A DNA stretch of 64,000 bases. Source: Escherichia coli (lineage in GTDB: Bacteria > Pseudomonadota > Gammaproteobacteria > Enterobacterales > Enterobacteriaceae). The notes beneath the pieces were generated by a model. It had not been told where the DNA came from. It was given only the letters and a program-made list of their open reading frames with translations, and ran no database searches. Of this stretch, positions 1 to 64,000 are shown piece by piece. The stretch is taken from the NCBI RefSeq assembly GCF_009931435.1, contig NZ_CP043414.1; one strand, written 5' to 3'. How positions within the stretch are numbered: the stretch's first letter is position 1; each line of letters opens with the position of its first letter. A program made the position numbers and the translations under genes.

Positions 1-1405
1 AACGCATCGCCCTGTTCAAAACGCGCCCGCCCAGACATTCCCTTTTGGGCAATCATCTCTTGCCCCTGTGCAACATTTAACTCACTGTAATCACGTAACA
101 AAATATCGCTTACGGCAGGCTCGTTTGCCAGCGCATCCAGTACATAGCCCCCATGCCCTGCGGCAATGTCAACCACGCGGACGGCTAAACCATTGGCGTG
201 GAGATCGGCAACGGCTTGTTTCATCAGCATTTGTAAATGGGCTTTGCGCTGGCGAATACCGCGCCAGCCAACACTGTTCAGGTAGATTTTGTCGATAAAA
301 CGCCCGAATGCGTTACTGCCTTGAGGTTGATTTTGATAGACATAATCCAGCGAACTGCCTGAATCAAAGCCGGTGCTCATTCCGAGATGCAGGCCCGCAG
401 ATTGCGCCCCGAACAGTTTCATCGCCTTTCGCATAAAGCGATACGCCAAATCAACTGGCGATAATGGCACGGGTCCACCAGAAAGGAGCCGCCATCGATC
501 CGCAGATGGTCCTGTGCGGTCTTCATGCTGATAATCAAATTTTTGCGACTTGTTAGCATATAAGCGACTAATAAAGCTTTGCATTTTTTCAAATGCCTGT
601 GCCCTGTTCTCTTCACCCAACGTGTCGTGATAAAAGCCCGGCAGCAGATGCAGCTCTTTCAGAGGGCTACGTAATCTCTGATAAAAATCAATCTGCGGTT
701 GGCGATGTACCACATAGTCATCGCCCGATATCAGTAGTTGCGTAGGGAGCGTAATCGCCGCCGCATCGCTAACAATACGTTCAGACGTTTTATAGAGATC
801 GAGCAAGATATTGACGGCAATCGCCCGTGTGATCAGCGGATCATTATTGAAACTCGCTACCCGTTCCCAATCGTGGGTCAAATAGCGTCCTTTCACATAG
901 GAATTAATAAAAAACAGACCACGCAGACGATGCCATAACGCCAGCGCAGGACGTGCCAGCGGCACATACAATTTAACCTTAAAGGCCGGAGAAGCCAGCA
1001 CCAGCCCGCGAATAGCAGGCGCATAATCATGAACCCATGTGGCAACCAGCACTGCGCCGACGCTTTGCGCGATCACAACCACCTCTTCCAGCCCGACCTG
1101 GCTGTCGCTGGCAGCAAAACGGACAAATTCATCGACATCCTGCACTGAACGCGCAAGAGATGGGCTATAACCACGCGGCCCCGAAGTTTGTCCATGCCCT
1201 CGGGCATCCCAGGCATAAAAAGTAGTATCTGGCATCGCCAGTTCATCAACGATATGTTGTAGACGACCAGAATGTTCATGACCGCGATGAAATAAGACGA
1301 TGACCTTTTTAACCCCTGGCTGTAAAGCGGGCCAGTGCCGATAAAACAACGCTGTATTATCACTGGCTGTAAAAAAACATTCCCCAGGGATGCGTGAATT
1401 TTCCA
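1..1405 (-). CDS. ynbC: YnbC-like bifunctional alpha/beta-hydrolase / methyltransferase; 3' end lies beyond the window edge
   Basis: Minus-strand frame is open from ATG (rc) at 1403-1405 to position 1. Translation begins MENSRIPGECFFTASDNTALFYRHWPALQPGVKKVIVLFHRGHEHSGR, matching the YnbC N-terminus as I recall it. Absent from the ORF track only because no stop falls inside the window. Confidence 0.85.
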
Positions 1406-1421
1406 TTTTCTCTATTTTCCT

Positions 1422-2318
1422 TCAGTAACAGCAGTAGCGAATAAAATAAAAAAATACCGGAGCGGTGAAAATTAATGAGTCAATCCTGTCAAGGAGTCCG
1501 CCATGTCCTGGTAATAGTTTTCCACTATCTTTAACACCAATATCTCGTTTGATGGCTGACATCACTACATCGCCGCAAAAACCACTAATACCAATTAACA
1601 AACCCGCTAATAATGCCTGTAATGTATCTAGCGGTGTCAGCAACGGTCCAATAATCAGTGACGCAATCATGGTGGTGATTACGCCGCCCATCAGACCTTC
1701 CAATGTTTTTCCCGGGCTGACTTTAGGGACCACTTTTCTTCTGCCGCAGGATTTCCCCCATAAATACTGTGCAATATCGTTTGACTCGGTTAATGCCAAA
1801 AGAAATAACACCAGTAACGCCCCGACCTGGATATTTATGGTTGGCAACATTAATAACCAGGCGGCATGACTCAAGGCGAAAACGGTCATTATCCAGCCCC
1901 AAAAAATGGCGCTCACGGTATGCAGAAAACCGGAGAGGTCACCCACAAAAACTTGCCAGGTGGCTAATATCAGAAACCCAGCCAAAGGTATGAATAACAG
2001 AAACAGCTCAAAGCAATTAAAACCGATAAGCAAATAGTTAAGAGGAATAACCCAATATAACCAACGCGGAAAATGAACGGATATAAGCGTACAATATTCT
2101 TTCAATGCCATAAAACTTATCAGCGCAAAAAACGTCAATGTCATCCAGTGTGGACCTGAAATGACCAGTGAAAAACAAATGACGATGCCCCACCAGGTAC
2201 GAATACGTAATGTAACTTCATCCCCTTTTCTCTTTGGTAACCGCCATACCAGAAAACGGTTTATCAGCGTTGCTAAAATTAACAACACGAAAAGTATTGC
2301 CAGAGATTTTTCCAGCAT
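1422..2318 (-). CDS. ynbB: CDP-diglyceride synthetase (CdsA) paralog, integral membrane
   Basis: 298-aa ORF, multiple hydrophobic helices, C-terminal CdsA-type motif region (KRDIGVKDSGKLLPGHGGLLDRIDS). Start ATG overlaps the ynbA stop (TAATG at 2316-2320). Confidence 0.9.
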   Translation of the reverse strand: MLEKSLAILFVLLILATLINRFLVWRLPKRKGDEVTLRIRTWWGIVICFSLVISGPHWMTLTFFALISFMALKEYCTLISVHFPRWLYWVIPLNYLLIGFNCFELFLLFIPLAGFLILATWQVFVGDLSGFLHTVSAIFWGWIMTVFALSHAAWLLMLPTINIQVGALLVLFLLALTESNDIAQYLWGKSCGRRKVVPKVSPGKTLEGLMGGVITTMIASLIIGPLLTPLDTLQALLAGLLIGISGFCGDVVMSAIKRDIGVKDSGKLLPGHGGLLDRIDSLIFTAPVFFYFIRYCCY

Positions 2319-2923
2319 TACTTTTCAGCACTCATAAAAAGCACGCTCCGACTACGATTAATCGCAGTCCAGATAAGCAGAATTGAAGCAATGCTCCATA
2401 AAAGATTATTCCATTGCATCCACTGTGGATAAATGGCAACGGCCAGCCCCCACAACCCAAATATTAACGCACGATCGCTTTTGCCAAATGGACCGGCATA
2501 ACTGCGAATACCGTTAATCGTCTGCGCGAGTAAACCGCAAAACTCAGTCAATATGGTGCAAAATAACATGAGTATTACGAGTGATGCGTTACTTTCCGGT
2601 AAAAATAAAAACGGTAAATAAAGCGCAATATCGGAAATAACATCGCCAGTTTCATTCAAAATCGCCCCAAGACGTGTTTGCTGATTACACTCACGCGCCA
2701 TCATGCCATCCAGCGCATTGAGTGCCATACGGACAAAAAGCACGATGGGCAATAGCAAAAAGAGGATGGGGCGTGCCACCAACATCAACAGCAATCCGGT
2801 AAGAAGAGAAAGCGCCAGTGCAGCAAGAGTGATGTGATTCGCTGTAACATGGTGCTTATTAAGCCAAAACATCGTCGGCCTTAACAGCGACTGAAAGAGC
2901 GGTTTTATCTGGTAGAGCGTCAT
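2318..2923 (-). CDS. ynbA: CDP-alcohol phosphatidyltransferase family membrane protein
   Basis: CDP-OH phosphotransferase signature D-G-x2-A-R...G-x3-D-x3-D (LDGMMARECNQQTRLGAILNETGDVISD). Native start taken as MTLYQIKPLF; the track ORF starts 2 codons earlier at 2929. Confidence 0.88.
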   Translation of the reverse strand: MTLYQIKPLFQSLLRPTMFWLNKHHVTANHITLAALALSLLTGLLLMLVARPILFLLLPIVLFVRMALNALDGMMARECNQQTRLGAILNETGDVISDIALYLPFLFLPESNASLVILMLFCTILTEFCGLLAQTINGIRSYAGPFGKSDRALIFGLWGLAVAIYPQWMQWNNLLWSIASILLIWTAINRSRSVLFMSAEK

Positions 2924-3093
2924 TATCAATCCTTGATAATTCGGTTTGCGCTATGGTGCATCAATTCCCCTGACGGAGATATCGCAACACGCCGCTTCAT
3001 TAAAAATTCAGAATATATCAAGGTATTGGGGACTCACCGTCAGGAATGATTATCCCCAATAGATCAAGTGGTTAAAAATTATTACGCTGTTAT

Positions 3094-5406
3094 TCAATAC
3101 AACTCATCAAGTTTTCTCATCGCTTGTTCCCGTATTGCGCGCGTCTTACCGTTAAGCGCCAGCTGGCGAACTAAATCCAGTTCAGGGTTAACAAGCTCTA
3201 ACGCCAGCAAAGGATCACGTTTCAGCCTCGCCTTCAATACATCAACTGGAAAGCGGGGATTATTCATCGCCACAATCCACCACTCGGGATCAATTTCTGC
3301 CGCCAGTGCCGCAGGGGGGGTGTGGCGGTTGCTAAGTGCGCCGAACTTGAAAAATGTGAGATTGCTTTTCGCCAGTGTACTCCACCATATACGATCCGGT
3401 TGTTTTGCCAGTACATCCAGTTGTGCTAACGCATCGGGGTCGAGTGCATAATAAACACGTAACGCTTCGTTAACCTGCGCACGGGAACTGTTTTCCTGCC
3501 TCAGAAAAAACTTCGCCCAAATATCATTGCGTGGCGTGTTTTGCTGTAATTCCTTGAGAACAACAGCGGGTAAATCATCCCAACTAATTAATGCACTCTC
3601 TAAAAAGTCCCAGTCGTCCGAACGTATCAGAGAGGTGGCATTTAATAGCATCTGGTCATCAACTTCACCGTAGCTGATAAGCTCAGACAAAATCATATCA
3701 GCGCTGGTTTCATATGCATCTGAATCTGCTTTGGGATTATTTTTCCGATGCGATAAAGCACGTTGCCAAATTTTTTGTTTCATCGACGTGCTCAGATACT
3801 GATTTTTCGCCAGATTACTCCACCCCTCAGGATCGTTGAAACGTGTCAATAACCGTTGTAGAGCAGCGTCAGAGTGAATTACCTGCATATCCCGACAGCA
3901 AAAGTAGGCAGGGGATTTTTTCTCCATCCTTTTAACAAAATTAAACTGTAAGTTATCTGGCAATGCTAAAAATAACACACGTATTAGATCATCGTCATTC
4001 TCGAATTTTTGGTATAAATATACTGCTATTTTGTCACTCTCTTGTGGCGTCATCCGCAACAATTGACCATGGTGTTTCATCTCTGCCAGTTTGAACGCTA
4101 ATCTTGTGACAACATCGTTTGATGAATCGTTCGCCAACTGCATTGCCTGATTGTAGGTGAGTTGTCCTCCAGCACCGACTTGACGAATAGAGGAATCATC
4201 ACTGCGGATATAGCCATCAATAATGGATTCGGGCAATAACCACGCATCTTTATAAAGCTCCTGAATGATCATATCCCAATCTCTTTTCGCCAGAGTCATG
4301 ACGATATCCAGAGGGAGATTTTCACGTAGCGCAAGATTCAACGGACCGACACCATCAGGTAGATGACTCATTCGCGTCATTATTTCGACAGAGAGCGGTT
4401 CACGGTCGAGCAACCCCAGAACAACAGGCTGGTAACCTAATTGCTGATCGGTCAACTCCAGAATCTCATTGTCAGGCATATATCTCGCCATACTTGCAAT
4501 CGTTTTTTCATCATTGCTATTAATAAGTTGTTTGCGTAGGTTAGCTGAAATTCCTTTAAGCCTTGGGAGAGTTCGCATTATGGCAAGATCAAATGTCGCA
4601 ATATCTCGTCCTTCAAATGCAGCAACGTTGCCTTCATCCAGAATTTGCAATTCCTGCACTAACTCAGGAGAAGGCTTAGGGCGAAACAGCGCTTCTTTTT
4701 TCATCTGATTACAGACATTCCCTGCCATGCGAATATTGCTTCGCTTAAAAATTTCTTTCAGAGCATCTTCATCATTTATTAGACCCCAATAATATGCATC
4801 AGGATTTATTATCATCAGCGCTTTTTTGACATTTTCAGTGTCATTTTTATCACTCGCACGGACCATGAATTCACTATTTGTCGAAGACGCAACAACAGGT
4901 GCAATTATGTCATTGATAAATATCCCACGCGCATTAATACTCCCCTTAATCGTAGACGGATTATCGTAATATGAATCGATAAATACCAGTCCACTTGCAT
5001 TTATCGAACCGGTAATTAACAGTGGTGAATCCGTAACTATATTCGTTGCCGTCACGTTACCGAGAATAACCCATGGATTAGAAAGAGAGAAAGTGGAAAT
5101 ATTACCTTTGACTGTCAAATTGCCAAGAACAATCAATTTTTGATTACTCTCTATATTACCTTCTACCACTAAATCGCCACGATGCACTTTCCAGTCCGAT
5201 GCAGATAAACCGAAGGGGACAAGATTCACGCTACTGTTGATAGCTTGTTCAACTTGCTGTTTATCTTCAGCGGTAGCCGCAGATAAAAATGGATTAATAT
5301 CAACTGCATTTGCAACACATCGAAGTTCCGCCTGTACTGGAAGACTCAGGATAAACAGGGGAAGTAAACGTATCCAGCCGCAAATCCTGGCCTTAAACAT
5401 ATGCAC
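3094..5406 (-). CDS. ydbD: YdbD, large exported protein of unknown function
   Basis: 770-aa ORF with N-terminal signal-peptide-like segment (MHMFKARICGWIRLLPLFILSLPVQA). Position between ynbA and ydbC matches E. coli ydbD. No catalytic motif recognised. Confidence 0.85.
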   Translation of the reverse strand: MHMFKARICGWIRLLPLFILSLPVQAELRCVANAVDINPFLSAATAEDKQQVEQAINSSVNLVPFGLSASDWKVHRGDLVVEGNIESNQKLIVLGNLTVKGNISTFSLSNPWVILGNVTATNIVTDSPLLITGSINASGLVFIDSYYDNPSTIKGSINARGIFINDIIAPVVASSTNSEFMVRASDKNDTENVKKALMIINPDAYYWGLINDEDALKEIFKRSNIRMAGNVCNQMKKEALFRPKPSPELVQELQILDEGNVAAFEGRDIATFDLAIMRTLPRLKGISANLRKQLINSNDEKTIASMARYMPDNEILELTDQQLGYQPVVLGLLDREPLSVEIMTRMSHLPDGVGPLNLALRENLPLDIVMTLAKRDWDMIIQELYKDAWLLPESIIDGYIRSDDSSIRQVGAGGQLTYNQAMQLANDSSNDVVTRLAFKLAEMKHHGQLLRMTPQESDKIAVYLYQKFENDDDLIRVLFLALPDNLQFNFVKRMEKKSPAYFCCRDMQVIHSDAALQRLLTRFNDPEGWSNLAKNQYLSTSMKQKIWQRALSHRKNNPKADSDAYETSADMILSELISYGEVDDQMLLNATSLIRSDDWDFLESALISWDDLPAVVLKELQQNTPRNDIWAKFFLRQENSSRAQVNEALRVYYALDPDALAQLDVLAKQPDRIWWSTLAKSNLTFFKFGALSNRHTPPAALAAEIDPEWWIVAMNNPRFPVDVLKARLKRDPLLALELVNPELDLVRQLALNGKTRAIREQAMRKLDELY

Positions 5407-5463
5407 TCCATGCCATTAAAAAAGAAACAAAAGGGAAATGCATCTTTCCCTTTTGTATATTCG

Positions 5464-6324
5464 TTATTCTCGCGAAATACCATCCAACGTAGACAACACG
5501 TCCGCAGAAAGATGCAATTTTTCAGCAGCCATATTCTCCCGTAAATGCGCAACAGAAGATGTTCCAGGAATCAACAAAATATTCGGTGAACGTTGTAACA
5601 GCCACGCCAGCGCTACCTGCATTGGTGTCGCATTAAGGCTCGCAGCAACATCGGAAAGCGTGGAGGATTGCAGCGGCGTAAAGCCCCCGAGCGGGAAGAA
5701 CGGCACGTAGGCAATGCCGTCACGAGCCAAAGCATCAATCATTGCGTCATCAGCACGATGAGCAATGTTGTATTCGTTCTGCACGCAGACGATTTCGGCA
5801 ATCTTGCGTGCCTCTGCAACCTGCGTCGGTGTGACGTTGCTCAGGCCAATATGTTTTACCAGGCCTTGTTGTCGCATCTCTGCCAGCACGGTCAGGCTGG
5901 CTTCAATCGATCCTTCCGCTGGGCCATGACCATCCCCCATCATAACGCGCAGGTTGACCACATCCAGTACGTCCAGTCCGAGATTACGTAGATTATCGTG
6001 TACCGCTTTTTGCAACTCTGCCGGAGAAAATGCGGGCAACCAGGAGGCGTCCTCTCCACGCCGCGCCCCAATTTTAGTAACAATGGTCAGGTCGTCAGAG
6101 TAAGGATAAAGCGCTTCGCGGATAATCTGATTGGTGACGTGTGGACCATAAAAGTCACTGGTATCAATGTGATTAACGCCTAATGCCAGCGCCTCGCGCA
6201 GCACGGTTATAGCGACGTGGCGATCCCTTGGGGGACCAAAAACTCCAGGACCTGCCAGTTGCATCGCGCCATAACCAAGACGGTTAACGGATTTTGTACC
6301 GAGAGTAAATGTGTTGCTGCTCAT
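5464..6324 (-). CDS. ydbC: NAD(P)-dependent aldo-keto reductase
   Basis: 286-aa ORF with typical AKR fold sequence (GYGAMQLAG...HIDTSDFYG...GLSNV). Synteny next to ydbD and ydbA. Confidence 0.9.
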   Translation of the reverse strand: MSSNTFTLGTKSVNRLGYGAMQLAGPGVFGPPRDRHVAITVLREALALGVNHIDTSDFYGPHVTNQIIREALYPYSDDLTIVTKIGARRGEDASWLPAFSPAELQKAVHDNLRNLGLDVLDVVNLRVMMGDGHGPAEGSIEASLTVLAEMRQQGLVKHIGLSNVTPTQVAEARKIAEIVCVQNEYNIAHRADDAMIDALARDGIAYVPFFPLGGFTPLQSSTLSDVAASLNATPMQVALAWLLQRSPNILLIPGTSSVAHLRENMAAEKLHLSADVLSTLDGISRE

Positions 6325-6475
6325 CGCACCCTGCCCTGTAATAAAACGGATTAAGAAAAATCAGTATAGAAACGAAAAGAGTTAAATAATGCGAAGGCGT
6401 AAACAAGATTACTGGATGAGTTGCTCTATTGTCCTGAAAAACACCAAAACAAAACGCGTCAAGCGCCGCATCCGG

Positions 6476-6508
6476 CAATAAAAAACCGCAACCTGTATCA
6501 GCGTTGCG
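6476..6508 (-). terminator. Rho-independent terminator downstream of ydbA
   Basis: Perfect hairpin ccgcaacgctgatacaggttgcgg (rc of 6485-6508) followed on the minus strand by a T-run (A-run 6476-6484 on plus). A partial REP-like motif (gcgccgcatccggcaa) lies just 5' at 6455-6470. Confidence 0.7.
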
Positions 6509-6531
6509 GTTTATGCATCACATACTAAAAA

Positions 6532-9500
6532 TTAGAACGTTTTCTTGAAGTTCAGCATCACGCCTTTATCGCTGATACCATCCTCTTTCCAGTGGTAAGC
6601 ATCCAGATTCAGCGAACTTTCTTTGCTGCTGTACTTCACGCCGACGCTTGCCAGACTGTTGATGCCGCCGCCCTTCTGCCCATCATCGACATTAAAGTGC
6701 TGGCTGCCTGCGCCTGCCAGGCTTGCCGTGCGCTGGCTCTTGCTGTAGCTGAGGTTCGGCCCACCTTCCAGCGTGGCGTTCGCACTCCAGCCGTCTTTCC
6801 CTGCGTAGTCCAGCTTCAGCCCGACGATGCTGTCCACCGCCGTTTCGCTGCCGCTGTTCATGCTCAGGTTAAAGTCTCCGGCATTGCGCTCCTGATAGTC
6901 GCCTTCCAGCGTGTGACGCAGTTTCACACCCGCATATGGCGTGATTTTCAGCCCTTCGCGCGGTTCAAAGGTTTTCGCCCCTTCGCTGCGGAACTCCAGG
7001 TACTGTTGTTTCACATTCGTGTCTGCCGTCTTACTGATGTCGCCGTAAGCCACCGAACGGCTGCTGTCCAGTTGGTGAATATCGTAGCGCAGCGCGTTAT
7101 TCCAGCTCATACCGTTGTCAAAGGACATCTGATGCTTCAGGCCAAAGAACTGGCTGTAGCCGCCTGTAACACCATTATCACCCGCTTTCTGCGCACCATC
7201 GCCGTCCAGACGGGCGATACCGTACTCCAGGCTCATGGTCTGGTTTTCGCTCAGGTCGAGGGTTTTGCGCAGCGCCAGCATGTCGTACTCGGTATTATTC
7301 CCCAGCTCTGCACGCGGATCGCCTTTCGCCACCACGTTAAATGCCAGACCGTTGCCCATCTTCGGTGCTGCGTCTGCCAGCATACTAAAGCGATTGCTTA
7401 ACACACGCGCTTCGCGGAATACCGTGGTCGCCTGGCTACCGCTAATTTGCTTAAGTGCGCTGTTCAGCTCTGCAGTGGTGCCGACGTTCAGACTGGTATA
7501 CAGCTCATTGTTGGTGTAACCCGCATCCAGCGCTTTTGCCACGTCATTCACTGAGGCATCCGTCGCCACATCGGTGTAGGCTTTTTTGCTCATGGTCACG
7601 TCAACGTTGCCGCTGGCGTCGGTACTGCCTGTCGCCTGCCAGACAACAGATGTCGAAGTGATCGCTTGCGCATCGGTCAGGTTGCTGCCTTGCACCACAT
7701 CATCAAAGCTGGCGGTTTTGTCCGCCGTTCCCGCCGCAAAAGCAGTGTTGATCTCCACGCCTTTCATACTGGCGTTATTGACCATCAGCTTACCAGCGCT
7801 ACCATCGGCGTTCGTCCCCACCACGTAACCATTGAGGTTGTTCATGCCATCGTTGCGGCTAACGGAAGAAGAATGACTGTCGTCGTATGGCGTAATGGTG
7901 GGTTCTTCCGGCGCGGTAAAGTCGACATAGTGTACTTCCGTACCGTCTCCCCCTTCACCACTGCCCTCCATCACCGTGCCAGATTGTTTAATTAATCCGG
8001 AACCATTCACGCTGTCGTCAATATAAACAGTGCCGTTGTTAACAATATGACCATTGCTCCCGAGCTTGCTGAAGGCATATGAATTGCTGGCATATATATT
8101 GATGGTGCCGTTATTCTCAATCACCGCATCAGCCGTGGCATCGGATTCCAGTTGCATCCCTACCATGCCTGTCCTGGTAGTTCCTTGCGTGCCAACGTTA
8201 ATGGTGCCGTTGTTGATCATTTTGGCTTTACCGTGCGCCGACATCGCCACATTACTATTTTTGTCGATATTAATAATGCCGTCGTTTATTGCCTTGCTGG
8301 CCGTGTTTGATGTCAGGATCTGCCCGTTGATGAAGCCAGACTGGCCATTATAGAACGTATGCCCATCACCACCGGTGCTAATTCTCATGTCACCTTCTAC
8401 TGTCCCCCAATTATTAAAATGTCCTGTCCACAGCGCATTCGTCGCCACCGTTGCCACACTGCCTTCCAGATTGTTGAAGGTGCCACCTTTATCAACCGAT
8501 GCATTATTTACGGTACCAGCATTATTAAAGGTAGAGGCTGCAGCAAAAGTTATTTTCTCTACTTTTCCACCGGCCTGATTATTCATTACGGCAGACCCGG
8601 AAGAACCTTTCCAGGCGTTCACCGTTCCGGTGTTATAAAAATTGCTGGCCCACTGGTCAACCGTGTTGATGCTGCCTGAGTTGTGAATAACCGATCCTGC
8701 AACAGTCGTTCCGACTTGCCCGCTCACCGTACCTTCGTTAGTGAACACGCCGCCATCCACAGAAACAGTTTTTGTCGTGCCGTGGTTGGTGTATTCCCCA
8801 CCGGTTGCGATATCAACCTCAATAATACTGCCCGTGGTTTCATTGACCAGATGACCAAAGTCAGCCACGGTGACAGGTCCCCCGGTGACCGTACCCGTGT
8901 TTGTTACCAGGGTTTCGGCGGTTGCCGTGATATCAGTAGTACCGCCATATGAATACAGGTTAAGCGTTTCCCCGTCAGCCGAAATAATGTCACCATTTCT
9001 CCAGCTTAATGAAACAAACCCGTCAGTCGGGTTATAGGCGTTATTGTCCTGGCATTTCCCAAAAGTACAGATGGATCCGTAATTAACGATAGTCCCGCTG
9101 CCATCGTTATAGAACGCCTGCCCGTTTTCAGCATTAATATTGATGATGCCCGTCTGATCATTAATCGCAGTGGCACCATTGTAAACAGCCATGCCGACCA
9201 ATTTATTTGGCCCCAGCGTATCATCATCATTTTCATTTACTTCCAGATTTATAGTTCCCTGGTTAATAATAATGTTACCTGGCTTCATCGCAGCCATACC
9301 GGCACCGGAATTATAGAGTGTTATTTCACCACCCTGCTGGTTAATGGCGGTAGAATTAACGCTGGCACCAGAACTGTCTGTACCCACAGCCATCCCGACA
9401 GCATAATCTTTGGCGCTGTCATGAGCGATATTGGACGCCAGACTGGAAGTATCGTTTTCATCAACCCATAATGCGTCAATGAAAATCTTACCCATATTGT

Positions 9501-18089: not shown

Positions 18090-21000
18090 ATGATTACTAT
18101 TGACGGTAATGGCGCGGTTGCTTCGGTGGCGTTTCGCACCAGTGAAGTTATCGCCATCTACCCTATTACCCCCAGTTCCACGATGGCAGAACAGGCTGAT
18201 GCATGGGCCGGAAACGGCTTGAAAAACGTTTGGGGAGACACACCACGCGTGGTTGAAATGCAGTCGGAAGCGGGTGCTATCGCTACCGTGCATGGTGCTT
18301 TGCAAACTGGCGCCCTCTCAACATCGTTTACGTCATCGCAGGGTTTGCTGCTGATGATCCCAACGCTGTACAAACTGGCAGGCGAACTGACGCCGTTTGT
18401 CCTGCATGTTGCGGCTCGTACCGTTGCCACACATGCACTCTCTATTTTTGGCGATCATTCCGACGTCATGGCAGTGCGCCAGACGGGTTGCGCGATGTTG
18501 TGTGCAGCAAACGTCCAGGAGGCGCAAGACTTTGCTCTCATTACGCACATTGCGACGCTGAAAAGTCGCGTGCCATTTATTCATTTCTTTGATGGTTTCC
18601 GCACCTCCCACGAGATCAATAAAATTGTCCCGCTGGCCGATGACACTATTCTTGAACTGATGCCGCAGGCAGAAATTGATGCTCATCGCGCCCGTGCACT
18701 CAACCCGGAACATCCGGTGATCCGCGGTACGTCCGCCAATCCTGACACTTATTTCCAGTCTCGCGAAGCCACCAACCCATGGTACAACGCAGTCTATGAC
18801 CATGTTGAACAGGCAATGAATGATTTCGCTGCCGCGACAGGTCGCCAGTATCAGCCGTTTGAGTATTACGGGCATCCACAAGCGGAACGGGTGATTATCC
18901 TGATGGGCTCTGCCATTGGCACATGTGAAGAAGTGGTTGATGAATTGCTGACCCGTGGCGAAAAAGTCGGCGTGCTGAAAGTTCGCCTGTACCGCCCCTT
19001 CTCCGCCAAACACTTACTGCAAGCATTGCCGGACTCTGTTCGGATAGTGGCGGTGCTGGATCGCACCAAAGAGCCAGGTGCGCAAGCGGAACCCCTGTAT
19101 CTGGATGTGATGACTGCACTGGCAGAAGCCTTTAATAATGGCGAGCGCGAAACCCTGCCCCGTGTCATCGGCGGGCGCTATGGTCTTTCATCCAAAGAAT
19201 TTGGCCCGGACTGTGTACTGGCGGTATTTGCCGAGCTCAACGCGGCTAAACCGAAAGCGCGCTTTACGGTTGGTATTTACGATGATGTGACCAATCTGTC
19301 ACTTCCGTTACCGGAAAACACCCTGCCAAACTCGGCGAAACTGGAAGCCTTGTTTTATGGTCTTGGTAGTGATGGCAGCGTTTCCGCGACCAAAAACAAT
19401 ATCAAAATTATCGGTAATTCCACGCCGTGGTACGCACAGGGCTATTTTGTTTACGACTCCAAAAAGGCAGGCGGCCTGACGGTTTCTCACCTTCGCGTGA
19501 GCGAGCAGCCGATTCGTTCCGCTTATCTCATTTCCCAGGCTGATTTTGTTGGCTGTCACCAGTTGCAGTTTATCGACAAATATCAGATGGCTGAACGTTT
19601 GAAACCTGGCGGCATTTTCCTGCTCAACACGCCGTACAGCGCAGAGGAAGTGTGGTCGCGCTTACCGCAGGAAGTTCAGGCCGTGCTAAACCAGAAAAAA
19701 GCGCGTTTCTATGTGATTAACGCGGCGAAAATTGCCCGCGAATGTGGCCTGGCGGCCCGTATTAATACTGTCATGCAGATGGCATTTTTCCATTTGACAC
19801 AAATTCTGCCTGGCGATAGCGCCCTGGCCGAATTGCAGGGCGCGATTGCCAAAAGCTACAGCAGCAAAGGCCAGGATCTGGTGGAACGCAACTGGCAGGC
19901 TCTGGCACTGGCGCGTGAATCGGTAGAAGAAGTTCCGCTGCAGCCGGTTAATCCGCACAGCGCCAATCGACCGCCTGTGGTTTCCGATGCTGCTCCTGAT
20001 TTCGTGAAAACCGTTACCGCTGCGATGCTCGCCGGACTTGGCGATGCTCTCCCCGTTTCGGCGCTGCCGCCAGACGGCACCTGGCCGATGGGTACCACCC
20101 GCTGGGAAAAACGCAATATTGCCGAAGAGATCCCCATCTGGAAAGAGGAACTCTGTACCCAATGTAACCACTGCGTTGCCGCTTGCCCACACTCAGCTAT
20201 TCGCGCCAAAGTGGTGCCGCCTGAAGCAATGGAAAATGCCCCTGCCAGCCTGCATTCGCTGGATGTAAAATCGCGTGATATGCGCGGGCAGAAATATGTC
20301 TTGCAGGTAGCTCCGGAAGATTGCACCGGCTGTAACCTGTGCGTCGAAGTTTGCCCGGCGAAAGACCGTCAGGATCCAGAGATTAAAGCCATCAATATGA
20401 TGTCGCGCCTGGAACATGTCGAGGAAGAGAAAATCAATTACGACTTCTTCCTGAATTTACCAGAAATCGATCGCAGCAAACTGGAACGTATTGATATTCG
20501 TACATCGCAACTGATTACACCGCTGTTTGAATATTCAGGTGCTTGCTCTGGTTGTGGCGAGACGCCGTATATTAAATTGCTGACTCAGCTCTATGGCGAT
20601 CGGATGTTGATCGCTAACGCTACGGGTTGTTCTTCAATTTATGGCGGTAACCTGCCCTCTACACCGTATACTACCGATGCCAACGGTCGTGGACCGGCAT
20701 GGGCGAACTCGCTGTTTGAAGATAACGCCGAATTTGGCCTTGGTTTCCGCCTGACGGTCGATCAACACCGTGTCCGCGTGCTGCGTCTGCTGGATCAATT
20801 TGCCGATAAAATCCCGGCGGAATTACTGACTGCGTTGAAATCAGACGCCACGCCAGAGGTTCGTCGTGAACAGGTTGCAGCTTTACGTCAGCAACTCAAC
20901 GATGTTGCCGAAGCACATGAACTGCTACGTGATGCAGATGCACTGGTGGAAAAATCGATCTGGCTGATTGGTGGCGATGGCTGGGCTTACGATATCGGCT

Positions 21001-21614
21001 TTGGCGGTTTGGATCATGTATTGAGTTTGACGGAAAACGTCAACATTCTGGTGCTGGATACGCAATGCTATTCCAATACCGGTGGTCAGGCGTCAAAAGC
21101 CACGCCGCTTGGCGCGGTGACTAAGTTTGGCGAGCACGGCAAACGTAAAGCGCGTAAAGATCTTGGCGTCAGTATGATGATGTACGGTCATGTTTATGTG
21201 GCGCAGATTTCTCTCGGCGCGCAGCTCAACCAGACGGTGAAAGCGATTCAGGAAGCGGAAGCGTATCCGGGGCCATCGCTGATCATCGCTTATAGCCCGT
21301 GTGAAGAGCATGGTTACGATCTGGCACTCAGTCACGACCAGATGCGCCAACTCACTGCTACCGGCTTCTGGCCGCTATATCGCTTTGATCCGCGTCGTGC
21401 CGATGAAGGCAAACTGCCGCTGGCGCTGGATTCACGACCGCCGTCAGAAGCACTGGAAGAAACGTTACTTCACGAGCAGCGTTTCCGTCGTCTGAATTCG
21501 CAGCAGCCAGAAGTGGCAGAACAGTTATGGAAAGATGCCGCAGCTGATTTGCAAAAACGCTATGACTTCCTGGCACAAATGGCCGGAAAAGCGGAAAAAA
21601 GCAACACCGATTAA
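18090..21614 (+). CDS. pfo: Pyruvate:flavodoxin/ferredoxin oxidoreductase (PFOR)
   Basis: 1174-aa ORF. Two 4Fe-4S ferredoxin CxxCxxCxxxCP motifs (CTQCNHCVAACP, CTGCNLCVEVCP). TPP-binding region (GGDGWAYDIG). MITIDGNGAVASVAFR N-terminus typical of PFOR. Confidence 0.96.
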   Translation: MITIDGNGAVASVAFRTSEVIAIYPITPSSTMAEQADAWAGNGLKNVWGDTPRVVEMQSEAGAIATVHGALQTGALSTSFTSSQGLLLMIPTLYKLAGELTPFVLHVAARTVATHALSIFGDHSDVMAVRQTGCAMLCAANVQEAQDFALITHIATLKSRVPFIHFFDGFRTSHEINKIVPLADDTILELMPQAEIDAHRARALNPEHPVIRGTSANPDTYFQSREATNPWYNAVYDHVEQAMNDFAAATGRQYQPFEYYGHPQAERVIILMGSAIGTCEEVVDELLTRGEKVGVLKVRLYRPFSAKHLLQALPDSVRIVAVLDRTKEPGAQAEPLYLDVMTALAEAFNNGERETLPRVIGGRYGLSSKEFGPDCVLAVFAELNAAKPKARFTVGIYDDVTNLSLPLPENTLPNSAKLEALFYGLGSDGSVSATKNNIKIIGNSTPWYAQGYFVYDSKKAGGLTVSHLRVSEQPIRSAYLISQADFVGCHQLQFIDKYQMAERLKPGGIFLLNTPYSAEEVWSRLPQEVQAVLNQKKARFYVINAAKIARECGLAARINTVMQMAFFHLTQILPGDSALAELQGAIAKSYSSKGQDLVERNWQALALARESVEEVPLQPVNPHSANRPPVVSDAAPDFVKTVTAAMLAGLGDALPVSALPPDGTWPMGTTRWEKRNIAEEIPIWKEELCTQCNHCVAACPHSAIRAKVVPPEAMENAPASLHSLDVKSRDMRGQKYVLQVAPEDCTGCNLCVEVCPAKDRQDPEIKAINMMSRLEHVEEEKINYDFFLNLPEIDRSKLERIDIRTSQLITPLFEYSGACSGCGETPYIKLLTQLYGDRMLIANATGCSSIYGGNLPSTPYTTDANGRGPAWANSLFEDNAEFGLGFRLTVDQHRVRVLRLLDQFADKIPAELLTALKSDATPEVRREQVAALRQQLNDVAEAHELLRDADALVEKSIWLIGGDGWAYDIGFGGLDHVLSLTENVNILVLDTQCYSNTGGQASKATPLGAVTKFGEHGKRKARKDLGVSMMMYGHVYVAQISLGAQLNQTVKAIQEAEAYPGPSLIIAYSPCEEHGYDLALSHDQMRQLTATGFWPLYRFDPRRADEGKLPLALDSRPPSEALEETLLHEQRFRRLNSQQPEVAEQLWKDAAADLQKRYDFLAQMAGKAEKSNTD

Positions 21615-21642
21615 ATGCTCTGGATAAGGATTATCCAATTCT

Positions 21643-21680
21643 AAAAAAAAGCCCGGACGACTGTTCGGGCTTGTCTTTTT
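21643..21680. terminator. Bidirectional Rho-independent terminator (pfo on plus, micC on minus)
   Basis: Hairpin gcccggacgactgttcgggc (21651-21670) flanked by an A-run (21643-21650) and a T-rich run (21671-21680). Confidence 0.85.
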
Positions 21681-21752
21681 ATATGTTGGAAAATCAGTGG
21701 CAATGCAATGGCCCAACAGAAAATAAAATCTGTGACAATAAAGGCATATAAC
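21643..21752 (-). ncRNA. micC: MicC small regulatory RNA
   Basis: Minus-strand sequence reads GTTATATGCCTTTATTGTCACAGATTTTATTTTCTGTTGGGCCATTGCATTGCCACTGATTTTCCAACATAT...GCCCGAACAGTCGTCCGGGCTTTTTTTT, which I recognise as MicC. It lies in the pfo-ompN spacer, divergent from ompN. Confidence 0.88.
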
Positions 21753-21979
21753 TCGCGCAGAATAACGTATAGCAAATTAAAAGTATAATTTTTATTTTGT
21801 ATGTATTATCTTCGATACATTCACCAGACTTATTATCATTTCAGAGGAATTATTTGATTAAGGTTTTACTTAAGGCGTAACAAATGATATTTATCGGCTA
21901 ACTGAACTTCTCCTTTAGGATGTTTTCATTCCCCGAAATGGGGATAAAAGGCAAATAAAATAACTAAAGGATTTATTCA

Positions 21980-23113
21980 ATGAAAAGCAAAGTACTGGCA
22001 CTTTTAATTCCTGCCCTGCTCGCCGCAGGTGCTGCACATGCAGCCGAAGTTTATAATAAAGACGGCAACAAATTAGATCTGTATGGCAAAGTTGATGGCC
22101 TGCATTATTTTTCTGATAATTCAGCGAAAGATGGCGACCAGAGCTATGCGCGTCTGGGTTTTAAAGGCGAAACCCAAATTAACGATCAACTTACTGGCTA
22201 CGGTCAATGGGAATACAATATTCAGGCAAACAACACTGAATCTTCAAAAAACCAGTCATGGACCCGTCTGGCATTTGCCGGACTGAAATTTGCAAATTAC
22301 GGTTCTTTCGATTACGGACGTAATTATGGCGTACTGTACGACATCGAAGGCTGGACCGATATGCTGCCTGAATTTGGCGGTGACTCTTATACCAATGCAG
22401 ACAACTTTATGACTGGTCGTGCCAATGGCGTCGCGACTTATCGTAACACTGATTTCTTCGGTCTGGTAAATGGTCTGAACTTCGCGGTGCAGTATCAAGG
22501 TAACAACGAAGGAGCCAGTAATGGTCAGGAAGGCACCAACAACGGACGTGATGTTCGCCATGAAAACGGTGACGGCTGGGGTCTTTCCACAACATATGAT
22601 TTAGGCATGGGCTTTAGCGCTGGTGCGGCATACACCTCTTCTGACCGCACCAATGACCAGGTTAACCATACTGCGGCTGATGGTGATAAAGCAGACGCGT
22701 GGACTGCTGGGCTAAAATACGATGCTAACAATATTTACCTGGCAACCATGTATTCAGAAACGCGTAATATGACCCCGTTTGGCGACAGCGATTATGCTGT
22801 TGCAAACAAAACCCAGAACTTTGAAGTCACTGCACAGTACCAGTTTGATTCTGGTCTGCGTCCGGCAGTCTCTTTCCTGATGTCTAAAGGCCGTGACCTG
22901 CACGCTGCCGGTGGTGCAGACAACCCGGCAGGTGTTGATGATAAAGATCTGGTTAAATACGCCGATGTTGGCGCGACTTACTATTTCAACAAAAATATGT
23001 CCACCTACGTTGACTATAAAATCAACCTGTTGGATGAAGATGACAGCTTCTACGCTGCCAACGGCATCTCTACCGATGATATTGTCGCTTTAGGTCTGGT
23101 TTATCAGTTCTAA
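21980..23113 (+). CDS. ompN: Outer membrane porin OmpN (OmpC/OmpF family)
   Basis: 377-aa ORF, signal peptide [21 protein letters not shown], general-porin sequence ending ...GLVYQF. Confidence 0.95.
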
Positions 23114-23121
23114 ATCCTCCT

Positions 23122-23146
23122 GCCCGCTGTTATGGCGGGCTTTTTC
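23122..23146 (+). terminator. Rho-independent terminator after ompN
   Basis: Hairpin gcccgctgttatggcgggc followed by ttttt. Confidence 0.8.
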
Positions 23147-23172
23147 TGCTTATTCTTCCTCCTTTGATCTAA

Positions 23173-23688
<516 letters not shown>

Positions 23689-23694
23689 CACTAA

Positions 23695-23720
23695 CGCCCG
23701 CACATTGCTGCGGGCTTTTT
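23695..23720 (+). terminator. Rho-independent terminator after uspF
   Basis: Hairpin gcccgcacattgctgcgggc followed by ttttt. Confidence 0.8.
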
Positions 23721-23863
23721 GATTCATTTCGCAAATGTGCTGACATTTTCCCCTCTAATCCGTACCATACACGCCACAGTTTTTATATCAGATTTCTTAT
23801 GCTGGGCGTTCCGGCATGACGCATACTCTTCTGATGCCATATAACGAATTGAGTCGCTTTTAA

Positions 23864-24799
23864 ATGTCGCAAAATCAAGAAATTAGTAAGAAAGAACAAT
23901 ACAATCTCAACAAATTACAAAAACGTCTGCGTCGTAACGTGGGCGAAGCCATTGCTGACTTCAATATGATTGAAGAAGGCGATCGCATCATGGTTTGCCT
24001 CTCCGGGGGTAAAGACAGCTATACCATGCTGGAGATTCTGCGCAATTTGCAGCAAAGCGCGCCAATCAATTTTTCGCTGGTGGCTGTTAACCTCGATCAA
24101 AAGCAACCGGGCTTCCCGGAACACGTTCTGCCCGAGTATCTTGAAAAGCTGGGCATTGAGTACAAGATTGTGGAAGAGAACACTTACGGTATCGTGAAAG
24201 AGAAGATTCCGGAGGGCAAAACCACTTGCTCACTGTGTTCTCGTCTTCGTCGCGGAATTCTTTACCGTACCGCAACGGAACTGGGAGCGACGAAGATCGC
24301 GCTGGGTCACCATCGTGACGATATCCTGCAAACGTTGTTCTTAAATATGTTCTACGGCGGCAAGATGAAAGGTATGCCTCCGAAACTGATGAGCGATGAT
24401 GGCAAACATATTGTGATTCGTCCGCTGGCCTACTGCCGCGAGAAAGATATTCAGCGCTTTGCCGATGCAAAAGCGTTCCCGATTATTCCGTGCAACCTGT
24501 GCGGTTCACAGCCTAACCTGCAACGTCAGGTGATTGCTGACATGTTGCGTGACTGGGATAAACGTTATCCGGGGCGTATCGAGACGATGTTCAGCGCGAT
24601 GCAGAATGTGGTGCCGTCGCATCTGTGCGATACCAACCTGTTCGATTTCAAAGGCATTACCCACGGTTCTGAAGTGGTTAACGGGGGTGATCTGGCGTTT
24701 GATCGCGAAGAGATCCCTCTACAACCGGCGGGTTGGCAGCCTGAAGAAGATGAAAATCAGTTGGATGAGTTACGACTGAATGTGGTTGAAGTGAAATAA
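23864..24799 (+). CDS. ttcA: tRNA 2-thiocytidine(32) synthetase TtcA
   Basis: 311-aa ORF. PP-loop SGGKDS motif ([11 protein letters not shown]). Fe-S cluster cysteines ([16 protein letters not shown]). Confidence 0.95.
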
Positions 24800-24885
24800 C
24801 CCGGATAGCGCCCGATGCGCAAGCTTATCGGGCTACTCTTATGGAGGCCGGATAAGACGCGGCCAGCGTCGCATCCGGCAATCCC
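24800..24885. repeat. REP (repetitive extragenic palindromic) elements
   Basis: Two units with the GCCGGATAAG...GCATCCGGCA-type palindromic core (cccggatagcgcccgatgcgcaagcttatcgggc; gccggataagacgcggccagcgtcgcatccggca) between the convergent ttcA and dbpA. Confidence 0.75.
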
Positions 24886-24927
24886 GAAGAAGATGTTTAC
24901 TCTTGCACCCTGCGATTCAACATTTCA

Positions 24928-26301
24928 TTATTTTAATAACCGCACCCGGCACGTTTTTCCTTTAATCTTCCCGCCCTGTAACTGTTTCCATGCTTTATGA
25001 GCAACAGCCTGACGCACCGCGACATAGACATGCGCCGGATGCACGGCGATTTTGCCAATATCTGCGCCATCAAGCCCGATATCTCCTGTCAGCGCACCTA
25101 ATACATCACCCGGGCGCATTTTGGCTTTTTTCCCGCCATCGATACATAACGTTGCCATTTCTGCTTCCAGCGGCACAATGGAACTATTAACTGGCGGCGT
25201 TTGCCAGTTAAGTTTTATCTGCAACATGTCAGAAATGATATTGGCCCGCTGTGCTTCTTCCGGGGCACAGAAACTGATCGCCAGACCGCTATTTCCTGCA
25301 CGCGCTGTACGACCGATGCGATGTACATGAACTTCAGGGTCCCACGCCAGTTCAAAGTTCACTACCAGCTCAAGCGATTTAATATCAAGACCACGCGCAG
25401 CAACATCCGTCGCGACCAGCACACGAGCGCTACCGTTAGCAAAACGTACCAGGGTCTGATCGCGGTCACGTTGCTCCAGATCGCCATGTAACGACAATGC
25501 ACTTTGCCCTATGTCATTCAGCGCGTCGCAGACAGCCTGACAATCTTTTTTGGTATTGCAAAACACCACGCAAGAGGATGGCTGATGCAAACTTAATAAC
25601 CGTTGCAACAGCGGAATTTTGCCTTTGCTGGATGTCTCATAAAATTGTTGTTCAATGGGAGGCAGAGCATCTGTTGAGTCAATTTCAATCGCCAATGGCT
25701 CGCGTTGAACTCGTCCGCTGATTGCGGTGATGGCTTCCGGCCAGGTTGCCGAAAACAGAAGCGTCTGTCGAGATGCTGGCGCAAAACGGATAACATCATC
25801 AATGGCATCGCTAAATCCCATATCCAGCATGCGATCGGCTTCATCCATCACCAGCATATTCAACGCATCCAGTGATACCGTGCCTTTTTGCAGATGGTCC
25901 AGCAAACGACCTGGGGTTGCCACGATAATATGCGGCGCATGTTGCAACGAATCACGCTGCATACCGAACGGTTGACCACCGCACAAAGTCAAAATTTTGG
26001 TATTTGGCAGAAAACGCGCCAGCCGACGCAATTCACCTGCCACCTGATCCGCCAGTTCACGCGTAGGGCACAGCACTAAAGCCTGGGTCTGAAATAGCGA
26101 CGCATCAATTTTCTGTAGCAGCCCGAGGCCAAAAGCCGCCGTTTTGCCGCTGCCGGTTTTCGCCTGCACGCGAACATCTTTTCCGGCAAGGATCGCCGGA
26201 AGCGCGGCAGCCTGCACCGGCGTCATAGTCAAATAACCCAACTCATTAAGGTTCGTGAGTTGGGCGGGAGGCAAAACATTCAGGGTAGAAAAAGCGGTCA
26301 C
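24928..26301 (-). CDS. dbpA: ATP-dependent 23S rRNA-specific DEAD-box RNA helicase DbpA
   Basis: 457-aa ORF. Walker A (AKTGSGKT), DEAD box (LVMDEADRM), SAT motif, C-terminal RNA-binding domain. Confidence 0.96.
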   Translation of the reverse strand: MTAFSTLNVLPPAQLTNLNELGYLTMTPVQAAALPAILAGKDVRVQAKTGSGKTAAFGLGLLQKIDASLFQTQALVLCPTRELADQVAGELRRLARFLPNTKILTLCGGQPFGMQRDSLQHAPHIIVATPGRLLDHLQKGTVSLDALNMLVMDEADRMLDMGFSDAIDDVIRFAPASRQTLLFSATWPEAITAISGRVQREPLAIEIDSTDALPPIEQQFYETSSKGKIPLLQRLLSLHQPSSCVVFCNTKKDCQAVCDALNDIGQSALSLHGDLEQRDRDQTLVRFANGSARVLVATDVAARGLDIKSLELVVNFELAWDPEVHVHRIGRTARAGNSGLAISFCAPEEAQRANIISDMLQIKLNWQTPPVNSSIVPLEAEMATLCIDGGKKAKMRPGDVLGALTGDIGLDGADIGKIAVHPAHVYVAVRQAVAHKAWKQLQGGKIKGKTCRVRLLK

Positions 26302-26562
26302 AATCTGTTCTCGTGGTCATCGACGCAAAAATTAGCAAGCGCGTATCCTCGCAGATCTACGCTCACGATGCGACAATTTAATCGGTTCTTCATCGGGTGG
26401 TGGGTCAGGCATGGGTTGCGGGCGAGGGATTGGATCGGGCACTGGAACAGGATCGCCAGGAATCGGTTCAGGGACAGGAATTTGCAAATAAATGAGTGTC
26501 GTCATATTTCCCTCCGGTCATTGGGTGGACTCTTAAAGGGTAGACGCTGATATATAACAGGC

Positions 26563-26684
26563 AAAAAAAAGCCGACTCATCAAAGTCGGCGTCGTACGAA
26601 TCAATTGTGCTATGCAGTAATTCAAAAAAGGAAGTAAGACAATATGGAGCGCAACGCCCATCGCTTGACGTTGCATTCACCTGC
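26563..26684 (-). ncRNA. fnrS: FnrS small regulatory RNA (FNR-activated)
   Basis: Minus strand reads GCAGGTGAATGCAACGTCAAGCGATGGGCGTTGCGCTCCATATTGTCTTACTTCCTTTTTTGAATTACTGCATAGCACAATTGATTCGTACGACGCCGACTTTGATGAGTCGGCTTTTTTTT. Intrinsic terminator at the 3' end; lies in the dbpA-zntB spacer. Confidence 0.88.
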
Positions 26685-26719
26685 AAGAGAGATATTGCCC
26701 TGAATGGGTAGAGAGTTTA

Positions 26720-26733
26720 TTGACTTCGCTCAA
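26720..26733. promoter_or_regulatory. FNR binding site (class II position) upstream of fnrS
   Basis: TTGAC-N4-CTCAA (consensus TTGAT-N4-ATCAA), centred about 42 bp upstream of the inferred FnrS 5' end. Confidence 0.7.
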
Positions 26734-26779
26734 ACTTTGCGGCGTTTTTGTATACAGATAGTAGGGAAAATTGCTGTTG

Positions 26780-27784
<1,005 letters not shown>

Positions 27785-28017
27785 TTATTTTGTAGTCTAG
27801 CCTTCTGGCCCTGTTACGCAACATCTCATCACCCCATTACCCTGAAATGATTAATAAAATTCTGTCTAAATTGAATACAAAAAGCAAAATGCTTTTCCAT
27901 ATACAAACCGTGTGAAGTGTTAAATAGCGTCTATCATTATCAGAATTATCTGATCATATGACGTGGCTTTATTGCGATCGGATAGCAACAAAAATTGATA
28001 AAAATAACGGGATCTCA

Positions 28018-29250
28018 ATGATTACGCACAACTTCAATACCCTGGACTTACTCACCAGTCCTGTCTGGATCGTTTCGCCCTTTGAGGAACAGTTAATTTA
28101 TGCCAACAGCGCGGCGCGACTGTTGATGCAAGACCTCACGTTTAGTCAGCTACGAACCGGTCCCTATTCCGTCTCCTCACAAAAAGAACTGCCGAAATAC
28201 CTCTCCGATCTGCAAAACCAACACGATATTATCGAAATCCTCACCGTTCAACGTAAAGAAGAGGAAACAGCATTAAGCTGTCGGCTTGTTTTGCGAGAGC
28301 TGACAGAAGCAGAACCGGTGATTATTTTCGAAGGTATCGAAGCGCCGGCAACGCTGGGTTTAAAAGCCAGTCGCTCGGCAAATTATCAGCGCAAAAAACA
28401 AGGTTTTTATGCGCGCTTTTTTCTGACTAACTCTGCACCAATGTTGTTGATTGACCCCTCACGAGATGGCCAAATCGTCGATGCTAACCTCGCCGCGCTC
28501 AATTTCTATGGTTATAACCATGAAACGATGTGCCAGAAACATACCTGGGAAATTAATATGCTCGGGCGTCGCGTCATGCCTATCATGCATGAAATCTCGC
28601 ATTTACCCGGTGGTCATAAGCCTTTGAATTTTGTTCATAAACTGGCGGATGGTTCGACTCGTCATGTGCAGACCTATGCTGGGCCGATTGAAATTTATGG
28701 CGACAAGCTCATGTTATGTATTGTGCATGATATTACTGAGCAAAAACGGCTGGAGGAGCAGCTGGAACATGCTGCCCACCATGACGCGATGACCGGATTA
28801 CTGAATCGGCGCCAGTTTTATCACATTACCGAGCCAGGCCAAATGCAGCACCTCGCCATCGCTCAGGATTACAGCTTATTGCTCATCGACACCGATCGTT
28901 TTAAACACATTAACGATCTCTATGGGCATTCTAAAGGTGATGAGGTGTTATGCGCCCTCGCCCGCACTCTCGAAAGTTGCGCTCGCAAAGGCGATTTGGT
29001 GTTTCGTTGGGGAGGCGAAGAGTTTGTCTTATTGCTACCAAGAACCCCACTGGATACCGCGCTTGCGCTGGCTGAAACTATCCGCGTAAGCGTGGCAAAA
29101 GTGAGTATTTCGGGCTTACCACGCTTTACCGTCAGCATTGGTGTGGCGCATCACGAAGGAAATGAAAGCATCGATGAACTGTTTAAACGCGTTGATGATG
29201 CTTTGTATCGGGCGAAAAATGATGGACGCAACCGCGTGCTGGCGGCATAA
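28018..29250 (+). CDS. dgcM: Diguanylate cyclase DgcM (tandem PAS - GGDEF)
   Basis: 410 aa from MITHNFNTLDLL. GGDEF-domain active site present as RWGGEEF. The track ORF is extended 20 codons upstream. Confidence 0.93.
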   Translation: MITHNFNTLDLLTSPVWIVSPFEEQLIYANSAARLLMQDLTFSQLRTGPYSVSSQKELPKYLSDLQNQHDIIEILTVQRKEEETALSCRLVLRELTEAEPVIIFEGIEAPATLGLKASRSANYQRKKQGFYARFFLTNSAPMLLIDPSRDGQIVDANLAALNFYGYNHETMCQKHTWEINMLGRRVMPIMHEISHLPGGHKPLNFVHKLADGSTRHVQTYAGPIEIYGDKLMLCIVHDITEQKRLEEQLEHAAHHDAMTGLLNRRQFYHITEPGQMQHLAIAQDYSLLLIDTDRFKHINDLYGHSKGDEVLCALARTLESCARKGDLVFRWGGEEFVLLLPRTPLDTALALAETIRVSVAKVSISGLPRFTVSIGVAHHEGNESIDELFKRVDDALYRAKNDGRNRVLAA

Positions 29251-29270
29251 GCCGCGGATGCGTCTCGAGA

Positions 29271-29834
29271 TCAACGACTGCGCTTAGCGTGGCGCTCCCA
29301 GTTTTCTTGCTTTGCCTGCGCCGTTTTACGTAGTGCGACGTAACACGCCCCGCTGCCGCCATGATGCGGTAGCGCGGTACAATATGCCTGGACATCATCA
29401 AATTCGGTCAACCAGCGCGCCACATAGCTGCGGACAATATTGGCATGCGATTTATCTTCCCGCCCTTTACCATGAATAATCAGCACATTACGCAAACCAT
29501 CCGCCAGGGCTTGTTGAATGAAACTGAACACCATTTTGCGGCACTCTTCCACCGGCTGGCGCAAAAGATTCAGGCTCGCCTGTTGCGGATATTTACCACT
29601 GCGCAGCTTATCCAGCACCCCATGTTGCAACCCTTCCCGCCGAAACTCCAGCGGCTGGCTTAGCGGGATGATGTCGAGAAATCCGGTGGTGAGGAAATTA
29701 TCAAGTTGCAGCGTGTCGATACGCTGCGGCGCACGTTGGTTACGCGTTGGATGCCAGTGGACATCTGTAGCACGTTTCAGCGGCTGGACATCTTCCATGG
29801 CGTCAAGAAACAGCGATTTGTCGTCAAGGTTCAT
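29271..29834 (-). CDS. smrA: Smr-domain DNA endonuclease SmrA
   Basis: 187-aa ORF with C-terminal Smr domain (LIIHGKGRE...). Synteny between dgcM and abgR. Confidence 0.88.
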   Translation of the reverse strand: MNLDDKSLFLDAMEDVQPLKRATDVHWHPTRNQRAPQRIDTLQLDNFLTTGFLDIIPLSQPLEFRREGLQHGVLDKLRSGKYPQQASLNLLRQPVEECRKMVFSFIQQALADGLRNVLIIHGKGREDKSHANIVRSYVARWLTEFDDVQAYCTALPHHGGSGACYVALRKTAQAKQENWERHAKRSR

Positions 29835-30061
29835 GTTACATCCTCCCGCAATTAAGAGCGCGATATGATAACCAGACCGGGTCGGTCCAACAACGTATTA
29901 CCCAAAATTCCAGTAATAAGTTCCAAATATTGCCGATATTTTAAGCAAAATGCTTATGCATGATTATTCATTCACGATGTTAATAATGTAACTTATATTT
30001 TCGTGAAATCTGTCACTGAAGAAAATTGGCAACTAAAGGTTAAAACCGTTATAACACAGTC

Positions 30062-30157
30062 ACCGGCGCAGAGGAGACCATGCCGGATTTAAGACGCGGA
30101 TGCACTGCTGTGTGTACTGTAGAGTCTGGCGGATGTCGACAGACTCTATTTTTTTAT
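30062..30157 (+). ncRNA. mcaS: McaS small regulatory RNA
   Basis: ACCGGCGCAGAGGAGAC...GGATGCACTGCTGTGTGTACTGTAGAGTCTGGCGGATGTCGACAGACTCTATTTTTTTAT, with terminal hairpin plus T-run. Located in the smrA-abgR spacer. Exact ends approximate. Confidence 0.8.
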
Positions 30158-30163
30158 GCAGTT

Positions 30164-31072
30164 TTAACTTTGCAGATAGCCGCTTTCTCGCCGAAATTGC
30201 GTGATTAATGACGCGGTCAGTGGTGTCTGGCGACTATCACGCCGCTGAATCAAATAATAGGCCGCTTTCGGTAAAATTTCGCTAACCGGCAACATCACCA
30301 GCCCCTGTCCGTGCAAGGGATCGCAGCCCATTTCTTCAGGTAGTATGCTGAGAAAATCGCTTTTTGCCACCAGACTGATACAGGCTGAAAACGTCTCGCA
30401 GACTACGCCGACCTGTGGCGTTTGCGCCTGATCGTCAAGCAATTCACTCAACTGTTTGTAGTAGCTGCCGTGTGGCGTCGGCATTGTCCAGCTGTAGTCC
30501 AGTAACTGTTTGATCGAACGGGCACCAATGGCGGGATGTCCTGGGCGGCAAAAGATCGCGAATTGCTTTTCCAGTAATTTCTCAAAAGTAAATTCGTGGT
30601 CGTAGGGTCCCTGATAATAGGTATTGATGGTGAAATCCAGTTCTCCCTGGCGCAATTCATTAATCATCGACACCAGTTGCCCTTCCATAATGCGTACTTT
30701 TACCTGCGGATGCTGCTGATGAAAACGAGATATGACAGCTGGCATCAGACTGCGGGAAATACTGGCCCCCATGCCGATATTAATTTGCCCTGCCAGTTGC
30801 CCTTGTCGTTGGCGAATATCCTCTTGCGCTGCGCGCAGCTCTTCAAGAATAAGACTGGCGTGCTGATAAAAACTTTCACCGGCATCAGTTAACGTCACGC
30901 CTTTACTACGGCGAAAAAAGAGTTGCGCCGCTAACCCTTCTTCCAGCTCCTGAATAGATTTACTCAGTGCCGGTTGCGACATATTCAACATTCGGCTCGC
31001 TCCGCGAATGCTGCCCTGACGAGCCACTTCAACAAAAGCCCGAATTTGATGAATTTTTACCTGAAAAGCCAT
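30164..31072 (-). CDS. abgR: LysR-family transcriptional regulator AbgR
   Basis: 302-aa ORF. N-terminal HTH (IRAFVEVARQGSIRGASRMLNMSQPALSKSIQELEEGL). Divergent from abgA. Confidence 0.94.
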   Translation of the reverse strand: MAFQVKIHQIRAFVEVARQGSIRGASRMLNMSQPALSKSIQELEEGLAAQLFFRRSKGVTLTDAGESFYQHASLILEELRAAQEDIRQRQGQLAGQINIGMGASISRSLMPAVISRFHQQHPQVKVRIMEGQLVSMINELRQGELDFTINTYYQGPYDHEFTFEKLLEKQFAIFCRPGHPAIGARSIKQLLDYSWTMPTPHGSYYKQLSELLDDQAQTPQVGVVCETFSACISLVAKSDFLSILPEEMGCDPLHGQGLVMLPVSEILPKAAYYLIQRRDSRQTPLTASLITQFRRESGYLQS

Positions 31073-31247
31073 GACGCCACCGATAACCGTTATTTATCAG
31101 ACCAAAGAAACTGGCATCTACTTTAATGCAGATGATTGTGTCAGGGTAATTTATGAACGGTTAAAACTGTGAAAAATCAGTTAGTGATAAGTAAAAACTA
31201 TCACTACGTGAACCGGGTCACATTTTTTACTGATGACGGGAAAGGTT

Positions 31248-32558
31248 ATGGAGTCTTTGAATCAATTTGTTAATTCGCTTGCCCCAAGATTATCGCACTG
31301 GCGACGTGATTTTCATCGCTATGCAGAGTCTGGCTGGGTGGAATTCCGCACAGCCACCCTTGTTGCAGAAGAATTGCACCAGCTCGGCTATTCACTGGCG
31401 CTGGGCCGCGAAGTCGTTAATGAAAGTAGTCGGATGGGACTACCTGATGAATTCACTCTACAGCGCGAATTCGAGCGCGCTCTTCAACAAGGTGCGTTAG
31501 CACAATGGATTGCGGCTTTTGAAGGTGGTTTCACTGGCATCGTCGCCACCCTGGATACCGGTCGCCCCGGTCCGGTGATGGCTTTCCGTGTCGATATGGA
31601 CGCGCTGGATCTCAGTGAAGAACGGGATGTCAGCCATCGCCCCTACCGCGACGGTTTTGCGTCATGTAACGCCGGAATGATGCATGCCTGTGGTCATGAT
31701 GGACATACCGCTATTGGGCTTGGGCTGGCGCACACCCTTAAACAGTTCGAGTCCGGACTACATGGCATCATCAAACTGATTTTTCAGCCTGCAGAGGAAG
31801 GTACGCGTGGCGCGCGGGCGATGGTCGATGCAGGTGTAGTGGATGATGTTGATTATTTTACTGCCGTGCACATTGGCACTGGCGTACCTGCGGGCACCGT
31901 GGTGTGCGGCAGTGATAATTTTATGGCAACAACCAAATTTGACGCGTACTTCACCGGGACCGCCGCTCACGCAGGCGCAAAACCAGAAGATGGTCACAAT
32001 GCCTTGTTGGCGGCAGCACAAGCAACTCTTGCACTGCATGCAATCGCCCCGCACAGCGAAGGCGCTTCCAGAGTAAACGTGGGCGTTATGCAGGCAGGAA
32101 GCGGTCGTAATGTGGTTCCCGCCTCAGCGTTGCTGAAAGTGGAAACACGCGGGGCCAGCGACGTCATTAATCAATATGTTTTTGACCGTGCACAACAAGC
32201 GATTCAGGGCGCAGCAGCCATGTATGGTGTCGGCGTTGAAACTCGGCTGATGGGTGCAGCTACCGCCAGTTCTCCTTCGCCGCAATGGGTCGCATGGTTA
32301 CAAAGCCAGGCGGCTCAGGTCGCGGGGGTCAATCAGGCCATTGAACGTGTTGAAGCGCCTGCGGGTTCCGAAGATGCCACATTAATGATGGCCCGCGTGC
32401 AGCGACATCAAGGGCAAGCCTCCTACATGGTATTTGGCACACAGCTGGCGGCAGGTCATCACAACGAAAAATTCGATTTTGACGAGCAGGTTCTCGCTAT
32501 TGCCGTCGAAACGCTGGCGCGCACCGCGCTCAATTTTCCCTGGACGCGAGGTATCTGA
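31248..32558 (+). CDS. abgA: p-Aminobenzoyl-glutamate hydrolase subunit A (M20 peptidase family)
   Basis: 436 aa from MESLNQFVNSLAPRL. M20 metal-binding His/Asp/Glu residues. Stop overlaps the abgB start (TGATG). Confidence 0.94.
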   Translation: MESLNQFVNSLAPRLSHWRRDFHRYAESGWVEFRTATLVAEELHQLGYSLALGREVVNESSRMGLPDEFTLQREFERALQQGALAQWIAAFEGGFTGIVATLDTGRPGPVMAFRVDMDALDLSEERDVSHRPYRDGFASCNAGMMHACGHDGHTAIGLGLAHTLKQFESGLHGIIKLIFQPAEEGTRGARAMVDAGVVDDVDYFTAVHIGTGVPAGTVVCGSDNFMATTKFDAYFTGTAAHAGAKPEDGHNALLAAAQATLALHAIAPHSEGASRVNVGVMQAGSGRNVVPASALLKVETRGASDVINQYVFDRAQQAIQGAAAMYGVGVETRLMGAATASSPSPQWVAWLQSQAAQVAGVNQAIERVEAPAGSEDATLMMARVQRHQGQASYMVFGTQLAAGHHNEKFDFDEQVLAIAVETLARTALNFPWTRGI

Positions 32559-34003
32559 TGCAGGAAATCTATCGTTTTATCGACGATGCGATTGAAGCCG
32601 ATCGCCAACGTTATACCGATATTGCTGATCAAATCTGGGATCATCCAGAAACACGTTTTGAAGAGTTCTGGTCAGCGGAACATCTGGCTTCGGCGCTGGA
32701 ATCTGCAGGCTTCACCGTGACTCGCAACGTAGGCAATATCCCAAATGCCTTTATTGCTTCGTTTGGTCAAGACAAACCGGTTATCGCCTTGCTGGGGGAA
32801 TATGACGCCCTGGCAGGTTTAAGTCAGCAAGCAGGTTGCGCGCAGCCTACATCCACGACGCCCGGTGAAAATGGTCACGGTTGCGGACACAATTTGCTCG
32901 GAACCGCCGCCTTTGCCGCAGCAATAGCCGTCAAGAAATGGCTGGAACAATATGGGCAAGGCGGCACGGTGCGCTTTTATGGTTGTCCTGGCGAAGAAGG
33001 CGGCTCGGGTAAAACGTTCATGGTCCGCGAGGGGGTATTTGATGATGTGGATGCGGCACTCACCTGGCACCCGGAAGCCTTTGCCGGTATGTTCAATACC
33101 CGCACGCTGGCAAATATTCAAGCATCATGGCGCTTTAAAGGGATCGCAGCACATGCTGCAAATTCCCCTCATTTGGGACGCAGCGCCCTTGATGCCGTAA
33201 CGTTGATGACCACTGGCACCAACTTCCTCAACGAACATATTATTGAAAAAGCGCGCGTACACTATGCCATCACAGAGAGCGGCGGGATCTCGCCCAACGT
33301 GGTCCAGGCGCAGGCAGAAGTGCTTTATCTTATCCGCGCCCCCGAAATGACCGACGTGCAGCATATTTATGATCGGGTAGCCAAAATCGCCGAAGGTGCG
33401 GCATTGATGACCGAAACCACGGTTGAATGCCGCTTCGACAAAGCCTGTTCCAGTTATCTCCCTAATCGCACCTTAGAAAAGGCCATGTACCAGGCTCTGT
33501 CCCATTTTGGAACCCCTGAATGGAAATCCGAAGAACTGGCTTTTGCGAAACAAATTCAGGCTACGCTCACCCCCAACGATCGGCAAAACAGTCTGAATAA
33601 TATCGCCGCAACCGGTGGAGAAAACGGCAAGGCTTTTGCAATACGTCATCGTGAAACGGTACTGGCGAATGAAGTCGCTCCATATGCCGCCACCGATAAC
33701 GTGCTTGCGGCATCGACTGATGTCGGCGACGTCAGTTGGAAACTGCCTGTTGCCCAGTGTTTCAGCCCCTGTTTCGCCGTCGGTACACCGCTACATACGT
33801 GGCAACTGGTTAGCCAGGGGCGAACGTCTATTGCTCATAAAGGAATGCTGCTGGCGGCGAAAACTATGGCAGCAACCACACTCAATCTCTTCACTGTTTC
33901 AGGGCTATTGCAAGAATGCCAACAAGAGCATCAGCAAGTTACGGACACGCAACCGTATCACTGCCCTATTCCGAAAAACGTGACACCGTCACCTTTAAAA
34001 TAA
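32558..34003 (+). CDS. abgB: p-Aminobenzoyl-glutamate hydrolase subunit B (M20 peptidase family)
   Basis: 481-aa ORF, MQEIYRFIDDAIEADRQRY..., M20 family. Confidence 0.94.
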   Translation: MQEIYRFIDDAIEADRQRYTDIADQIWDHPETRFEEFWSAEHLASALESAGFTVTRNVGNIPNAFIASFGQDKPVIALLGEYDALAGLSQQAGCAQPTSTTPGENGHGCGHNLLGTAAFAAAIAVKKWLEQYGQGGTVRFYGCPGEEGGSGKTFMVREGVFDDVDAALTWHPEAFAGMFNTRTLANIQASWRFKGIAAHAANSPHLGRSALDAVTLMTTGTNFLNEHIIEKARVHYAITESGGISPNVVQAQAEVLYLIRAPEMTDVQHIYDRVAKIAEGAALMTETTVECRFDKACSSYLPNRTLEKAMYQALSHFGTPEWKSEELAFAKQIQATLTPNDRQNSLNNIAATGGENGKAFAIRHRETVLANEVAPYAATDNVLAASTDVGDVSWKLPVAQCFSPCFAVGTPLHTWQLVSQGRTSIAHKGMLLAAKTMAATTLNLFTVSGLLQECQQEHQQVTDTQPYHCPIPKNVTPSPLK

Positions 34004-34039
34004 CAACAACAACGCAAACACAACAATCGAGGAATGCCC

Positions 34040-35566
34040 ATGAGTATGTCATCCATACCGTCGTCCTCCCAATCCGGGAAGCTCTATGGCTGGGTCGAAA
34101 GAATTGGTAACAAGGTTCCCCATCCTTTTTTGCTCTTTATCTATTTGATTATCGTACTCATGGTGACGACGGCAATTTTGTCGGCCTTTGGCGTCAGTGC
34201 GAAAAACCCGACCGATGGTACGCCAGTGGTCGTGAAAAACCTGCTCAGTGTGGAAGGATTACACTGGTTTTTACCCAATGTTATTAAAAACTTTAGCGGT
34301 TTTGCTCCACTTGGCGCGATCCTGGCGCTGGTTTTAGGTGCCGGTCTGGCGGAGCGCGTCGGCTTACTGCCAGCGTTGATGGTTAAAATGGCATCGCATG
34401 TGAATGCTCGCTACGCCAGTTATATGGCGCTGTTTATTGCTTTTTTCAGCCACATTTCTTCCGATGCGGCGTTAGTGATCATGCCACCGATGGGTGCGCT
34501 GATTTTTCTGGCGGTGGGCAGGCATCCAGTTGCAGGCTTACTGGCCGCCATTGCAGGCGTAGGTTGCGGCTTTACGGCTAATTTACTGATTGTCACAACC
34601 GACGTGTTGCTGTCGGGGATCAGCACGGAGGCTGCGGCTGCGTTCAATCCGCAAATGCACGTCAGTGTAATTGATAACTGGTATTTTATGGCCAGCTCCG
34701 TAGTCGTACTGACGATTGTTGGCGGCCTGATAACCGACAAAATCATTGAGCCGCGGTTAGGTCAATGGCAGGGAAATTGCGATGAGAAACTGCAAACCTT
34801 GACCGAAAGTCAGCGTTTTGGTTTACGCATATCAGGTGTCGTATCGCTACTTTTTATTGCCGCAATTGCGCTGATGGTGATCCCGGAAAATGGGATATTG
34901 CGCGATCCGATTAATCACACCGTGATGCCATCCCCCTTTATTAAAGGTATCGTGCCACTGATCATTCTCTTTTTCTTTGTGGTTTCGCTGGCTTATGGCA
35001 TCGCTACCCGCACAATTCGACGTCAGGCGGATTTACCGCATTTAATGATTGAACCGATGAAAGAGATGGCGGGATTTATCGTGATGGTTTTTCCCCTGGC
35101 CCAGTTTGTCGCCATGTTTAACTGGAGCAACATGGGGAAATTCATCGCGGTGGGGCTGACCGATATACTCGAAAGTTCAGGGCTTAGCGGCATCCCGGCG
35201 TTTGTCGGTCTGGCGTTGCTTTCCTCTTTCTTATGCATGTTTATCGCCAGCGGTTCCGCAATCTGGTCGATTCTGGCCCCCATTTTCGTACCAATGTTTA
35301 TGCTACTTGGCTTTCACCCGGCATTTGCGCAAATCCTCTTTCGTATTGCCGACTCATCCGTATTGCCTTTAGCGCCGGTATCTCCTTTTGTTCCACTGTT
35401 TCTTGGATTCCTGCAACGCTACAAACCTGACGCGAAACTGGGTACTTACTATTCGTTAGTTTTGCCCTATCCACTTTTCTTTTTGGTGGTATGGCTGCTG
35501 ATGTTGCTGGCGTGGTATCTTGTCGGTCTGCCGATAGGTCCGGGGATTTACCCTCGTTTGTCTTAA
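34040..35566 (+). CDS. abgT: p-Aminobenzoyl-glutamate transporter AbgT
   Basis: About 508-aa polytopic membrane protein. Start taken at the ATG encoding MSMSSIPSS; an in-frame ATG two codons upstream (34034) is the alternative. Confidence 0.92.
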
Positions 35567-35576
35567 GAGAGAACGG

Positions 35577-36092
35577 ATGCTGAGATTACTTGAAGAAAAA
35601 ATTGCCACGCCACTAGGTCCACTGTGGGTGATTTGCGATGAGCAATTTCACTTGCGGGCGGTTGAATGGGAAGAGTACAGCGAACGCATGGTGCAGCTGC
35701 TGGACATCCATTACCGCAAAGAAGGCTATGAGCGCATTTCTGCCACCAACCCAGGTGGTTTAAGCGACAAGCTTCGTGAATATTTTGCCGGTAATCTTAG
35801 CATTATTGATACGCTTCCCACTGCCACGGGGGGGACGCCATTTCAGCGCGAAGTCTGGAAAACATTACGCACAATCCCCTGCGGGCAGGTAATGCATTAC
35901 GGCCAACTGGCTGAACAATTGGGCCGCCCCGGCGCGGCGCGTGCCGTAGGTGCGGCAAATGGATCGAATCCCATCAGCATTGTTGTGCCTTGTCATCGGG
36001 TCATTGGCAGAAACGGTACCATGACCGGATATGCAGGCGGAGTTCAGCGAAAAGAGTGGTTATTACGCCACGAAGGTTATCTTTTGCTGTAA
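35577..36092 (+). CDS. ogt: O6-alkylguanine-DNA alkyltransferase
   Basis: 171-aa ORF with active-site PCHRV motif ([13 protein letters not shown]). Confidence 0.96.
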
Positions 36093-36253
36093 ACATTAAA
36101 CAATTTGTGCCAGCTTGTTCACACTTTTATGTAAAGTTACCCTTAATAACTTAAGGGTTTTCAAATAGATAGACATATATTTACATCTAATATCGGAATT
36201 CTCTGCTGTTAAGGTTTGCTTAGACTTACTTGCTCCCTAAAAAGATGTTAAAA

Positions 36254-36267
36254 TTGACAAATATCAA
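36254..36267. promoter_or_regulatory. FNR box in the fnr promoter (autoregulation)
   Basis: TTGACAAATATCAA, a near-perfect TTGAT-N4-ATCAA palindrome 20 bp upstream of the fnr ATG. Confidence 0.75.
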
Positions 36268-36286
36268 TTACGGCTTGAGCAGACCT

Positions 36287-37039
36287 ATGATCCCGGAAAA
36301 GCGAATTATACGGCGCATTCAGTCTGGCGGTTGTGCTATCCATTGCCAGGATTGCAGCATCAGCCAGCTTTGCATCCCGTTCACACTCAACGAACATGAG
36401 CTTGATCAGCTTGATAATATCATTGAGCGAAAGAAGCCTATTCAGAAAGGCCAGACGCTGTTTAAGGCTGGTGATGAACTTAAATCGCTTTATGCCATCC
36501 GCTCCGGTACGATTAAAAGTTATACCATTACTGAGCAAGGCGACGAGCAAATCACTGGTTTCCATTTAGCTGGTGACCTGGTGGGATTTGATGCAATCGG
36601 CAGCGGTCATCACCCGAGCTTCGCGCAGGCGCTGGAAACCTCGATGGTATGTGAAATTCCGTTCGAAACGCTGGACGATTTGTCCGGTAAAATGCCGAAT
36701 CTGCGTCAGCAGATGATGCGTCTGATGAGCGGTGAAATCAAAGGCGATCAGGACATGATCCTGCTGTTGTCGAAGAAAAATGCCGAGGAGCGTCTGGCTG
36801 CATTCATCTACAACCTGTCCCGTCGTTTTGCCCAACGCGGCTTCTCCCCTCGTGAATTCCGCCTGACGATGACTCGTGGCGATATCGGTAACTATCTGGG
36901 CCTGACGGTAGAAACCATCAGCCGTCTGCTGGGTCGCTTCCAGAAAAGCGGCATGCTTGCAGTCAAAGGTAAATACATCACCATCGAAAATAACGATGCG
37001 CTGGCCCAGCTTGCTGGTCACACGCGTAACGTTGCCTGA
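36287..37039 (+). CDS. fnr: Global anaerobic regulator FNR (CRP/FNR family)
   Basis: 250 aa from [29 protein letters not shown] (Fe-S cluster cysteines), C-terminal HTH. The track ORF is extended upstream. Confidence 0.97.
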
Positions 37040-37190
37040 TTCTTCCGCATAACTCACTATCCTTCTGTCATATCATTAAATTTTTCTGATTTATTGATCT
37101 GACAGAAGGTTCATCACTGTTTCATTCACCAGATATGGGTTAATCTTTTAATTACAAACTGCGTTGACAGTTGTTGTAAGGAGACCCTGT

Positions 37191-38141
37191 ATGGCTATGT
37201 ATCAGAACATGCTCGTTGTTATCGATCCCAACCAGGACGACCAACCAGCATTGCGGCGAGCTGTTTATTTACATCAACGGATTGGTGGCAAAATTAAAGC
37301 CTTTTTGCCGATCTATGACTTCTCATACGAAATGACCACCCTGCTCTCCCCGGACGAACGTACCGCTATGCGTCAGGGCGTCATCAGCCAGCGAACAGCC
37401 TGGATCCACGAGCAGGCAAAATATTATCTCAATGCTGGCGTTCCCATTGAAATTAAAGTGGTCTGGCATAACCGTCCATTCGAAGCCATCATTCAGGAAG
37501 TGATCAGCGGCGGACACGATTTGGTGCTAAAAATGGCGCACCAACATGACCGTCTGGAAGCGGTGATTTTTACGCCAACGGACTGGCATCTGTTACGCAA
37601 ATGCCCAAGCCCGGTGTGGATGGTGAAAGACCAGCCGTGGCCGGAAGGGGGTAAGGCGCTGGTGGCGGTGAATCTCGCCAGTGAAGAGCCGTACCATAAT
37701 GCGCTCAATGAAAAACTGGTTAAAGAGACGATCGAACTGGCGGAACAAGTTAATCATACCGAAGTTCATCTGGTAGGCGCTTATCCGGTAACGCCAATTA
37801 ATATCGCGATTGAACTGCCGGAATTTGACCCGAGCGTTTATAACGATGCCATTCGTGGGCAACATTTGCTGGCTATGAAAGCCCTGCGGCAGAAATTCGG
37901 CATTAATGAAAACATGACGCACGTAGAAAAAGGTCTACCAGAAGAGGTGATTCCTGATTTGGCGGAGCACTTACAGGCGGGGATTGTGGTTCTGGGCACG
38001 GTCGGACGCACCGGTATTTCAGCAGCATTCCTTGGCAACACGGCGGAACAGGTGATTGATCATCTTCGCTGCGACCTGCTGGTCATTAAACCTGACCAGT
38101 ATCAGACACCCGTTGAACTGGATGACGAAGAAGACGATTAA
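37191..38141 (+). CDS. uspE: Universal stress protein E (tandem Usp domains)
   Basis: 316 aa from [27 protein letters not shown] at 37191 preceded by SD aaggag. Confidence 0.94.
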
Positions 38142-38161
38142 CGACTCTTCAATAACTGACA

Positions 38162-38189
38162 AGGCCCGAGTTAACGGGCCTATTTTTTA
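38162..38189 (+). terminator. Rho-independent terminator after uspE
   Basis: Hairpin ggcccgagttaacgggcc followed by tattttttac. Confidence 0.75.
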
Positions 38190-38190
38190 C

Positions 38191-38448
38191 TTACTGCTCT
38201 TCGCCGCCAAGGAAATAAATTCCCAACGGGATTGCCAGCAACACAGTAAAGACCAGGCTATAAACAAAAATCATTGATGACTGAATCACATACATTGATG
38301 TCGTCCACTCAGACAGCGGAATATTGTACTGTTCTATCACGCCGCCGATGGTCGCGCGAGTCACAACCGACGCCGCAATAATGAAAACCGCCAACAAACC
38401 AAAGAGAAATTTCTTCCCTTTCGCTGACTTCAGTTTCGCCATGATCAT
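38191..38448 (-). CDS. ynaJ: YnaJ small inner-membrane protein (DUF2534)
   Basis: 85-aa ORF with two predicted TM helices. Convergent with uspE. Confidence 0.82.
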   Translation of the reverse strand: MIMAKLKSAKGKKFLFGLLAVFIIAASVVTRATIGGVIEQYNIPLSEWTTSMYVIQSSMIFVYSLVFTVLLAIPLGIYFLGGEEQ

Positions 38449-38691
38449 GATGTAATCCTTGTGCAGACAAATTTCTTGTTACCTAACCGTAACAATACCA
38501 TGACATTTCACCGTTGTCTGCTCTGAAAACCTCACCTCTTAGCTGGATTTACAATCAACGCATTGATTAGTTAGCTAATGTTGCTACTTCCTTCCCTGAC
38601 TATTGATGATCTGAATGAATTGTCGCGGTAAAATATCCCCGCCAGGGGTTTCCGGCATGACGACAATTATCTGGAGGAGCCTGATAAAACA

Positions 38692-39723
38692 ATGATCGCT
38701 GAACTGTTTACAAATAATGCGCTTAATCTGGTCATTATTTTCGGTAGCTGCGCAGCATTGATTCTGATGAGCTTTTGGTTTCGCCGCGGAAATCGTAAAA
38801 GAAAAGGATTTTTATTCCATGCGGTGCAATTTTTAATCTACACCATAATTATCAGTGCTGTTGGTAGCATCATTAATTATGTTATAGAAAACTATAAACT
38901 CAAATTTATCACCCCAGGCGTTATCGATTTTATCTGTACGTCCCTGATTGCGGTTATTCTGACGATTAAACTATTTCTGCTGATAAATCAGTTTGAAAAA
39001 CAGCAGATTAAAAAAGGTCGCGATATCACCAGTGCGCGGATTATGTCGCGTATTATCAAAATCACCATTATTGTGGTACTTGTTTTGCTTTATGGCGAAC
39101 ATTTCGGTATGAGCCTTTCTGGCTTGCTGACCTTTGGTGGTATTGGTGGTCTGGCTGTCGGTATGGCCGGTAAAGATATTTTGAGTAACTTCTTTTCCGG
39201 GATTATGCTCTATTTCGACCGTCCTTTTAGTATTGGCGACTGGATCCGTTCACCGGACAGAAATATCGAAGGTACAGTAGCGGAAATTGGCTGGCGAATT
39301 ACCAAAATTACGACCTTTGATAATCGTCCGTTATACGTCCCGAACTCGCTGTTTTCGTCTATCAGCGTAGAAAACCCAGGACGAATGACCAACCGACGTA
39401 TTACCACGACAATCGGTTTACGTTATGAGGATGCGGCAAAAGTGGGAGCCATTGTCGAAGCCGTACGTGAGATGCTTAAAAATCACCCAGCCATCGACCA
39501 GCGACAAACCTTACTGGTTTATTTCAACCAGTTTGCTGACTCGTCATTGAATATTATGGTTTATTGCTTTACCAAAACCACAGTATGGGCTGAATGGCTT
39601 GCCGCCCAGCAGGATGTTTATTTGAAGATTATCGATATTGTACAGTCACACGGCGCGGATTTCGCGTTCCCAAGCCAGACGCTGTATATGGATAACATTA
39701 CACCACCAGACCAGGGTCGTTAA
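38692..39723 (+). CDS. ynaI: MscS-family mechanosensitive channel YnaI
   Basis: 343-aa ORF. N-terminal TM helices, then the conserved MscS beta-domain ([11 protein letters not shown]...[26 protein letters not shown]). Confidence 0.94.
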
Positions 39724-39734
39724 TTCAGACATCA

Positions 39735-39762
39735 CTGGCGTTACCCACAAGGGTAACGCCAG
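39735..39762. terminator. Putative bidirectional terminator hairpin between ynaI and mppA
   Basis: 12-bp perfect stem ctggcgttaccc-acaa-gggtaacgccag; no clean T-run on either side. Confidence 0.4.
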
Positions 39763-39768
39763 TTCACA

Positions 39769-41382
39769 TCAATGTTTCACAATATACATAGTCCGGCTAT
39801 ACGCCACATCTTCCGGGTTATTAATGGGATAACCTTTCAGCCACGGCTTGATTAATCGTCCATTGGTATATTGATAAATTGGTGCAATCGGTGCTTGCTC
39901 CATGAGGATTTTTTCTGCCGCATTGTAATCGGCATTACGCGCTTTAACGGTATTTTCCGTTGATGCCTGGGCCAAAACTTTGTCGTAGGCCGGGTTGTTA
40001 AAACGTGAAATGTTCCCTGAATGCGTTGACGTTAATAATGTCAGGAAGGTGGAGGGTTCATTATAATCCCCCACCCACGAGGCGCGGATAACATCAAAAT
40101 TACCTGTATTACGACTATCGATATAGGTTTTCCATTCCTGATTTTGCAGTTTGACATCTACACCAAGGTTCTTTTTCCACATCGATGCCACAGCAATCGC
40201 AATTTTTTGATGGTTTTCTGAAGTATTATACAAAAGCGTCAGCTTCAGCGGTTTTTGCGGACCATAACCGGCTGCGCTCAACAAAGTTTTTGCCTGCGCA
40301 TTCAGTTCTTCCTGACTCATTTGTTCAAACGGCGAAGGCTCCGGCGTGAATCCGGCAGTAACATCTGGCGTAAAATGCCACGCTGGTTTTTCGCCCGTCC
40401 CCAACACTTTTTCGGTCATCAGGCGGCGATCTATCGTCATACTTAATGCCAGACGAACGCGCTGATCTGCCGTCGGCCCTTTTTGCGTGTTAAACGCATA
40501 ATAATAGGTCCCGAGCTGCGGCGGTGTATAAACCTGCCCCGGAATATCCTTCAACAGCTTCTGATACATATTTTTTGGGAAGGATTCGGTGATATCAATA
40601 TCCCCCGCAAGATAACGCTTAGTGGCTGCGGATTCCTGATTAATTGGCAGGAAGGTCACTTTTTGCAACACCGTTTTGGCGTTATCCCAATAATGAGTAT
40701 TTGGCACCACGACCAGTTTTTCATTGACTACACGCTCTTTAAGAACATAAGCGCCATTGCCGACCAGATTTCCGGGTTTCGTCCACTCTTTCCCGCTTTC
40801 TACGTTAGCTTTTTGCACCGGGAAGAAGGCAAAATTGGCTGTTAAATTCACAAACCATGGCAACGGTTTATCAAGCTGGATTTTCAAAGTACGGGCATCA
40901 ACCGCGGTGACGCCTAGCTGATCAGGCGTAGCTTTACCATCAATAATCGCCTGTGCGTTGTTGATTCCCGCCAGCGCGGCAAACCAGGCAAACGGCGACA
41001 ACGTTTTTGGGTCAACCAGACGTTGCCAGCTGTAGACAAAATCCTGTGCCGTTACCGGTGTGCCATCCGCCCATTTTGCGTTATCGCGCAGGGTGAAAGT
41101 CCAGATACGGTTGTCATTACTTTTCCACTGAGTCGCAACGCCGGGGACAATCTCCCCTTTCTCGTTCTGATTCACCAGTCCTTCAAAAAGATCGCGAATG
41201 ACCTGAATCTCTGGCAGACCCACGGCTTTAGCGGGATCCAGCGACGCAGGCTCATCTTTAATATGGCGCACCAGCTCCTGCTTCTCTGCCAGTACTGTGC
41301 CGCTCGGAACTTCTGCAGCATACGAAAGAGAAATGCTGCTGACCAACAGCGCACAACACGTGACTGAAACAGAGTGCTTCAT
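39769..41382 (-). CDS. mppA: Periplasmic murein tripeptide-binding protein MppA (ABC substrate-binding family 5)
   Basis: 537-aa ORF, signal peptide MKHSVSVTCCALLVSSISLSYA, OppA-like solute-binding protein. Confidence 0.95.
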   Translation of the reverse strand: MKHSVSVTCCALLVSSISLSYAAEVPSGTVLAEKQELVRHIKDEPASLDPAKAVGLPEIQVIRDLFEGLVNQNEKGEIVPGVATQWKSNDNRIWTFTLRDNAKWADGTPVTAQDFVYSWQRLVDPKTLSPFAWFAALAGINNAQAIIDGKATPDQLGVTAVDARTLKIQLDKPLPWFVNLTANFAFFPVQKANVESGKEWTKPGNLVGNGAYVLKERVVNEKLVVVPNTHYWDNAKTVLQKVTFLPINQESAATKRYLAGDIDITESFPKNMYQKLLKDIPGQVYTPPQLGTYYYAFNTQKGPTADQRVRLALSMTIDRRLMTEKVLGTGEKPAWHFTPDVTAGFTPEPSPFEQMSQEELNAQAKTLLSAAGYGPQKPLKLTLLYNTSENHQKIAIAVASMWKKNLGVDVKLQNQEWKTYIDSRNTGNFDVIRASWVGDYNEPSTFLTLLTSTHSGNISRFNNPAYDKVLAQASTENTVKARNADYNAAEKILMEQAPIAPIYQYTNGRLIKPWLKGYPINNPEDVAYSRTMYIVKH

Positions 41383-41564
41383 AAGTTACCCTCAAACCTG
41401 CGTTAATAATCATGCGTAATTATTTGTTTCGCCTTAAAGAAATGCAAACAACTTCCGGCAAAAAAGTGATACAAGATCGATAACATAGCGTTGAAGAAAA
41501 GGATTTGATAATCCGCAAAATTTGCACAACACTGCCTGTAATACTTCCTGAACCAGAGACGATC

Positions 41565-42293
41565 ATGACCGTAACTCGCCCACGCGCCGAACGCGGCGCA
41601 TTTCCGCCCGGTACAGAACATTACGGACGTTCATTATTGGGCGCGCCTTTGATCTGGTTTCCGGCCCCAGCCGCCAGTCACGAAAGTGGTTTGATTCTGG
41701 CTGGCACCCACGGTGATGAAAACTCTTCGGTCGTGACCCTCTCCTGTGCTTTGCGGACATTGACACCTTCTTTGCGCCGCCATCATGTGGTGCTGTGTGT
41801 GAATCCTGACGGCTGCCAGTTAGGGTTACGGGCCAATGCTAATGGCGTGGATTTAAATAGAAACTTTCCGGCAGCAAACTGGAAGGAAGGTGAAACGGTT
41901 TATCGCTGGAACAGCGCCGCTGAAGAACGTGATGTCGTTTTACTGACAGGTGACAAACCTGGCTCCGAACCTGAAACTCAGGCGCTGTGCCAGCTTATAC
42001 ATCGCATTCAACCTGCCTGGGTGGTCTCATTCCACGATCCACTGGCCTGTATTGAAGACCCCAGACACAGCGAATTAGGTGAATGGCTGGCCCAGGCGTT
42101 TGAATTGCCACTGGTCACCAGCGTCGGTTATGAAACGCCTGGCTCTTTCGGCAGTTGGTGTGCGGATCTCAACCTGCATTGCATCACCGCAGAGTTTCCG
42201 CCCATCTCCTCCGACGAAGCCAGCGAAAAATACCTCTTTGCGATGGCTAACTTGCTGCGCTGGCATCCTAAAGATGCAATGCGCCCGTCGTGA
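41565..42293 (+). CDS. mpaA: Murein peptide amidase A (M14 zinc carboxypeptidase-like)
   Basis: About 242 aa from MTVTRPRAERG. HxxE zinc motif (AGTHGDENSS). The track ORF is extended 20 codons upstream. Confidence 0.9.
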   Translation: MTVTRPRAERGAFPPGTEHYGRSLLGAPLIWFPAPAASHESGLILAGTHGDENSSVVTLSCALRTLTPSLRRHHVVLCVNPDGCQLGLRANANGVDLNRNFPAANWKEGETVYRWNSAAEERDVVLLTGDKPGSEPETQALCQLIHRIQPAWVVSFHDPLACIEDPRHSELGEWLAQAFELPLVTSVGYETPGSFGSWCADLNLHCITAEFPPISSDEASEKYLFAMANLLRWHPKDAMRPS

Positions 42294-43233
42294 ATTGAAG
42301 CGCCGGTTCCACATCTACCGCCAGCCAGGTCGGTCCGTCAAGATCAGCAAAACTGACCTGCGGCACCAGCGGTAAAGCGGCGCTAATGGCACGAGAGGTA
42401 CACAACATGCAGCCCAGCATCAGACTGAAACCTTGTGCACGCGCTTCGGTCGCCAGCGCCAGCGCCTCCGTCAGGCCACCCGTTTTATCGAGCTTGATGT
42501 TAACCATCTCATAGCGCCCTTGCAGCGCCTTCAGATTGCTACGGGTATGACAACTTTCATCAGCACAAATCGGTAACGGATGAATAAAATTCTCCAGTGC
42601 CGCATCGTCCTGCGCAGGAAGCGGTTGTTCAAGCATCGCAACGCCTAAATCCGCGAGCAGTTGGCAACGCGCCGCCAACCCTTCTGCACGCCAGGATTCA
42701 TTTGCATCAACGATAAGCGTCGCGTCGGGCACAGCCGTGCGAATTGCTACCATCCGCTCACTGATAAGATGGTTATCCAGCTTCACTTTCAGCAATTTCG
42801 CGCCTGCCTGCCACAGTGTTGATGCACTATTGGCCATCTGATCAGGCGTACCGATGACTACCGTCTGGGCAGTGGTGACTGTCTCGGGAAGCGTTATGCC
42901 GATCAAATCAGCCAGCGATTGCTGCTGTTTTCGCGCCGCCAGATCCCACAATGCACAATCCAGCGCATTACGTGCTGCGCCGGCAGGGAGAATTTTTTGC
43001 AACTCCTCCCGTGTCAGCCCTTTCTCTAATTGCGGCACGACGCTCATAATTTGCGCCATTACCGAGGCATCACTTTCTCCATAACGCGGATACGGCGTGC
43101 ATTCACCGGTGCCTTTAATACCTTCTTCTTCCAGTTCAACCACCACCACGCGCGCTTCACTACGACTTCCCCGAGCAATCACAAACGGGGTATGTAAGGG
43201 CCAGGCTTCCTCAAATACCTTAACGGTTCTCAT
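42268..43233 (-). CDS. ycjG: L-Ala-D/L-Glu epimerase (enolase superfamily)
   Basis: 321 aa from MRTVKVFEEAWPLHTPFVIARG. Enolase-superfamily KxK and metal-binding Asp/Glu residues. 3' end overlaps mpaA by 26 nt (convergent). Confidence 0.92.
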   Translation of the reverse strand: MRTVKVFEEAWPLHTPFVIARGSRSEARVVVVELEEEGIKGTGECTPYPRYGESDASVMAQIMSVVPQLEKGLTREELQKILPAGAARNALDCALWDLAARKQQQSLADLIGITLPETVTTAQTVVIGTPDQMANSASTLWQAGAKLLKVKLDNHLISERMVAIRTAVPDATLIVDANESWRAEGLAARCQLLADLGVAMLEQPLPAQDDAALENFIHPLPICADESCHTRSNLKALQGRYEMVNIKLDKTGGLTEALALATEARAQGFSLMLGCMLCTSRAISAALPLVPQVSFADLDGPTWLAVDVEPALQFTTGALHL

Positions 43234-43351
43234 CTTTACTCCTTGTTGTCGCGGTGGTCTGCGGATTAAGCGCAAATAGCGTTTGCTGTGTTATTGACAG
43301 TTAGCATAAACTAGGTGTGACGTTAACTATATGTAAACAGGAAAGATAATC

Positions 43352-43855
43352 ATGTCACAAACCGTTCATTTCCAGGGCAACCCGGTTACAGTCGCCAATT
43401 CCATCCCGCAGGCGGGTAGCAAAGCGCAGACTTTTACTCTCGTGGCAAAAGATCTGTCTGACGTCACCCTCGGTCAGTTTGCGGGTAAACGCAAAGTGCT
43501 GAACATTTTCCCGAGTATTGATACCGGTGTTTGCGCCGCATCAGTACGTAAGTTTAACCAACTGGCAACCGAGATCGACAACACCGTTGTGCTGTGTATC
43601 TCTGCCGATCTTCCGTTCGCCCAGTCTCGTTTCTGCGGCGCAGAAGGTCTGAACAACGTTATCACCCTCTCCACTTTCCGTAACGCTGAATTCCTGCAAG
43701 CCTACGGTGTGGCAATTGCTGATGGCCCACTGAAAGGTCTGGCAGCGCGTGCCGTTGTGGTTATTGATGAAAATGACAATGTGATTTTCAGCCAGCTGGT
43801 GGATGAAATCACCACCGAGCCGGATTACGAAGCAGCTCTGGCTGTACTGCGCTAA
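43352..43855 (+). CDS. tpx: Thiol peroxidase Tpx (atypical 2-Cys peroxiredoxin)
   Basis: 167-aa ORF. Peroxidatic Cys in [10 protein letters not shown], resolving Cys in LCISADLPF. Confidence 0.97.
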
Positions 43856-43863
43856 ACAACTGT

Positions 43864-43901
43864 GCCGTTCACTGAATCACCACCGGTGAACGGCAGTTTT
43901 T
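43864..43901 (+). terminator. Rho-independent terminator after tpx
   Basis: Stem gccgttcac / gtgaacggc followed by agttttt. Confidence 0.8.
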
Positions 43902-44008
43902 GATCTACCAGTCCCACTATTTTCCAGAGTTCCTGCCACTATTCCCCCTAACCGTTGTGCATTAAGATTGCTCTTTGCCATTATTAGCCCAGCGGAGTGA
44001 TGACTATT

Positions 44009-46051
44009 ATGGATGATAAACAAATTACGGTCTGGCTTAAACACAATTGCTGTTCAACGGACATTCCTGCCATTGCCGAGGCACTAACGAACCATGCAGA
44101 ATGGCTTTTAGAGCTAGCGCCAGATCCTATTGATCAAGGTAGTTCATGCTTACCGCCGGCAGCTGCAGCTGGTATTTTTCTTGGCGCAGCGGCGATGGTT
44201 CACTGCGGCGAGGCCAGTGGTGCAGAAACCTGGCTCGAAGCAGCCATTACTGATTACCATTTCTTTAATCCAAACGGATATAGTTCATGGAGAGGCAGTA
44301 CGCCTGTTTTTACAGCAATATCGCGTTACCCGGCATTAAAAATGGTGTTATTTAACGCCGCTTGCGCAATGGAAGACTGGAATAAAGCATCCGCTGTTCT
44401 TGAATCGCTTTTCAATGCCAGCGATGTCCCGAAAGATAACCCTGTCGCCCCCAATTTTACCCCTTATGCGCTGAAAGATATTATCGCGGATAACCTCCCG
44501 TTAGGGCCTGCTTATTATGATGAAACCTGGTTGCTGGCAAAACAAGCGTGGTTAATTAATGCGGGCGTTCTGGATGAGCGAACATGCAATACCTGGAAGC
44601 AATATACCCGCCATTTGCGCCATTTGATCCACAATGCACAGTTTTCCGATGCGATCTCTTTTGTACGCAGTAAAAAAGAACCATTAAATCATATCCATAC
44701 CTACTCAGACTTTTATCTCTATGCGATTGGTTTATTTTCTTCTACTGATCAGCTAAGTGAAGCGCTAACCTGGGTAAAACAATTAATCCGCAACAATGAT
44801 GGTCATTTCCATGATCTTTTCGTTTCAACTGGCGCAAAGCGCCGCATAAAGCCTGAACTTAGTACCTTGCTGAATAATCTCTTGCACAGCGCAGAGTTTC
44901 AGGCGTTGCAGGATAAATATCTCACCGTCGGACATGATGTTGTGCATTCTGGTCCCTTCATGTCACTTTATGAAAAGGTTCTTGGCGGTAAGTCCCGAAA
45001 GCGCTGCGCGATTAGTCGAAAATTAATCTCGCCCGGCGAAGCGGTTTATGAATATCGTCAGCTGGATAGTGTGGAATATATTGCAGCGAAAGCGGCCTTT
45101 CAGACATCTGAGCTAAATAATATCGCCCACCGGCATCATAATGATAGTTATCAGTGGCATGAATTTGCCGCCCAATGGCCTCGTCGGGGTTCACTTTCTC
45201 ACCCAGATATTGCCCGTTATTTGTTTGAGCGCCAGGAAGGAAAATGCTTTGATGCCGCAGAGTTTATACCACTGATTGCGGAACCGTTTGTCTTTCCGAT
45301 GCGTTTCATATGGGTTGCCGGGTTGTCCTTTGAATTACATCAGTATCCGGATGCCTATTTCGTAAATGACAATATGGCGGGTGAATTTGTTAATCTCTGC
45401 TGGATGGCTATGAAATGCGGACATGCTGGCGACATTTTCAAACAACTGGCCCACGAGCCGCATGACGTTGCTGACCCTATTTACGCCATGCTCGCCACGT
45501 TTGACCGCTCTGATTGCCGTAGCGCCGCCGCCGCGCACTTTGGACAACCGGAACTACCGGAAATAATGGCACTGGCTTTCAGTTCGAGGTTATCGCTCGA
45601 CAGCGTACTTACCATCGCTGAGTTTGGTAAAAATCAGCCGCGATTTTCACATGCGCTAGCAACGGCCCTCCTGCGTTACAACCTGCACATCTACTCAAAC
45701 TATATGCCGCAGGTTAACTGGTACCTTCAGGGGCTGGAACACTATGCTTTGGCAAAAGGCGGTCAACTTTTAAATTTCTTTGTGCATATTCCAGAACAAA
45801 TTCCCGTTCTGGCGACCATGCTGGAACATGGCGTATTAGTGCGTGGGATCGGTGAAGGTGCCTATGATGGTTATGATAATTCAGCAAATTCATTTCATCA
45901 TGCCGCCGTGATGCACTGCCTTGAGCACGCGCCGGAAAAAGTCCGCTACTGGATGGAAACACCCTGGATTCAGAACTATTTAGTGAATGCGCCGCTGCGT
46001 CAAACGGCGCGCCATGTGGAAGCCTGGCATAAAAAGTTTGGCATCAAATGA
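44009..46051 (+). CDS. Hypothetical protein of about 680 aa, no recognisable domain; accessory gene in the tpx-tyrR spacer
   Basis: Uninterrupted 2-kb ORF. SD ggag at 43994-43997, 11 nt before ATG 44009 (MDDKQITVWLKHNCC...); in-frame GTG 43997 and ATG 44000 are alternative starts. No signal peptide, no obvious TM segments, no Walker/HTH/nuclease motif that I can identify. Rare codons AGA and CTA occur in frame. Confidence 0.75.
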   Translation: MDDKQITVWLKHNCCSTDIPAIAEALTNHAEWLLELAPDPIDQGSSCLPPAAAAGIFLGAAAMVHCGEASGAETWLEAAITDYHFFNPNGYSSWRGSTPVFTAISRYPALKMVLFNAACAMEDWNKASAVLESLFNASDVPKDNPVAPNFTPYALKDIIADNLPLGPAYYDETWLLAKQAWLINAGVLDERTCNTWKQYTRHLRHLIHNAQFSDAISFVRSKKEPLNHIHTYSDFYLYAIGLFSSTDQLSEALTWVKQLIRNNDGHFHDLFVSTGAKRRIKPELSTLLNNLLHSAEFQALQDKYLTVGHDVVHSGPFMSLYEKVLGGKSRKRCAISRKLISPGEAVYEYRQLDSVEYIAAKAAFQTSELNNIAHRHHNDSYQWHEFAAQWPRRGSLSHPDIARYLFERQEGKCFDAAEFIPLIAEPFVFPMRFIWVAGLSFELHQYPDAYFVNDNMAGEFVNLCWMAMKCGHAGDIFKQLAHEPHDVADPIYAMLATFDRSDCRSAAAAHFGQPELPEIMALAFSSRLSLDSVLTIAEFGKNQPRFSHALATALLRYNLHIYSNYMPQVNWYLQGLEHYALAKGGQLLNFFVHIPEQIPVLATMLEHGVLVRGIGEGAYDGYDNSANSFHHAAVMHCLEHAPEKVRYWMETPWIQNYLVNAPLRQTARHVEAWHKKFGIK

Positions 46052-46060
46052 ACGTTGCCG

Positions 46061-46079
46061 CTGCGCCTGAACGGCGCAG
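46061..46079. terminator. GC-rich hairpin between convergent stops of the hypothetical ORF and tyrR
   Basis: ctgcgcc-tgaac-ggcgcag (7-bp GC stem). No adjacent T-run, so function as a terminator is uncertain. Confidence 0.35.
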
Positions 46080-46088
46080 CCAGCACAA

Positions 46089-47630
46089 TCACTCTTCGCT
46101 TTTCTTCTGGTTTAAGCCATATTCCCGCAACTTATTGGCAATCGCGGTATGCGAAACGCCGAGACGTTTTGCCAGTTTGCGCGTGCTGGGATAATTGCGA
46201 TAAAGCTGAGTTAATACCGAGCGTTCAAAACGGCTGGTAATTTCGTCCAGCGAACCTTCCATCGCATCTTCGCCCACGGCTACCGTTGCGGCGTCATAAT
46301 CCGGCAACAAAATATCCTGAGGACGCAGCTCATAGCCGTCCAGTTGTGTCAGTGCGCGATAGATAGCGTTCTTTAACTGCCGCACATTTCCCGGCCACGC
46401 ATAACGCGTAAGTACAGTATTCAGGTCAGCGGCCAGTTTCGGACGCGGCACGCCCTGCTCGTCGGCAAAGCGAGCGACGAACAGCTCAGTTAACGGCATG
46501 ATGTCCTGCGGACAGTCACGTAACGGCGGTAGATTGAGCGTCAACACGTTCAGACGATAATAGAGATCTTCACGGAAAACGCCTTTTTGCACCAGTTCGA
46601 CTAAATTCTTCTGCGTAGCGCAAATCACCCTTACATCGACATGCACTTCATGATCTTCACCAACTCGACGGAAAGTGCCATCATTAAGGAAACGCAGTAA
46701 TTTCGCCTGCATCCTTGGCGACATCTCGCCTATCTCATCTAACAGCACCGAACCACCGTTCGCCTGCTCAAAGAACCCTTTTTTACCTTCCGGAGCATGA
46801 CCAAACAGTTCACTCTCGACCGCATCTTCCGGTATAGACGCGCAGTTCAGCGCCAGGTAAGGTTTGCCCGCTCGTGGGCTTGCCTGATGGCAGGCGTAGG
46901 CAAAGAGATCTTTACCTGTACCGGTGTCACCCGTAATCAGCAACGGCGCGCTTAGCATCGCCAGTTTCTGCGCCTGTTCGACAACATGCTTCATTTTCGG
47001 GCTGACGGCGACAATTTGACTGAAGGCACTGACGTCCTGTGCAGCGACATTCTGCAACTGACGGCCCATACGAATCGTCGAGCGCAACATCACCACCGCA
47101 CCGGTCAGAACGTGTTGATCATTTTCATCCTGAAGATAAACAGGCGTAATCTCCATCAGGAAATTCTGCCCATTAATAACGACATGCTCGTTATGCGAGT
47201 CTTGCGGTTCGCTTTCCAGCCAGCGTAAAAAATTAAAGCCGTTAATTAATTGCGCGGCGGTATGGTTGCGCAGGCGATCCAATTTTTGCCCAAAAAGCTG
47301 ACAGCTCGCCGGGTTCGCCATATCCACTTTGCTTTTCATATCAACAGAAAGCACAGGCTCAGGCAACGCCTCCAGTAACGCGCTCAACGCCAGATGCTCA
47401 CGTTCGGAAGGCATCCACGGAACAGTGCGCACATCGGTAACACCTGCAATACGGCGTATTTCGGCCATCAGACTGCTGAAACTTTCAAATTCCAGTTCGG
47501 CAAAATTGAGGTAGATTCGCCCAATGGGGTCAATCTCAATACCGCGTAAATCAATGCCTCTCAGCACCAGTAGATCGAGTAATTCGCGGGTCAGACCAAG
47601 TCGGTCTTCACAAAAGACTTCCAGACGCAT
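46089..47630 (-). CDS. tyrR: Transcriptional regulator TyrR (ACT-PAS-sigma54-type AAA+ - HTH)
   Basis: 513 aa from MRLEVFCEDRLGLTRELLDLLVLRGIDLRGIEIDP. AAA+ Walker A (GDTGTGKD). C-terminal HTH. The track ORF is extended 9 codons upstream. Confidence 0.96.
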   Translation of the reverse strand: MRLEVFCEDRLGLTRELLDLLVLRGIDLRGIEIDPIGRIYLNFAELEFESFSSLMAEIRRIAGVTDVRTVPWMPSEREHLALSALLEALPEPVLSVDMKSKVDMANPASCQLFGQKLDRLRNHTAAQLINGFNFLRWLESEPQDSHNEHVVINGQNFLMEITPVYLQDENDQHVLTGAVVMLRSTIRMGRQLQNVAAQDVSAFSQIVAVSPKMKHVVEQAQKLAMLSAPLLITGDTGTGKDLFAYACHQASPRAGKPYLALNCASIPEDAVESELFGHAPEGKKGFFEQANGGSVLLDEIGEMSPRMQAKLLRFLNDGTFRRVGEDHEVHVDVRVICATQKNLVELVQKGVFREDLYYRLNVLTLNLPPLRDCPQDIMPLTELFVARFADEQGVPRPKLAADLNTVLTRYAWPGNVRQLKNAIYRALTQLDGYELRPQDILLPDYDAATVAVGEDAMEGSLDEITSRFERSVLTQLYRNYPSTRKLAKRLGVSHTAIANKLREYGLNQKKSEE

Positions 47631-47700
47631 GGGAACCTTCACCTGAAAAAAGAACAATTAATATGATGATATGACACTATTTGGATAGCAGGAAGGTTTC

Positions 47701-47718
47701 TGTCAACAATCATTGACA
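47701..47718. promoter_or_regulatory. TyrR-box-like palindrome in the tyrR promoter region
   Basis: TGTCAA-N6-TTGACA, one mismatch per half-site from the TGTAAA-N6-TTTACA consensus, about 70 bp upstream of the tyrR start. Confidence 0.35.
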
Positions 47719-47777
47719 CAAAGACGGAAAAACGGGCACTTCGGCGTAAAGATATCCGGTCAGCACCCGATATTGCA

Positions 47778-48839
47778 TTATTTTTCGCTGGGCGTTTTGC
47801 CTTTTTGCAGCGTCTCTTTCACCTGACCGATAAGCTGACGACGGAAATCCCCGAGGCGAGGTTTGTCATCGTCAATCCACGGCAGCGGGCGGCAAAGCTC
47901 CATAGCTTTAATCCCCAGTCGTGCCGTCAGAAGTCCAGCACCAATCCCCTGAGCTGCCCGGGTAGACAAACGCGCAGCGAGATCTTGCGACATCCAGTCC
48001 ATCCCCACTTCGCGCACCAATTCGCTGGCTCCGGCAAAAGCGATATTCAGCAATACCAGCTTAAACAGGCGCAAACGGCTGTAATATCCCAGTTCAATGC
48101 CATACAGCGTGGCGATGCGATTGATCAAACGCAGATTGCGCCAGGCGATAAATGCCATATCCACCAGCGCCAGCGGGCTAACGGCGATCATTAACGTTGA
48201 TTCCGCCGCTGAGCGACTGATTTCGCGCCGCGCCTGGGCATCTAAAACCGGCTGGACCAGATGAGCATACAGGCTGACCACTTCACGATCGTTCTGCGTT
48301 TCATGGATTGAGGCATACCAGCGTTGCAGTGCCGGATGCGACTGGTCGATGCCCGCCTGCTGCGCCAGTTTTTCGCAGAATGCACGGCCTTTACCCGTGC
48401 CGTGACTGTGCAACAAATCGCGCGCTTCGTCGCGTTCATGGGCGCGCTGTCGCAAGCGCCATAAGCGCCGCCACTCTGTTACCACTGAACCTACGCCAGC
48501 GCCGATAATCAATGCCCCAGCGGCACATCCACCCAGCGCTACCCAATCCTGAGTTTGCCAGGCATTCATCGTCCACTGCACGCCCTGCCCGACAACGCTT
48601 GCACCAAACAGAGCCAACCCGCCCATCACCATTTTGCGCCACAGGCTGCGTTTCGGACGTAACGCTGCGTCCATCACCGCTTCAACTTGCCCCTCTTCTT
48701 CCTGCGCTTCGTCGAGCGTGGCCGGGGCAAAATTTTGCGCCTGATTTTCGTCAAAGGTCTGCTGCGCCCTGAATTTTGGATTCTGATCGACCTCCAGTGG
48801 ACCGTCGAAATCAATACGTGGTTTTAACGGTTCGGTCAT
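47778..48839 (-). CDS. ycjF: YcjF, inner-membrane protein of unknown function (UPF0283/DUF697)
   Basis: 353-aa ORF with central hydrophobic helices. Start overlaps the ycjX stop by 4 nt. Confidence 0.9.
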
Positions 48840-50233
48840 CGCAATTTATCTCCTATTAAAAATTCCAGCGCAGCATCAAGACGAATATGCGGCAGCGGTT
48901 TGTCGACATCCATCACCTGCGGACGAAACGCCTCAAACTGGAAGCCTTGCTTATCCCAGAACGCCTGACCAGGCAAACGTGCGGGAACTTCGCCAGGATA
49001 AACAGTGAGCGGTGCACCATCACTGAGTCGATTACCGCGCAGCGCCGGGATTTTCTCACCGTTAACATCAATAATGCCGCTGGTGGTCGCCTGAACTGAC
49101 GCCAGCCCCAGGCAGTCCATACTGATCCCTTCGAACGCCGCATTTTGCCAGGCATCCTGAATCAGTTGTTGCAGTAATGAAACCATATTGGCGTGCTGAT
49201 CGATGGTCACATGGTCTGCTTTAGTGGCAGCAAACAATAGCTTATCGATAACCGGCGAAAACAAACGCCGGAACAGGGTTCGCTGCCCGTAGTGGAAACT
49301 TTGCATCAGCTGCGTCAGCGCCAGACGCATATCATTAAATGCCTGTGGCCCACTGTTGAGCGGTTGCAGGCAGTCCACCAGCACAATCTGCCGATCAAAA
49401 CGCAGGAAGTGATTTTTATAGAACCCCTTCACCACTTTCTCGCAGTAATAATTAAATCGTTCGCGCAGCATTCCGGCATTGGTGTGCTTGTCGGCCTGTG
49501 CAAGTTTTGATTCGCCCCAGGCATCGACATCGGGCCACGGGAAGAATTGCAGCGCGGGCGCACCTGCCATATCGCCCGGCAAGACAAAACGTCCAGGCTG
49601 AATAAAGTGCAGCCCCTGCTGTTTGCAGTGGTGGAGATAATCGGTCCATGCGGCAGCAATGTCTGCAAGACGGTTTTCGTCGGCAGGTGCTAGTGGGTCC
49701 AGCCCTTCGCACATCATTCGCCATTTTGCCGACCATTCGCCGCGCTGACCATTGAGTAAGCCCGTCATCTGGCGCGACCAGCTTAAATAGTCCTGCGCCA
49801 ACATCGGCAAGTCGAGTAACCATTCGCCAGGATAATCCACTATCTCCAGATACAACGTGGAAGTGTCTTTGAAGTGACGCAACAGCGAATCGTTCGATTT
49901 ATAGCGTAGCGCCAGGCGAATCTCACTGACGCCGCGTGTTGGGGTCGGCCAGGCGGGAGGATCGCCATATAACTGCGCCAGCCCTTCATCGTAGGTGAAG
50001 CGTGGAATGCCAAAGTCACGCTGGGGAATGCGTTTTACGCCCAGCAGGCGCTCTTCACGCACCGCACTTAATAGCGGCAAGCGTGCTCCGGCATGAATAT
50101 TGAGCAACTGATTGACCATCGCAGTGATAAACGCGGTTTTGCCGCTGCGGCTAAGTCCGGTTACAGCGAGGCGCAGATGTCTGTCGACACCCCGATTCAC
50201 CAGCGCATTAAGTTCATTTTTAAGTCGCTTCAT
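48836..50233 (-). CDS. ycjX: YcjX, conserved P-loop NTPase of unknown function (DUF463)
   Basis: 465 aa from [39 protein letters not shown] (Walker A GLSRSGKT). The track ORF is extended 29 codons upstream. Confidence 0.9.
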
Positions 50234-50377
50234 TGCTGTCCTGTGGACCAGAAAAAAATCATTCGTAAGGATATGAATGTGGGGGCCATGCCCTTGATTA
50301 TCAACTGCCCGTGTTGTCATCTTGAGGCGAACTCCATAAGATGTGCAGCATTCACGTTCGGACGGAGTTCCTGACCT

Positions 50378-51376
50378 ATGTCCCCTACTATTTATGATAT
50401 TGCCAGGGTTGCCGGCGTATCAAAATCCACCGTATCACGCGTGCTGAATAAGCAAACCAATATCTCCCCGGAAGCGCGCGAAAAAGTGTTACGGGCCATT
50501 GAAGAATTACAGTATCAGCCAAATAAACTGGCCCGCGCGCTGACCTCTTCGGGCTTTGATGCCATTATGGTGATTTCTACCCGCTCGACCAAAACTACGG
50601 CGGGTAACCCGTTTTTCTCCGAAGTTTTGCATGCCATTACCGCCAAAGCGGAAGATGAGGGTTTCGACGTGATATTGCAGACGTCGCACAACCCAGCTGA
50701 AGACTTACAAAAATGTGAAAGCAAAATTAAGCAGAAAATGATTAAAGGCATTATTATGCTAAGTTCGCCAGCAGATGAGTCTTTTTTCGCCCAACTCGAT
50801 AAATACGATATTCCGGTGGTAGTAATTGGCAAAGTTGAAGGTGAATATGCCCATGTTTATTCTGTCGATACCGATAATTTTGGCGACAGTATTGCGCTGA
50901 CCGATGCATTAATTGAAAGTGGACATAAAAATATTGCCTGCCTACATGCTCCGCTTGATGTCCATGTTTCGGTTGACCGCGTTAATGGTTATAAGCAAAG
51001 TCTGGAAGATCATAATATTGCAGTGCGCAATGAGTGGATCGTTGACGGCGGTTATACCCATGAGACAGCACTGCAAGCCGCGCGGGAATTATTAAGCCAG
51101 TCACCGTTGCCTGAGGCAGTGTTTGCTACTGACAGCCTGAAATTAATGAGCATTTATCGTGCGGCGGCAGAGAAAAACATTGCTATTCCGCAGCAGTTAG
51201 CGGTGGTGGGTTATAGTAATGAAACGCTGTCGTTTATATTAACGCCTGCACCGGGCGGCATCGATGTTCCGACGCAGGAGTTAGGTCAACAAAGCTGCGA
51301 GTTATTATTCCGCTTAATTGCCGGAAAACCGTCACCACAAAATATTACCGTTGCCACGCATATGTCGTTGAAATAA
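50378..51376 (+). CDS. ycjW: LacI-family transcriptional repressor YcjW
   Basis: 332-aa ORF. N-terminal LacI HTH ([21 protein letters not shown]), periplasmic-binding-protein-like effector domain. Confidence 0.93.
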
Positions 51377-51394
51377 ATGCCAGCTACGTTGCCT

Positions 51395-51478
51395 GAATGC
51401 CGGATGCGATGCTGGCGCATCTTATCCGGCCTACATTTATAAACCGGATAAAGTACTCGCGCCGCATCCGGCAATTTA
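51395..51478. repeat. REP elements (BIME-like pair)
   Basis: gcctgaatgccggatgcgatgctggcgcatcttatccggcctaca followed by ccggataaagtactcgcgccgcatccggca, between ycjW and ompG. Confidence 0.8.
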
Positions 51479-51486
51479 GCACATTA

Positions 51487-52392
51487 TCAGAACGCGTAAT
51501 TCACACCGACACCTGCATAATGGAATTTATCGCTGTCGCCTTCATCGTGATCCTGCCACTCAAACGCGTATTCCAGCGAAACGGAAAGACCATTCTGGAA
51601 ATCATAACCGTAAAACAAACCAAGACGGTTAAAATCATGGCCTTCACGTTCGATATCATCCTGCCAGTCCCAGTTACTCCAGCGATCCAACCCAATGCGC
51701 GTATACGGTGTTACCGAGTGATTGCCGAGCGTCAGCGGTAAATAGGCGCGAATTTCTTGCGTGGAGAATTCACCGTTATTGCGGCTGTCGTCCATATTGA
51801 AGCCGCGCTCGAGATAATAGTTCACTCGCAAGGCAACCGTTTCGTTGAAGGTATATTGCAGACCCGTTTCCGTTTCGACACGGGTATCAGCATAACCGGT
51901 TGTATTCAGATCGTTGGCAAATTTATACATCGACAGCCATCCGTTGAAACGTAAATCGTCAGTCAGTTTCACGTCCCAGTCTGGCGCGATTTTCCAGCGC
52001 TGCATATTTGCCGTGTCTTTACCCGGTTCATCAACGTAGTGATAACCATAGTTACGGAAACCACCGGTCAGGCCGAAACTGAAATCATCGCTTTCGAGAA
52101 ACTGATAATGCACTTCCAGTTCCGGGCGATCAAACCAGGTTCCACGTTTACCCGCGCTATAATCTACCGGCCCTTCCTGGTAATAAGCCAGCGATATTCT
52201 CCACGGCCCATTGGCAGCATTAAAATAGACGGAAGGCTCCGCCAGCCCGTCCATATCTTCGCCATAACCCTCGACGTTTTCTATTTCGTACATCGCGCCG
52301 ATATTAAAGTGCCAGTCGTTTTTTTCCTCAGCCTGTGCGCAGGCCATTCCCGCACACATCACCAGTGCGGTACAGGGTAATAACTTTTTCAT
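51487..52392 (-). CDS. ompG: Outer membrane porin OmpG (monomeric 14-strand beta-barrel)
   Basis: 301-aa ORF, signal peptide MKKLLPCTALVMCAGMACAQA, C-terminal ...VNYAF. Confidence 0.95.
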   Translation of the reverse strand: MKKLLPCTALVMCAGMACAQAEEKNDWHFNIGAMYEIENVEGYGEDMDGLAEPSVYFNAANGPWRISLAYYQEGPVDYSAGKRGTWFDRPELEVHYQFLESDDFSFGLTGGFRNYGYHYVDEPGKDTANMQRWKIAPDWDVKLTDDLRFNGWLSMYKFANDLNTTGYADTRVETETGLQYTFNETVALRVNYYLERGFNMDDSRNNGEFSTQEIRAYLPLTLGNHSVTPYTRIGLDRWSNWDWQDDIEREGHDFNRLGLFYGYDFQNGLSVSLEYAFEWQDHDEGDSDKFHYAGVGVNYAF

Positions 52393-52436
52393 TATTGTTC
52401 CTTGTATTATCCTGGGGGAATGCCTTCCCCCTGTAT

Positions 52437-53519
52437 TTAGCGAATTGCTATTTCCGTTTCTGCATCAAAGAAATGACATTTGGTCATATCGAAATGAATA
52501 GTGACGTTTTCTCCTGCATGATAATCATTTAACGCACCAGCACGGACCACTAACTCGTGCCCCCCAACCGTGGTGTAGAGCATAAATTCCGCACCGGTTA
52601 ATTCTGCCACGCTAATTTTGGCGGAAATGTTATTTTCCTCTTGCGCATCCGGATGAATATCTTCCGGGCGTATTCCCATCACGATGGGCTTATGCAAGCT
52701 TTCCTGCGTTTTCAGAACCGCTAATTTATCTTCGGGAATGGTTAATTTAAGCGTTTCCGTAACGAATTTATCGCCATCGATCGTGCCGCGAATAAAATTC
52801 ATTGCTGGTGACCCAATAAAGCCGGCAACAAACATATTCGCCGGTTGGTTATAGACCGTTTTCGGCGCACCGACCTGCTGAACAATCCCATCCTTCATAA
52901 TGACAATCCGCGTCGCCATGGTCATCGCTTCGGTCTGATCGTGGGTCACGTAGATCATGGTGGTGTTCAGTTTCTGATGCAGCTTGCTGATTTCCGCGCG
53001 CATTTGTACGCGCAGCTTGGCATCCAGGTTAGAGAGCGGTTCATCCATCAAAAACACGCCCGCTTCGCGCACAATCGCCCGTCCGAGCGCCACACGCTGG
53101 CGTTGCCCGCCGGAAAGCGCACCCGGCTTGCGTTTCAGGTACTCACGCAGGCCAAGGATTTGCGCCGCCCAGTTAACCCGCTCATCAATCACCTCTTTGG
53201 CGATTTTTTGCATCTTCAGGCCAAACGCCATGTTGTCGTAGACCGTCATATGCGGATACAGCGCGTAGTTCTGGAACACCATCGCGATATTGCGTGCTTT
53301 GGCCGGAACGTCATTCATTCGTTTACCGTCGATCAACAGATCGCCGCCGCTGATCTCCTCAAGCCCGGCAATCATACGCAGGGTGGTCGATTTACCGCAG
53401 CCCGACGGACCGACAAACACGATGAACTCTTTATCGGCAATCTCCAGGTTGAAGTCCTTCACCACATGCACCTGGTTATCGTAGATCTTTTGAATATGTT
53501 GTAACGAAAGCTGTGCCAT
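52437..53519 (-). CDS. ycjV: ABC transporter ATP-binding protein (MalK-like), intact
   Basis: 360-aa ORF. Walker A (GPSGCGKST), ABC signature (LSGGQRQR), Walker B (FLMDEPLSNLD), C-terminal MalK-type regulatory domain. No frameshift, unlike the K-12 pseudogene. Confidence 0.92.
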   Translation of the reverse strand: MAQLSLQHIQKIYDNQVHVVKDFNLEIADKEFIVFVGPSGCGKSTTLRMIAGLEEISGGDLLIDGKRMNDVPAKARNIAMVFQNYALYPHMTVYDNMAFGLKMQKIAKEVIDERVNWAAQILGLREYLKRKPGALSGGQRQRVALGRAIVREAGVFLMDEPLSNLDAKLRVQMRAEISKLHQKLNTTMIYVTHDQTEAMTMATRIVIMKDGIVQQVGAPKTVYNQPANMFVAGFIGSPAMNFIRGTIDGDKFVTETLKLTIPEDKLAVLKTQESLHKPIVMGIRPEDIHPDAQEENNISAKISVAELTGAEFMLYTTVGGHELVVRAGALNDYHAGENVTIHFDMTKCHFFDAETEIAIR

Positions 53520-53532
53520 GTTGATTCCTTTG

Positions 53533-54192
53533 CTATACGTTTTGCCAGAAGGCCGATAACCGCGGCCAGGTCAGGGACTCCGTTGAGGGCAACAGTAATT
53601 GCGCCCCAGTTAAGCCCGCGCCGATCCCCACCGAGCGCATACCGCTGGCGTTAATGGCGTCAATGCCCGCCTGCGCATCTTCAATGCCGATACATGCCTG
53701 CGGCGGCACGCCCAGCCCGGCACAGGCGGCGAGAAAGATTTCCGGGTCCGGTTTCGAGTGTTTAAGTTGGGAAGCGTCCGCGCAGAAGGTGAAAAACTCG
53801 CGCAGCTCCAGCGCCGCTAAAATTGTTGGGGCATTCAGAGAGACGGAGGCCAGCCCTACCGGGATGCCTTGCGCCCGAAGATCTGCCAGCAAAGGCCGAA
53901 TTCCCGGCAGAACAGCGTTAACCGTCAGTTCGCGCAGTGAGTGGACGTAGAGCAGATTTTTGCGATACGCCAGTTGCGCCCGCTCTTGCACGTTAAAGTC
54001 GCCCTCTTTGCCCCCGTGTTGCAGAATGCGTCGCAGGGACTCATCGCGGCTGATCCCTTTTAACGTCTCGTTAAATTGCACATCGATGCCGATGCCGATT
54101 TCGGCTGCAATCTGCTGCCATGCCTGGAAGTGCAGATGTGCGGTGTCGGTGATCACGCCATCCAGATCGAAAATTACCCCTTGTAGTTTCAT
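53533..54192 (-). CDS. ycjU: Beta-phosphoglucomutase (HAD superfamily)
   Basis: 219-aa ORF with HAD motif I DxD ([12 protein letters not shown]). Confidence 0.93.
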
Positions 54193-56456
54193 TCATCCTC
54201 CTGATGCGTGGTAGCGGTCCCATTGAAGGGCAAAATAAAATCACCCAAACAGAAAACAGATTCTTCAGTCACGGAAATAAGCTGACCGTTCAACCGCAGT
54301 GAAACAGGCGCAGAAGTTCGAATCGCAATACGCTGCGCGTCGAGAGTGACCTGTAATTCGCAGCCTTGCCAGAACAGAGGGAAAGACAACTGTTGCCACT
54401 GCTCAGGTAACGCCGGATTGAGATGTAATTCGCCGTCGCGCACGCTGACTCCGGCAAAACCCTGAATCGCGCCCAGCCAGATAGCGCCAGTTGCGGCAGC
54501 GTGGATACCGTCATCGCAGCTATGCGGATCAGCACCAAGATCGATTTCACTCCCCTCGCGCCAGAACGGGTAACTCTGCGCAGGCAAGCCACAACGCGCG
54601 GCAACAATGCCGTGGATCGCTTTACTCAATGACGAGTCGTGAATGGTGCGCGGTTCATAAAATTGCAGATTGGCGAGACAAGAGGCCGCTGAAAATTGTT
54701 CCGGTAGCATGTAATTGAGCATCACCACATCGGCCTGCTTGAGGATCTGCATCTCGTTCACTTCTGCGCGTGAATAATCCAGCAGAATGGTTTGTTTGCC
54801 TGCCGCCGCTTTGTATTTCGCCAGATCTATCGCCGGTTTCGCCATAAACGAATCATCCTGCGGCAAAACGCCGTCGGGCTGAATTTCTGGCATCCACAGC
54901 TCTTTGAGGAACATGTCGGCACGATGAATAAACGCGTCGTCGCTACAGCCAAACTGGCGAGCAATATTCAGCGCCTGTTGGACGTTGTAGCAGGCCATAT
55001 AATTGGTGTATGCGTTATTATTAACGTGTTCGGTATATTCGTCTGGCCCAATAACATCATGAATTTCCAGACGATCGTTAACCCTTACCGCGCGGCTAAT
55101 CCAGAACTTTGCGGTCTCCAGCAGTAGCGCCATGCCTTCGTGAGCAATGAAGCTTTCATCCCCTGTTACCTGCCAGTATTGAATAACCGCCCAGGCGATA
55201 TCGGCAACCAGATGATGTTCTGCCAGCGCTGAGGCCACTTTTTGCCGCAGCCCGGTACGAATGTTAATGGCGGCAAATTCCGGCGTTTCTTCTTCGCCGC
55301 TACGTGCGCTCTCCCACGGAAACAGCGCGCCCTGCCAGCCATTGCGTCGCGCTTTCTCCTGCGCCCCCGGTAAGTTGTGCCAGCGATAGCGCAGCAAACT
55401 CCGGGCAATCGTCGGTTCGCTAAACAGATGGAACGGCAGCAGGAACACTTCCGTATCCCAGAAAACGTGGCCTTTGTAGCCTTCGCCGGTTAAGCCTTTC
55501 GCCGCAATGCTGCTACGCTCGTCATGGGCGGGCGTCATAATACGCAAATGATAAAGCGCATAGTCTAACGCCCGCTGATCGTGCGCATCGCAACTGTTTA
55601 CCGTGATACGACGTTTCTGCCACCATTGCTGCCAGTTTTCTGTGGATGCTGCTAGAAGTTGGTCATAACTCTGTTGCGTGCACCTTTCGAGCTGGCGAAG
55701 CGACGCACTGCCCCACTCGTCTAAAGCGGCTTGTCGGTCGTCCCGCCAGTCAATCCACACCCGCTTTTGCAAGGTCAGTGTTTCACCTGTGCGAAGTTGC
55801 GCGCTGGTATGTTGCAGCAAACGGCGCTCTTTTGCGGTATAGCACTGCTGAACGTCACCACTCGCCTGACAGTGACAACTGATGGCCACATCACTGCGCC
55901 CATCCTGGGTGGTGTAGATCCCCTGCATCAAATGCTGACCAAACACCCGCACCTGGGTTTCGTCCAGATGCTGGCGACCGTGGTTGGTTTGCGTGGCATC
56001 AATGCCTGTTGAAATCAGCACTGACGCGTCGGCGTCCAGCGGGGTAATACTGATTTCCAGCGCGACCAGCGGCAGTTGATCTGTTGAAACAAAACGACGG
56101 CTTTCAAGGGTGAACCCTGCGCCGTCGCTGGTGCGCCAGATAACACTGCGGCGTAATTCTCCACTGGCAAAGTCAAGCTCACGCTGCCACGCTTCGCAGG
56201 ATAACGAAAAAATCTCGCCGTTTAGGGTAATTTCCATTCCCACCACGTCTGGCAGATTCACCAGTTCGTTGATTTCTCCTTTACCCGCTCGATGATAAAG
56301 CCCTGCCAGATACATGCCGCGCGTCTGCCGCGTGTAATCTTCTTCATGGCTGGCACGAAGCCCAAGATAGCCGTTCCCCTGCGCCATTAATGAGGCATAT
56401 TTATTCAGGGTATGCTGGCTGAAATGGGGTTCCGTTAATGTTACTGGCCTGGTCAT
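54189..56456 (-). CDS. ycjT: Kojibiose phosphorylase (glycoside hydrolase family 65)
   Basis: 755-aa ORF, GH65-family sequence. Overlaps ycjS and ycjU by 4 nt each. Confidence 0.92.
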
Positions 56457-57508
56457 AATTCCACACGCGTCCCTGTTTCTGCGGATTGATACAGCGCCGC
56501 CACCAGTTGCTGGATGATGTACCCTTGCTCGGCGTCGGCAATCATCACTGGCTTGCCCTGTACGTGATTGATAAAGGCTTCCATGCTGCGCAAATGACGG
56601 TTGTCGTCGGCCAGTTCCCGTTGCATCAGCGTCATTAATTCACCGTTGTTATCGGTGTAGATATGCGCCGGAAACAGCGTGGCTCCGGCTTTATCACCGC
56701 AAAAGCTGACGTTCATAATCGACTGTTCGCGGATGTTGAGTGCAAATGATGTCTCGAGCCAAAGAATGCCGCCGTTATGAAATTCAATGGTGCCAAACAG
56801 CGAATCTTCGACGCTGTAGGTTGCCGGGTCCCACTCACCAAATTGACCACAGCTCTTTTGCGGGCCGATCTTTTGAAAGCTGTGCGCATTCACGCTTTTC
56901 ACCGCCGGAAAGCCCAGCACATACATCGCGGCATCCAGCATATGAATGCCTATGTCGATCAGCGGGCCACCGCCCTGCAATTCTTTATTGGTAAAGACAC
57001 CCCAGCCGGGAACACCGCAACGACGCAGGGCGCGGGCGGTGGTAACGTAAATCTCTCCCAAAACGCCGTTGGTCACCTGTTCACGCAGCTGTTGCGTATC
57101 GAGCGCAAAACGATGGTGAAAGTCGTAGGCCAGCACCTTGCCCTGTTTGCGCGCGGTATCGCACATTTCCCGCGCCTGTTCTGGTGTCATGGCGGGCGGT
57201 TTCTCGCACATCACATGGCAGCCTGCCTCCAGCGCCATCAGGGTATGCTCGTAATGAAAACGGTTAGGTGAACAGACGCTTACCACGTCAGGTTTTACCG
57301 CCAGCAGCATGGCCTGCGGATCGTCCCACACGGATGCGTTCCCGTATTTCTCTGCCAACGCCTGCGCCTGGGAAAGACGGCTGTCACAGACAGCCACCAG
57401 TTCCAGATCGTTGCGGGTGCAGTAGTACGAAGCATGAACCTTATCCGCCACCTGGCCCGCGCCTATTATCGCGACCCGCAGCGGAGAGCTTGTCATTGCA
57501 CTTTTCAC
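56453..57508 (-). CDS. ycjS: Gfo/Idh/MocA-family NAD-dependent sugar dehydrogenase
   Basis: 351-aa ORF with N-terminal Rossmann motif (RVAIIGAGQVADKVH). Confidence 0.9.
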   Translation of the reverse strand: MKSAMTSSPLRVAIIGAGQVADKVHASYYCTRNDLELVAVCDSRLSQAQALAEKYGNASVWDDPQAMLLAVKPDVVSVCSPNRFHYEHTLMALEAGCHVMCEKPPAMTPEQAREMCDTARKQGKVLAYDFHHRFALDTQQLREQVTNGVLGEIYVTTARALRRCGVPGWGVFTNKELQGGGPLIDIGIHMLDAAMYVLGFPAVKSVNAHSFQKIGPQKSCGQFGEWDPATYSVEDSLFGTIEFHNGGILWLETSFALNIREQSIMNVSFCGDKAGATLFPAHIYTDNNGELMTLMQRELADDNRHLRSMEAFINHVQGKPVMIADAEQGYIIQQLVAALYQSAETGTRVEL

Positions 57509-57517
57509 AAAGACCTC

Positions 57518-58306
57518 TTAGCAGGTGCGCAACCAGGCCAAAGAATCACGGTACGCCTGAGCAGGATCTTCTGCCCGAATGCGCCCTTCATACACCACAT
57601 AGCCCTGATAGTTATCGGCGCGCAGCTGTTCAAACAGCGCGTGGAAATCGAGGGTGCCACTGCCCGGCTGATAGCGATGATTATCGGCAATATGCACATG
57701 ACCAAGCAGGTCACGGTTGTCATGCAGCGCCTGCGCCAGGTTATCCTCTTCGATATTCATGTGATAGAAATCGCCGATAATCTGCACATGTTTAAGATCG
57801 TTTTCGACGATGTAACGACGTGCATCGGCGAGCGTGTTGATCATGTGGTCCTGATAGCGGTTTAGCGGTTCGAGATACACCACCGTTCCGGTACGCGCGG
57901 CCACCTTTTCCAGGAAACGCAGGGAATCGCTCACCATTTGACGATCGCCGTCCAGGCTGCGCGGTGAGGTCATCGGCGGTAAGCGGAAGGTAAACATGCC
58001 CCACGCAGCCGGAACGACAATACCTTTGCCGCCCACTTCCGCCAGCGCCTCAAGAATGCGCTCGATCTGCTTTAAACCATTAAGACGACGTTCTTCGATA
58101 AAGTCGCCAATCCAGCCGTCATAACCACCGCAGGCGGTGGTCACCGGTAAACCGGTTTCTTTAATTGCTGCTTTGACTTCTTCGAGATTGTTAACCAGCA
58201 GTTTGCCGTCAATCTCAAAACCATCAAACCCCATCTCTTTGATATAACGAAATTTCTCCAGAATATTTTCTGGAAAGAAGGCCTGATTCTGTGTACCGAT
58301 TTTCAT
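57518..58306 (-). CDS. ycjR: Sugar-phosphate isomerase/epimerase (xylose isomerase-like TIM barrel)
   Basis: 262-aa ORF of the AP endonuclease 2/xylose isomerase-like fold family. Confidence 0.88.
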   Translation of the reverse strand: MKIGTQNQAFFPENILEKFRYIKEMGFDGFEIDGKLLVNNLEEVKAAIKETGLPVTTACGGYDGWIGDFIEERRLNGLKQIERILEALAEVGGKGIVVPAAWGMFTFRLPPMTSPRSLDGDRQMVSDSLRFLEKVAARTGTVVYLEPLNRYQDHMINTLADARRYIVENDLKHVQIIGDFYHMNIEEDNLAQALHDNRDLLGHVHIADNHRYQPGSGTLDFHALFEQLRADNYQGYVVYEGRIRAEDPAQAYRDSLAWLRTC

Positions 58307-58322
58307 TTTTCCGTCCTTAGAA

Positions 58323-59375
58323 TTAAAAAGTTACGCCCATTTTGATGCTCTGTTCCGGATGCTGGTCGACATACTGCATGTAGCTTTCCGGGCTGTTAGC
58401 AAAGGTCACCACCGGGTCGATTAAATCTTCACAATTGAGATAACCGTTCATCAGCAGTTCCCAGCAGGTTTCTTCAATACGCTTGCGGCTCCAGCGCGGA
58501 TAATCCGGGTTCGGTTCACTGCACGCACGAGAGAAGACAATTTTGGCGTTGTTGAAATGCGCTTCACGTCCGAGGTTGAAACCTTCGGCAAATGGTTTGG
58601 CAAATGCGACATACGAGATGGTGCCGCCATAAGCCAGGCCGCGCAGTGCCGATTGCAGCGCGTCGGCGTAGCCGCTGGTTTCGATAATCACATCGGCACC
58701 CTGCTTGCCGGTCAGCGTTTTAATCTCTTTGCCTACATCTGTGCCAATGGGGTTAAGGCAGAAATCCGCCCCGTGGCGACGGGCAATATCACAGCGATGA
58801 GCGATAGGATCGACACCAATCACCACCGACGCGCCAGCGCGTTTTGCCAGTTGAATGGCAATTTGACCAATCGCGCCAAGCCCTACCACCACCACAAAAT
58901 CGCCCACGCGCACGTTGGCATCGCGCACGCCGCTCATGGCAAACTGCGCCGGGTCGTAACAGACGGCGTTTTTCCACGAGCTACCTTGCGGCATCTTGCG
59001 CAGTTTGTAGTTATTCACCGCGTTAATGATGACCGTTTCGGAAAGCGGGCCATAGCCGCATACGCTGTCGCCCACCGCGTAGTCGGTAACCTCGCTGCCG
59101 CACTCGATAATGTCGCCAACCACCATGTTGCCAAGCTGGAACTTGCCAAACTCAATGCCGCGCGGCGCATCTGCCGGACGCGGGGTGAACATCTGCCATT
59201 CGCCATTAAAGTCTTCATTAATAAACGGGCTGGCGGCGCGAAAATCGACCACTTCCGTCCCGTGTTTCGGCGCGCCGAACCGCACGCGGATCTTCACTTC
59301 ATTGGCTGAAATCGCTCTGTCTTCATACTCCACCAATGCGGCAACGCGCGGTGCTGTGGCTACTAACTTTTTCAT
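58323..59375 (-). CDS. ycjQ: Zinc-dependent medium-chain alcohol/sugar dehydrogenase
   Basis: 350-aa ORF with MDR-family NAD-binding motif (VVVVGLGAIGQIAIQLAK). Confidence 0.9.
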   Translation of the reverse strand: MKKLVATAPRVAALVEYEDRAISANEVKIRVRFGAPKHGTEVVDFRAASPFINEDFNGEWQMFTPRPADAPRGIEFGKFQLGNMVVGDIIECGSEVTDYAVGDSVCGYGPLSETVIINAVNNYKLRKMPQGSSWKNAVCYDPAQFAMSGVRDANVRVGDFVVVVGLGAIGQIAIQLAKRAGASVVIGVDPIAHRCDIARRHGADFCLNPIGTDVGKEIKTLTGKQGADVIIETSGYADALQSALRGLAYGGTISYVAFAKPFAEGFNLGREAHFNNAKIVFSRACSEPNPDYPRWSRKRIEETCWELLMNGYLNCEDLIDPVVTFANSPESYMQYVDQHPEQSIKMGVTF

Positions 59376-59405
59376 GTAAAACTCCTTGTCAAGAAACTGG
59401 CCGCT

Positions 59406-60248
59406 TTAGCCCTTCACGCCACCGGCGGTCAAACCACTCTTAATAAAACGTTCCGAAAGTGCATACATAATCACCACCGGCAATGCGGTCACCAGCGAGG
59501 CCGCCATCATTCGGCCCCAGATGTAATCAGGGGTACTGAACAGCGCGTTCAGGCCTACCGGTAAAGTGAAATTGCTGGCGCTGGAGAGGAAAATCGAGGC
59601 AAACAGATAGTCGTTCCACGCCACCATAAAGCAGTAGACGAACACGGATATCAGCCCGGACATCGCCAGCGGTACCGTGATGCGGAAGATGATTTGCAGC
59701 CGGTTGAGGCCATCCATCATCGCCGCTTCTTCGATTTCATCGGGGATGGTGTCGAAGTAGCTTTTCAGCATAAACACGGCGGTAGGCAGGGTTTGCGTAA
59801 CCATGGTGATGATCAGCGCCATCTCGGTGTCGTAAACGCCAAGCGCGGTGATGATTTTGAATAGCGGCACCACCAGCAAAATGCCGGAGAACATGTACAC
59901 CGTGTAGAAGCTGGCGTTGATGGTCATTCGCCCTTTAAAGCGCAGGCGGGAAAGCGCGTAAGCCCCGAGAATGCCGAGAAATACTGCTATCACGGATGAA
60001 ACTACCGACACCACCAGGCTGTTACGGAAATAATCGACAAACGGGAAAATCACCGGGTTAAAAATGTCGACGTAATGCTCCAGCGTCCACTGTTGCGGCA
60101 GCAGCGTAGGATGCAGCGATATCGCCTCTTTCGCGCTCTTAAACGAGGTCATCAGCATCACAAAAAACGGAAACAGCGTGATGATGAGAAACAGCGCCAG
60201 CCCGCAGTAAAAACCGATACGACTGAGTGTGCGTTTATTTGTTGCCAT
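59406..60248 (-). CDS. ycjP: ABC sugar transporter permease
   Basis: 280-aa ORF, 6 predicted TM helices, EAA-loop region (IEEAAMMDGLNRLQIF). Confidence 0.92.
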   Translation of the reverse strand: MATNKRTLSRIGFYCGLALFLIITLFPFFVMLMTSFKSAKEAISLHPTLLPQQWTLEHYVDIFNPVIFPFVDYFRNSLVVSVVSSVIAVFLGILGAYALSRLRFKGRMTINASFYTVYMFSGILLVVPLFKIITALGVYDTEMALIITMVTQTLPTAVFMLKSYFDTIPDEIEEAAMMDGLNRLQIIFRITVPLAMSGLISVFVYCFMVAWNDYLFASIFLSSASNFTLPVGLNALFSTPDYIWGRMMAASLVTALPVVIMYALSERFIKSGLTAGGVKG

Positions 60249-61116
60249 TGAGGTTCACCCGTTTTCTGGTCAGCAGAATGACAGCGAAAATAATGATGAA
60301 GAGCACCACCGAGATCGCCGCCGCTTTCCCTAAGTCATTAAAGGCAAAGGCGGTTTTGTAGAGATAGACGCCGAGAATATCGACCTTGGTCGTCAGCAAA
60401 TAAACGTCAGCGAACATGTAGAACATCCAGATGGTACGCAGAGTCACCACCGTCGCCAGGACCGGCATAATCGCGGGCAGCGTGACAATGCGAAACCGCT
60501 GCCAGGCATTAGCGCCATCCATCTCTGCCGCTTCGTACAGCGATTTGTCGATGGTCTGCAAAATCGCCAGAAACGAAATAAAGGCATACGGGAAGTAGCG
60601 CCAGATGGCGAACAGCACCACCAGCACAAAGCTACTGCCCGGATTATCGAACCACAGCGGTGCCTGCTCATAGAGATGCAGAAGATCGACGCCGAGGTAG
60701 TTCACAATGCCGTAGCCGTTGTTGAACATGTATTTCCAGGCGAACACCAGCGAAATAGACGGCGTTACGTAGGAGAGGATCACCAGCGAACGCGCGGTTT
60801 TGCGCAGGCGGAACTCGCGGTTGAAAAACATCGCCACCGCCAGCCCGAGCACGGTGCTGCCCGCCACCACCAGCGCGGTATACCAGACCGTCATCCACAG
60901 CGAGTGCCAGAAACCGGGATCGGAGAGGATACGCACATAGTTACTCACCCCAACAAACGTTGATTCGATGTTGGGATTGAGCGGCAGACGTAAAAAACTG
61001 ATTTCGATATTCGACACCATCGGCCACGCCACCAGACCGCCCAGCAGTAATAAGCTGGGCGCGAGAAGCAGCAGCGCAAAGGGCATATCGGAACGACCTG
61101 AAAAAAGCCTGTTCAT
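60235..61116 (-). CDS. ycjO: ABC sugar transporter permease
   Basis: 293-aa ORF with EAA motif (YEAAEMDGANAWQRFRIVTLP). Overlaps ycjP by 14 nt. Confidence 0.92.
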   Translation of the reverse strand: MNRLFSGRSDMPFALLLLAPSLLLLGGLVAWPMVSNIEISFLRLPLNPNIESTFVGVSNYVRILSDPGFWHSLWMTVWYTALVVAGSTVLGLAVAMFFNREFRLRKTARSLVILSYVTPSISLVFAWKYMFNNGYGIVNYLGVDLLHLYEQAPLWFDNPGSSFVLVVLFAIWRYFPYAFISFLAILQTIDKSLYEAAEMDGANAWQRFRIVTLPAIMPVLATVVTLRTIWMFYMFADVYLLTTKVDILGVYLYKTAFAFNDLGKAAAISVVLFIIIFAVILLTRKRVNLNGNK

Positions 61117-61136
61117 TGCGGATTCCTGTCCTGGGT

Positions 61137-62429
61137 TTAGTGCTGTTCGACCAACTCATCCAGCTTTTTCTGGCTCGCTTGCAGCGTGGTAGAGAGATCG
61201 GCTTTACCCACGGTGACGTTATGCACCATTGAGCTCACCACGCCAGAACCCGTCACATCGCCCATGCGGGTAAAGTTTTTATCCCCTACTGCGCCAAAGA
61301 CCTGAATATTTGGCAGTTCGCTAATCAACTGATTCGGCAAGTCTCCCAGCGCCTTAATCACGTCGTTATCTTTCCAGGTGGCAGTCGTCACAACCGCTTT
61401 GTTCACCGGCAGCGCCGCGCCTGGTGACATCATCACCCAGTCGGCAATGTTGTCTGCCTGCTCCATAAAGGTGACAAATTTTTCCGCCGCTTCCGTCTCT
61501 TCGCTTTTTTGCCCGGCGGTAATGGTCAGCGAGGTCAACATGCCGTAGACCGCCGAGTTTTTCTCGGTTGGCACCACGAAACCGACATTCTTCGGGTCGC
61601 CTTCTTTAATCACAGCCGGAAGGATATAGGTGGAGTAAATCGCCATCGGCGCGGTGCCGTTCATAAAGGCGTCTTTCACTTCCATAATGTCGTTAGAACC
61701 CGGCATGGTGTTGGCAGCAAGGTCGCGGTAATAGGTCAGCGCCTGCATCATCTCCGGCGTATCAAGAGTGATTTTGCCTTCGGCGTTAAAAACGTTGGCC
61801 TGATTGGATAACGCAAACTGAGAGAACGATTGTTCCGTCAGTACGCTTTCTGCCGTCGGCAGTGCAATACCGTATTTTTTATTCGCCGGATCGTTCAGTT
61901 TCTGTGCGACATCCAGCAACTGTTGCCAGTTTTTCGGCTCATCCAGCCCGGCTTTTGCCAGCACATCTTTGCGATACCAGATACCGCCAATCCATGCGCT
62001 GACAGGAACACCGGTCCAGGCGCTACCATCTTCGGTGCGCACAATCCGCAGAACGCCGTCATAAAACGCGCCTTCACCGACATTACTGATGACCGTAGCA
62101 ACCGCTTTGCGATCGATAAGCTGTTCTTTGTCCATCACTTTGGCGTAGTCATGGCTGGTTTCGATCACTTCCGGCAGCGAGCCGCTACGGGAAAGGGTGA
62201 TGACTTTGGTGTTATAGGCATCTTCTTCCACCGGCACTTGTTTAACAGTGATGCCTGGGTTTTCTTTTTCAAAACGCGCAATTAACTGACTAATTACCGC
62301 CTGGCGTTCCTGTTCCACCGAAGAATGCATAAACTCGATGGAGACATTCGTTTTATTTTCTTCTTTACAGCCTGAAATCAGGGCGCAGGAAACCAGTGCT
62401 GATAACAGCACGATTTTTGATTTAATCAT
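61137..62429 (-). CDS. ycjN: ABC sugar transporter periplasmic substrate-binding protein
   Basis: 430-aa ORF, signal peptide/lipobox-like N-terminus (MIKSKIVLLSALVSCALISGC), family-1 solute-binding protein. Confidence 0.92.
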   Translation of the reverse strand: MIKSKIVLLSALVSCALISGCKEENKTNVSIEFMHSSVEQERQAVISQLIARFEKENPGITVKQVPVEEDAYNTKVITLSRSGSLPEVIETSHDYAKVMDKEQLIDRKAVATVISNVGEGAFYDGVLRIVRTEDGSAWTGVPVSAWIGGIWYRKDVLAKAGLDEPKNWQQLLDVAQKLNDPANKKYGIALPTAESVLTEQSFSQFALSNQANVFNAEGKITLDTPEMMQALTYYRDLAANTMPGSNDIMEVKDAFMNGTAPMAIYSTYILPAVIKEGDPKNVGFVVPTEKNSAVYGMLTSLTITAGQKSEETEAAEKFVTFMEQADNIADWVMMSPGAALPVNKAVVTTATWKDNDVIKALGDLPNQLISELPNIQVFGAVGDKNFTRMGDVTGSGVVSSMVHNVTVGKADLSTTLQASQKKLDELVEQH

Positions 62430-62442
62430 GAGATGTTCCTTT

Positions 62443-64000: not shown

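Follow-up and report, generated by a model that had tools for sequence, protein, structure and literature searches.

Zhang et al. 2012 (PMC3482391) described the "heterogeneous polyimmunity loci" of polymorphic toxin systems, together with immunity families that possess aromatic-dominated signatures and TPR or ankyrin fusions. DUF3396 proteins have been shown experimentally to be immunities to VRR-Nuc T6SS effectors (PMC9635880). The subject of the present analysis is an orphan gene in a 64,000-nucleotide stretch of the E. coli contig NZ_CP043414.1 (assembly GCF_009931435.1), hereafter the window. Because its relatives are recurrently placed in arrays with known immunity families, we regard its product, at about even confidence, as an orphan immunity protein that acts in the cytoplasm, belongs to a new family and is directed against a toxin from competing bacteria.

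The ORF, which an earlier note on this DNA had located between tpx and tyrR, is indeed present and intact at 44009-46051 on the plus strand, where it occupies the tpx-tyrR gap. It begins with ATG at 44009 and terminates at 46049-46051; a GTG is also found at 43997, and the same 680-residue start is used by PGAP in other genomes. The product (680 aa, 76.8 kDa, pI 6.1) is identical to WP_161399904.1, annotated as "hypothetical protein [Escherichia coli]". The note had recognised no motif in it, and searches of Pfam, NCBIfam, PADLOC, PHROGs and PDB sequences likewise revealed no match, Pfam giving nothing even at E ≤ 10. The protein is thus an orphan without a named family anywhere, and it is a member of a previously undescribed family. 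As had been surmised, it possesses neither a signal peptide nor transmembrane helices: the only segment of borderline hydrophobicity (residues 46-64, KD 1.65) forms a buried helix in the structural model. The protein is most likely cytoplasmic.

Modeling reveals an N-terminal domain (residues 1 to ~305; 44009..44923, plus strand) of TPR/PPR-like character, in which tandem helix-turn-helix repeats form a superhelix. Unlike TPR/PPR-type helical repeat proteins, this domain matches no Pfam TPR, Sel1 or PPR model, and the repeats are variable across the family rather than family-defining. It is the faster-evolving half of the protein, with dN/dS mostly 0.32-0.56, and distant relatives have either a shortened version of it or ankyrin repeats in its place. 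There follows a small basic β subdomain (residues 317-365; 44957..45103, plus strand) with the motif LGGKxxKRCxxSxxxIxPGxxVxRxR, which bears a weak structural resemblance to the PARP-type zinc finger. Of the four zinc ligands only the first Cys is retained, the other three being missing; with Pfam empty and an hhalign probability of < 1%, assignment to zf-PARP (PF00645) was not supported, and the similarity may be convergent or a remnant. The rest of the C-terminal domain (residues 366-680; 45104..46048, plus strand), conserved and all-α, defines the family and was modeled with a pLDDT of 91.8. Its best-conserved residues are G471, F498, Y557, H560, Y562, W571, Y622 and W648. A structure search with the C-terminal domain found no PDB neighbour, and Foldseek against AFDB50 returned uncharacterised family members only. 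The high-confidence model of a domain without a PDB neighbour is a target for structural work.

The conserved basic β subdomain counts against the immunity reading, as it could point to nucleic-acid binding instead. The protein might be a new stand-alone conflict module rather than a classical toxin-binding immunity protein, composed of a swappable TPR/ankyrin sensor, a basic subdomain resembling a degenerate PARP finger, and a new α-helical domain with no relative among solved structures. Such a protein could, for example, bind DNA or RNA ends or structures and so keep injected nucleases or invading elements away from them. We consider this unlikely.

The family is extremely sparse and spans several phyla, with 91 representatives in 1.84 billion. 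Members occur in Enterobacteriaceae, Rhizobiales, Bacteroidota, Planctomycetota, Desulfovibrio, Listeria and spirochaetes, and the C-terminal domain of ~370 aa is well conserved and retained across phyla. Eight family loci were found in the metagenome scan, only two (Aliirhizobium and Methylobacterium) in the scan of species-representative genomes, and none in the IMG/VR viral scan or among GenBank phages. In an alignment of 55 relatives, positions with at least 80% identity are occupied by G, P, W, Y, F and L, together with C333, R350 and H560. None of the residues conserved across these relatives is acidic or otherwise of catalytic type; the retention of aromatic and structural positions is that of a non-enzymatic binder. 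The diversity of broader family alignments (A2 and A3) made them unsuitable for pattern scans. When the 55 relatives were submitted to Pfam one by one, only ankyrin repeats were detected, in two of them, and a profile search of a word-indexed database for informative domain fusions returned none. Two of the relatives retrieved with Foldseek carry the UniProt label "DUF4034 domain-containing", and a 703-aa DUF4034 protein lies in the Salmonella island of a relative. Membership of DUF4034 (PF13226) was nevertheless rejected, since the orphan protein and all 55 aligned relatives fail this model; kinship to the Salmonella DUF4034 protein was also rejected, the profile comparison being negative.

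The earlier note had proposed, by way of example, a single-protein defence or toxin-like determinant. The general notion of a role in conflict fits the present data; the genomic context of relatives points to immunity against interbacterial toxins and not to phage defence or to a toxin. A protein acting on its own as a defence or sensor against phages or mobile elements, whose TPR/ankyrin repeats would sense the invader while the C-terminal domain binds nucleic acid or triggers a response, is in keeping with a rare accessory gene of elevated dN/dS, with a repeat-type sensor module, and with a β subdomain weakly resembling the DNA-end-binding PARP zinc finger; furthermore, a type I restriction subunit is encoded 6 kb away from one relative. 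Against this, PADLOC-DB 2.0 yields no family at E ≤ 1, the gene has no defence-island context, and the family is absent from the IMG/VR and GenBank phage collections, which together make a defence protein quite improbable.

The neighbourhoods of relatives are more informative with respect to immunity. Recognised immunity families are found beside relatives in five of approximately 16 informative, independent contexts, as in polyimmunity loci; the immunity-type neighbours across loci comprise DUF3396/TsiV, Tli4_C, Tsi3, SUKH/SMI1_KNR4, DUF1963 and ankyrin genes, of which DUF1963, like DKNYY, is counted as a neighbour in immunity-type arrays without being itself a proven immunity family. A relative in Salmonella enterica resides in an island with an orphan DUF3396/TsiV gene and IS remnants, and another, in an enterobacterial island downstream of hrpA, is accompanied by Tli4_C, an ankyrin protein and YD-repeat paralogues. 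One metagenomic array contains DKNYY and SUKH_6/SMI1_KNR4, and a further array DKNYY and Tsi3, while the locus on a Sinorhizobium conjugative plasmid includes two SMI1/KNR4 genes, two DUF1963 genes and one DUF3396 gene. Tandem divergent paralogues of the family are present in one locus. In about two-thirds of contexts the family gene is a singleton amid housekeeping genes. When 33 genes neighbouring alphaproteobacterial and metagenomic members were pooled and scanned with Pfam, no recurrent partner emerged, and NCBIfam identified only housekeeping enzymes, and no toxins, among large neighbours. In none of approximately 19 contexts does a toxin gene (PAAR, Rhs, VgrG, CdiA-CT, LXG or other) adjoin a family member. 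Orphan immunity genes may do without an adjacent cognate toxin gene.

These contexts also bear on the possibility that the protein is itself an effector exported by a T3SS, T6SS or other system, with eukaryotic host cells or rival bacteria as the object of its action and the repeats as the means of target binding. Many carriers are host-associated, judging from STEC or diarrhoeagenic-type names and from relatives in Salmonella and rhizobia, and the repeat modules are eukaryote-like. The family nevertheless co-occurs with immunity genes and not toxin genes, secretion genes or chaperones are adjacent in no context, Pfam is empty with no PAAR, Rhs, MIX or LXG trafficking domain, and catalytic residues are not conserved. 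An effector role is therefore very unlikely, and the toxin-like option of the earlier note is likewise unsupported, given the same lack of catalytic residues and of a trafficking domain.

Returning to immunity, the orphan family resembles the immunity proteins of polyimmunity loci (SUKH/SMI1_KNR4, Imm-Ank, DUF3396/TsiV) in sharing arrays with them in five independent contexts, in often being encoded without a toxin nearby, in its tandem paralogues and sporadic distribution across phyla, and in combining aromatic-dominated conservation and the absence of catalytic residues with TPR-like or ankyrin fusions. It differs from named immunity families in lacking a sequence or fold relationship to any of them (the orphan protein matches no HMM of the SUKH, TsiV, Tsi3, Tli4 or Imm families), in its much larger size of ~690 aa, and in that no member lies directly downstream of a toxin gene. 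The sparse multi-phylum spread, raised dN/dS, repeated pseudogenisation, tandem paralogues, ankyrin swaps and absence of a signal peptide all count in favour of immunity; 680 aa is large for an immunity protein, and this counts against it, as do the absence of a toxin partner gene from all contexts examined and the preponderance of singletons among housekeeping genes. The case for immunity is one of guilt by association.

As an immunity protein, the ORF product would be a non-enzymatic cytoplasmic binder whose target is a toxin delivered via T6SS or another polymorphic-toxin route. The incoming toxin domain would presumably be bound stoichiometrically and thereby blocked, with the conserved C-terminal domain providing the core binding function and the variable N-terminal TPR-like or ankyrin module tuning or extending specificity. 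The stand-alone E. coli gene would protect against the toxin of other strains or species and not that of the carrier. If so, it represents a new, large and structurally novel immunity family, finding the cognate toxin would probably bring to light a new class of effectors that target enterobacteria, and orphan immunity genes would be able to persist singly in E. coli at fixed sites of the core genome. Short of a demonstrated phenotype, the practical importance is modest.

At the locus itself, tpx ends at 43855 and tyrR, on the minus strand, at 46089, leaving 37 bp between the ORF stop and the end of tyrR, the distance noted earlier. A terminator-like hairpin (43863..43901, plus strand; -20.6 kcal/mol, z -4.2) lies 3′ of tpx, with a 12-bp stem at 43863-43895 and a U-run at 43897-43901. 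It had been described as the intact tpx terminator; the hairpin is real, but its sequence is not that of the shared tpx/tyrR terminator of K-12-type, empty-site genomes. In the latter, the tpx-tyrR spacer measures 43 bp, as in most E. coli, and contains a different, bidirectional hairpin with a 16-bp stem. The final codons of tpx also differ (...VLR* here versus ...VLKA* in empty-site genomes), as do those of tyrR. The gene was thus not "dropped cleanly between two core terminators", since replacement extends to the shared terminator and to the final codons of each neighbour. Reading the sequence directly, the upstream untranslated region (43902..44008, plus strand) is 107 nt long and GGAG is located at 43993-43996, 12 nt 5′ of the ATG; a promoter scan of this region gave nothing above threshold. 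Between the ORF and tyrR stops there is a GC-rich 8-bp hairpin (46060..46080; -19.7 and -22.9 kcal/mol) with a U-tract on neither strand, and an Rfam search in and around the gene found no family. No direct or inverted repeats flank the gene, and hence there is no sign of transposition; the locus also has no mobility gene, as previously remarked, and the gene does not qualify as the cargo of an integrative island or transposon.

The slight AT-richness perceived earlier is borne out by a GC content of 47.3% and GC3 of 45.4%, compared with 51-57% and 54-60%, respectively, in six neighbouring genes. The rare codons that had been pointed out are likewise present, AGA at 44291-44293 being in frame and CTA occurring seven times. 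Codon adaptation relative to the genes of the window (0.674) is the sixth lowest of 39, which is low, not extreme. In the same comparisons with the window, dN/dS is 0.27-0.46 for the orphan gene versus 0.01-0.07 for tyrR and ycjG; the gene is under weak purifying selection (dN/dS ~0.3).

Sequences matching the tpx/tyrR flanks are found in 5,415 of 5,426 complete E. coli genomes, and the insert is covered in only 30; the immediate adjacency of tpx and tyrR described for K-12 is confirmed. Any part of the orphan gene is present in 32 of the 5,426 (~0.6%), which makes it a true accessory gene, and in all carriers it is situated at the same chromosomal site. The window copy is neither a core gene nor a pseudogene and has no K-12 ortholog, the three findings that the earlier note had said would overturn its view. 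Several other E. coli lineages contain split, truncated or IS600-disrupted copies. Such decay, the majority of singleton contexts and a repeat architecture suited to scaffolding would all be compatible with a physiological, non-conflict role as an accessory scaffold, adaptor or chaperone-like protein of the cytoplasm, or with a nearly neutral relic in the course of being lost. We find this rather unlikely: a dN/dS of ~0.3 indicates that selection is still acting, the alleles checked are intact (six of six), the ~370-aa domain is well conserved across phyla, and recurrent association with immunity arrays would not be expected of a neutral or housekeeping gene.

Around the gene extends a rare haplotype, at least 16 kb long, whose divergence from common E. 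coli is 4-11%. The linked right flank, from tyrR to ycjN (46089..61935), is deeply divergent, showing 94.1% identity to a BL21-type genome, and the divergence reaches 7-11% at 53.5-56.5 kb; the left flank (39000-43000) is 4-5.6% divergent. The same long haplotype is shared by 15 of the 16 carriers of the window's allele class, which argues for inheritance or for transfer of a long tract by homologous recombination. Vertical persistence, or such a transfer from a divergent Escherichia lineage, best accounts for the presence of the gene in E. coli, and site-specific insertion need not be invoked. The gene would thus have been transported inside a long divergent recombinant tract and not by a mobile element. 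Several of the E. coli carriers bear STEC or diarrhoeagenic-type strain names.

The orphan gene occupies 44009–46051 on the plus strand as a frame of 680 codons opening with ATG; the same product is annotated by PGAP in other E. coli genomes and is identical to WP_161399904.1, "hypothetical protein [Escherichia coli]." As the earlier note described, this 2-kb ORF fills the slot between tpx (43352–43855, plus strand) and tyrR (46089–47630, minus strand), its stop lying 37 bp from that of tyrR. The hairpin which that note placed after tpx is found at 43863–43895 as a 12-bp stem followed by a U-run, and a second, GC-rich hairpin lies at 46060–46080, between the orphan ORF and tyrR. In composition the gene deviates mildly, with a GC of 47.3% and a GC3 of 45.4%, versus 51–57% and 54–60% for six neighboring genes, and codon adaptation is the sixth lowest among the 39 ORFs of the window. 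One AGA and seven CTA codons are present, so that the rare codons and AT-richness remarked on earlier hold. The reported lack of a mobility gene nearby was likewise borne out; flanking repeats are also lacking, and no Rfam families were found for the gene.

The tpx and tyrR flanks were matched in 5,415 of 5,426 complete E. coli genomes, with the insert covered in only 30; the insert alone, used as query, matched 32. The copies are chromosomal throughout, and each carrier inspected has the gene between tpx and tyrR. The alleles fall into two classes, with approximately 96–99% and 94% nucleotide identity to the window. Several are split into two annotated ORFs or broken by IS600, and the 90%-identity cluster of WP_161399904.1 (305 member sequences, one titled "MULTISPECIES ... 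[Escherichia]") includes truncated forms of 170–569 aa. In the empty-site genomes, where tpx and tyrR are adjacent, the gap measures 43 bp and contains a strong bidirectional hairpin unlike that of the window; tpx also differs from the window's copy in its last two codons, and tyrR in its final codons. The K-12-type junction has therefore been replaced, not merely split.

Alignment of the window with a BL21-type genome revealed 97.1% identity at 30.2–41.5 kb and 96.7% at 41.4–43.8 kb, but only 94.1% at 46.1–61.9 kb (46089–61935, tyrR to ycjN), with a divergence of 7–11% around ycjT-pgmB-ycjS. When 53500–56500 was queried against the 5,426 E. coli genomes, 20 matched at 95–99% identity, 4,778 at 90–95% (the best of these at 91.7%), and 195 at 80–90%; among the 18 high-identity genomes listed are three non-carriers, the other 15 belonging to the 16 that carry the window's allele class. 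These data suggest that the tyrR–ycjN haplotype either entered by introgression from a divergent Escherichia lineage or is an ancient balanced one. The dS between the two ORF allele classes (0.13–0.15) is close to that of tyrR and ycjG in those comparisons. Read most simply, the gene has been present at tpx-tyrR for a long time in some Escherichia lineage, and a few E. coli lineages obtained or retained it through homologous recombination over 16 kb or more. The earlier picture of a gene dropped cleanly between two core terminators must accordingly give way to one in which it is part of a long divergent recombinant tract with a replaced junction. Listed with the rare divergent haplotype at 46089–61935 is the region 39000–43000. 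Here, at a distance of 2.5 kb from the orphan gene, another presence/absence polymorphism occurs: the interval 41383–41564, between mppA (39769–41382) and mpaA (41565–42293), lacks pgrR, ycjY, and a dehydratase remnant in the window, as it does in strain 2017-02-2CC, whereas BL21/K-12-type genomes possess all three.

A word-indexed search of 5.8 billion clusters matched only eight (49–90% identity), from E. coli, Salmonella enterica, and a few metagenomes. When 1.84 billion representatives were scanned exhaustively with HMMER, 91 proteins were recovered at E ≤ 0.001, 35 of them at E ≤ 1e-30. The conserved core of the family is the C-terminal ~370 residues, preceded by an N-terminal part of ~100 to 500 residues. 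AlphaFold2, supplied with an alignment of 55 sequences, modeled the full protein with a pLDDT of 90.2 and pTM of 0.91, and the C-terminal domain alone with 91.8 and 0.92. All 23 significant Foldseek matches in AFDB50 are uncharacterized family members, from Enterobacteriaceae, Rhizobiales, Pigmentiphaga, Planctomycetota, Bacteroidota, Desulfovibrio, Listeria, and spirochaetes. Among 100,044 species-representative genomes, patterns drawn from closer relatives only recovered just Aliirhizobium terrae and Methylobacterium variabile. The family was not found in IMG/VR or in GenBank phages, and PLSDB contains one occurrence, on a conjugative Sinorhizobium plasmid. It is in no curated library searched, its core domain is without a solved structural relative, and the E. 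coli gene is annotated merely as "hypothetical protein."

Residues at least 80% conserved across the 55 relatives are C333, G343, R350, F364, P399, G458, G471, F498, Y557, H560, Y562, W571, Y622, and W648, together with a number of leucines and prolines; among them there is no constellation of acidic or other catalytic-looking residues. For six intact E. coli alleles, dN/dS was 0.34–0.46 against the window and 0.27–0.53 over all informative pairs, the N-terminal half (mostly 0.32–0.56) exceeding the C-terminal (mostly 0.21–0.39), whereas tyrR and ycjG gave 0.01–0.07 in the same comparisons with the window. Selection thus still acts on the gene, though it is far less constrained than its neighbors, a pattern which fits a dispensable or conflict-related function.

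No conserved operon partner was found across the contexts of family members, many of which are singletons among housekeeping genes, as at tpx-tyrR in E. coli, between malM and ubiC, and at several alphaproteobacterial and metagenomic loci. Five independent neighborhoods contain recognized immunity families: a Salmonella island (L001), where an orphan DUF3396/TsiV gene is accompanied by IS remnants and small lipoprotein-like ORFs; an enterobacterial island lying downstream of hrpA (L010) and encoding Tli4_C, an ankyrin protein, and three paralogous YD-repeat proteins; a co-directional array that includes DKNYY and SUKH_6/SMI1_KNR4; an array that combines DKNYY with Tsi3; and the Sinorhizobium plasmid locus, which has two genes each for SMI1/KNR4 and DUF1963 plus a single DUF3396 gene. 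For DUF3396 proteins, immunity to VRR-Nuc T6SS effectors has been established experimentally in Salmonella bongori (PMC9635880). Toxin-free arrays of unrelated immunity genes are what Zhang et al. 2012 (PMC3482391) named "heterogeneous polyimmunity loci." Those authors also noted TPR and ankyrin repeat fusions of immunity domains; in two relatives ankyrin repeats replace the TPR-like domain. At one locus two divergent family paralogues stand in tandem (L006, 3305–7484; also L007–L009). The upstream one is split precisely where the N-domain meets the C-domain, into ORFs of 358 and 344 aa whose stop and start overlap; it may be a working two-chain form or a pseudogene created by a frameshift.

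The most economical explanation, which we hold with moderate confidence, is that the gene encodes a cytoplasmic immunity protein, an orphan belonging to a new family and most likely a structurally distinct variant of a known functional kind. Its weak point is that no family member was found beside a toxin gene in the contexts examined, and the defining toxin–immunity pairing is therefore missing. A non-conflict scaffold or decaying relic appears unlikely given ongoing purifying selection and the recurring association with immunity arrays. It is rather improbable that this is a new defense or sensor protein, since a PADLOC match, an effector domain, and a defense-island context are all lacking; a secreted effector, for which we see neither a trafficking domain nor linkage to secretion genes, is slightly less probable still. 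The accessory conflict determinant proposed in the earlier note is partly supported; with relatives in immunity arrays, the conflict is likely interbacterial rather than phage-related.

The Salmonella and hrpA islands also share a small secreted protein without a Pfam family, 139 or 154 aa long (L001, 1545–1964; L010, 13459–13923; 61% identity), and the three YD-repeat paralogues of the hrpA island are ~285 aa proteins with signal peptides. A co-directional block in the Salmonella island (13114–17878, minus strand) consists of genes for a 400-aa protein, DUF1266, a 703-aa DUF4034-plus-Sel1-like protein, and a 239-aa protein; profile comparison ruled out the DUF4034 protein as a relative of the orphan family. 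Elsewhere in the window, three minus-strand ORFs at 1422–5400 exhibit the lowest codon adaptation and GC (42–45%); two are CDP-alcohol phosphatidyltransferase-like and phosphatidate cytidylyltransferase-like, and the third (768 aa) has no NCBIfam match. An uninterrupted 1,830-aa ORF (6532–12024, minus strand) matches the BigA autotransporter adhesin model at E 3.6e-292, below the curated cut-off; its K-12 counterpart, ydbA, is an IS-disrupted pseudogene.

Follow-up and report, generated by a model that had tools for sequence, protein, structure and literature searches.

A U-less GC hairpin between convergent orphan and tyrR genes arrived with an accessory insert in Escherichia coli and is a probable 3' stem-loop for both transcripts

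The analysed window, a 64,000-nt stretch of E. coli contig NZ_CP043414.1 (assembly GCF_009931435.1), carries an orphan gene located between tpx and tyrR (Table 1). The orphan gene and tyrR converge on a short spacer, which reads ACGTTGCC-GCTGCGCC-TGAAC-GGCGCAGC-CAGCACAA and contains a GC-rich inverted repeat (designated here as the GC hairpin). The original prediction of convergent stop codons separated by such a hairpin was confirmed in the sequence. The distance between the two stop codons was 37 nt at all annotated occupied loci except for L071, where it amounted to 102 nt because the orphan gene was called as truncated at 658 aa.

Table 1. Features of the tpx-orphan-tyrR locus (positions are those of the window)
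Feature	Coordinates	Strand	Remarks
tpx	43352..43855	+	167 aa, ends ...VLR*
Segment without homology in empty-site genomes	43850..46088		2,239 nt in place of 52 nt
New canonical tpx intrinsic terminator	43861..43902	+	12-bp stem followed by TTTTT, preceded by AAACAA; part of the insert
Orphan ORF	44009..46051	+	680 aa from the ATG used in RefSeq; mechanical ORF from GTG at 43997
Orphan stop codon TGA	46049-46051	+	read from the sequence
Spacer between convergent stop codons	46052..46088		37 bp
GC hairpin	46060..46080	both strands fold	arms 46060-46067 and 46073-46080, loop 46068-46072
tyrR 3' end, antisense	46081..46500	+	likeliest candidate Rho stop zone for orphan-sense read-through
tyrR	46089..47630	-	513 aa per annotation of related genomes; stop codon TGA at 46089-46091

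The arms of the GC hairpin, GCTGCGCC and GGCGCAGC, were shown to pair perfectly over 8 bp around the 5-nt loop TGAAC; the GC stem had been correctly recognized earlier, though its length had been given as 7 bp. The hairpin occupies the centre of the spacer, with exactly 8 nt between the stem and either stop codon. The core structure has a folding energy of -15.8 kcal/mol on the plus strand and -16.7 kcal/mol on the minus strand, and G-U pairs on the tyrR-sense strand lengthen the stem to ~12 bp (-22.2 kcal/mol). Folding placed its stability within the range of terminators, with z-scores of -2.75 (+) and -4.15 (-) in a 61-nt context. In dinucleotide shuffles, stems that pair perfectly over 8 bp or more and carry seven or more G/C in each arm have an expected frequency of 0.47 per 64 kb, and the chance of encountering such a stem in one given 37-bp spacer is ~3e-4.

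When compared with the make-up of an intrinsic terminator, the GC hairpin was found to provide the stable GC stem-loop and to lack the U-tract of ~7-8 nt directly 3' of it. The tails flanking the stem read CAGCACAATCAC on the plus strand and GGCAACGTTCAT on the minus strand; no U-run adjoins the stem on either strand, and pyrimidine- or T-rich stretches start only 12 nt (+) or 7 nt (-) past the core stem. The T-tail scores (0.02 on the plus strand, 0.07-0.54 on the minus strand) bear out the earlier observation that a U-run is missing on both strands. The terminator behind tpx is canonical, as had been stated previously, with a T-tail score of 3.98 and a d'Aubenton-Carafa-type discriminant of +13.7; the corresponding discriminant of the GC hairpin was about -36 to -44 on both strands. 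Furthermore, the GC hairpin was absent from the list returned by a consensus terminator scan of the window. Lacking a U-tract, the GC hairpin is therefore not an intrinsic terminator on either strand.

The origin of the hairpin was assessed by megablast of positions 43300-46400 against 5,426 complete E. coli genomes. The full stretch was recovered in only 30 genomes; in almost all others, tpx and tyrR were matched as two pieces, spanning 914 bp compared with 3,101 bp in the window. Empty-site genomes (C600, strain 105 and UM146) possess a 43-bp spacer with another hairpin, AATATGCCTGATGGTG-TTG-CACCATCAGGCATATT, which has a perfect 16-bp stem. This K-12-type hairpin (AATATGCCTGATGGTG/CACCATCAGGCATATT) is present in at least 4,827 E. 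coli genomes and has left no trace in the window. It too lacks the character of an intrinsic terminator, with discriminant values of -17 to -45. The native spacer hairpin is of the GCCTGATGG type in E. coli lacking the orphan gene, in Salmonella and in Citrobacter koseri. In Salmonella enterica and C. koseri, the tpx and tyrR genes converge as immediate neighbours, the C-terminus of Tpx is VLKA* and the spacer hairpins share a GCC(T/C)GATGG motif with that of K-12, and enterobacterial Tpx clusters consist almost entirely of 168-aa proteins. For these reasons, the comparison identifies the empty tpx-tyrR state as ancestral and the occupied state as a derived replacement.

The 52 nt that were replaced correspond, in K-12-type sequence, to the last two tpx codons, the stop codon and the 43-bp spacer, and the lengths agree (3101 - 914 = 2187 = 2239 - 52). 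At the left edge, alignment showed tpx homology to end after codon Leu-165, resulting in a Tpx protein ending in VLR* (167 aa) as opposed to VLKA* (168 aa). At the right edge, homology restarts with the stop codon of tyrR (TGA in the window, TAA in empty sites), with a linked Asn-to-Ser or Asn-to-Gly change three codons upstream. Consequently, TyrR proteins of occupied alleles terminate in KKSEE (...QKKSEE in the window) or KKGEE followed by TGA, compared with ...QKKNEE followed by TAA in K-12. The altered C-terminal codons are located at 43847-43855 for tpx and 46089-46102 for tyrR. The insert has a G+C content of ~0.42-0.51, compared with 0.51-0.56 for its flanks. Alignment of the tyrR 3' flank with empty-site genomes placed the GC hairpin within the inserted DNA and outside the ancestral spacer, showing that it came with a 2.2-kb insert that comprises, besides the hairpin itself, a single orphan gene and a new terminator for tpx. 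The hairpin had also been proposed to mark the right-hand insertion boundary; this does not hold, as non-homology extends to the tyrR stop codon and the boundary lies at ~46088-46091. We conclude that the 2.2-kb unit was horizontally acquired and took the place of the native spacer and its hairpin.

The distribution of the hairpin followed that of the orphan gene. Intact or disrupted copies of the gene were found in 32 of the 5,426 complete genomes; a 91-nt stretch around the GC hairpin was present in exactly these 32, and the new tpx terminator was likewise found in 32. All ten distinct contexts listed for the 167-aa Tpx (29 contigs) include the orphan gene. In none of the genome data searched was the GC hairpin found without the orphan gene. 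A scan with GCTGCGCCTNAACGGCGCAGC against one genome for each of 100,044 species yielded five matches, all of them unrelated, and the sole match labelled as enterobacterial maps to coding sequence in high-GC DNA. Among 23 metagenomic matches to the hairpin 21-mer, only one, on an E. coli contig, had the same flanks; the other 21-mer matches in species genomes and metagenomes were set aside as chance occurrences in high-GC DNA, mostly within coding sequence. No second copy with up to three mismatches was detected in the 64-kb window, and an Rfam search of 43800-46300 returned no match.

Variation within the spacer was examined across the occupied alleles, which diverge by up to 6.3% in the orphan gene. 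The 16 stem positions were invariant in the 13 alleles read (the window, L002, L013-L022 and L032). Loop position 46069 was variable (G/T; L017 and L046), as were positions 46081 and 46086 in the 3' flank of the spacer. In 11 aligned alleles, none of the 16 stem sites and 3 of the 21 remaining spacer sites were variable, a difference without statistical power. No covariation or compensatory change was seen in the stem among the 13 alleles read and 11 aligned, for which an invariant stem gives no power. Stem conservation is therefore evidence neither for nor against a structural role. The hairpin was not found behind distant orphan homologues (49-58% identity) at other genomic sites, so it is not deeply conserved; one such homologue (L033) is followed by an unrelated GC hairpin.

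The orphan protein could not be assigned to any NCBIfam or PADLOC family, and searches of Pfam and of PDB sequences returned nothing below E = 0.1, the best Pfam match being a weak, sub-threshold hit to TPR_19 (E = 0.12). Its AlphaFold model is all-alpha and of low confidence (pLDDT 60), and fold matches were confined to generic helical repeats, none with an E-value of 0.001 or better. Relatives fall into only eight clusters among 5.8 billion proteins. Those from Salmonella and other enteric bacteria (56-58% identity; L004, L005, L028, L030 and L031) lie behind hrpA or ydcY, in arrays that also contain TsiV, Tli4_C, ankyrin and DUF4034 genes; this setting suggests that the role of the family is type VI immunity-like or effector-associated. 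Further relatives stand alone as one-gene insertions located between malM and ubiC. The 153 nt preceding the orphan gene yielded no consensus promoter.

The orphan gene was observed to be decaying in L016, L019, L020, L063 and L069-L072, mostly Shiga-toxin-type clinical and cattle isolates, with IS600 insertions in some copies and frameshifts or truncations in others. The number of ATT/TAT units immediately preceding its start codon varies among alleles (43993-44011; L014-L021), and the upstream GGAG motif is deleted in L019 and L020; the spacing between ribosome-binding site and start codon is therefore polymorphic.

Outside the insert, the window differs from C600 (L061) by ~3-6% in most 200-nt bins across 40047-43250 and 46089-52800, and tpx itself by only 0-1.5%. 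Such flank divergence is high for E. coli core genes and may reflect a divergent lineage or a recombinant region.

Several known elements were considered for comparison. Rho-dependent transcripts of E. coli have precise steady-state 3' ends just past stable stem-loops that are devoid of U-tracts or upstream A-tracts, with rut sites located just downstream (Dar and Sorek 2018, PMC6061677). Such stem-loops guard against PNPase and RNase II and are followed by a mild bias of C over G (PMC6061677). The GC hairpin resembles them in being a GC stem-loop just past a stop codon, without a U-tract or upstream A-tract, and perhaps in the moderate excess of C over G that follows the stem in orphan-sense RNA. 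It differs from them in that a single hairpin would have to serve two converging genes, at 8 nt from each stop codon. The Liu laboratory has also described hairpins between convergent genes which look unlike intrinsic terminators and set the site of head-on polymerase collisions (Wang et al. 2022, 10.1101/2022.10.23.513370); the same paper recounts the bidirectional collision terminators of Ju et al. 2019. The short convergent spacer, a hairpin on both strands and the lack of intrinsic-terminator appearance are common to these systems and the present locus.

The native K-12 tpx-tyrR hairpin and the GC hairpin occupy the same position relative to tyrR, are both poor in U and both score negatively on the terminator discriminant. 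They are nevertheless unrelated in sequence, the K-12 structure having a longer (16-bp), AT-ended stem with kin in Salmonella and Citrobacter, and being deleted in the window. Being GC-rich, palindromic, extragenic and devoid of a U-tract, and lying at the end of a gene, the GC hairpin is also reminiscent of REP elements, from which it differs in being single-copy, with no family in the window, in the 100,044 species genomes or in Rfam. Given one copy in the window and no related copies elsewhere, identification as a REP element or other repeated palindrome was rejected. Inspection by eye likewise rejected attC or TyrR-box readings of the palindrome, the core motifs being missing. Overall, the GC hairpin looks like a fresh instance of a known and common U-less element in E. 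coli.

The GC hairpin, the right-end structure of the acquired unit, is probably a U-less 3' stem-loop acting on both RNAs, and an RNA-level function is most likely in light of the properties of this class and of K-12 data for the same tyrR flank. In RNA of both directions, the hairpin would form a stable 3' stem-loop that pauses polymerase, sets the steady-state 3' end of the orphan and tyrR mRNAs and shields both from 3'-5' exonucleases. Polymerase would be released by Rho on the untranslated antisense RNA just downstream and/or by head-on polymerase collisions, which would hold down mutual antisense read-through; collisions would require the orphan gene to be expressed. With only 8 nt in between, a ribosome positioned at one or the other stop codon would occlude the proximal stem arm, which would favour a post-release protective role over co-translational termination.

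The composition of the RNA downstream of the stem was examined on both strands. Orphan-sense RNA has a C/G ratio of 1.57 over 78 nt after the stem (87th percentile), with 30% C and 12% G in the first 40 nt, and the ratio reaches 2.0 at 46241-46318. For tyrR-sense RNA, the corresponding ratio of 1.21 (71st percentile) is marginal, rising to 2.0 some 160 nt further on.

In K-12, DirectRNA-seq with and without bicyclomycin placed a region of Rho termination for tpx-sense transcripts at 1387858 (-), inside antisense tyrR (Rho score 19.1, p = 3.6e-30; PMC7815308 supplementary file 2). For tpx of K-12, the main 3' end in Term-seq lies at 1388306 (-), within the stop codon, immediately before the native hairpin and not beyond it (PMC7815308 supplementary files 1 and 3). 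The tyrR 3' sequence downstream of the orphan gene is 95.8% identical to that of C600 over 612 nt. According to the gene coordinates that we assume for K-12, which agree with the tpx entry of the published dataset, the Rho region presumably lies ~403 nt into tyrR, equivalent to approximately position 46492 of the window. Its location inside antisense tyrR indicates that even the native boundary leaks and relies on Rho. Antisense read-through from the orphan gene into tyrR, and the reverse, may occur at the occupied locus, as the original prediction had cautioned. It is less alarming than was implied there, because the K-12 hairpin is equally U-less and Rho already stops tpx-sense RNA.

Alternatively, the palindrome could be a functionless by-product of the history of the cassette, with transcripts reading through until stopped by Rho, which we regard as unlikely. 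It might have arisen, for example, as a shortened copy of the left-end hairpin or as a diverged duplicate of nearby coding sequence. The reverse complement of 46068-46079, CTGCGCCGTTCA, matches CTGTGCCGTTCA at the left end (43860-43871) in 11 of 12 positions, each within a hairpin, and an inverted match of this quality or better was obtained for only 7 of 3,000 random pairs of genomic segments (~0.2%). Moreover, 46057-46082 resembles a coding stretch 67 nt upstream (45990-46014; GCCGCTGCGTC-AAACGGCGC-GCCA); the score of 28 is the highest of all non-self local alignments across the 64 kb but barely exceeds background (next best 26). Covariation gave no sign of selection on the stem, as a by-product would have it. 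Conversely, the exact central position of the hairpin in the spacer and a perfect 8-bp GC stem that is intact in 13 of 13 alleles read, despite gene divergence of up to 6%, argue against an incidental structure. Stable U-less stem-loops at E. coli gene ends, furthermore, generally define 3' ends (PMC6061677).

On the minus strand, the stem in its extended 12-bp form, with ACGUUCAUUUGAU behind it, might act as a weak intrinsic terminator for tyrR only. Its folding energy of -22.2 kcal/mol and the five U residues among the first 12 nt after it speak for this proposal, yet U occupies only two of the first five positions, the T-tail score is 0.54 versus 3.98 for the canonical terminator and the discriminant is -35.6, rendering termination of this kind improbable.

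It was also considered whether the end hairpins are terminal inverted repeats of a non-autonomous cassette aimed at the native palindrome, i.e. a mobility or recombination site. The 11/12 inverted match that links the two outermost ends of the segment, and the fact that the segment took the place of a REP-like palindrome, would fit such a scenario. However, no target-site duplication was found, no transposase or integrase domain was found in the single ORF, the segment ends had no other copy anywhere searched and homologous genes reside at other sites without these ends. The flanking codons are altered, moreover, as recombinational replacement predicts, and we consider this scenario highly improbable. 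The view that an ancestral tpx/tyrR terminator was kept at the right edge of the insertion, as the original prediction had allowed, has only the position beside tyrR in its favour and is almost certainly wrong, given that the GC hairpin is missing from all empty-site genomes and both outgroups, which share another hairpin, that it strictly co-occurs with the insert and that no related copy exists in the 100,044 species genomes.

A more far-reaching and quite speculative proposal is that the accessory gene constitutes a self-insulated cassette. Its terminator would shield both the gene and tyrR from the highly expressed tpx, the U-less hairpin would re-create the native collision- or Rho-type boundary in unrelated sequence, and the end hairpins would be related to each other (11/12) and reflect the building or movement of the cassette.

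The importance of the locus beyond its annotation is slight. The true extent of the accessory segment is 43850-46088, with the ends of both tpx and tyrR clipped, and a foreign boundary, likewise U-less in architecture, has taken over as a whole from the native convergent one. K-12 has the highly expressed tpx gene converging on tyrR over a leaky hairpin; in the window, the gene opposite tyrR is the orphan gene. Provided that termination at the new tpx terminator is efficient, strains with the insert should show a small regulatory difference from K-12, namely far less tpx-driven antisense RNA into tyrR.

What the first reader, a model, noticed from the sequence alone, without database searches (positions are those of the whole stretch)
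47701..47718. Palindromic TyrR-box-like operator in the tyrR upstream region
TGTCAA-CAATCA-TTGACA is a perfect 6-N6-6 palindrome differing by one base per half-site from the TyrR box consensus. It lies in the 147-bp spacer between ycjF and tyrR and is a plausible autoregulatory site.
Basis: partly seen in the sequence, partly recalled or inferred. Interest (0 to 1): 0.2.

Follow-up and report, generated by a model that had tools for sequence, protein, structure and literature searches.

The report
Known TyrR operator upstream of tyrR
The palindrome is real and is the long-known binding site through which the E. coli regulator TyrR dampens transcription of its own gene, so it is a correct call but textbook rather than new.

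Summary
The 18-mer at 47701-47718 is exactly as described. On the tyrR strand it reads TGTCAATGATTGTTGACA, in the 147-bp ycjF-tyrR spacer, 71-88 nt before the tyrR ATG. The spacer is base-for-base identical to E. coli K-12 MG1655. The site meets the published definition of a strong TyrR box (10/12 to TGTAAA-N6-TTTACA, plus the essential G2 and C17).

Sequence alone is near chance: 2 such sites occur in the window against about 2 expected. Context and conservation decide it. In 80 tyrR loci from at least 20 Enterobacteriaceae genera the box is always present at -84 to -99 from the ATG. Eleven of 12 arm positions are invariant, and the arms are the best-conserved 6-N6-6 in the spacer.

A published TSS (29 nt before the ATG) and an invariant TATCAT -10 place the box at -59..-42, just upstream of the -35. 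That matches the literature statement that TyrR represses tyrR by binding upstream of the -35.

One side observation: a conserved weak-box-like TTTAC element lies exactly 44 bp upstream in 51 of 80 loci, inside a terminator-like hairpin loop, and it stays with tyrR when ycjF lies further away. It may be a second, distal TyrR site.

The parts
47701..47718 (.). Strong TyrR box, the tyrR operator. On the tyrR strand it reads TGTCAATGATTGTTGACA, at -88..-71 from the ATG and -59..-42 from the TSS (centre -50.5).
   Evidence: sequence. (strong-box definition: at least 10/12 plus G2/C17). (present in 80/80 orthologous loci; 11 of 12 arm positions invariant in 81 sequences). (identical to K-12).
47689..47694 (-). 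Inferred -35 hexamer TTCCTG of the tyrR promoter, 17 bp upstream of the -10. It overlaps the conserved block CTTCC at 47691-47695 (CTT is 81/81 invariant; the two C are 80/81 and 69/81).
   Evidence: conservation. (TSS). The hexamer assignment is my inference from spacing; it matches TTGACA at only 2 of 6 positions.
47666..47671 (-). -10 hexamer TATCAT. It reads TAT[C/T]AT across the alignment, with five of six positions invariant in 81 sequences.
   Evidence: It lies at -12..-7 relative to the TSS.
47659..47659 (-). tyrR transcription start site (A), 29 nt upstream of the ATG.
   Evidence: Kim et al. 2012 (PMC3415461) supplementary file 2 lists a tyrR TSS at 1384715 in the older MG1655 coordinates. 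The 5'UTR is 29 nt, and the upstream 51-mer listed there matches the window.
47636..47643 (-). Shine-Dalgarno region GGTGAAGG. The GGTGA core is conserved in 68-78 of 81 sequences.
46089..47630 (-). tyrR coding sequence (513 aa plus stop codon).
   Evidence: ACT, PAS, sigma54-interaction AAA+ and HTH_50 domains. (annotated as tyrR in E. coli genomes).
47745..47762 (-). Candidate distal weak TyrR box TGACCGGATATCTTTACG (7/12, with G2 and C17). Its start is 44 bp upstream of the strong-box start. Function is unverified.
   Evidence: offset -44 is the only outstanding offset in an unbiased scan. (TTTAC at this offset in 51 of 80 loci). (the element persists when ycjF is 190-1140 nt away or not found within 1.5 kb).
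47728..47769 (-). Terminator-like hairpin after ycjF: stems CGGGTGCT (47762-47769) and AGTGCCCG (47733-47740), then TTTTT (47728-47732). Its loop holds the TTTAC element.
   Evidence: fold. (covariation: 69.9% of cells paired against 35-45% in slid controls; 50 compensatory cells against 20-28). Against it: RNAalifold predicts no consensus structure; the simple terminator scan finds nothing.

Best explanation
The 18-mer is the strong TyrR box that serves as the operator for negative autoregulation of tyrR. A TyrR dimer binds the two arms through its C-terminal helix-turn-helix domains, and established TyrR literature says strong boxes are bound without aromatic amino-acid cofactors. The box spans -59..-42 relative to the tyrR start site, directly next to a weak -35 hexamer (TTCCTG). 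Bound TyrR therefore most likely hinders RNA polymerase recruitment, either by blocking alpha-CTD/UP-region contacts or by crowding sigma region 4 at the -35. The result is lower tyrR transcription and a low, stable TyrR level.

Shown here: the sequence, its identity with K-12, its position relative to the mapped start site, and its conservation. Taken from the literature: TyrR represses tyrR by binding upstream of the -35. Inferred: the steric mechanism, and from my own recollection of Camakaris & Pittard 1982 and Pittard 2005 (neither was readable here), that repression is modest and cofactor-independent.
For: 1. The site is exactly as described and is 10/12 to the consensus, with G2 and C17 spaced 14 bp apart. 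That is the published definition of a functional strong box.

2. The whole 147-bp spacer is identical to K-12 MG1655. The 71-nt box-to-TSS core is 100% identical in 4,685 of 5,415 E. coli genomes.

3. [quoted passage not shown] 1986. PMC5343134 lists tyrR itself among the most conserved TyrR-regulon members.

4. The experimental TSS is 29 nt before the ATG. It falls 7 nt after an invariant TATCAT, which puts the box at -59..-42, immediately upstream of the -35.

5. All 80 orthologous loci from at least 20 genera carry TGTCAA-N6-TT[G/A/C]ACA at -84..-99 from the ATG. Eleven of 12 arm positions are invariant in 81 sequences, while three of the six central positions vary. The arms are the most conserved 6-N6-6 in the spacer, at 2.29 bits against 1.11 +/- 0.60 for the rest.

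6. The other K-12 regulon promoters (aroF, aroL, aroP, aroG, tyrP, mtr) show boxes of 10-12/12 under the same search, so this site falls in their class.

7. PMC6524683 states that unliganded dimeric TyrR binds strong boxes only.
Against: No binding or expression experiment can be run here. The primary papers that mapped the operator (Cornish 1986, Pittard 2005) are not in the held library. That this exact 18-mer is the published box therefore rests on my recollection plus the indirect match above.

Sequence similarity alone is near chance level in 64 kb. The PWM score (11.1 bits) is below all eight training boxes (12.7-23.5), although those scores are inflated because the boxes were scored against a matrix they helped build.

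A repressor centred at -50.5, upstream of the -35, is not a classic occlusion geometry, so the steric step is inferred. The TSS has a recorded count of only 4 in one dataset, and no second dataset was accessible.

The non-consensus C4 is invariant, and position 15 is G in 77 of 81 and never the consensus T. This suggests a further constraint that TyrR binding alone does not explain.
Confidence: 0.93

Rival explanations
1. The right arm TTGACA is itself the -35 hexamer of a tyrR promoter. TyrR would then repress by directly occluding the -35, as at aroG and tyrP, rather than from upstream of it.
For: TTGACA is a perfect sigma70 -35 consensus. Position 15 is G in 77 of 81 sequences and never the TyrR-consensus T, and C4 is invariant. 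This is what one would expect if -35-like identity were under selection. Cornish 1986 may have described more than one start site; that is my uncertain recollection and I could not check it.
Against: The only start site within the spacer that I found is 42 nt downstream of the last base of TTGACA. The invariant -10 (TATCAT) is 29 bp from TTGACA, far outside the 16-18 bp spacing. The positions 17 bp downstream of TTGACA (CAAATA in E. coli) are not conserved. The promoter scan found no TTGACA-based promoter on the tyrR strand. The literature explicitly says TyrR binds 'upstream of the -35'.
Confidence: 0.08
2. The operator is bipartite. The strong box works together with the conserved weak-box-like element 44 bp upstream (47745-47762), with both bound by a TyrR oligomer through a DNA loop. 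On this reading the 18-mer alone is only half of the functional site. This extends the best explanation rather than excluding it.
For: An unbiased offset scan finds -44 as the only outstanding offset, with a mean of 5.7/12 and G2+C17 in 54% of sequences. TTTAC sits at exactly this offset in 51 of 80 loci. It stays with tyrR when ycjF ends 189-288 nt away, about 920-1140 nt away, or is not found within 1.5 kb. Offsets of 44 bp and the canonical 23 bp have the same helical phase (my arithmetic: 4.19 and 2.19 turns at 10.5 bp per turn). Other regulon members use three boxes spaced 23 and 52-53 bp apart.
Against: The element is only 7/12 in E. coli, and its left arm shares only TG with the consensus. 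Its PWM score is 2.1 bits, rank about 167 in the window. The spacing is not one of the canonical 23, 30 or 52-53 bp values. The element lies in the loop of a covarying hairpin followed by a T-run, which offers another reason for constraint. It is absent from 29 of 80 loci, including every locus where the ycjF-tyrR gap is 115-139 nt. It may also already be a curated weak box, which I could not check.
Confidence: 0.2
3. The palindrome is the site of a different regulator, or a chance palindrome with no function.
For: Perfect 6-N6-6 palindromes and 10/12 consensus matches each occur at chance frequency in the window.
Against: Eleven of 12 arm positions are invariant across at least 20 genera while the flanks diverge, which excludes chance. 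The arms match TyrR's requirements, including G2 and C17, upstream of a gene documented as TyrR-autoregulated. A CRP-type reading fails because the TGTCA/TGACA pentamers are 8 bp apart rather than 6 (read directly from the sequence). I found no other factor's motif.
Confidence: 0.02

Closest known systems
The tyrR operator (TyrR box) of E. coli K-12, from Camakaris & Pittard 1982, Cornish et al. 1986 and the reviews by Pittard & Davidson 1991 and Pittard et al. 2005
   Same: The regulatory region is identical base for base to K-12 MG1655. The location is the same, upstream of the tyrR -35. The gene and the regulator are the same. By my recollection the published box is this very 18-mer.
   Different: Nothing detectable. 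This is that site in another E. coli strain. The strain differs only downstream of tyrR, where a rare 684-aa ORF lies between tpx and tyrR.
Single strong TyrR box of aroG
   Same: A single strong box acts as a repressor site at a sigma70 promoter. It starts 88 nt before the ATG in both genes.
   Different: The aroG box is a perfect 12/12 match and overlaps the -35, and repression there needs phenylalanine or tryptophan. The tyrR box is 10/12 and lies upstream of the -35.
Composite strong-plus-weak TyrR operators of tyrP, aroP, aroF and aroL
   Same: They use the same 18-bp dyad motif and the same protein. The strong box nucleates binding.
   Different: Those operators have a weak box 23 bp away (start to start), and aroF and aroL have a third box at 52-53 bp. 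tyrR has no box at +/-23 bp in any of 81 sequences, only the candidate at 44 bp.

Membership tests
Strong TyrR box | 18-bp site with two 6-bp arms in dyad symmetry separated by 6 bp | tested here: met
   TGTCAA-CAATCA-TTGACA is a perfect inverted repeat.
Strong TyrR box | At least 10 of 12 arm positions match TGTAAA-N6-TTTACA (definition quoted in PMC4374768) | tested here: met
   10/12.
Strong TyrR box | Invariant G (position 2) and C (position 17), 14 bp apart, essential for TyrR binding | tested here: met
   G2 and C17 are present and are 81/81 invariant across orthologues.
Strong TyrR box | Lies in the promoter region of a gene shown to be TyrR-regulated | tested here: met
   The box spans -59..-42 relative to the mapped tyrR TSS. 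tyrR autoregulation is documented in papers cited by PMC4374768 and PMC5343134.
Strong TyrR box | Conserved upstream of orthologous genes | tested here: met
   Present in 80 of 80 loci from at least 20 genera. The arms are the most conserved 6-N6-6 in the spacer.
Strong TyrR box | Scores like other experimentally studied strong boxes | tested here: inconclusive
   By consensus count it equals the aroP box and the second aroF and aroL boxes at 10/12. With a leave-tyrR-out PWM it scores 11.1 bits, below the training range of 12.7-23.5 and rank 3 in the window.
Strong TyrR box | Bound by TyrR dimer in vitro without cofactors; mutation relieves repression in vivo | not testable with these tools
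   This needs EMSA, footprinting or reporter assays. The primary papers are not held.
Sigma70 -35 hexamer of the tyrR promoter (for the TTGACA arm) | 16-18 bp upstream of a -10 hexamer that precedes a mapped start site | tested here: not met
   TTGACA is 29 bp from the invariant TATCAT and its last base is 42 nt upstream of the TSS. No conserved -10 lies at 16-18 bp.
Weak TyrR box (for the element at 47745-47762) | Fewer than 10/12 matches but G2 and C17 kept, adjacent to a strong box on the same helical face | tested here: inconclusive
   It is 7/12 with G2 and C17 in E. coli, and G2+C17 are kept in 54% of sequences. The 44-bp spacing is not the canonical 23 bp, although the helical phase is the same. 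Binding is untested.

The most novel reading that the evidence does not exclude
tyrR autoregulation may use a previously unappreciated distal element. This is a TTTAC half-site or weak box fixed 44 bp upstream of the strong box, embedded in the loop of the upstream gene's terminator hairpin, and it stays with tyrR when the upstream gene lies further away. Together with the invariant non-consensus C4 and near-invariant G15, which make both arms perfect -35 look-alikes, this would imply a looped or RNAP-competing operator architecture unlike the other TyrR regulon members.
Probability: 0.1. Interest if true: 0.3.

Novelty: already known. Interest (0 to 1): 0.07.

Why it matters
It matters little beyond correct annotation. 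[quoted passage not shown] The check shows that a sequence-only reader can recover a real operator.

The comparative data add three small refinements:
- The operator, including its two non-consensus bases, is almost invariant across Enterobacteriaceae.
- The core promoter is TTCCTG-17 bp-TATCAT, with the box upstream of the -35.
- A conserved element 44 bp upstream may be a second TyrR contact.

These points could interest people engineering tyrR or aromatic amino-acid pathways. They do not open a new question.

Tried and rejected
Literature. Searching the library for the exact 18-mer on either strand found nothing, and TGTCAA together with TyrR gave only irrelevant hits. The primary and review papers (Camakaris 1982, Yang 2007, Pittard 2005, the EcoSal chapter, Thomason 2015) are not held. 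Supplements of RegPrecise- and RegulonDB-based papers do not list the site sequence. Their counts of TyrR sites per operon are too ambiguously labelled to tell whether tyrR has a second curated site. A search for statements on fold-repression or cofactor independence was unproductive. The Cappable-seq supplements held no TSS at the expected coordinates, and the stored files total only about 270,000 characters, so the TSS table may not be held in full.

Rejected readings:
- The TTGACA arm as the -35 of the mapped promoter fails on spacing.
- A CRP-like site fails because the pentamers are 8 bp apart rather than 6.
- An adjacent weak box at +/-23 bp is absent in all 81 sequences.
- A downstream weak box overlapping the -10 (TGTCATATCATCATATTA, offset +42) fails because C17 is absent in E. 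coli and present in only a third of sequences.

The ycjF hairpin is not picked up by the simple terminator scan, by RNAalifold or by single-sequence stability (z = -0.79). Only explicit pair counting supports it.

I did not use the large protein-database searches to extend the footprint beyond Enterobacteriaceae, because the verdict did not depend on it.

Full report
Observation. Window 47701-47718 reads TGTCAACAATCATTGACA. It is a perfect 6-N6-6 palindrome, and each arm is one base away from the TyrR consensus TGTAAA-N6-TTTACA. tyrR lies on the minus strand with its ATG at 47630 and its stop codon at 46089-46091. The longer TTG-initiated ORF is a mechanical artefact, because the protein begins MRLEVF. 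Pfam confirms TyrR (ACT, PAS, sigma54-interaction AAA+, HTH_50) and YcjF (DUF697). On the tyrR strand the box reads TGTCAATGATTGTTGACA, at -88..-71 from the ATG.

Is it more than chance? Not by sequence alone.
- The window contains 21 perfect 6-N6-6 palindromes against 18.7 +/- 4.5 in dinucleotide shuffles.
- It contains 2 sites that meet the strong-box definition against 1.9 expected.
- A site that is both palindromic and strong is expected 0.11 times per window.
- A PWM built from eight other K-12 strong boxes ranks the site 3rd of about 64,000 positions, at 11.1 bits and z = 4.1.
Position and conservation make it significant.

Identity with K-12. The window is E. coli. The spacer region is present in 5,415 of 5,426 complete genomes. 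Across the whole spacer and both flanks it matches K-12 MG1655 at every base. The 71-nt stretch from the box to the start site is 100% identical in 4,685 genomes and at least 95% identical in the remaining 730. Whatever has been mapped in K-12 therefore applies here unchanged.

What the literature says. PMC4374768 defines strong TyrR boxes as those with at least 10 of 12 matches to the consensus. It says the G and C of the two arms, 14 bp apart, are invariant and essential. [quoted passage not shown] 1986. PMC5343134 lists tyrR itself among the most conserved members of TyrR regulons in gamma-proteobacteria. PMC6524683 states that unliganded dimeric TyrR binds strong boxes only, and that the tyrosine/ATP hexamer binds strong plus weak boxes. 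The primary papers are not in the held library. That the published tyrR box is this exact 18-mer is my own recollection, not a tool result.

Promoter geometry. Kim et al. 2012 (PMC3415461, supplementary file 2) list a tyrR start site at 1384715 in the older MG1655 coordinates, 29 nt before the ATG, and the upstream 51-mer listed there matches the window. That is window 47659.
- Seven nucleotides upstream of the TSS lies TATCAT (47666-47671), the -10.
- Seventeen base pairs further upstream lies TTCCTG (47689-47694), a poor -35.
- The box therefore spans -59..-42, centred at -50.5, and ends six base pairs before the -35. This agrees with 'upstream of the -35'.
- The right arm TTGACA is a perfect -35 consensus but is 29 bp from the -10, so it is not the -35 of the mapped promoter.
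The same dataset lists a minor start 411 nt upstream, inside ycjF.

Phylogenetic footprint. One scan of species-representative genomes returned 80 tyrR loci with 84-99% protein identity. They come from Escherichia, Citrobacter, Salmonella, Enterobacter, Klebsiella, Raoultella, Kosakonia, Leclercia, Lelliottia, Buttiauxella and other genera.
- Every locus has TGTCAA-N6-TT[G/A/C]ACA at -84 to -99 from the ATG.
- In the 81-sequence alignment, 11 of 12 arm positions are invariant. Position 15 is G in 77 sequences, A in 2 and C in 2.
- Three of the six central positions vary.
- The arms are the most conserved 6-N6-6 in the spacer, at 2.29 of a possible 2.32 bits, against 1.11 +/- 0.60 for the rest.
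- Of the 22 positions that are invariant across the spacer, 13 lie in the box, 5 in the -10, 3 in the CTTCC block that overlaps the -35, and one is the T of a conserved TG at -46/-45 from the ATG.
Invariant arms with a partly free centre are what a dimer-binding operator should look like.

Comparison with the rest of the regulon. The same search on K-12 promoters recovers the expected boxes.
- aroG scores 12/12.
- aroL, tyrP, aroF and mtr each have a box at 11/12.
- aroP and the second aroF and aroL boxes score 10/12.
- Weaker partner boxes lie 23 bp away (start to start), 30 bp in mtr, and third boxes lie 52-53 bp away in aroF and aroL.
The tyrR site belongs to the strong class. Unlike the composite operators, tyrR has no box at +/-23 bp in any of the 81 sequences.

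Mechanism. The best-supported account is that a TyrR dimer occupies the box and lowers initiation at a promoter that already has a weak -35. It would do so by obstructing alpha-CTD or upstream contacts and crowding the -35, which produces negative feedback. Binding and repression are taken from the literature. The geometry is shown here. The steric step is inferred.

One feature is not explained by TyrR binding alone. The non-consensus C4 is invariant, and position 15 is G in 77 of 81 sequences and never the consensus T. These bases may tune affinity, or the -35 look-alike may matter for RNA polymerase. I could not test either idea.

A side finding. An unbiased scan of all offsets from the strong box shows one outstanding position, 44 bp upstream, with a mean of 5.7/12 and G2+C17 in 54% of sequences.
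- In E. coli this element is TGACCGGATATCTTTACG (47745-47762), which is 7/12.
- Its TTTAC is present at exactly this offset in 51 of 80 loci.
- It lies in the loop of a hairpin followed by a T-run after ycjF. The stem shows covariation, with 69.9% of cells paired against 35-45% in slid controls. RNAalifold and the single-sequence fold do not support the hairpin.
- The element persists where ycjF ends 189-288 nt away, about 920-1140 nt away, or is not found within 1.5 kb. It is missing from all 21 loci where the gap has shrunk to 115-139 nt, mainly Enterobacter, Lelliottia and Leclercia.
It therefore travels with tyrR and may be a distal weak TyrR site. It may already be curated, which I could not check.

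Verdict. The feature is the already-known tyrR operator, so interest is low.

Noticed in passing
window 47745-47762 (minus strand): A weak-box-like element, TGACCGGATATCTTTACG, has its TTTAC fixed exactly 44 bp upstream of the strong TyrR box in 51 of 80 Enterobacteriaceae loci. It stays with tyrR when ycjF lies further away or is not found within 1.5 kb. It is lost in all 21 loci with a 115-139 nt ycjF-tyrR gap, mainly Enterobacter, Lelliottia and Leclercia.
   Followed up: partly
window 47728-47769 (minus strand): A terminator-like hairpin (CGGGTGCT ... AGTGCCCG, then TTTTT) follows the ycjF stop codon and has an unusually large loop. Explicit pair counting supports it by covariation. The terminator scan, RNAalifold and single-sequence stability do not.
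   Followed up: yes
window 47691-47695 and 47673-47676 (minus strand): Two conserved motifs in the tyrR core promoter are not explained by sigma70 consensus. CTTCC overlaps the poor -35 (CTT invariant; the two C are 80/81 and 69/81). TG-N-C lies at -17/-16/-14 from the TSS, two bases too far upstream for an extended -10. They could be RNA polymerase contacts or the site of another factor.
   Followed up: no
window 43997-46051 (+): A 684-aa ORF with no Pfam match lies between tpx (43352-43855) and the 3' end of tyrR, where K-12 has tpx directly next to tyrR. Only 30 of 5,426 complete E. coli genomes cover at least 80% of window 43000-46100, and they annotate it as a hypothetical protein.
   Followed up: partly
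window about 48041 (minus strand, inside ycjF): Kim et al. 2012 list a second, minor tyrR-assigned start site 411 nt upstream of the ATG, with a count of 2. It may reflect read-through or an internal promoter within ycjF.
   Followed up: no
window 14492-14509, 38825-38842 and 62352-62369: Other TyrR-consensus or PWM matches in the window are TGTAAAACTCCCTTTTCC (10/12, not palindromic), TGCAATTTTTAATCTACA (13.8 bits) and TTTATTTTCTTCTTTACA (12.5 bits). Their number is what chance predicts. I did not examine their gene context.
   Followed up: no
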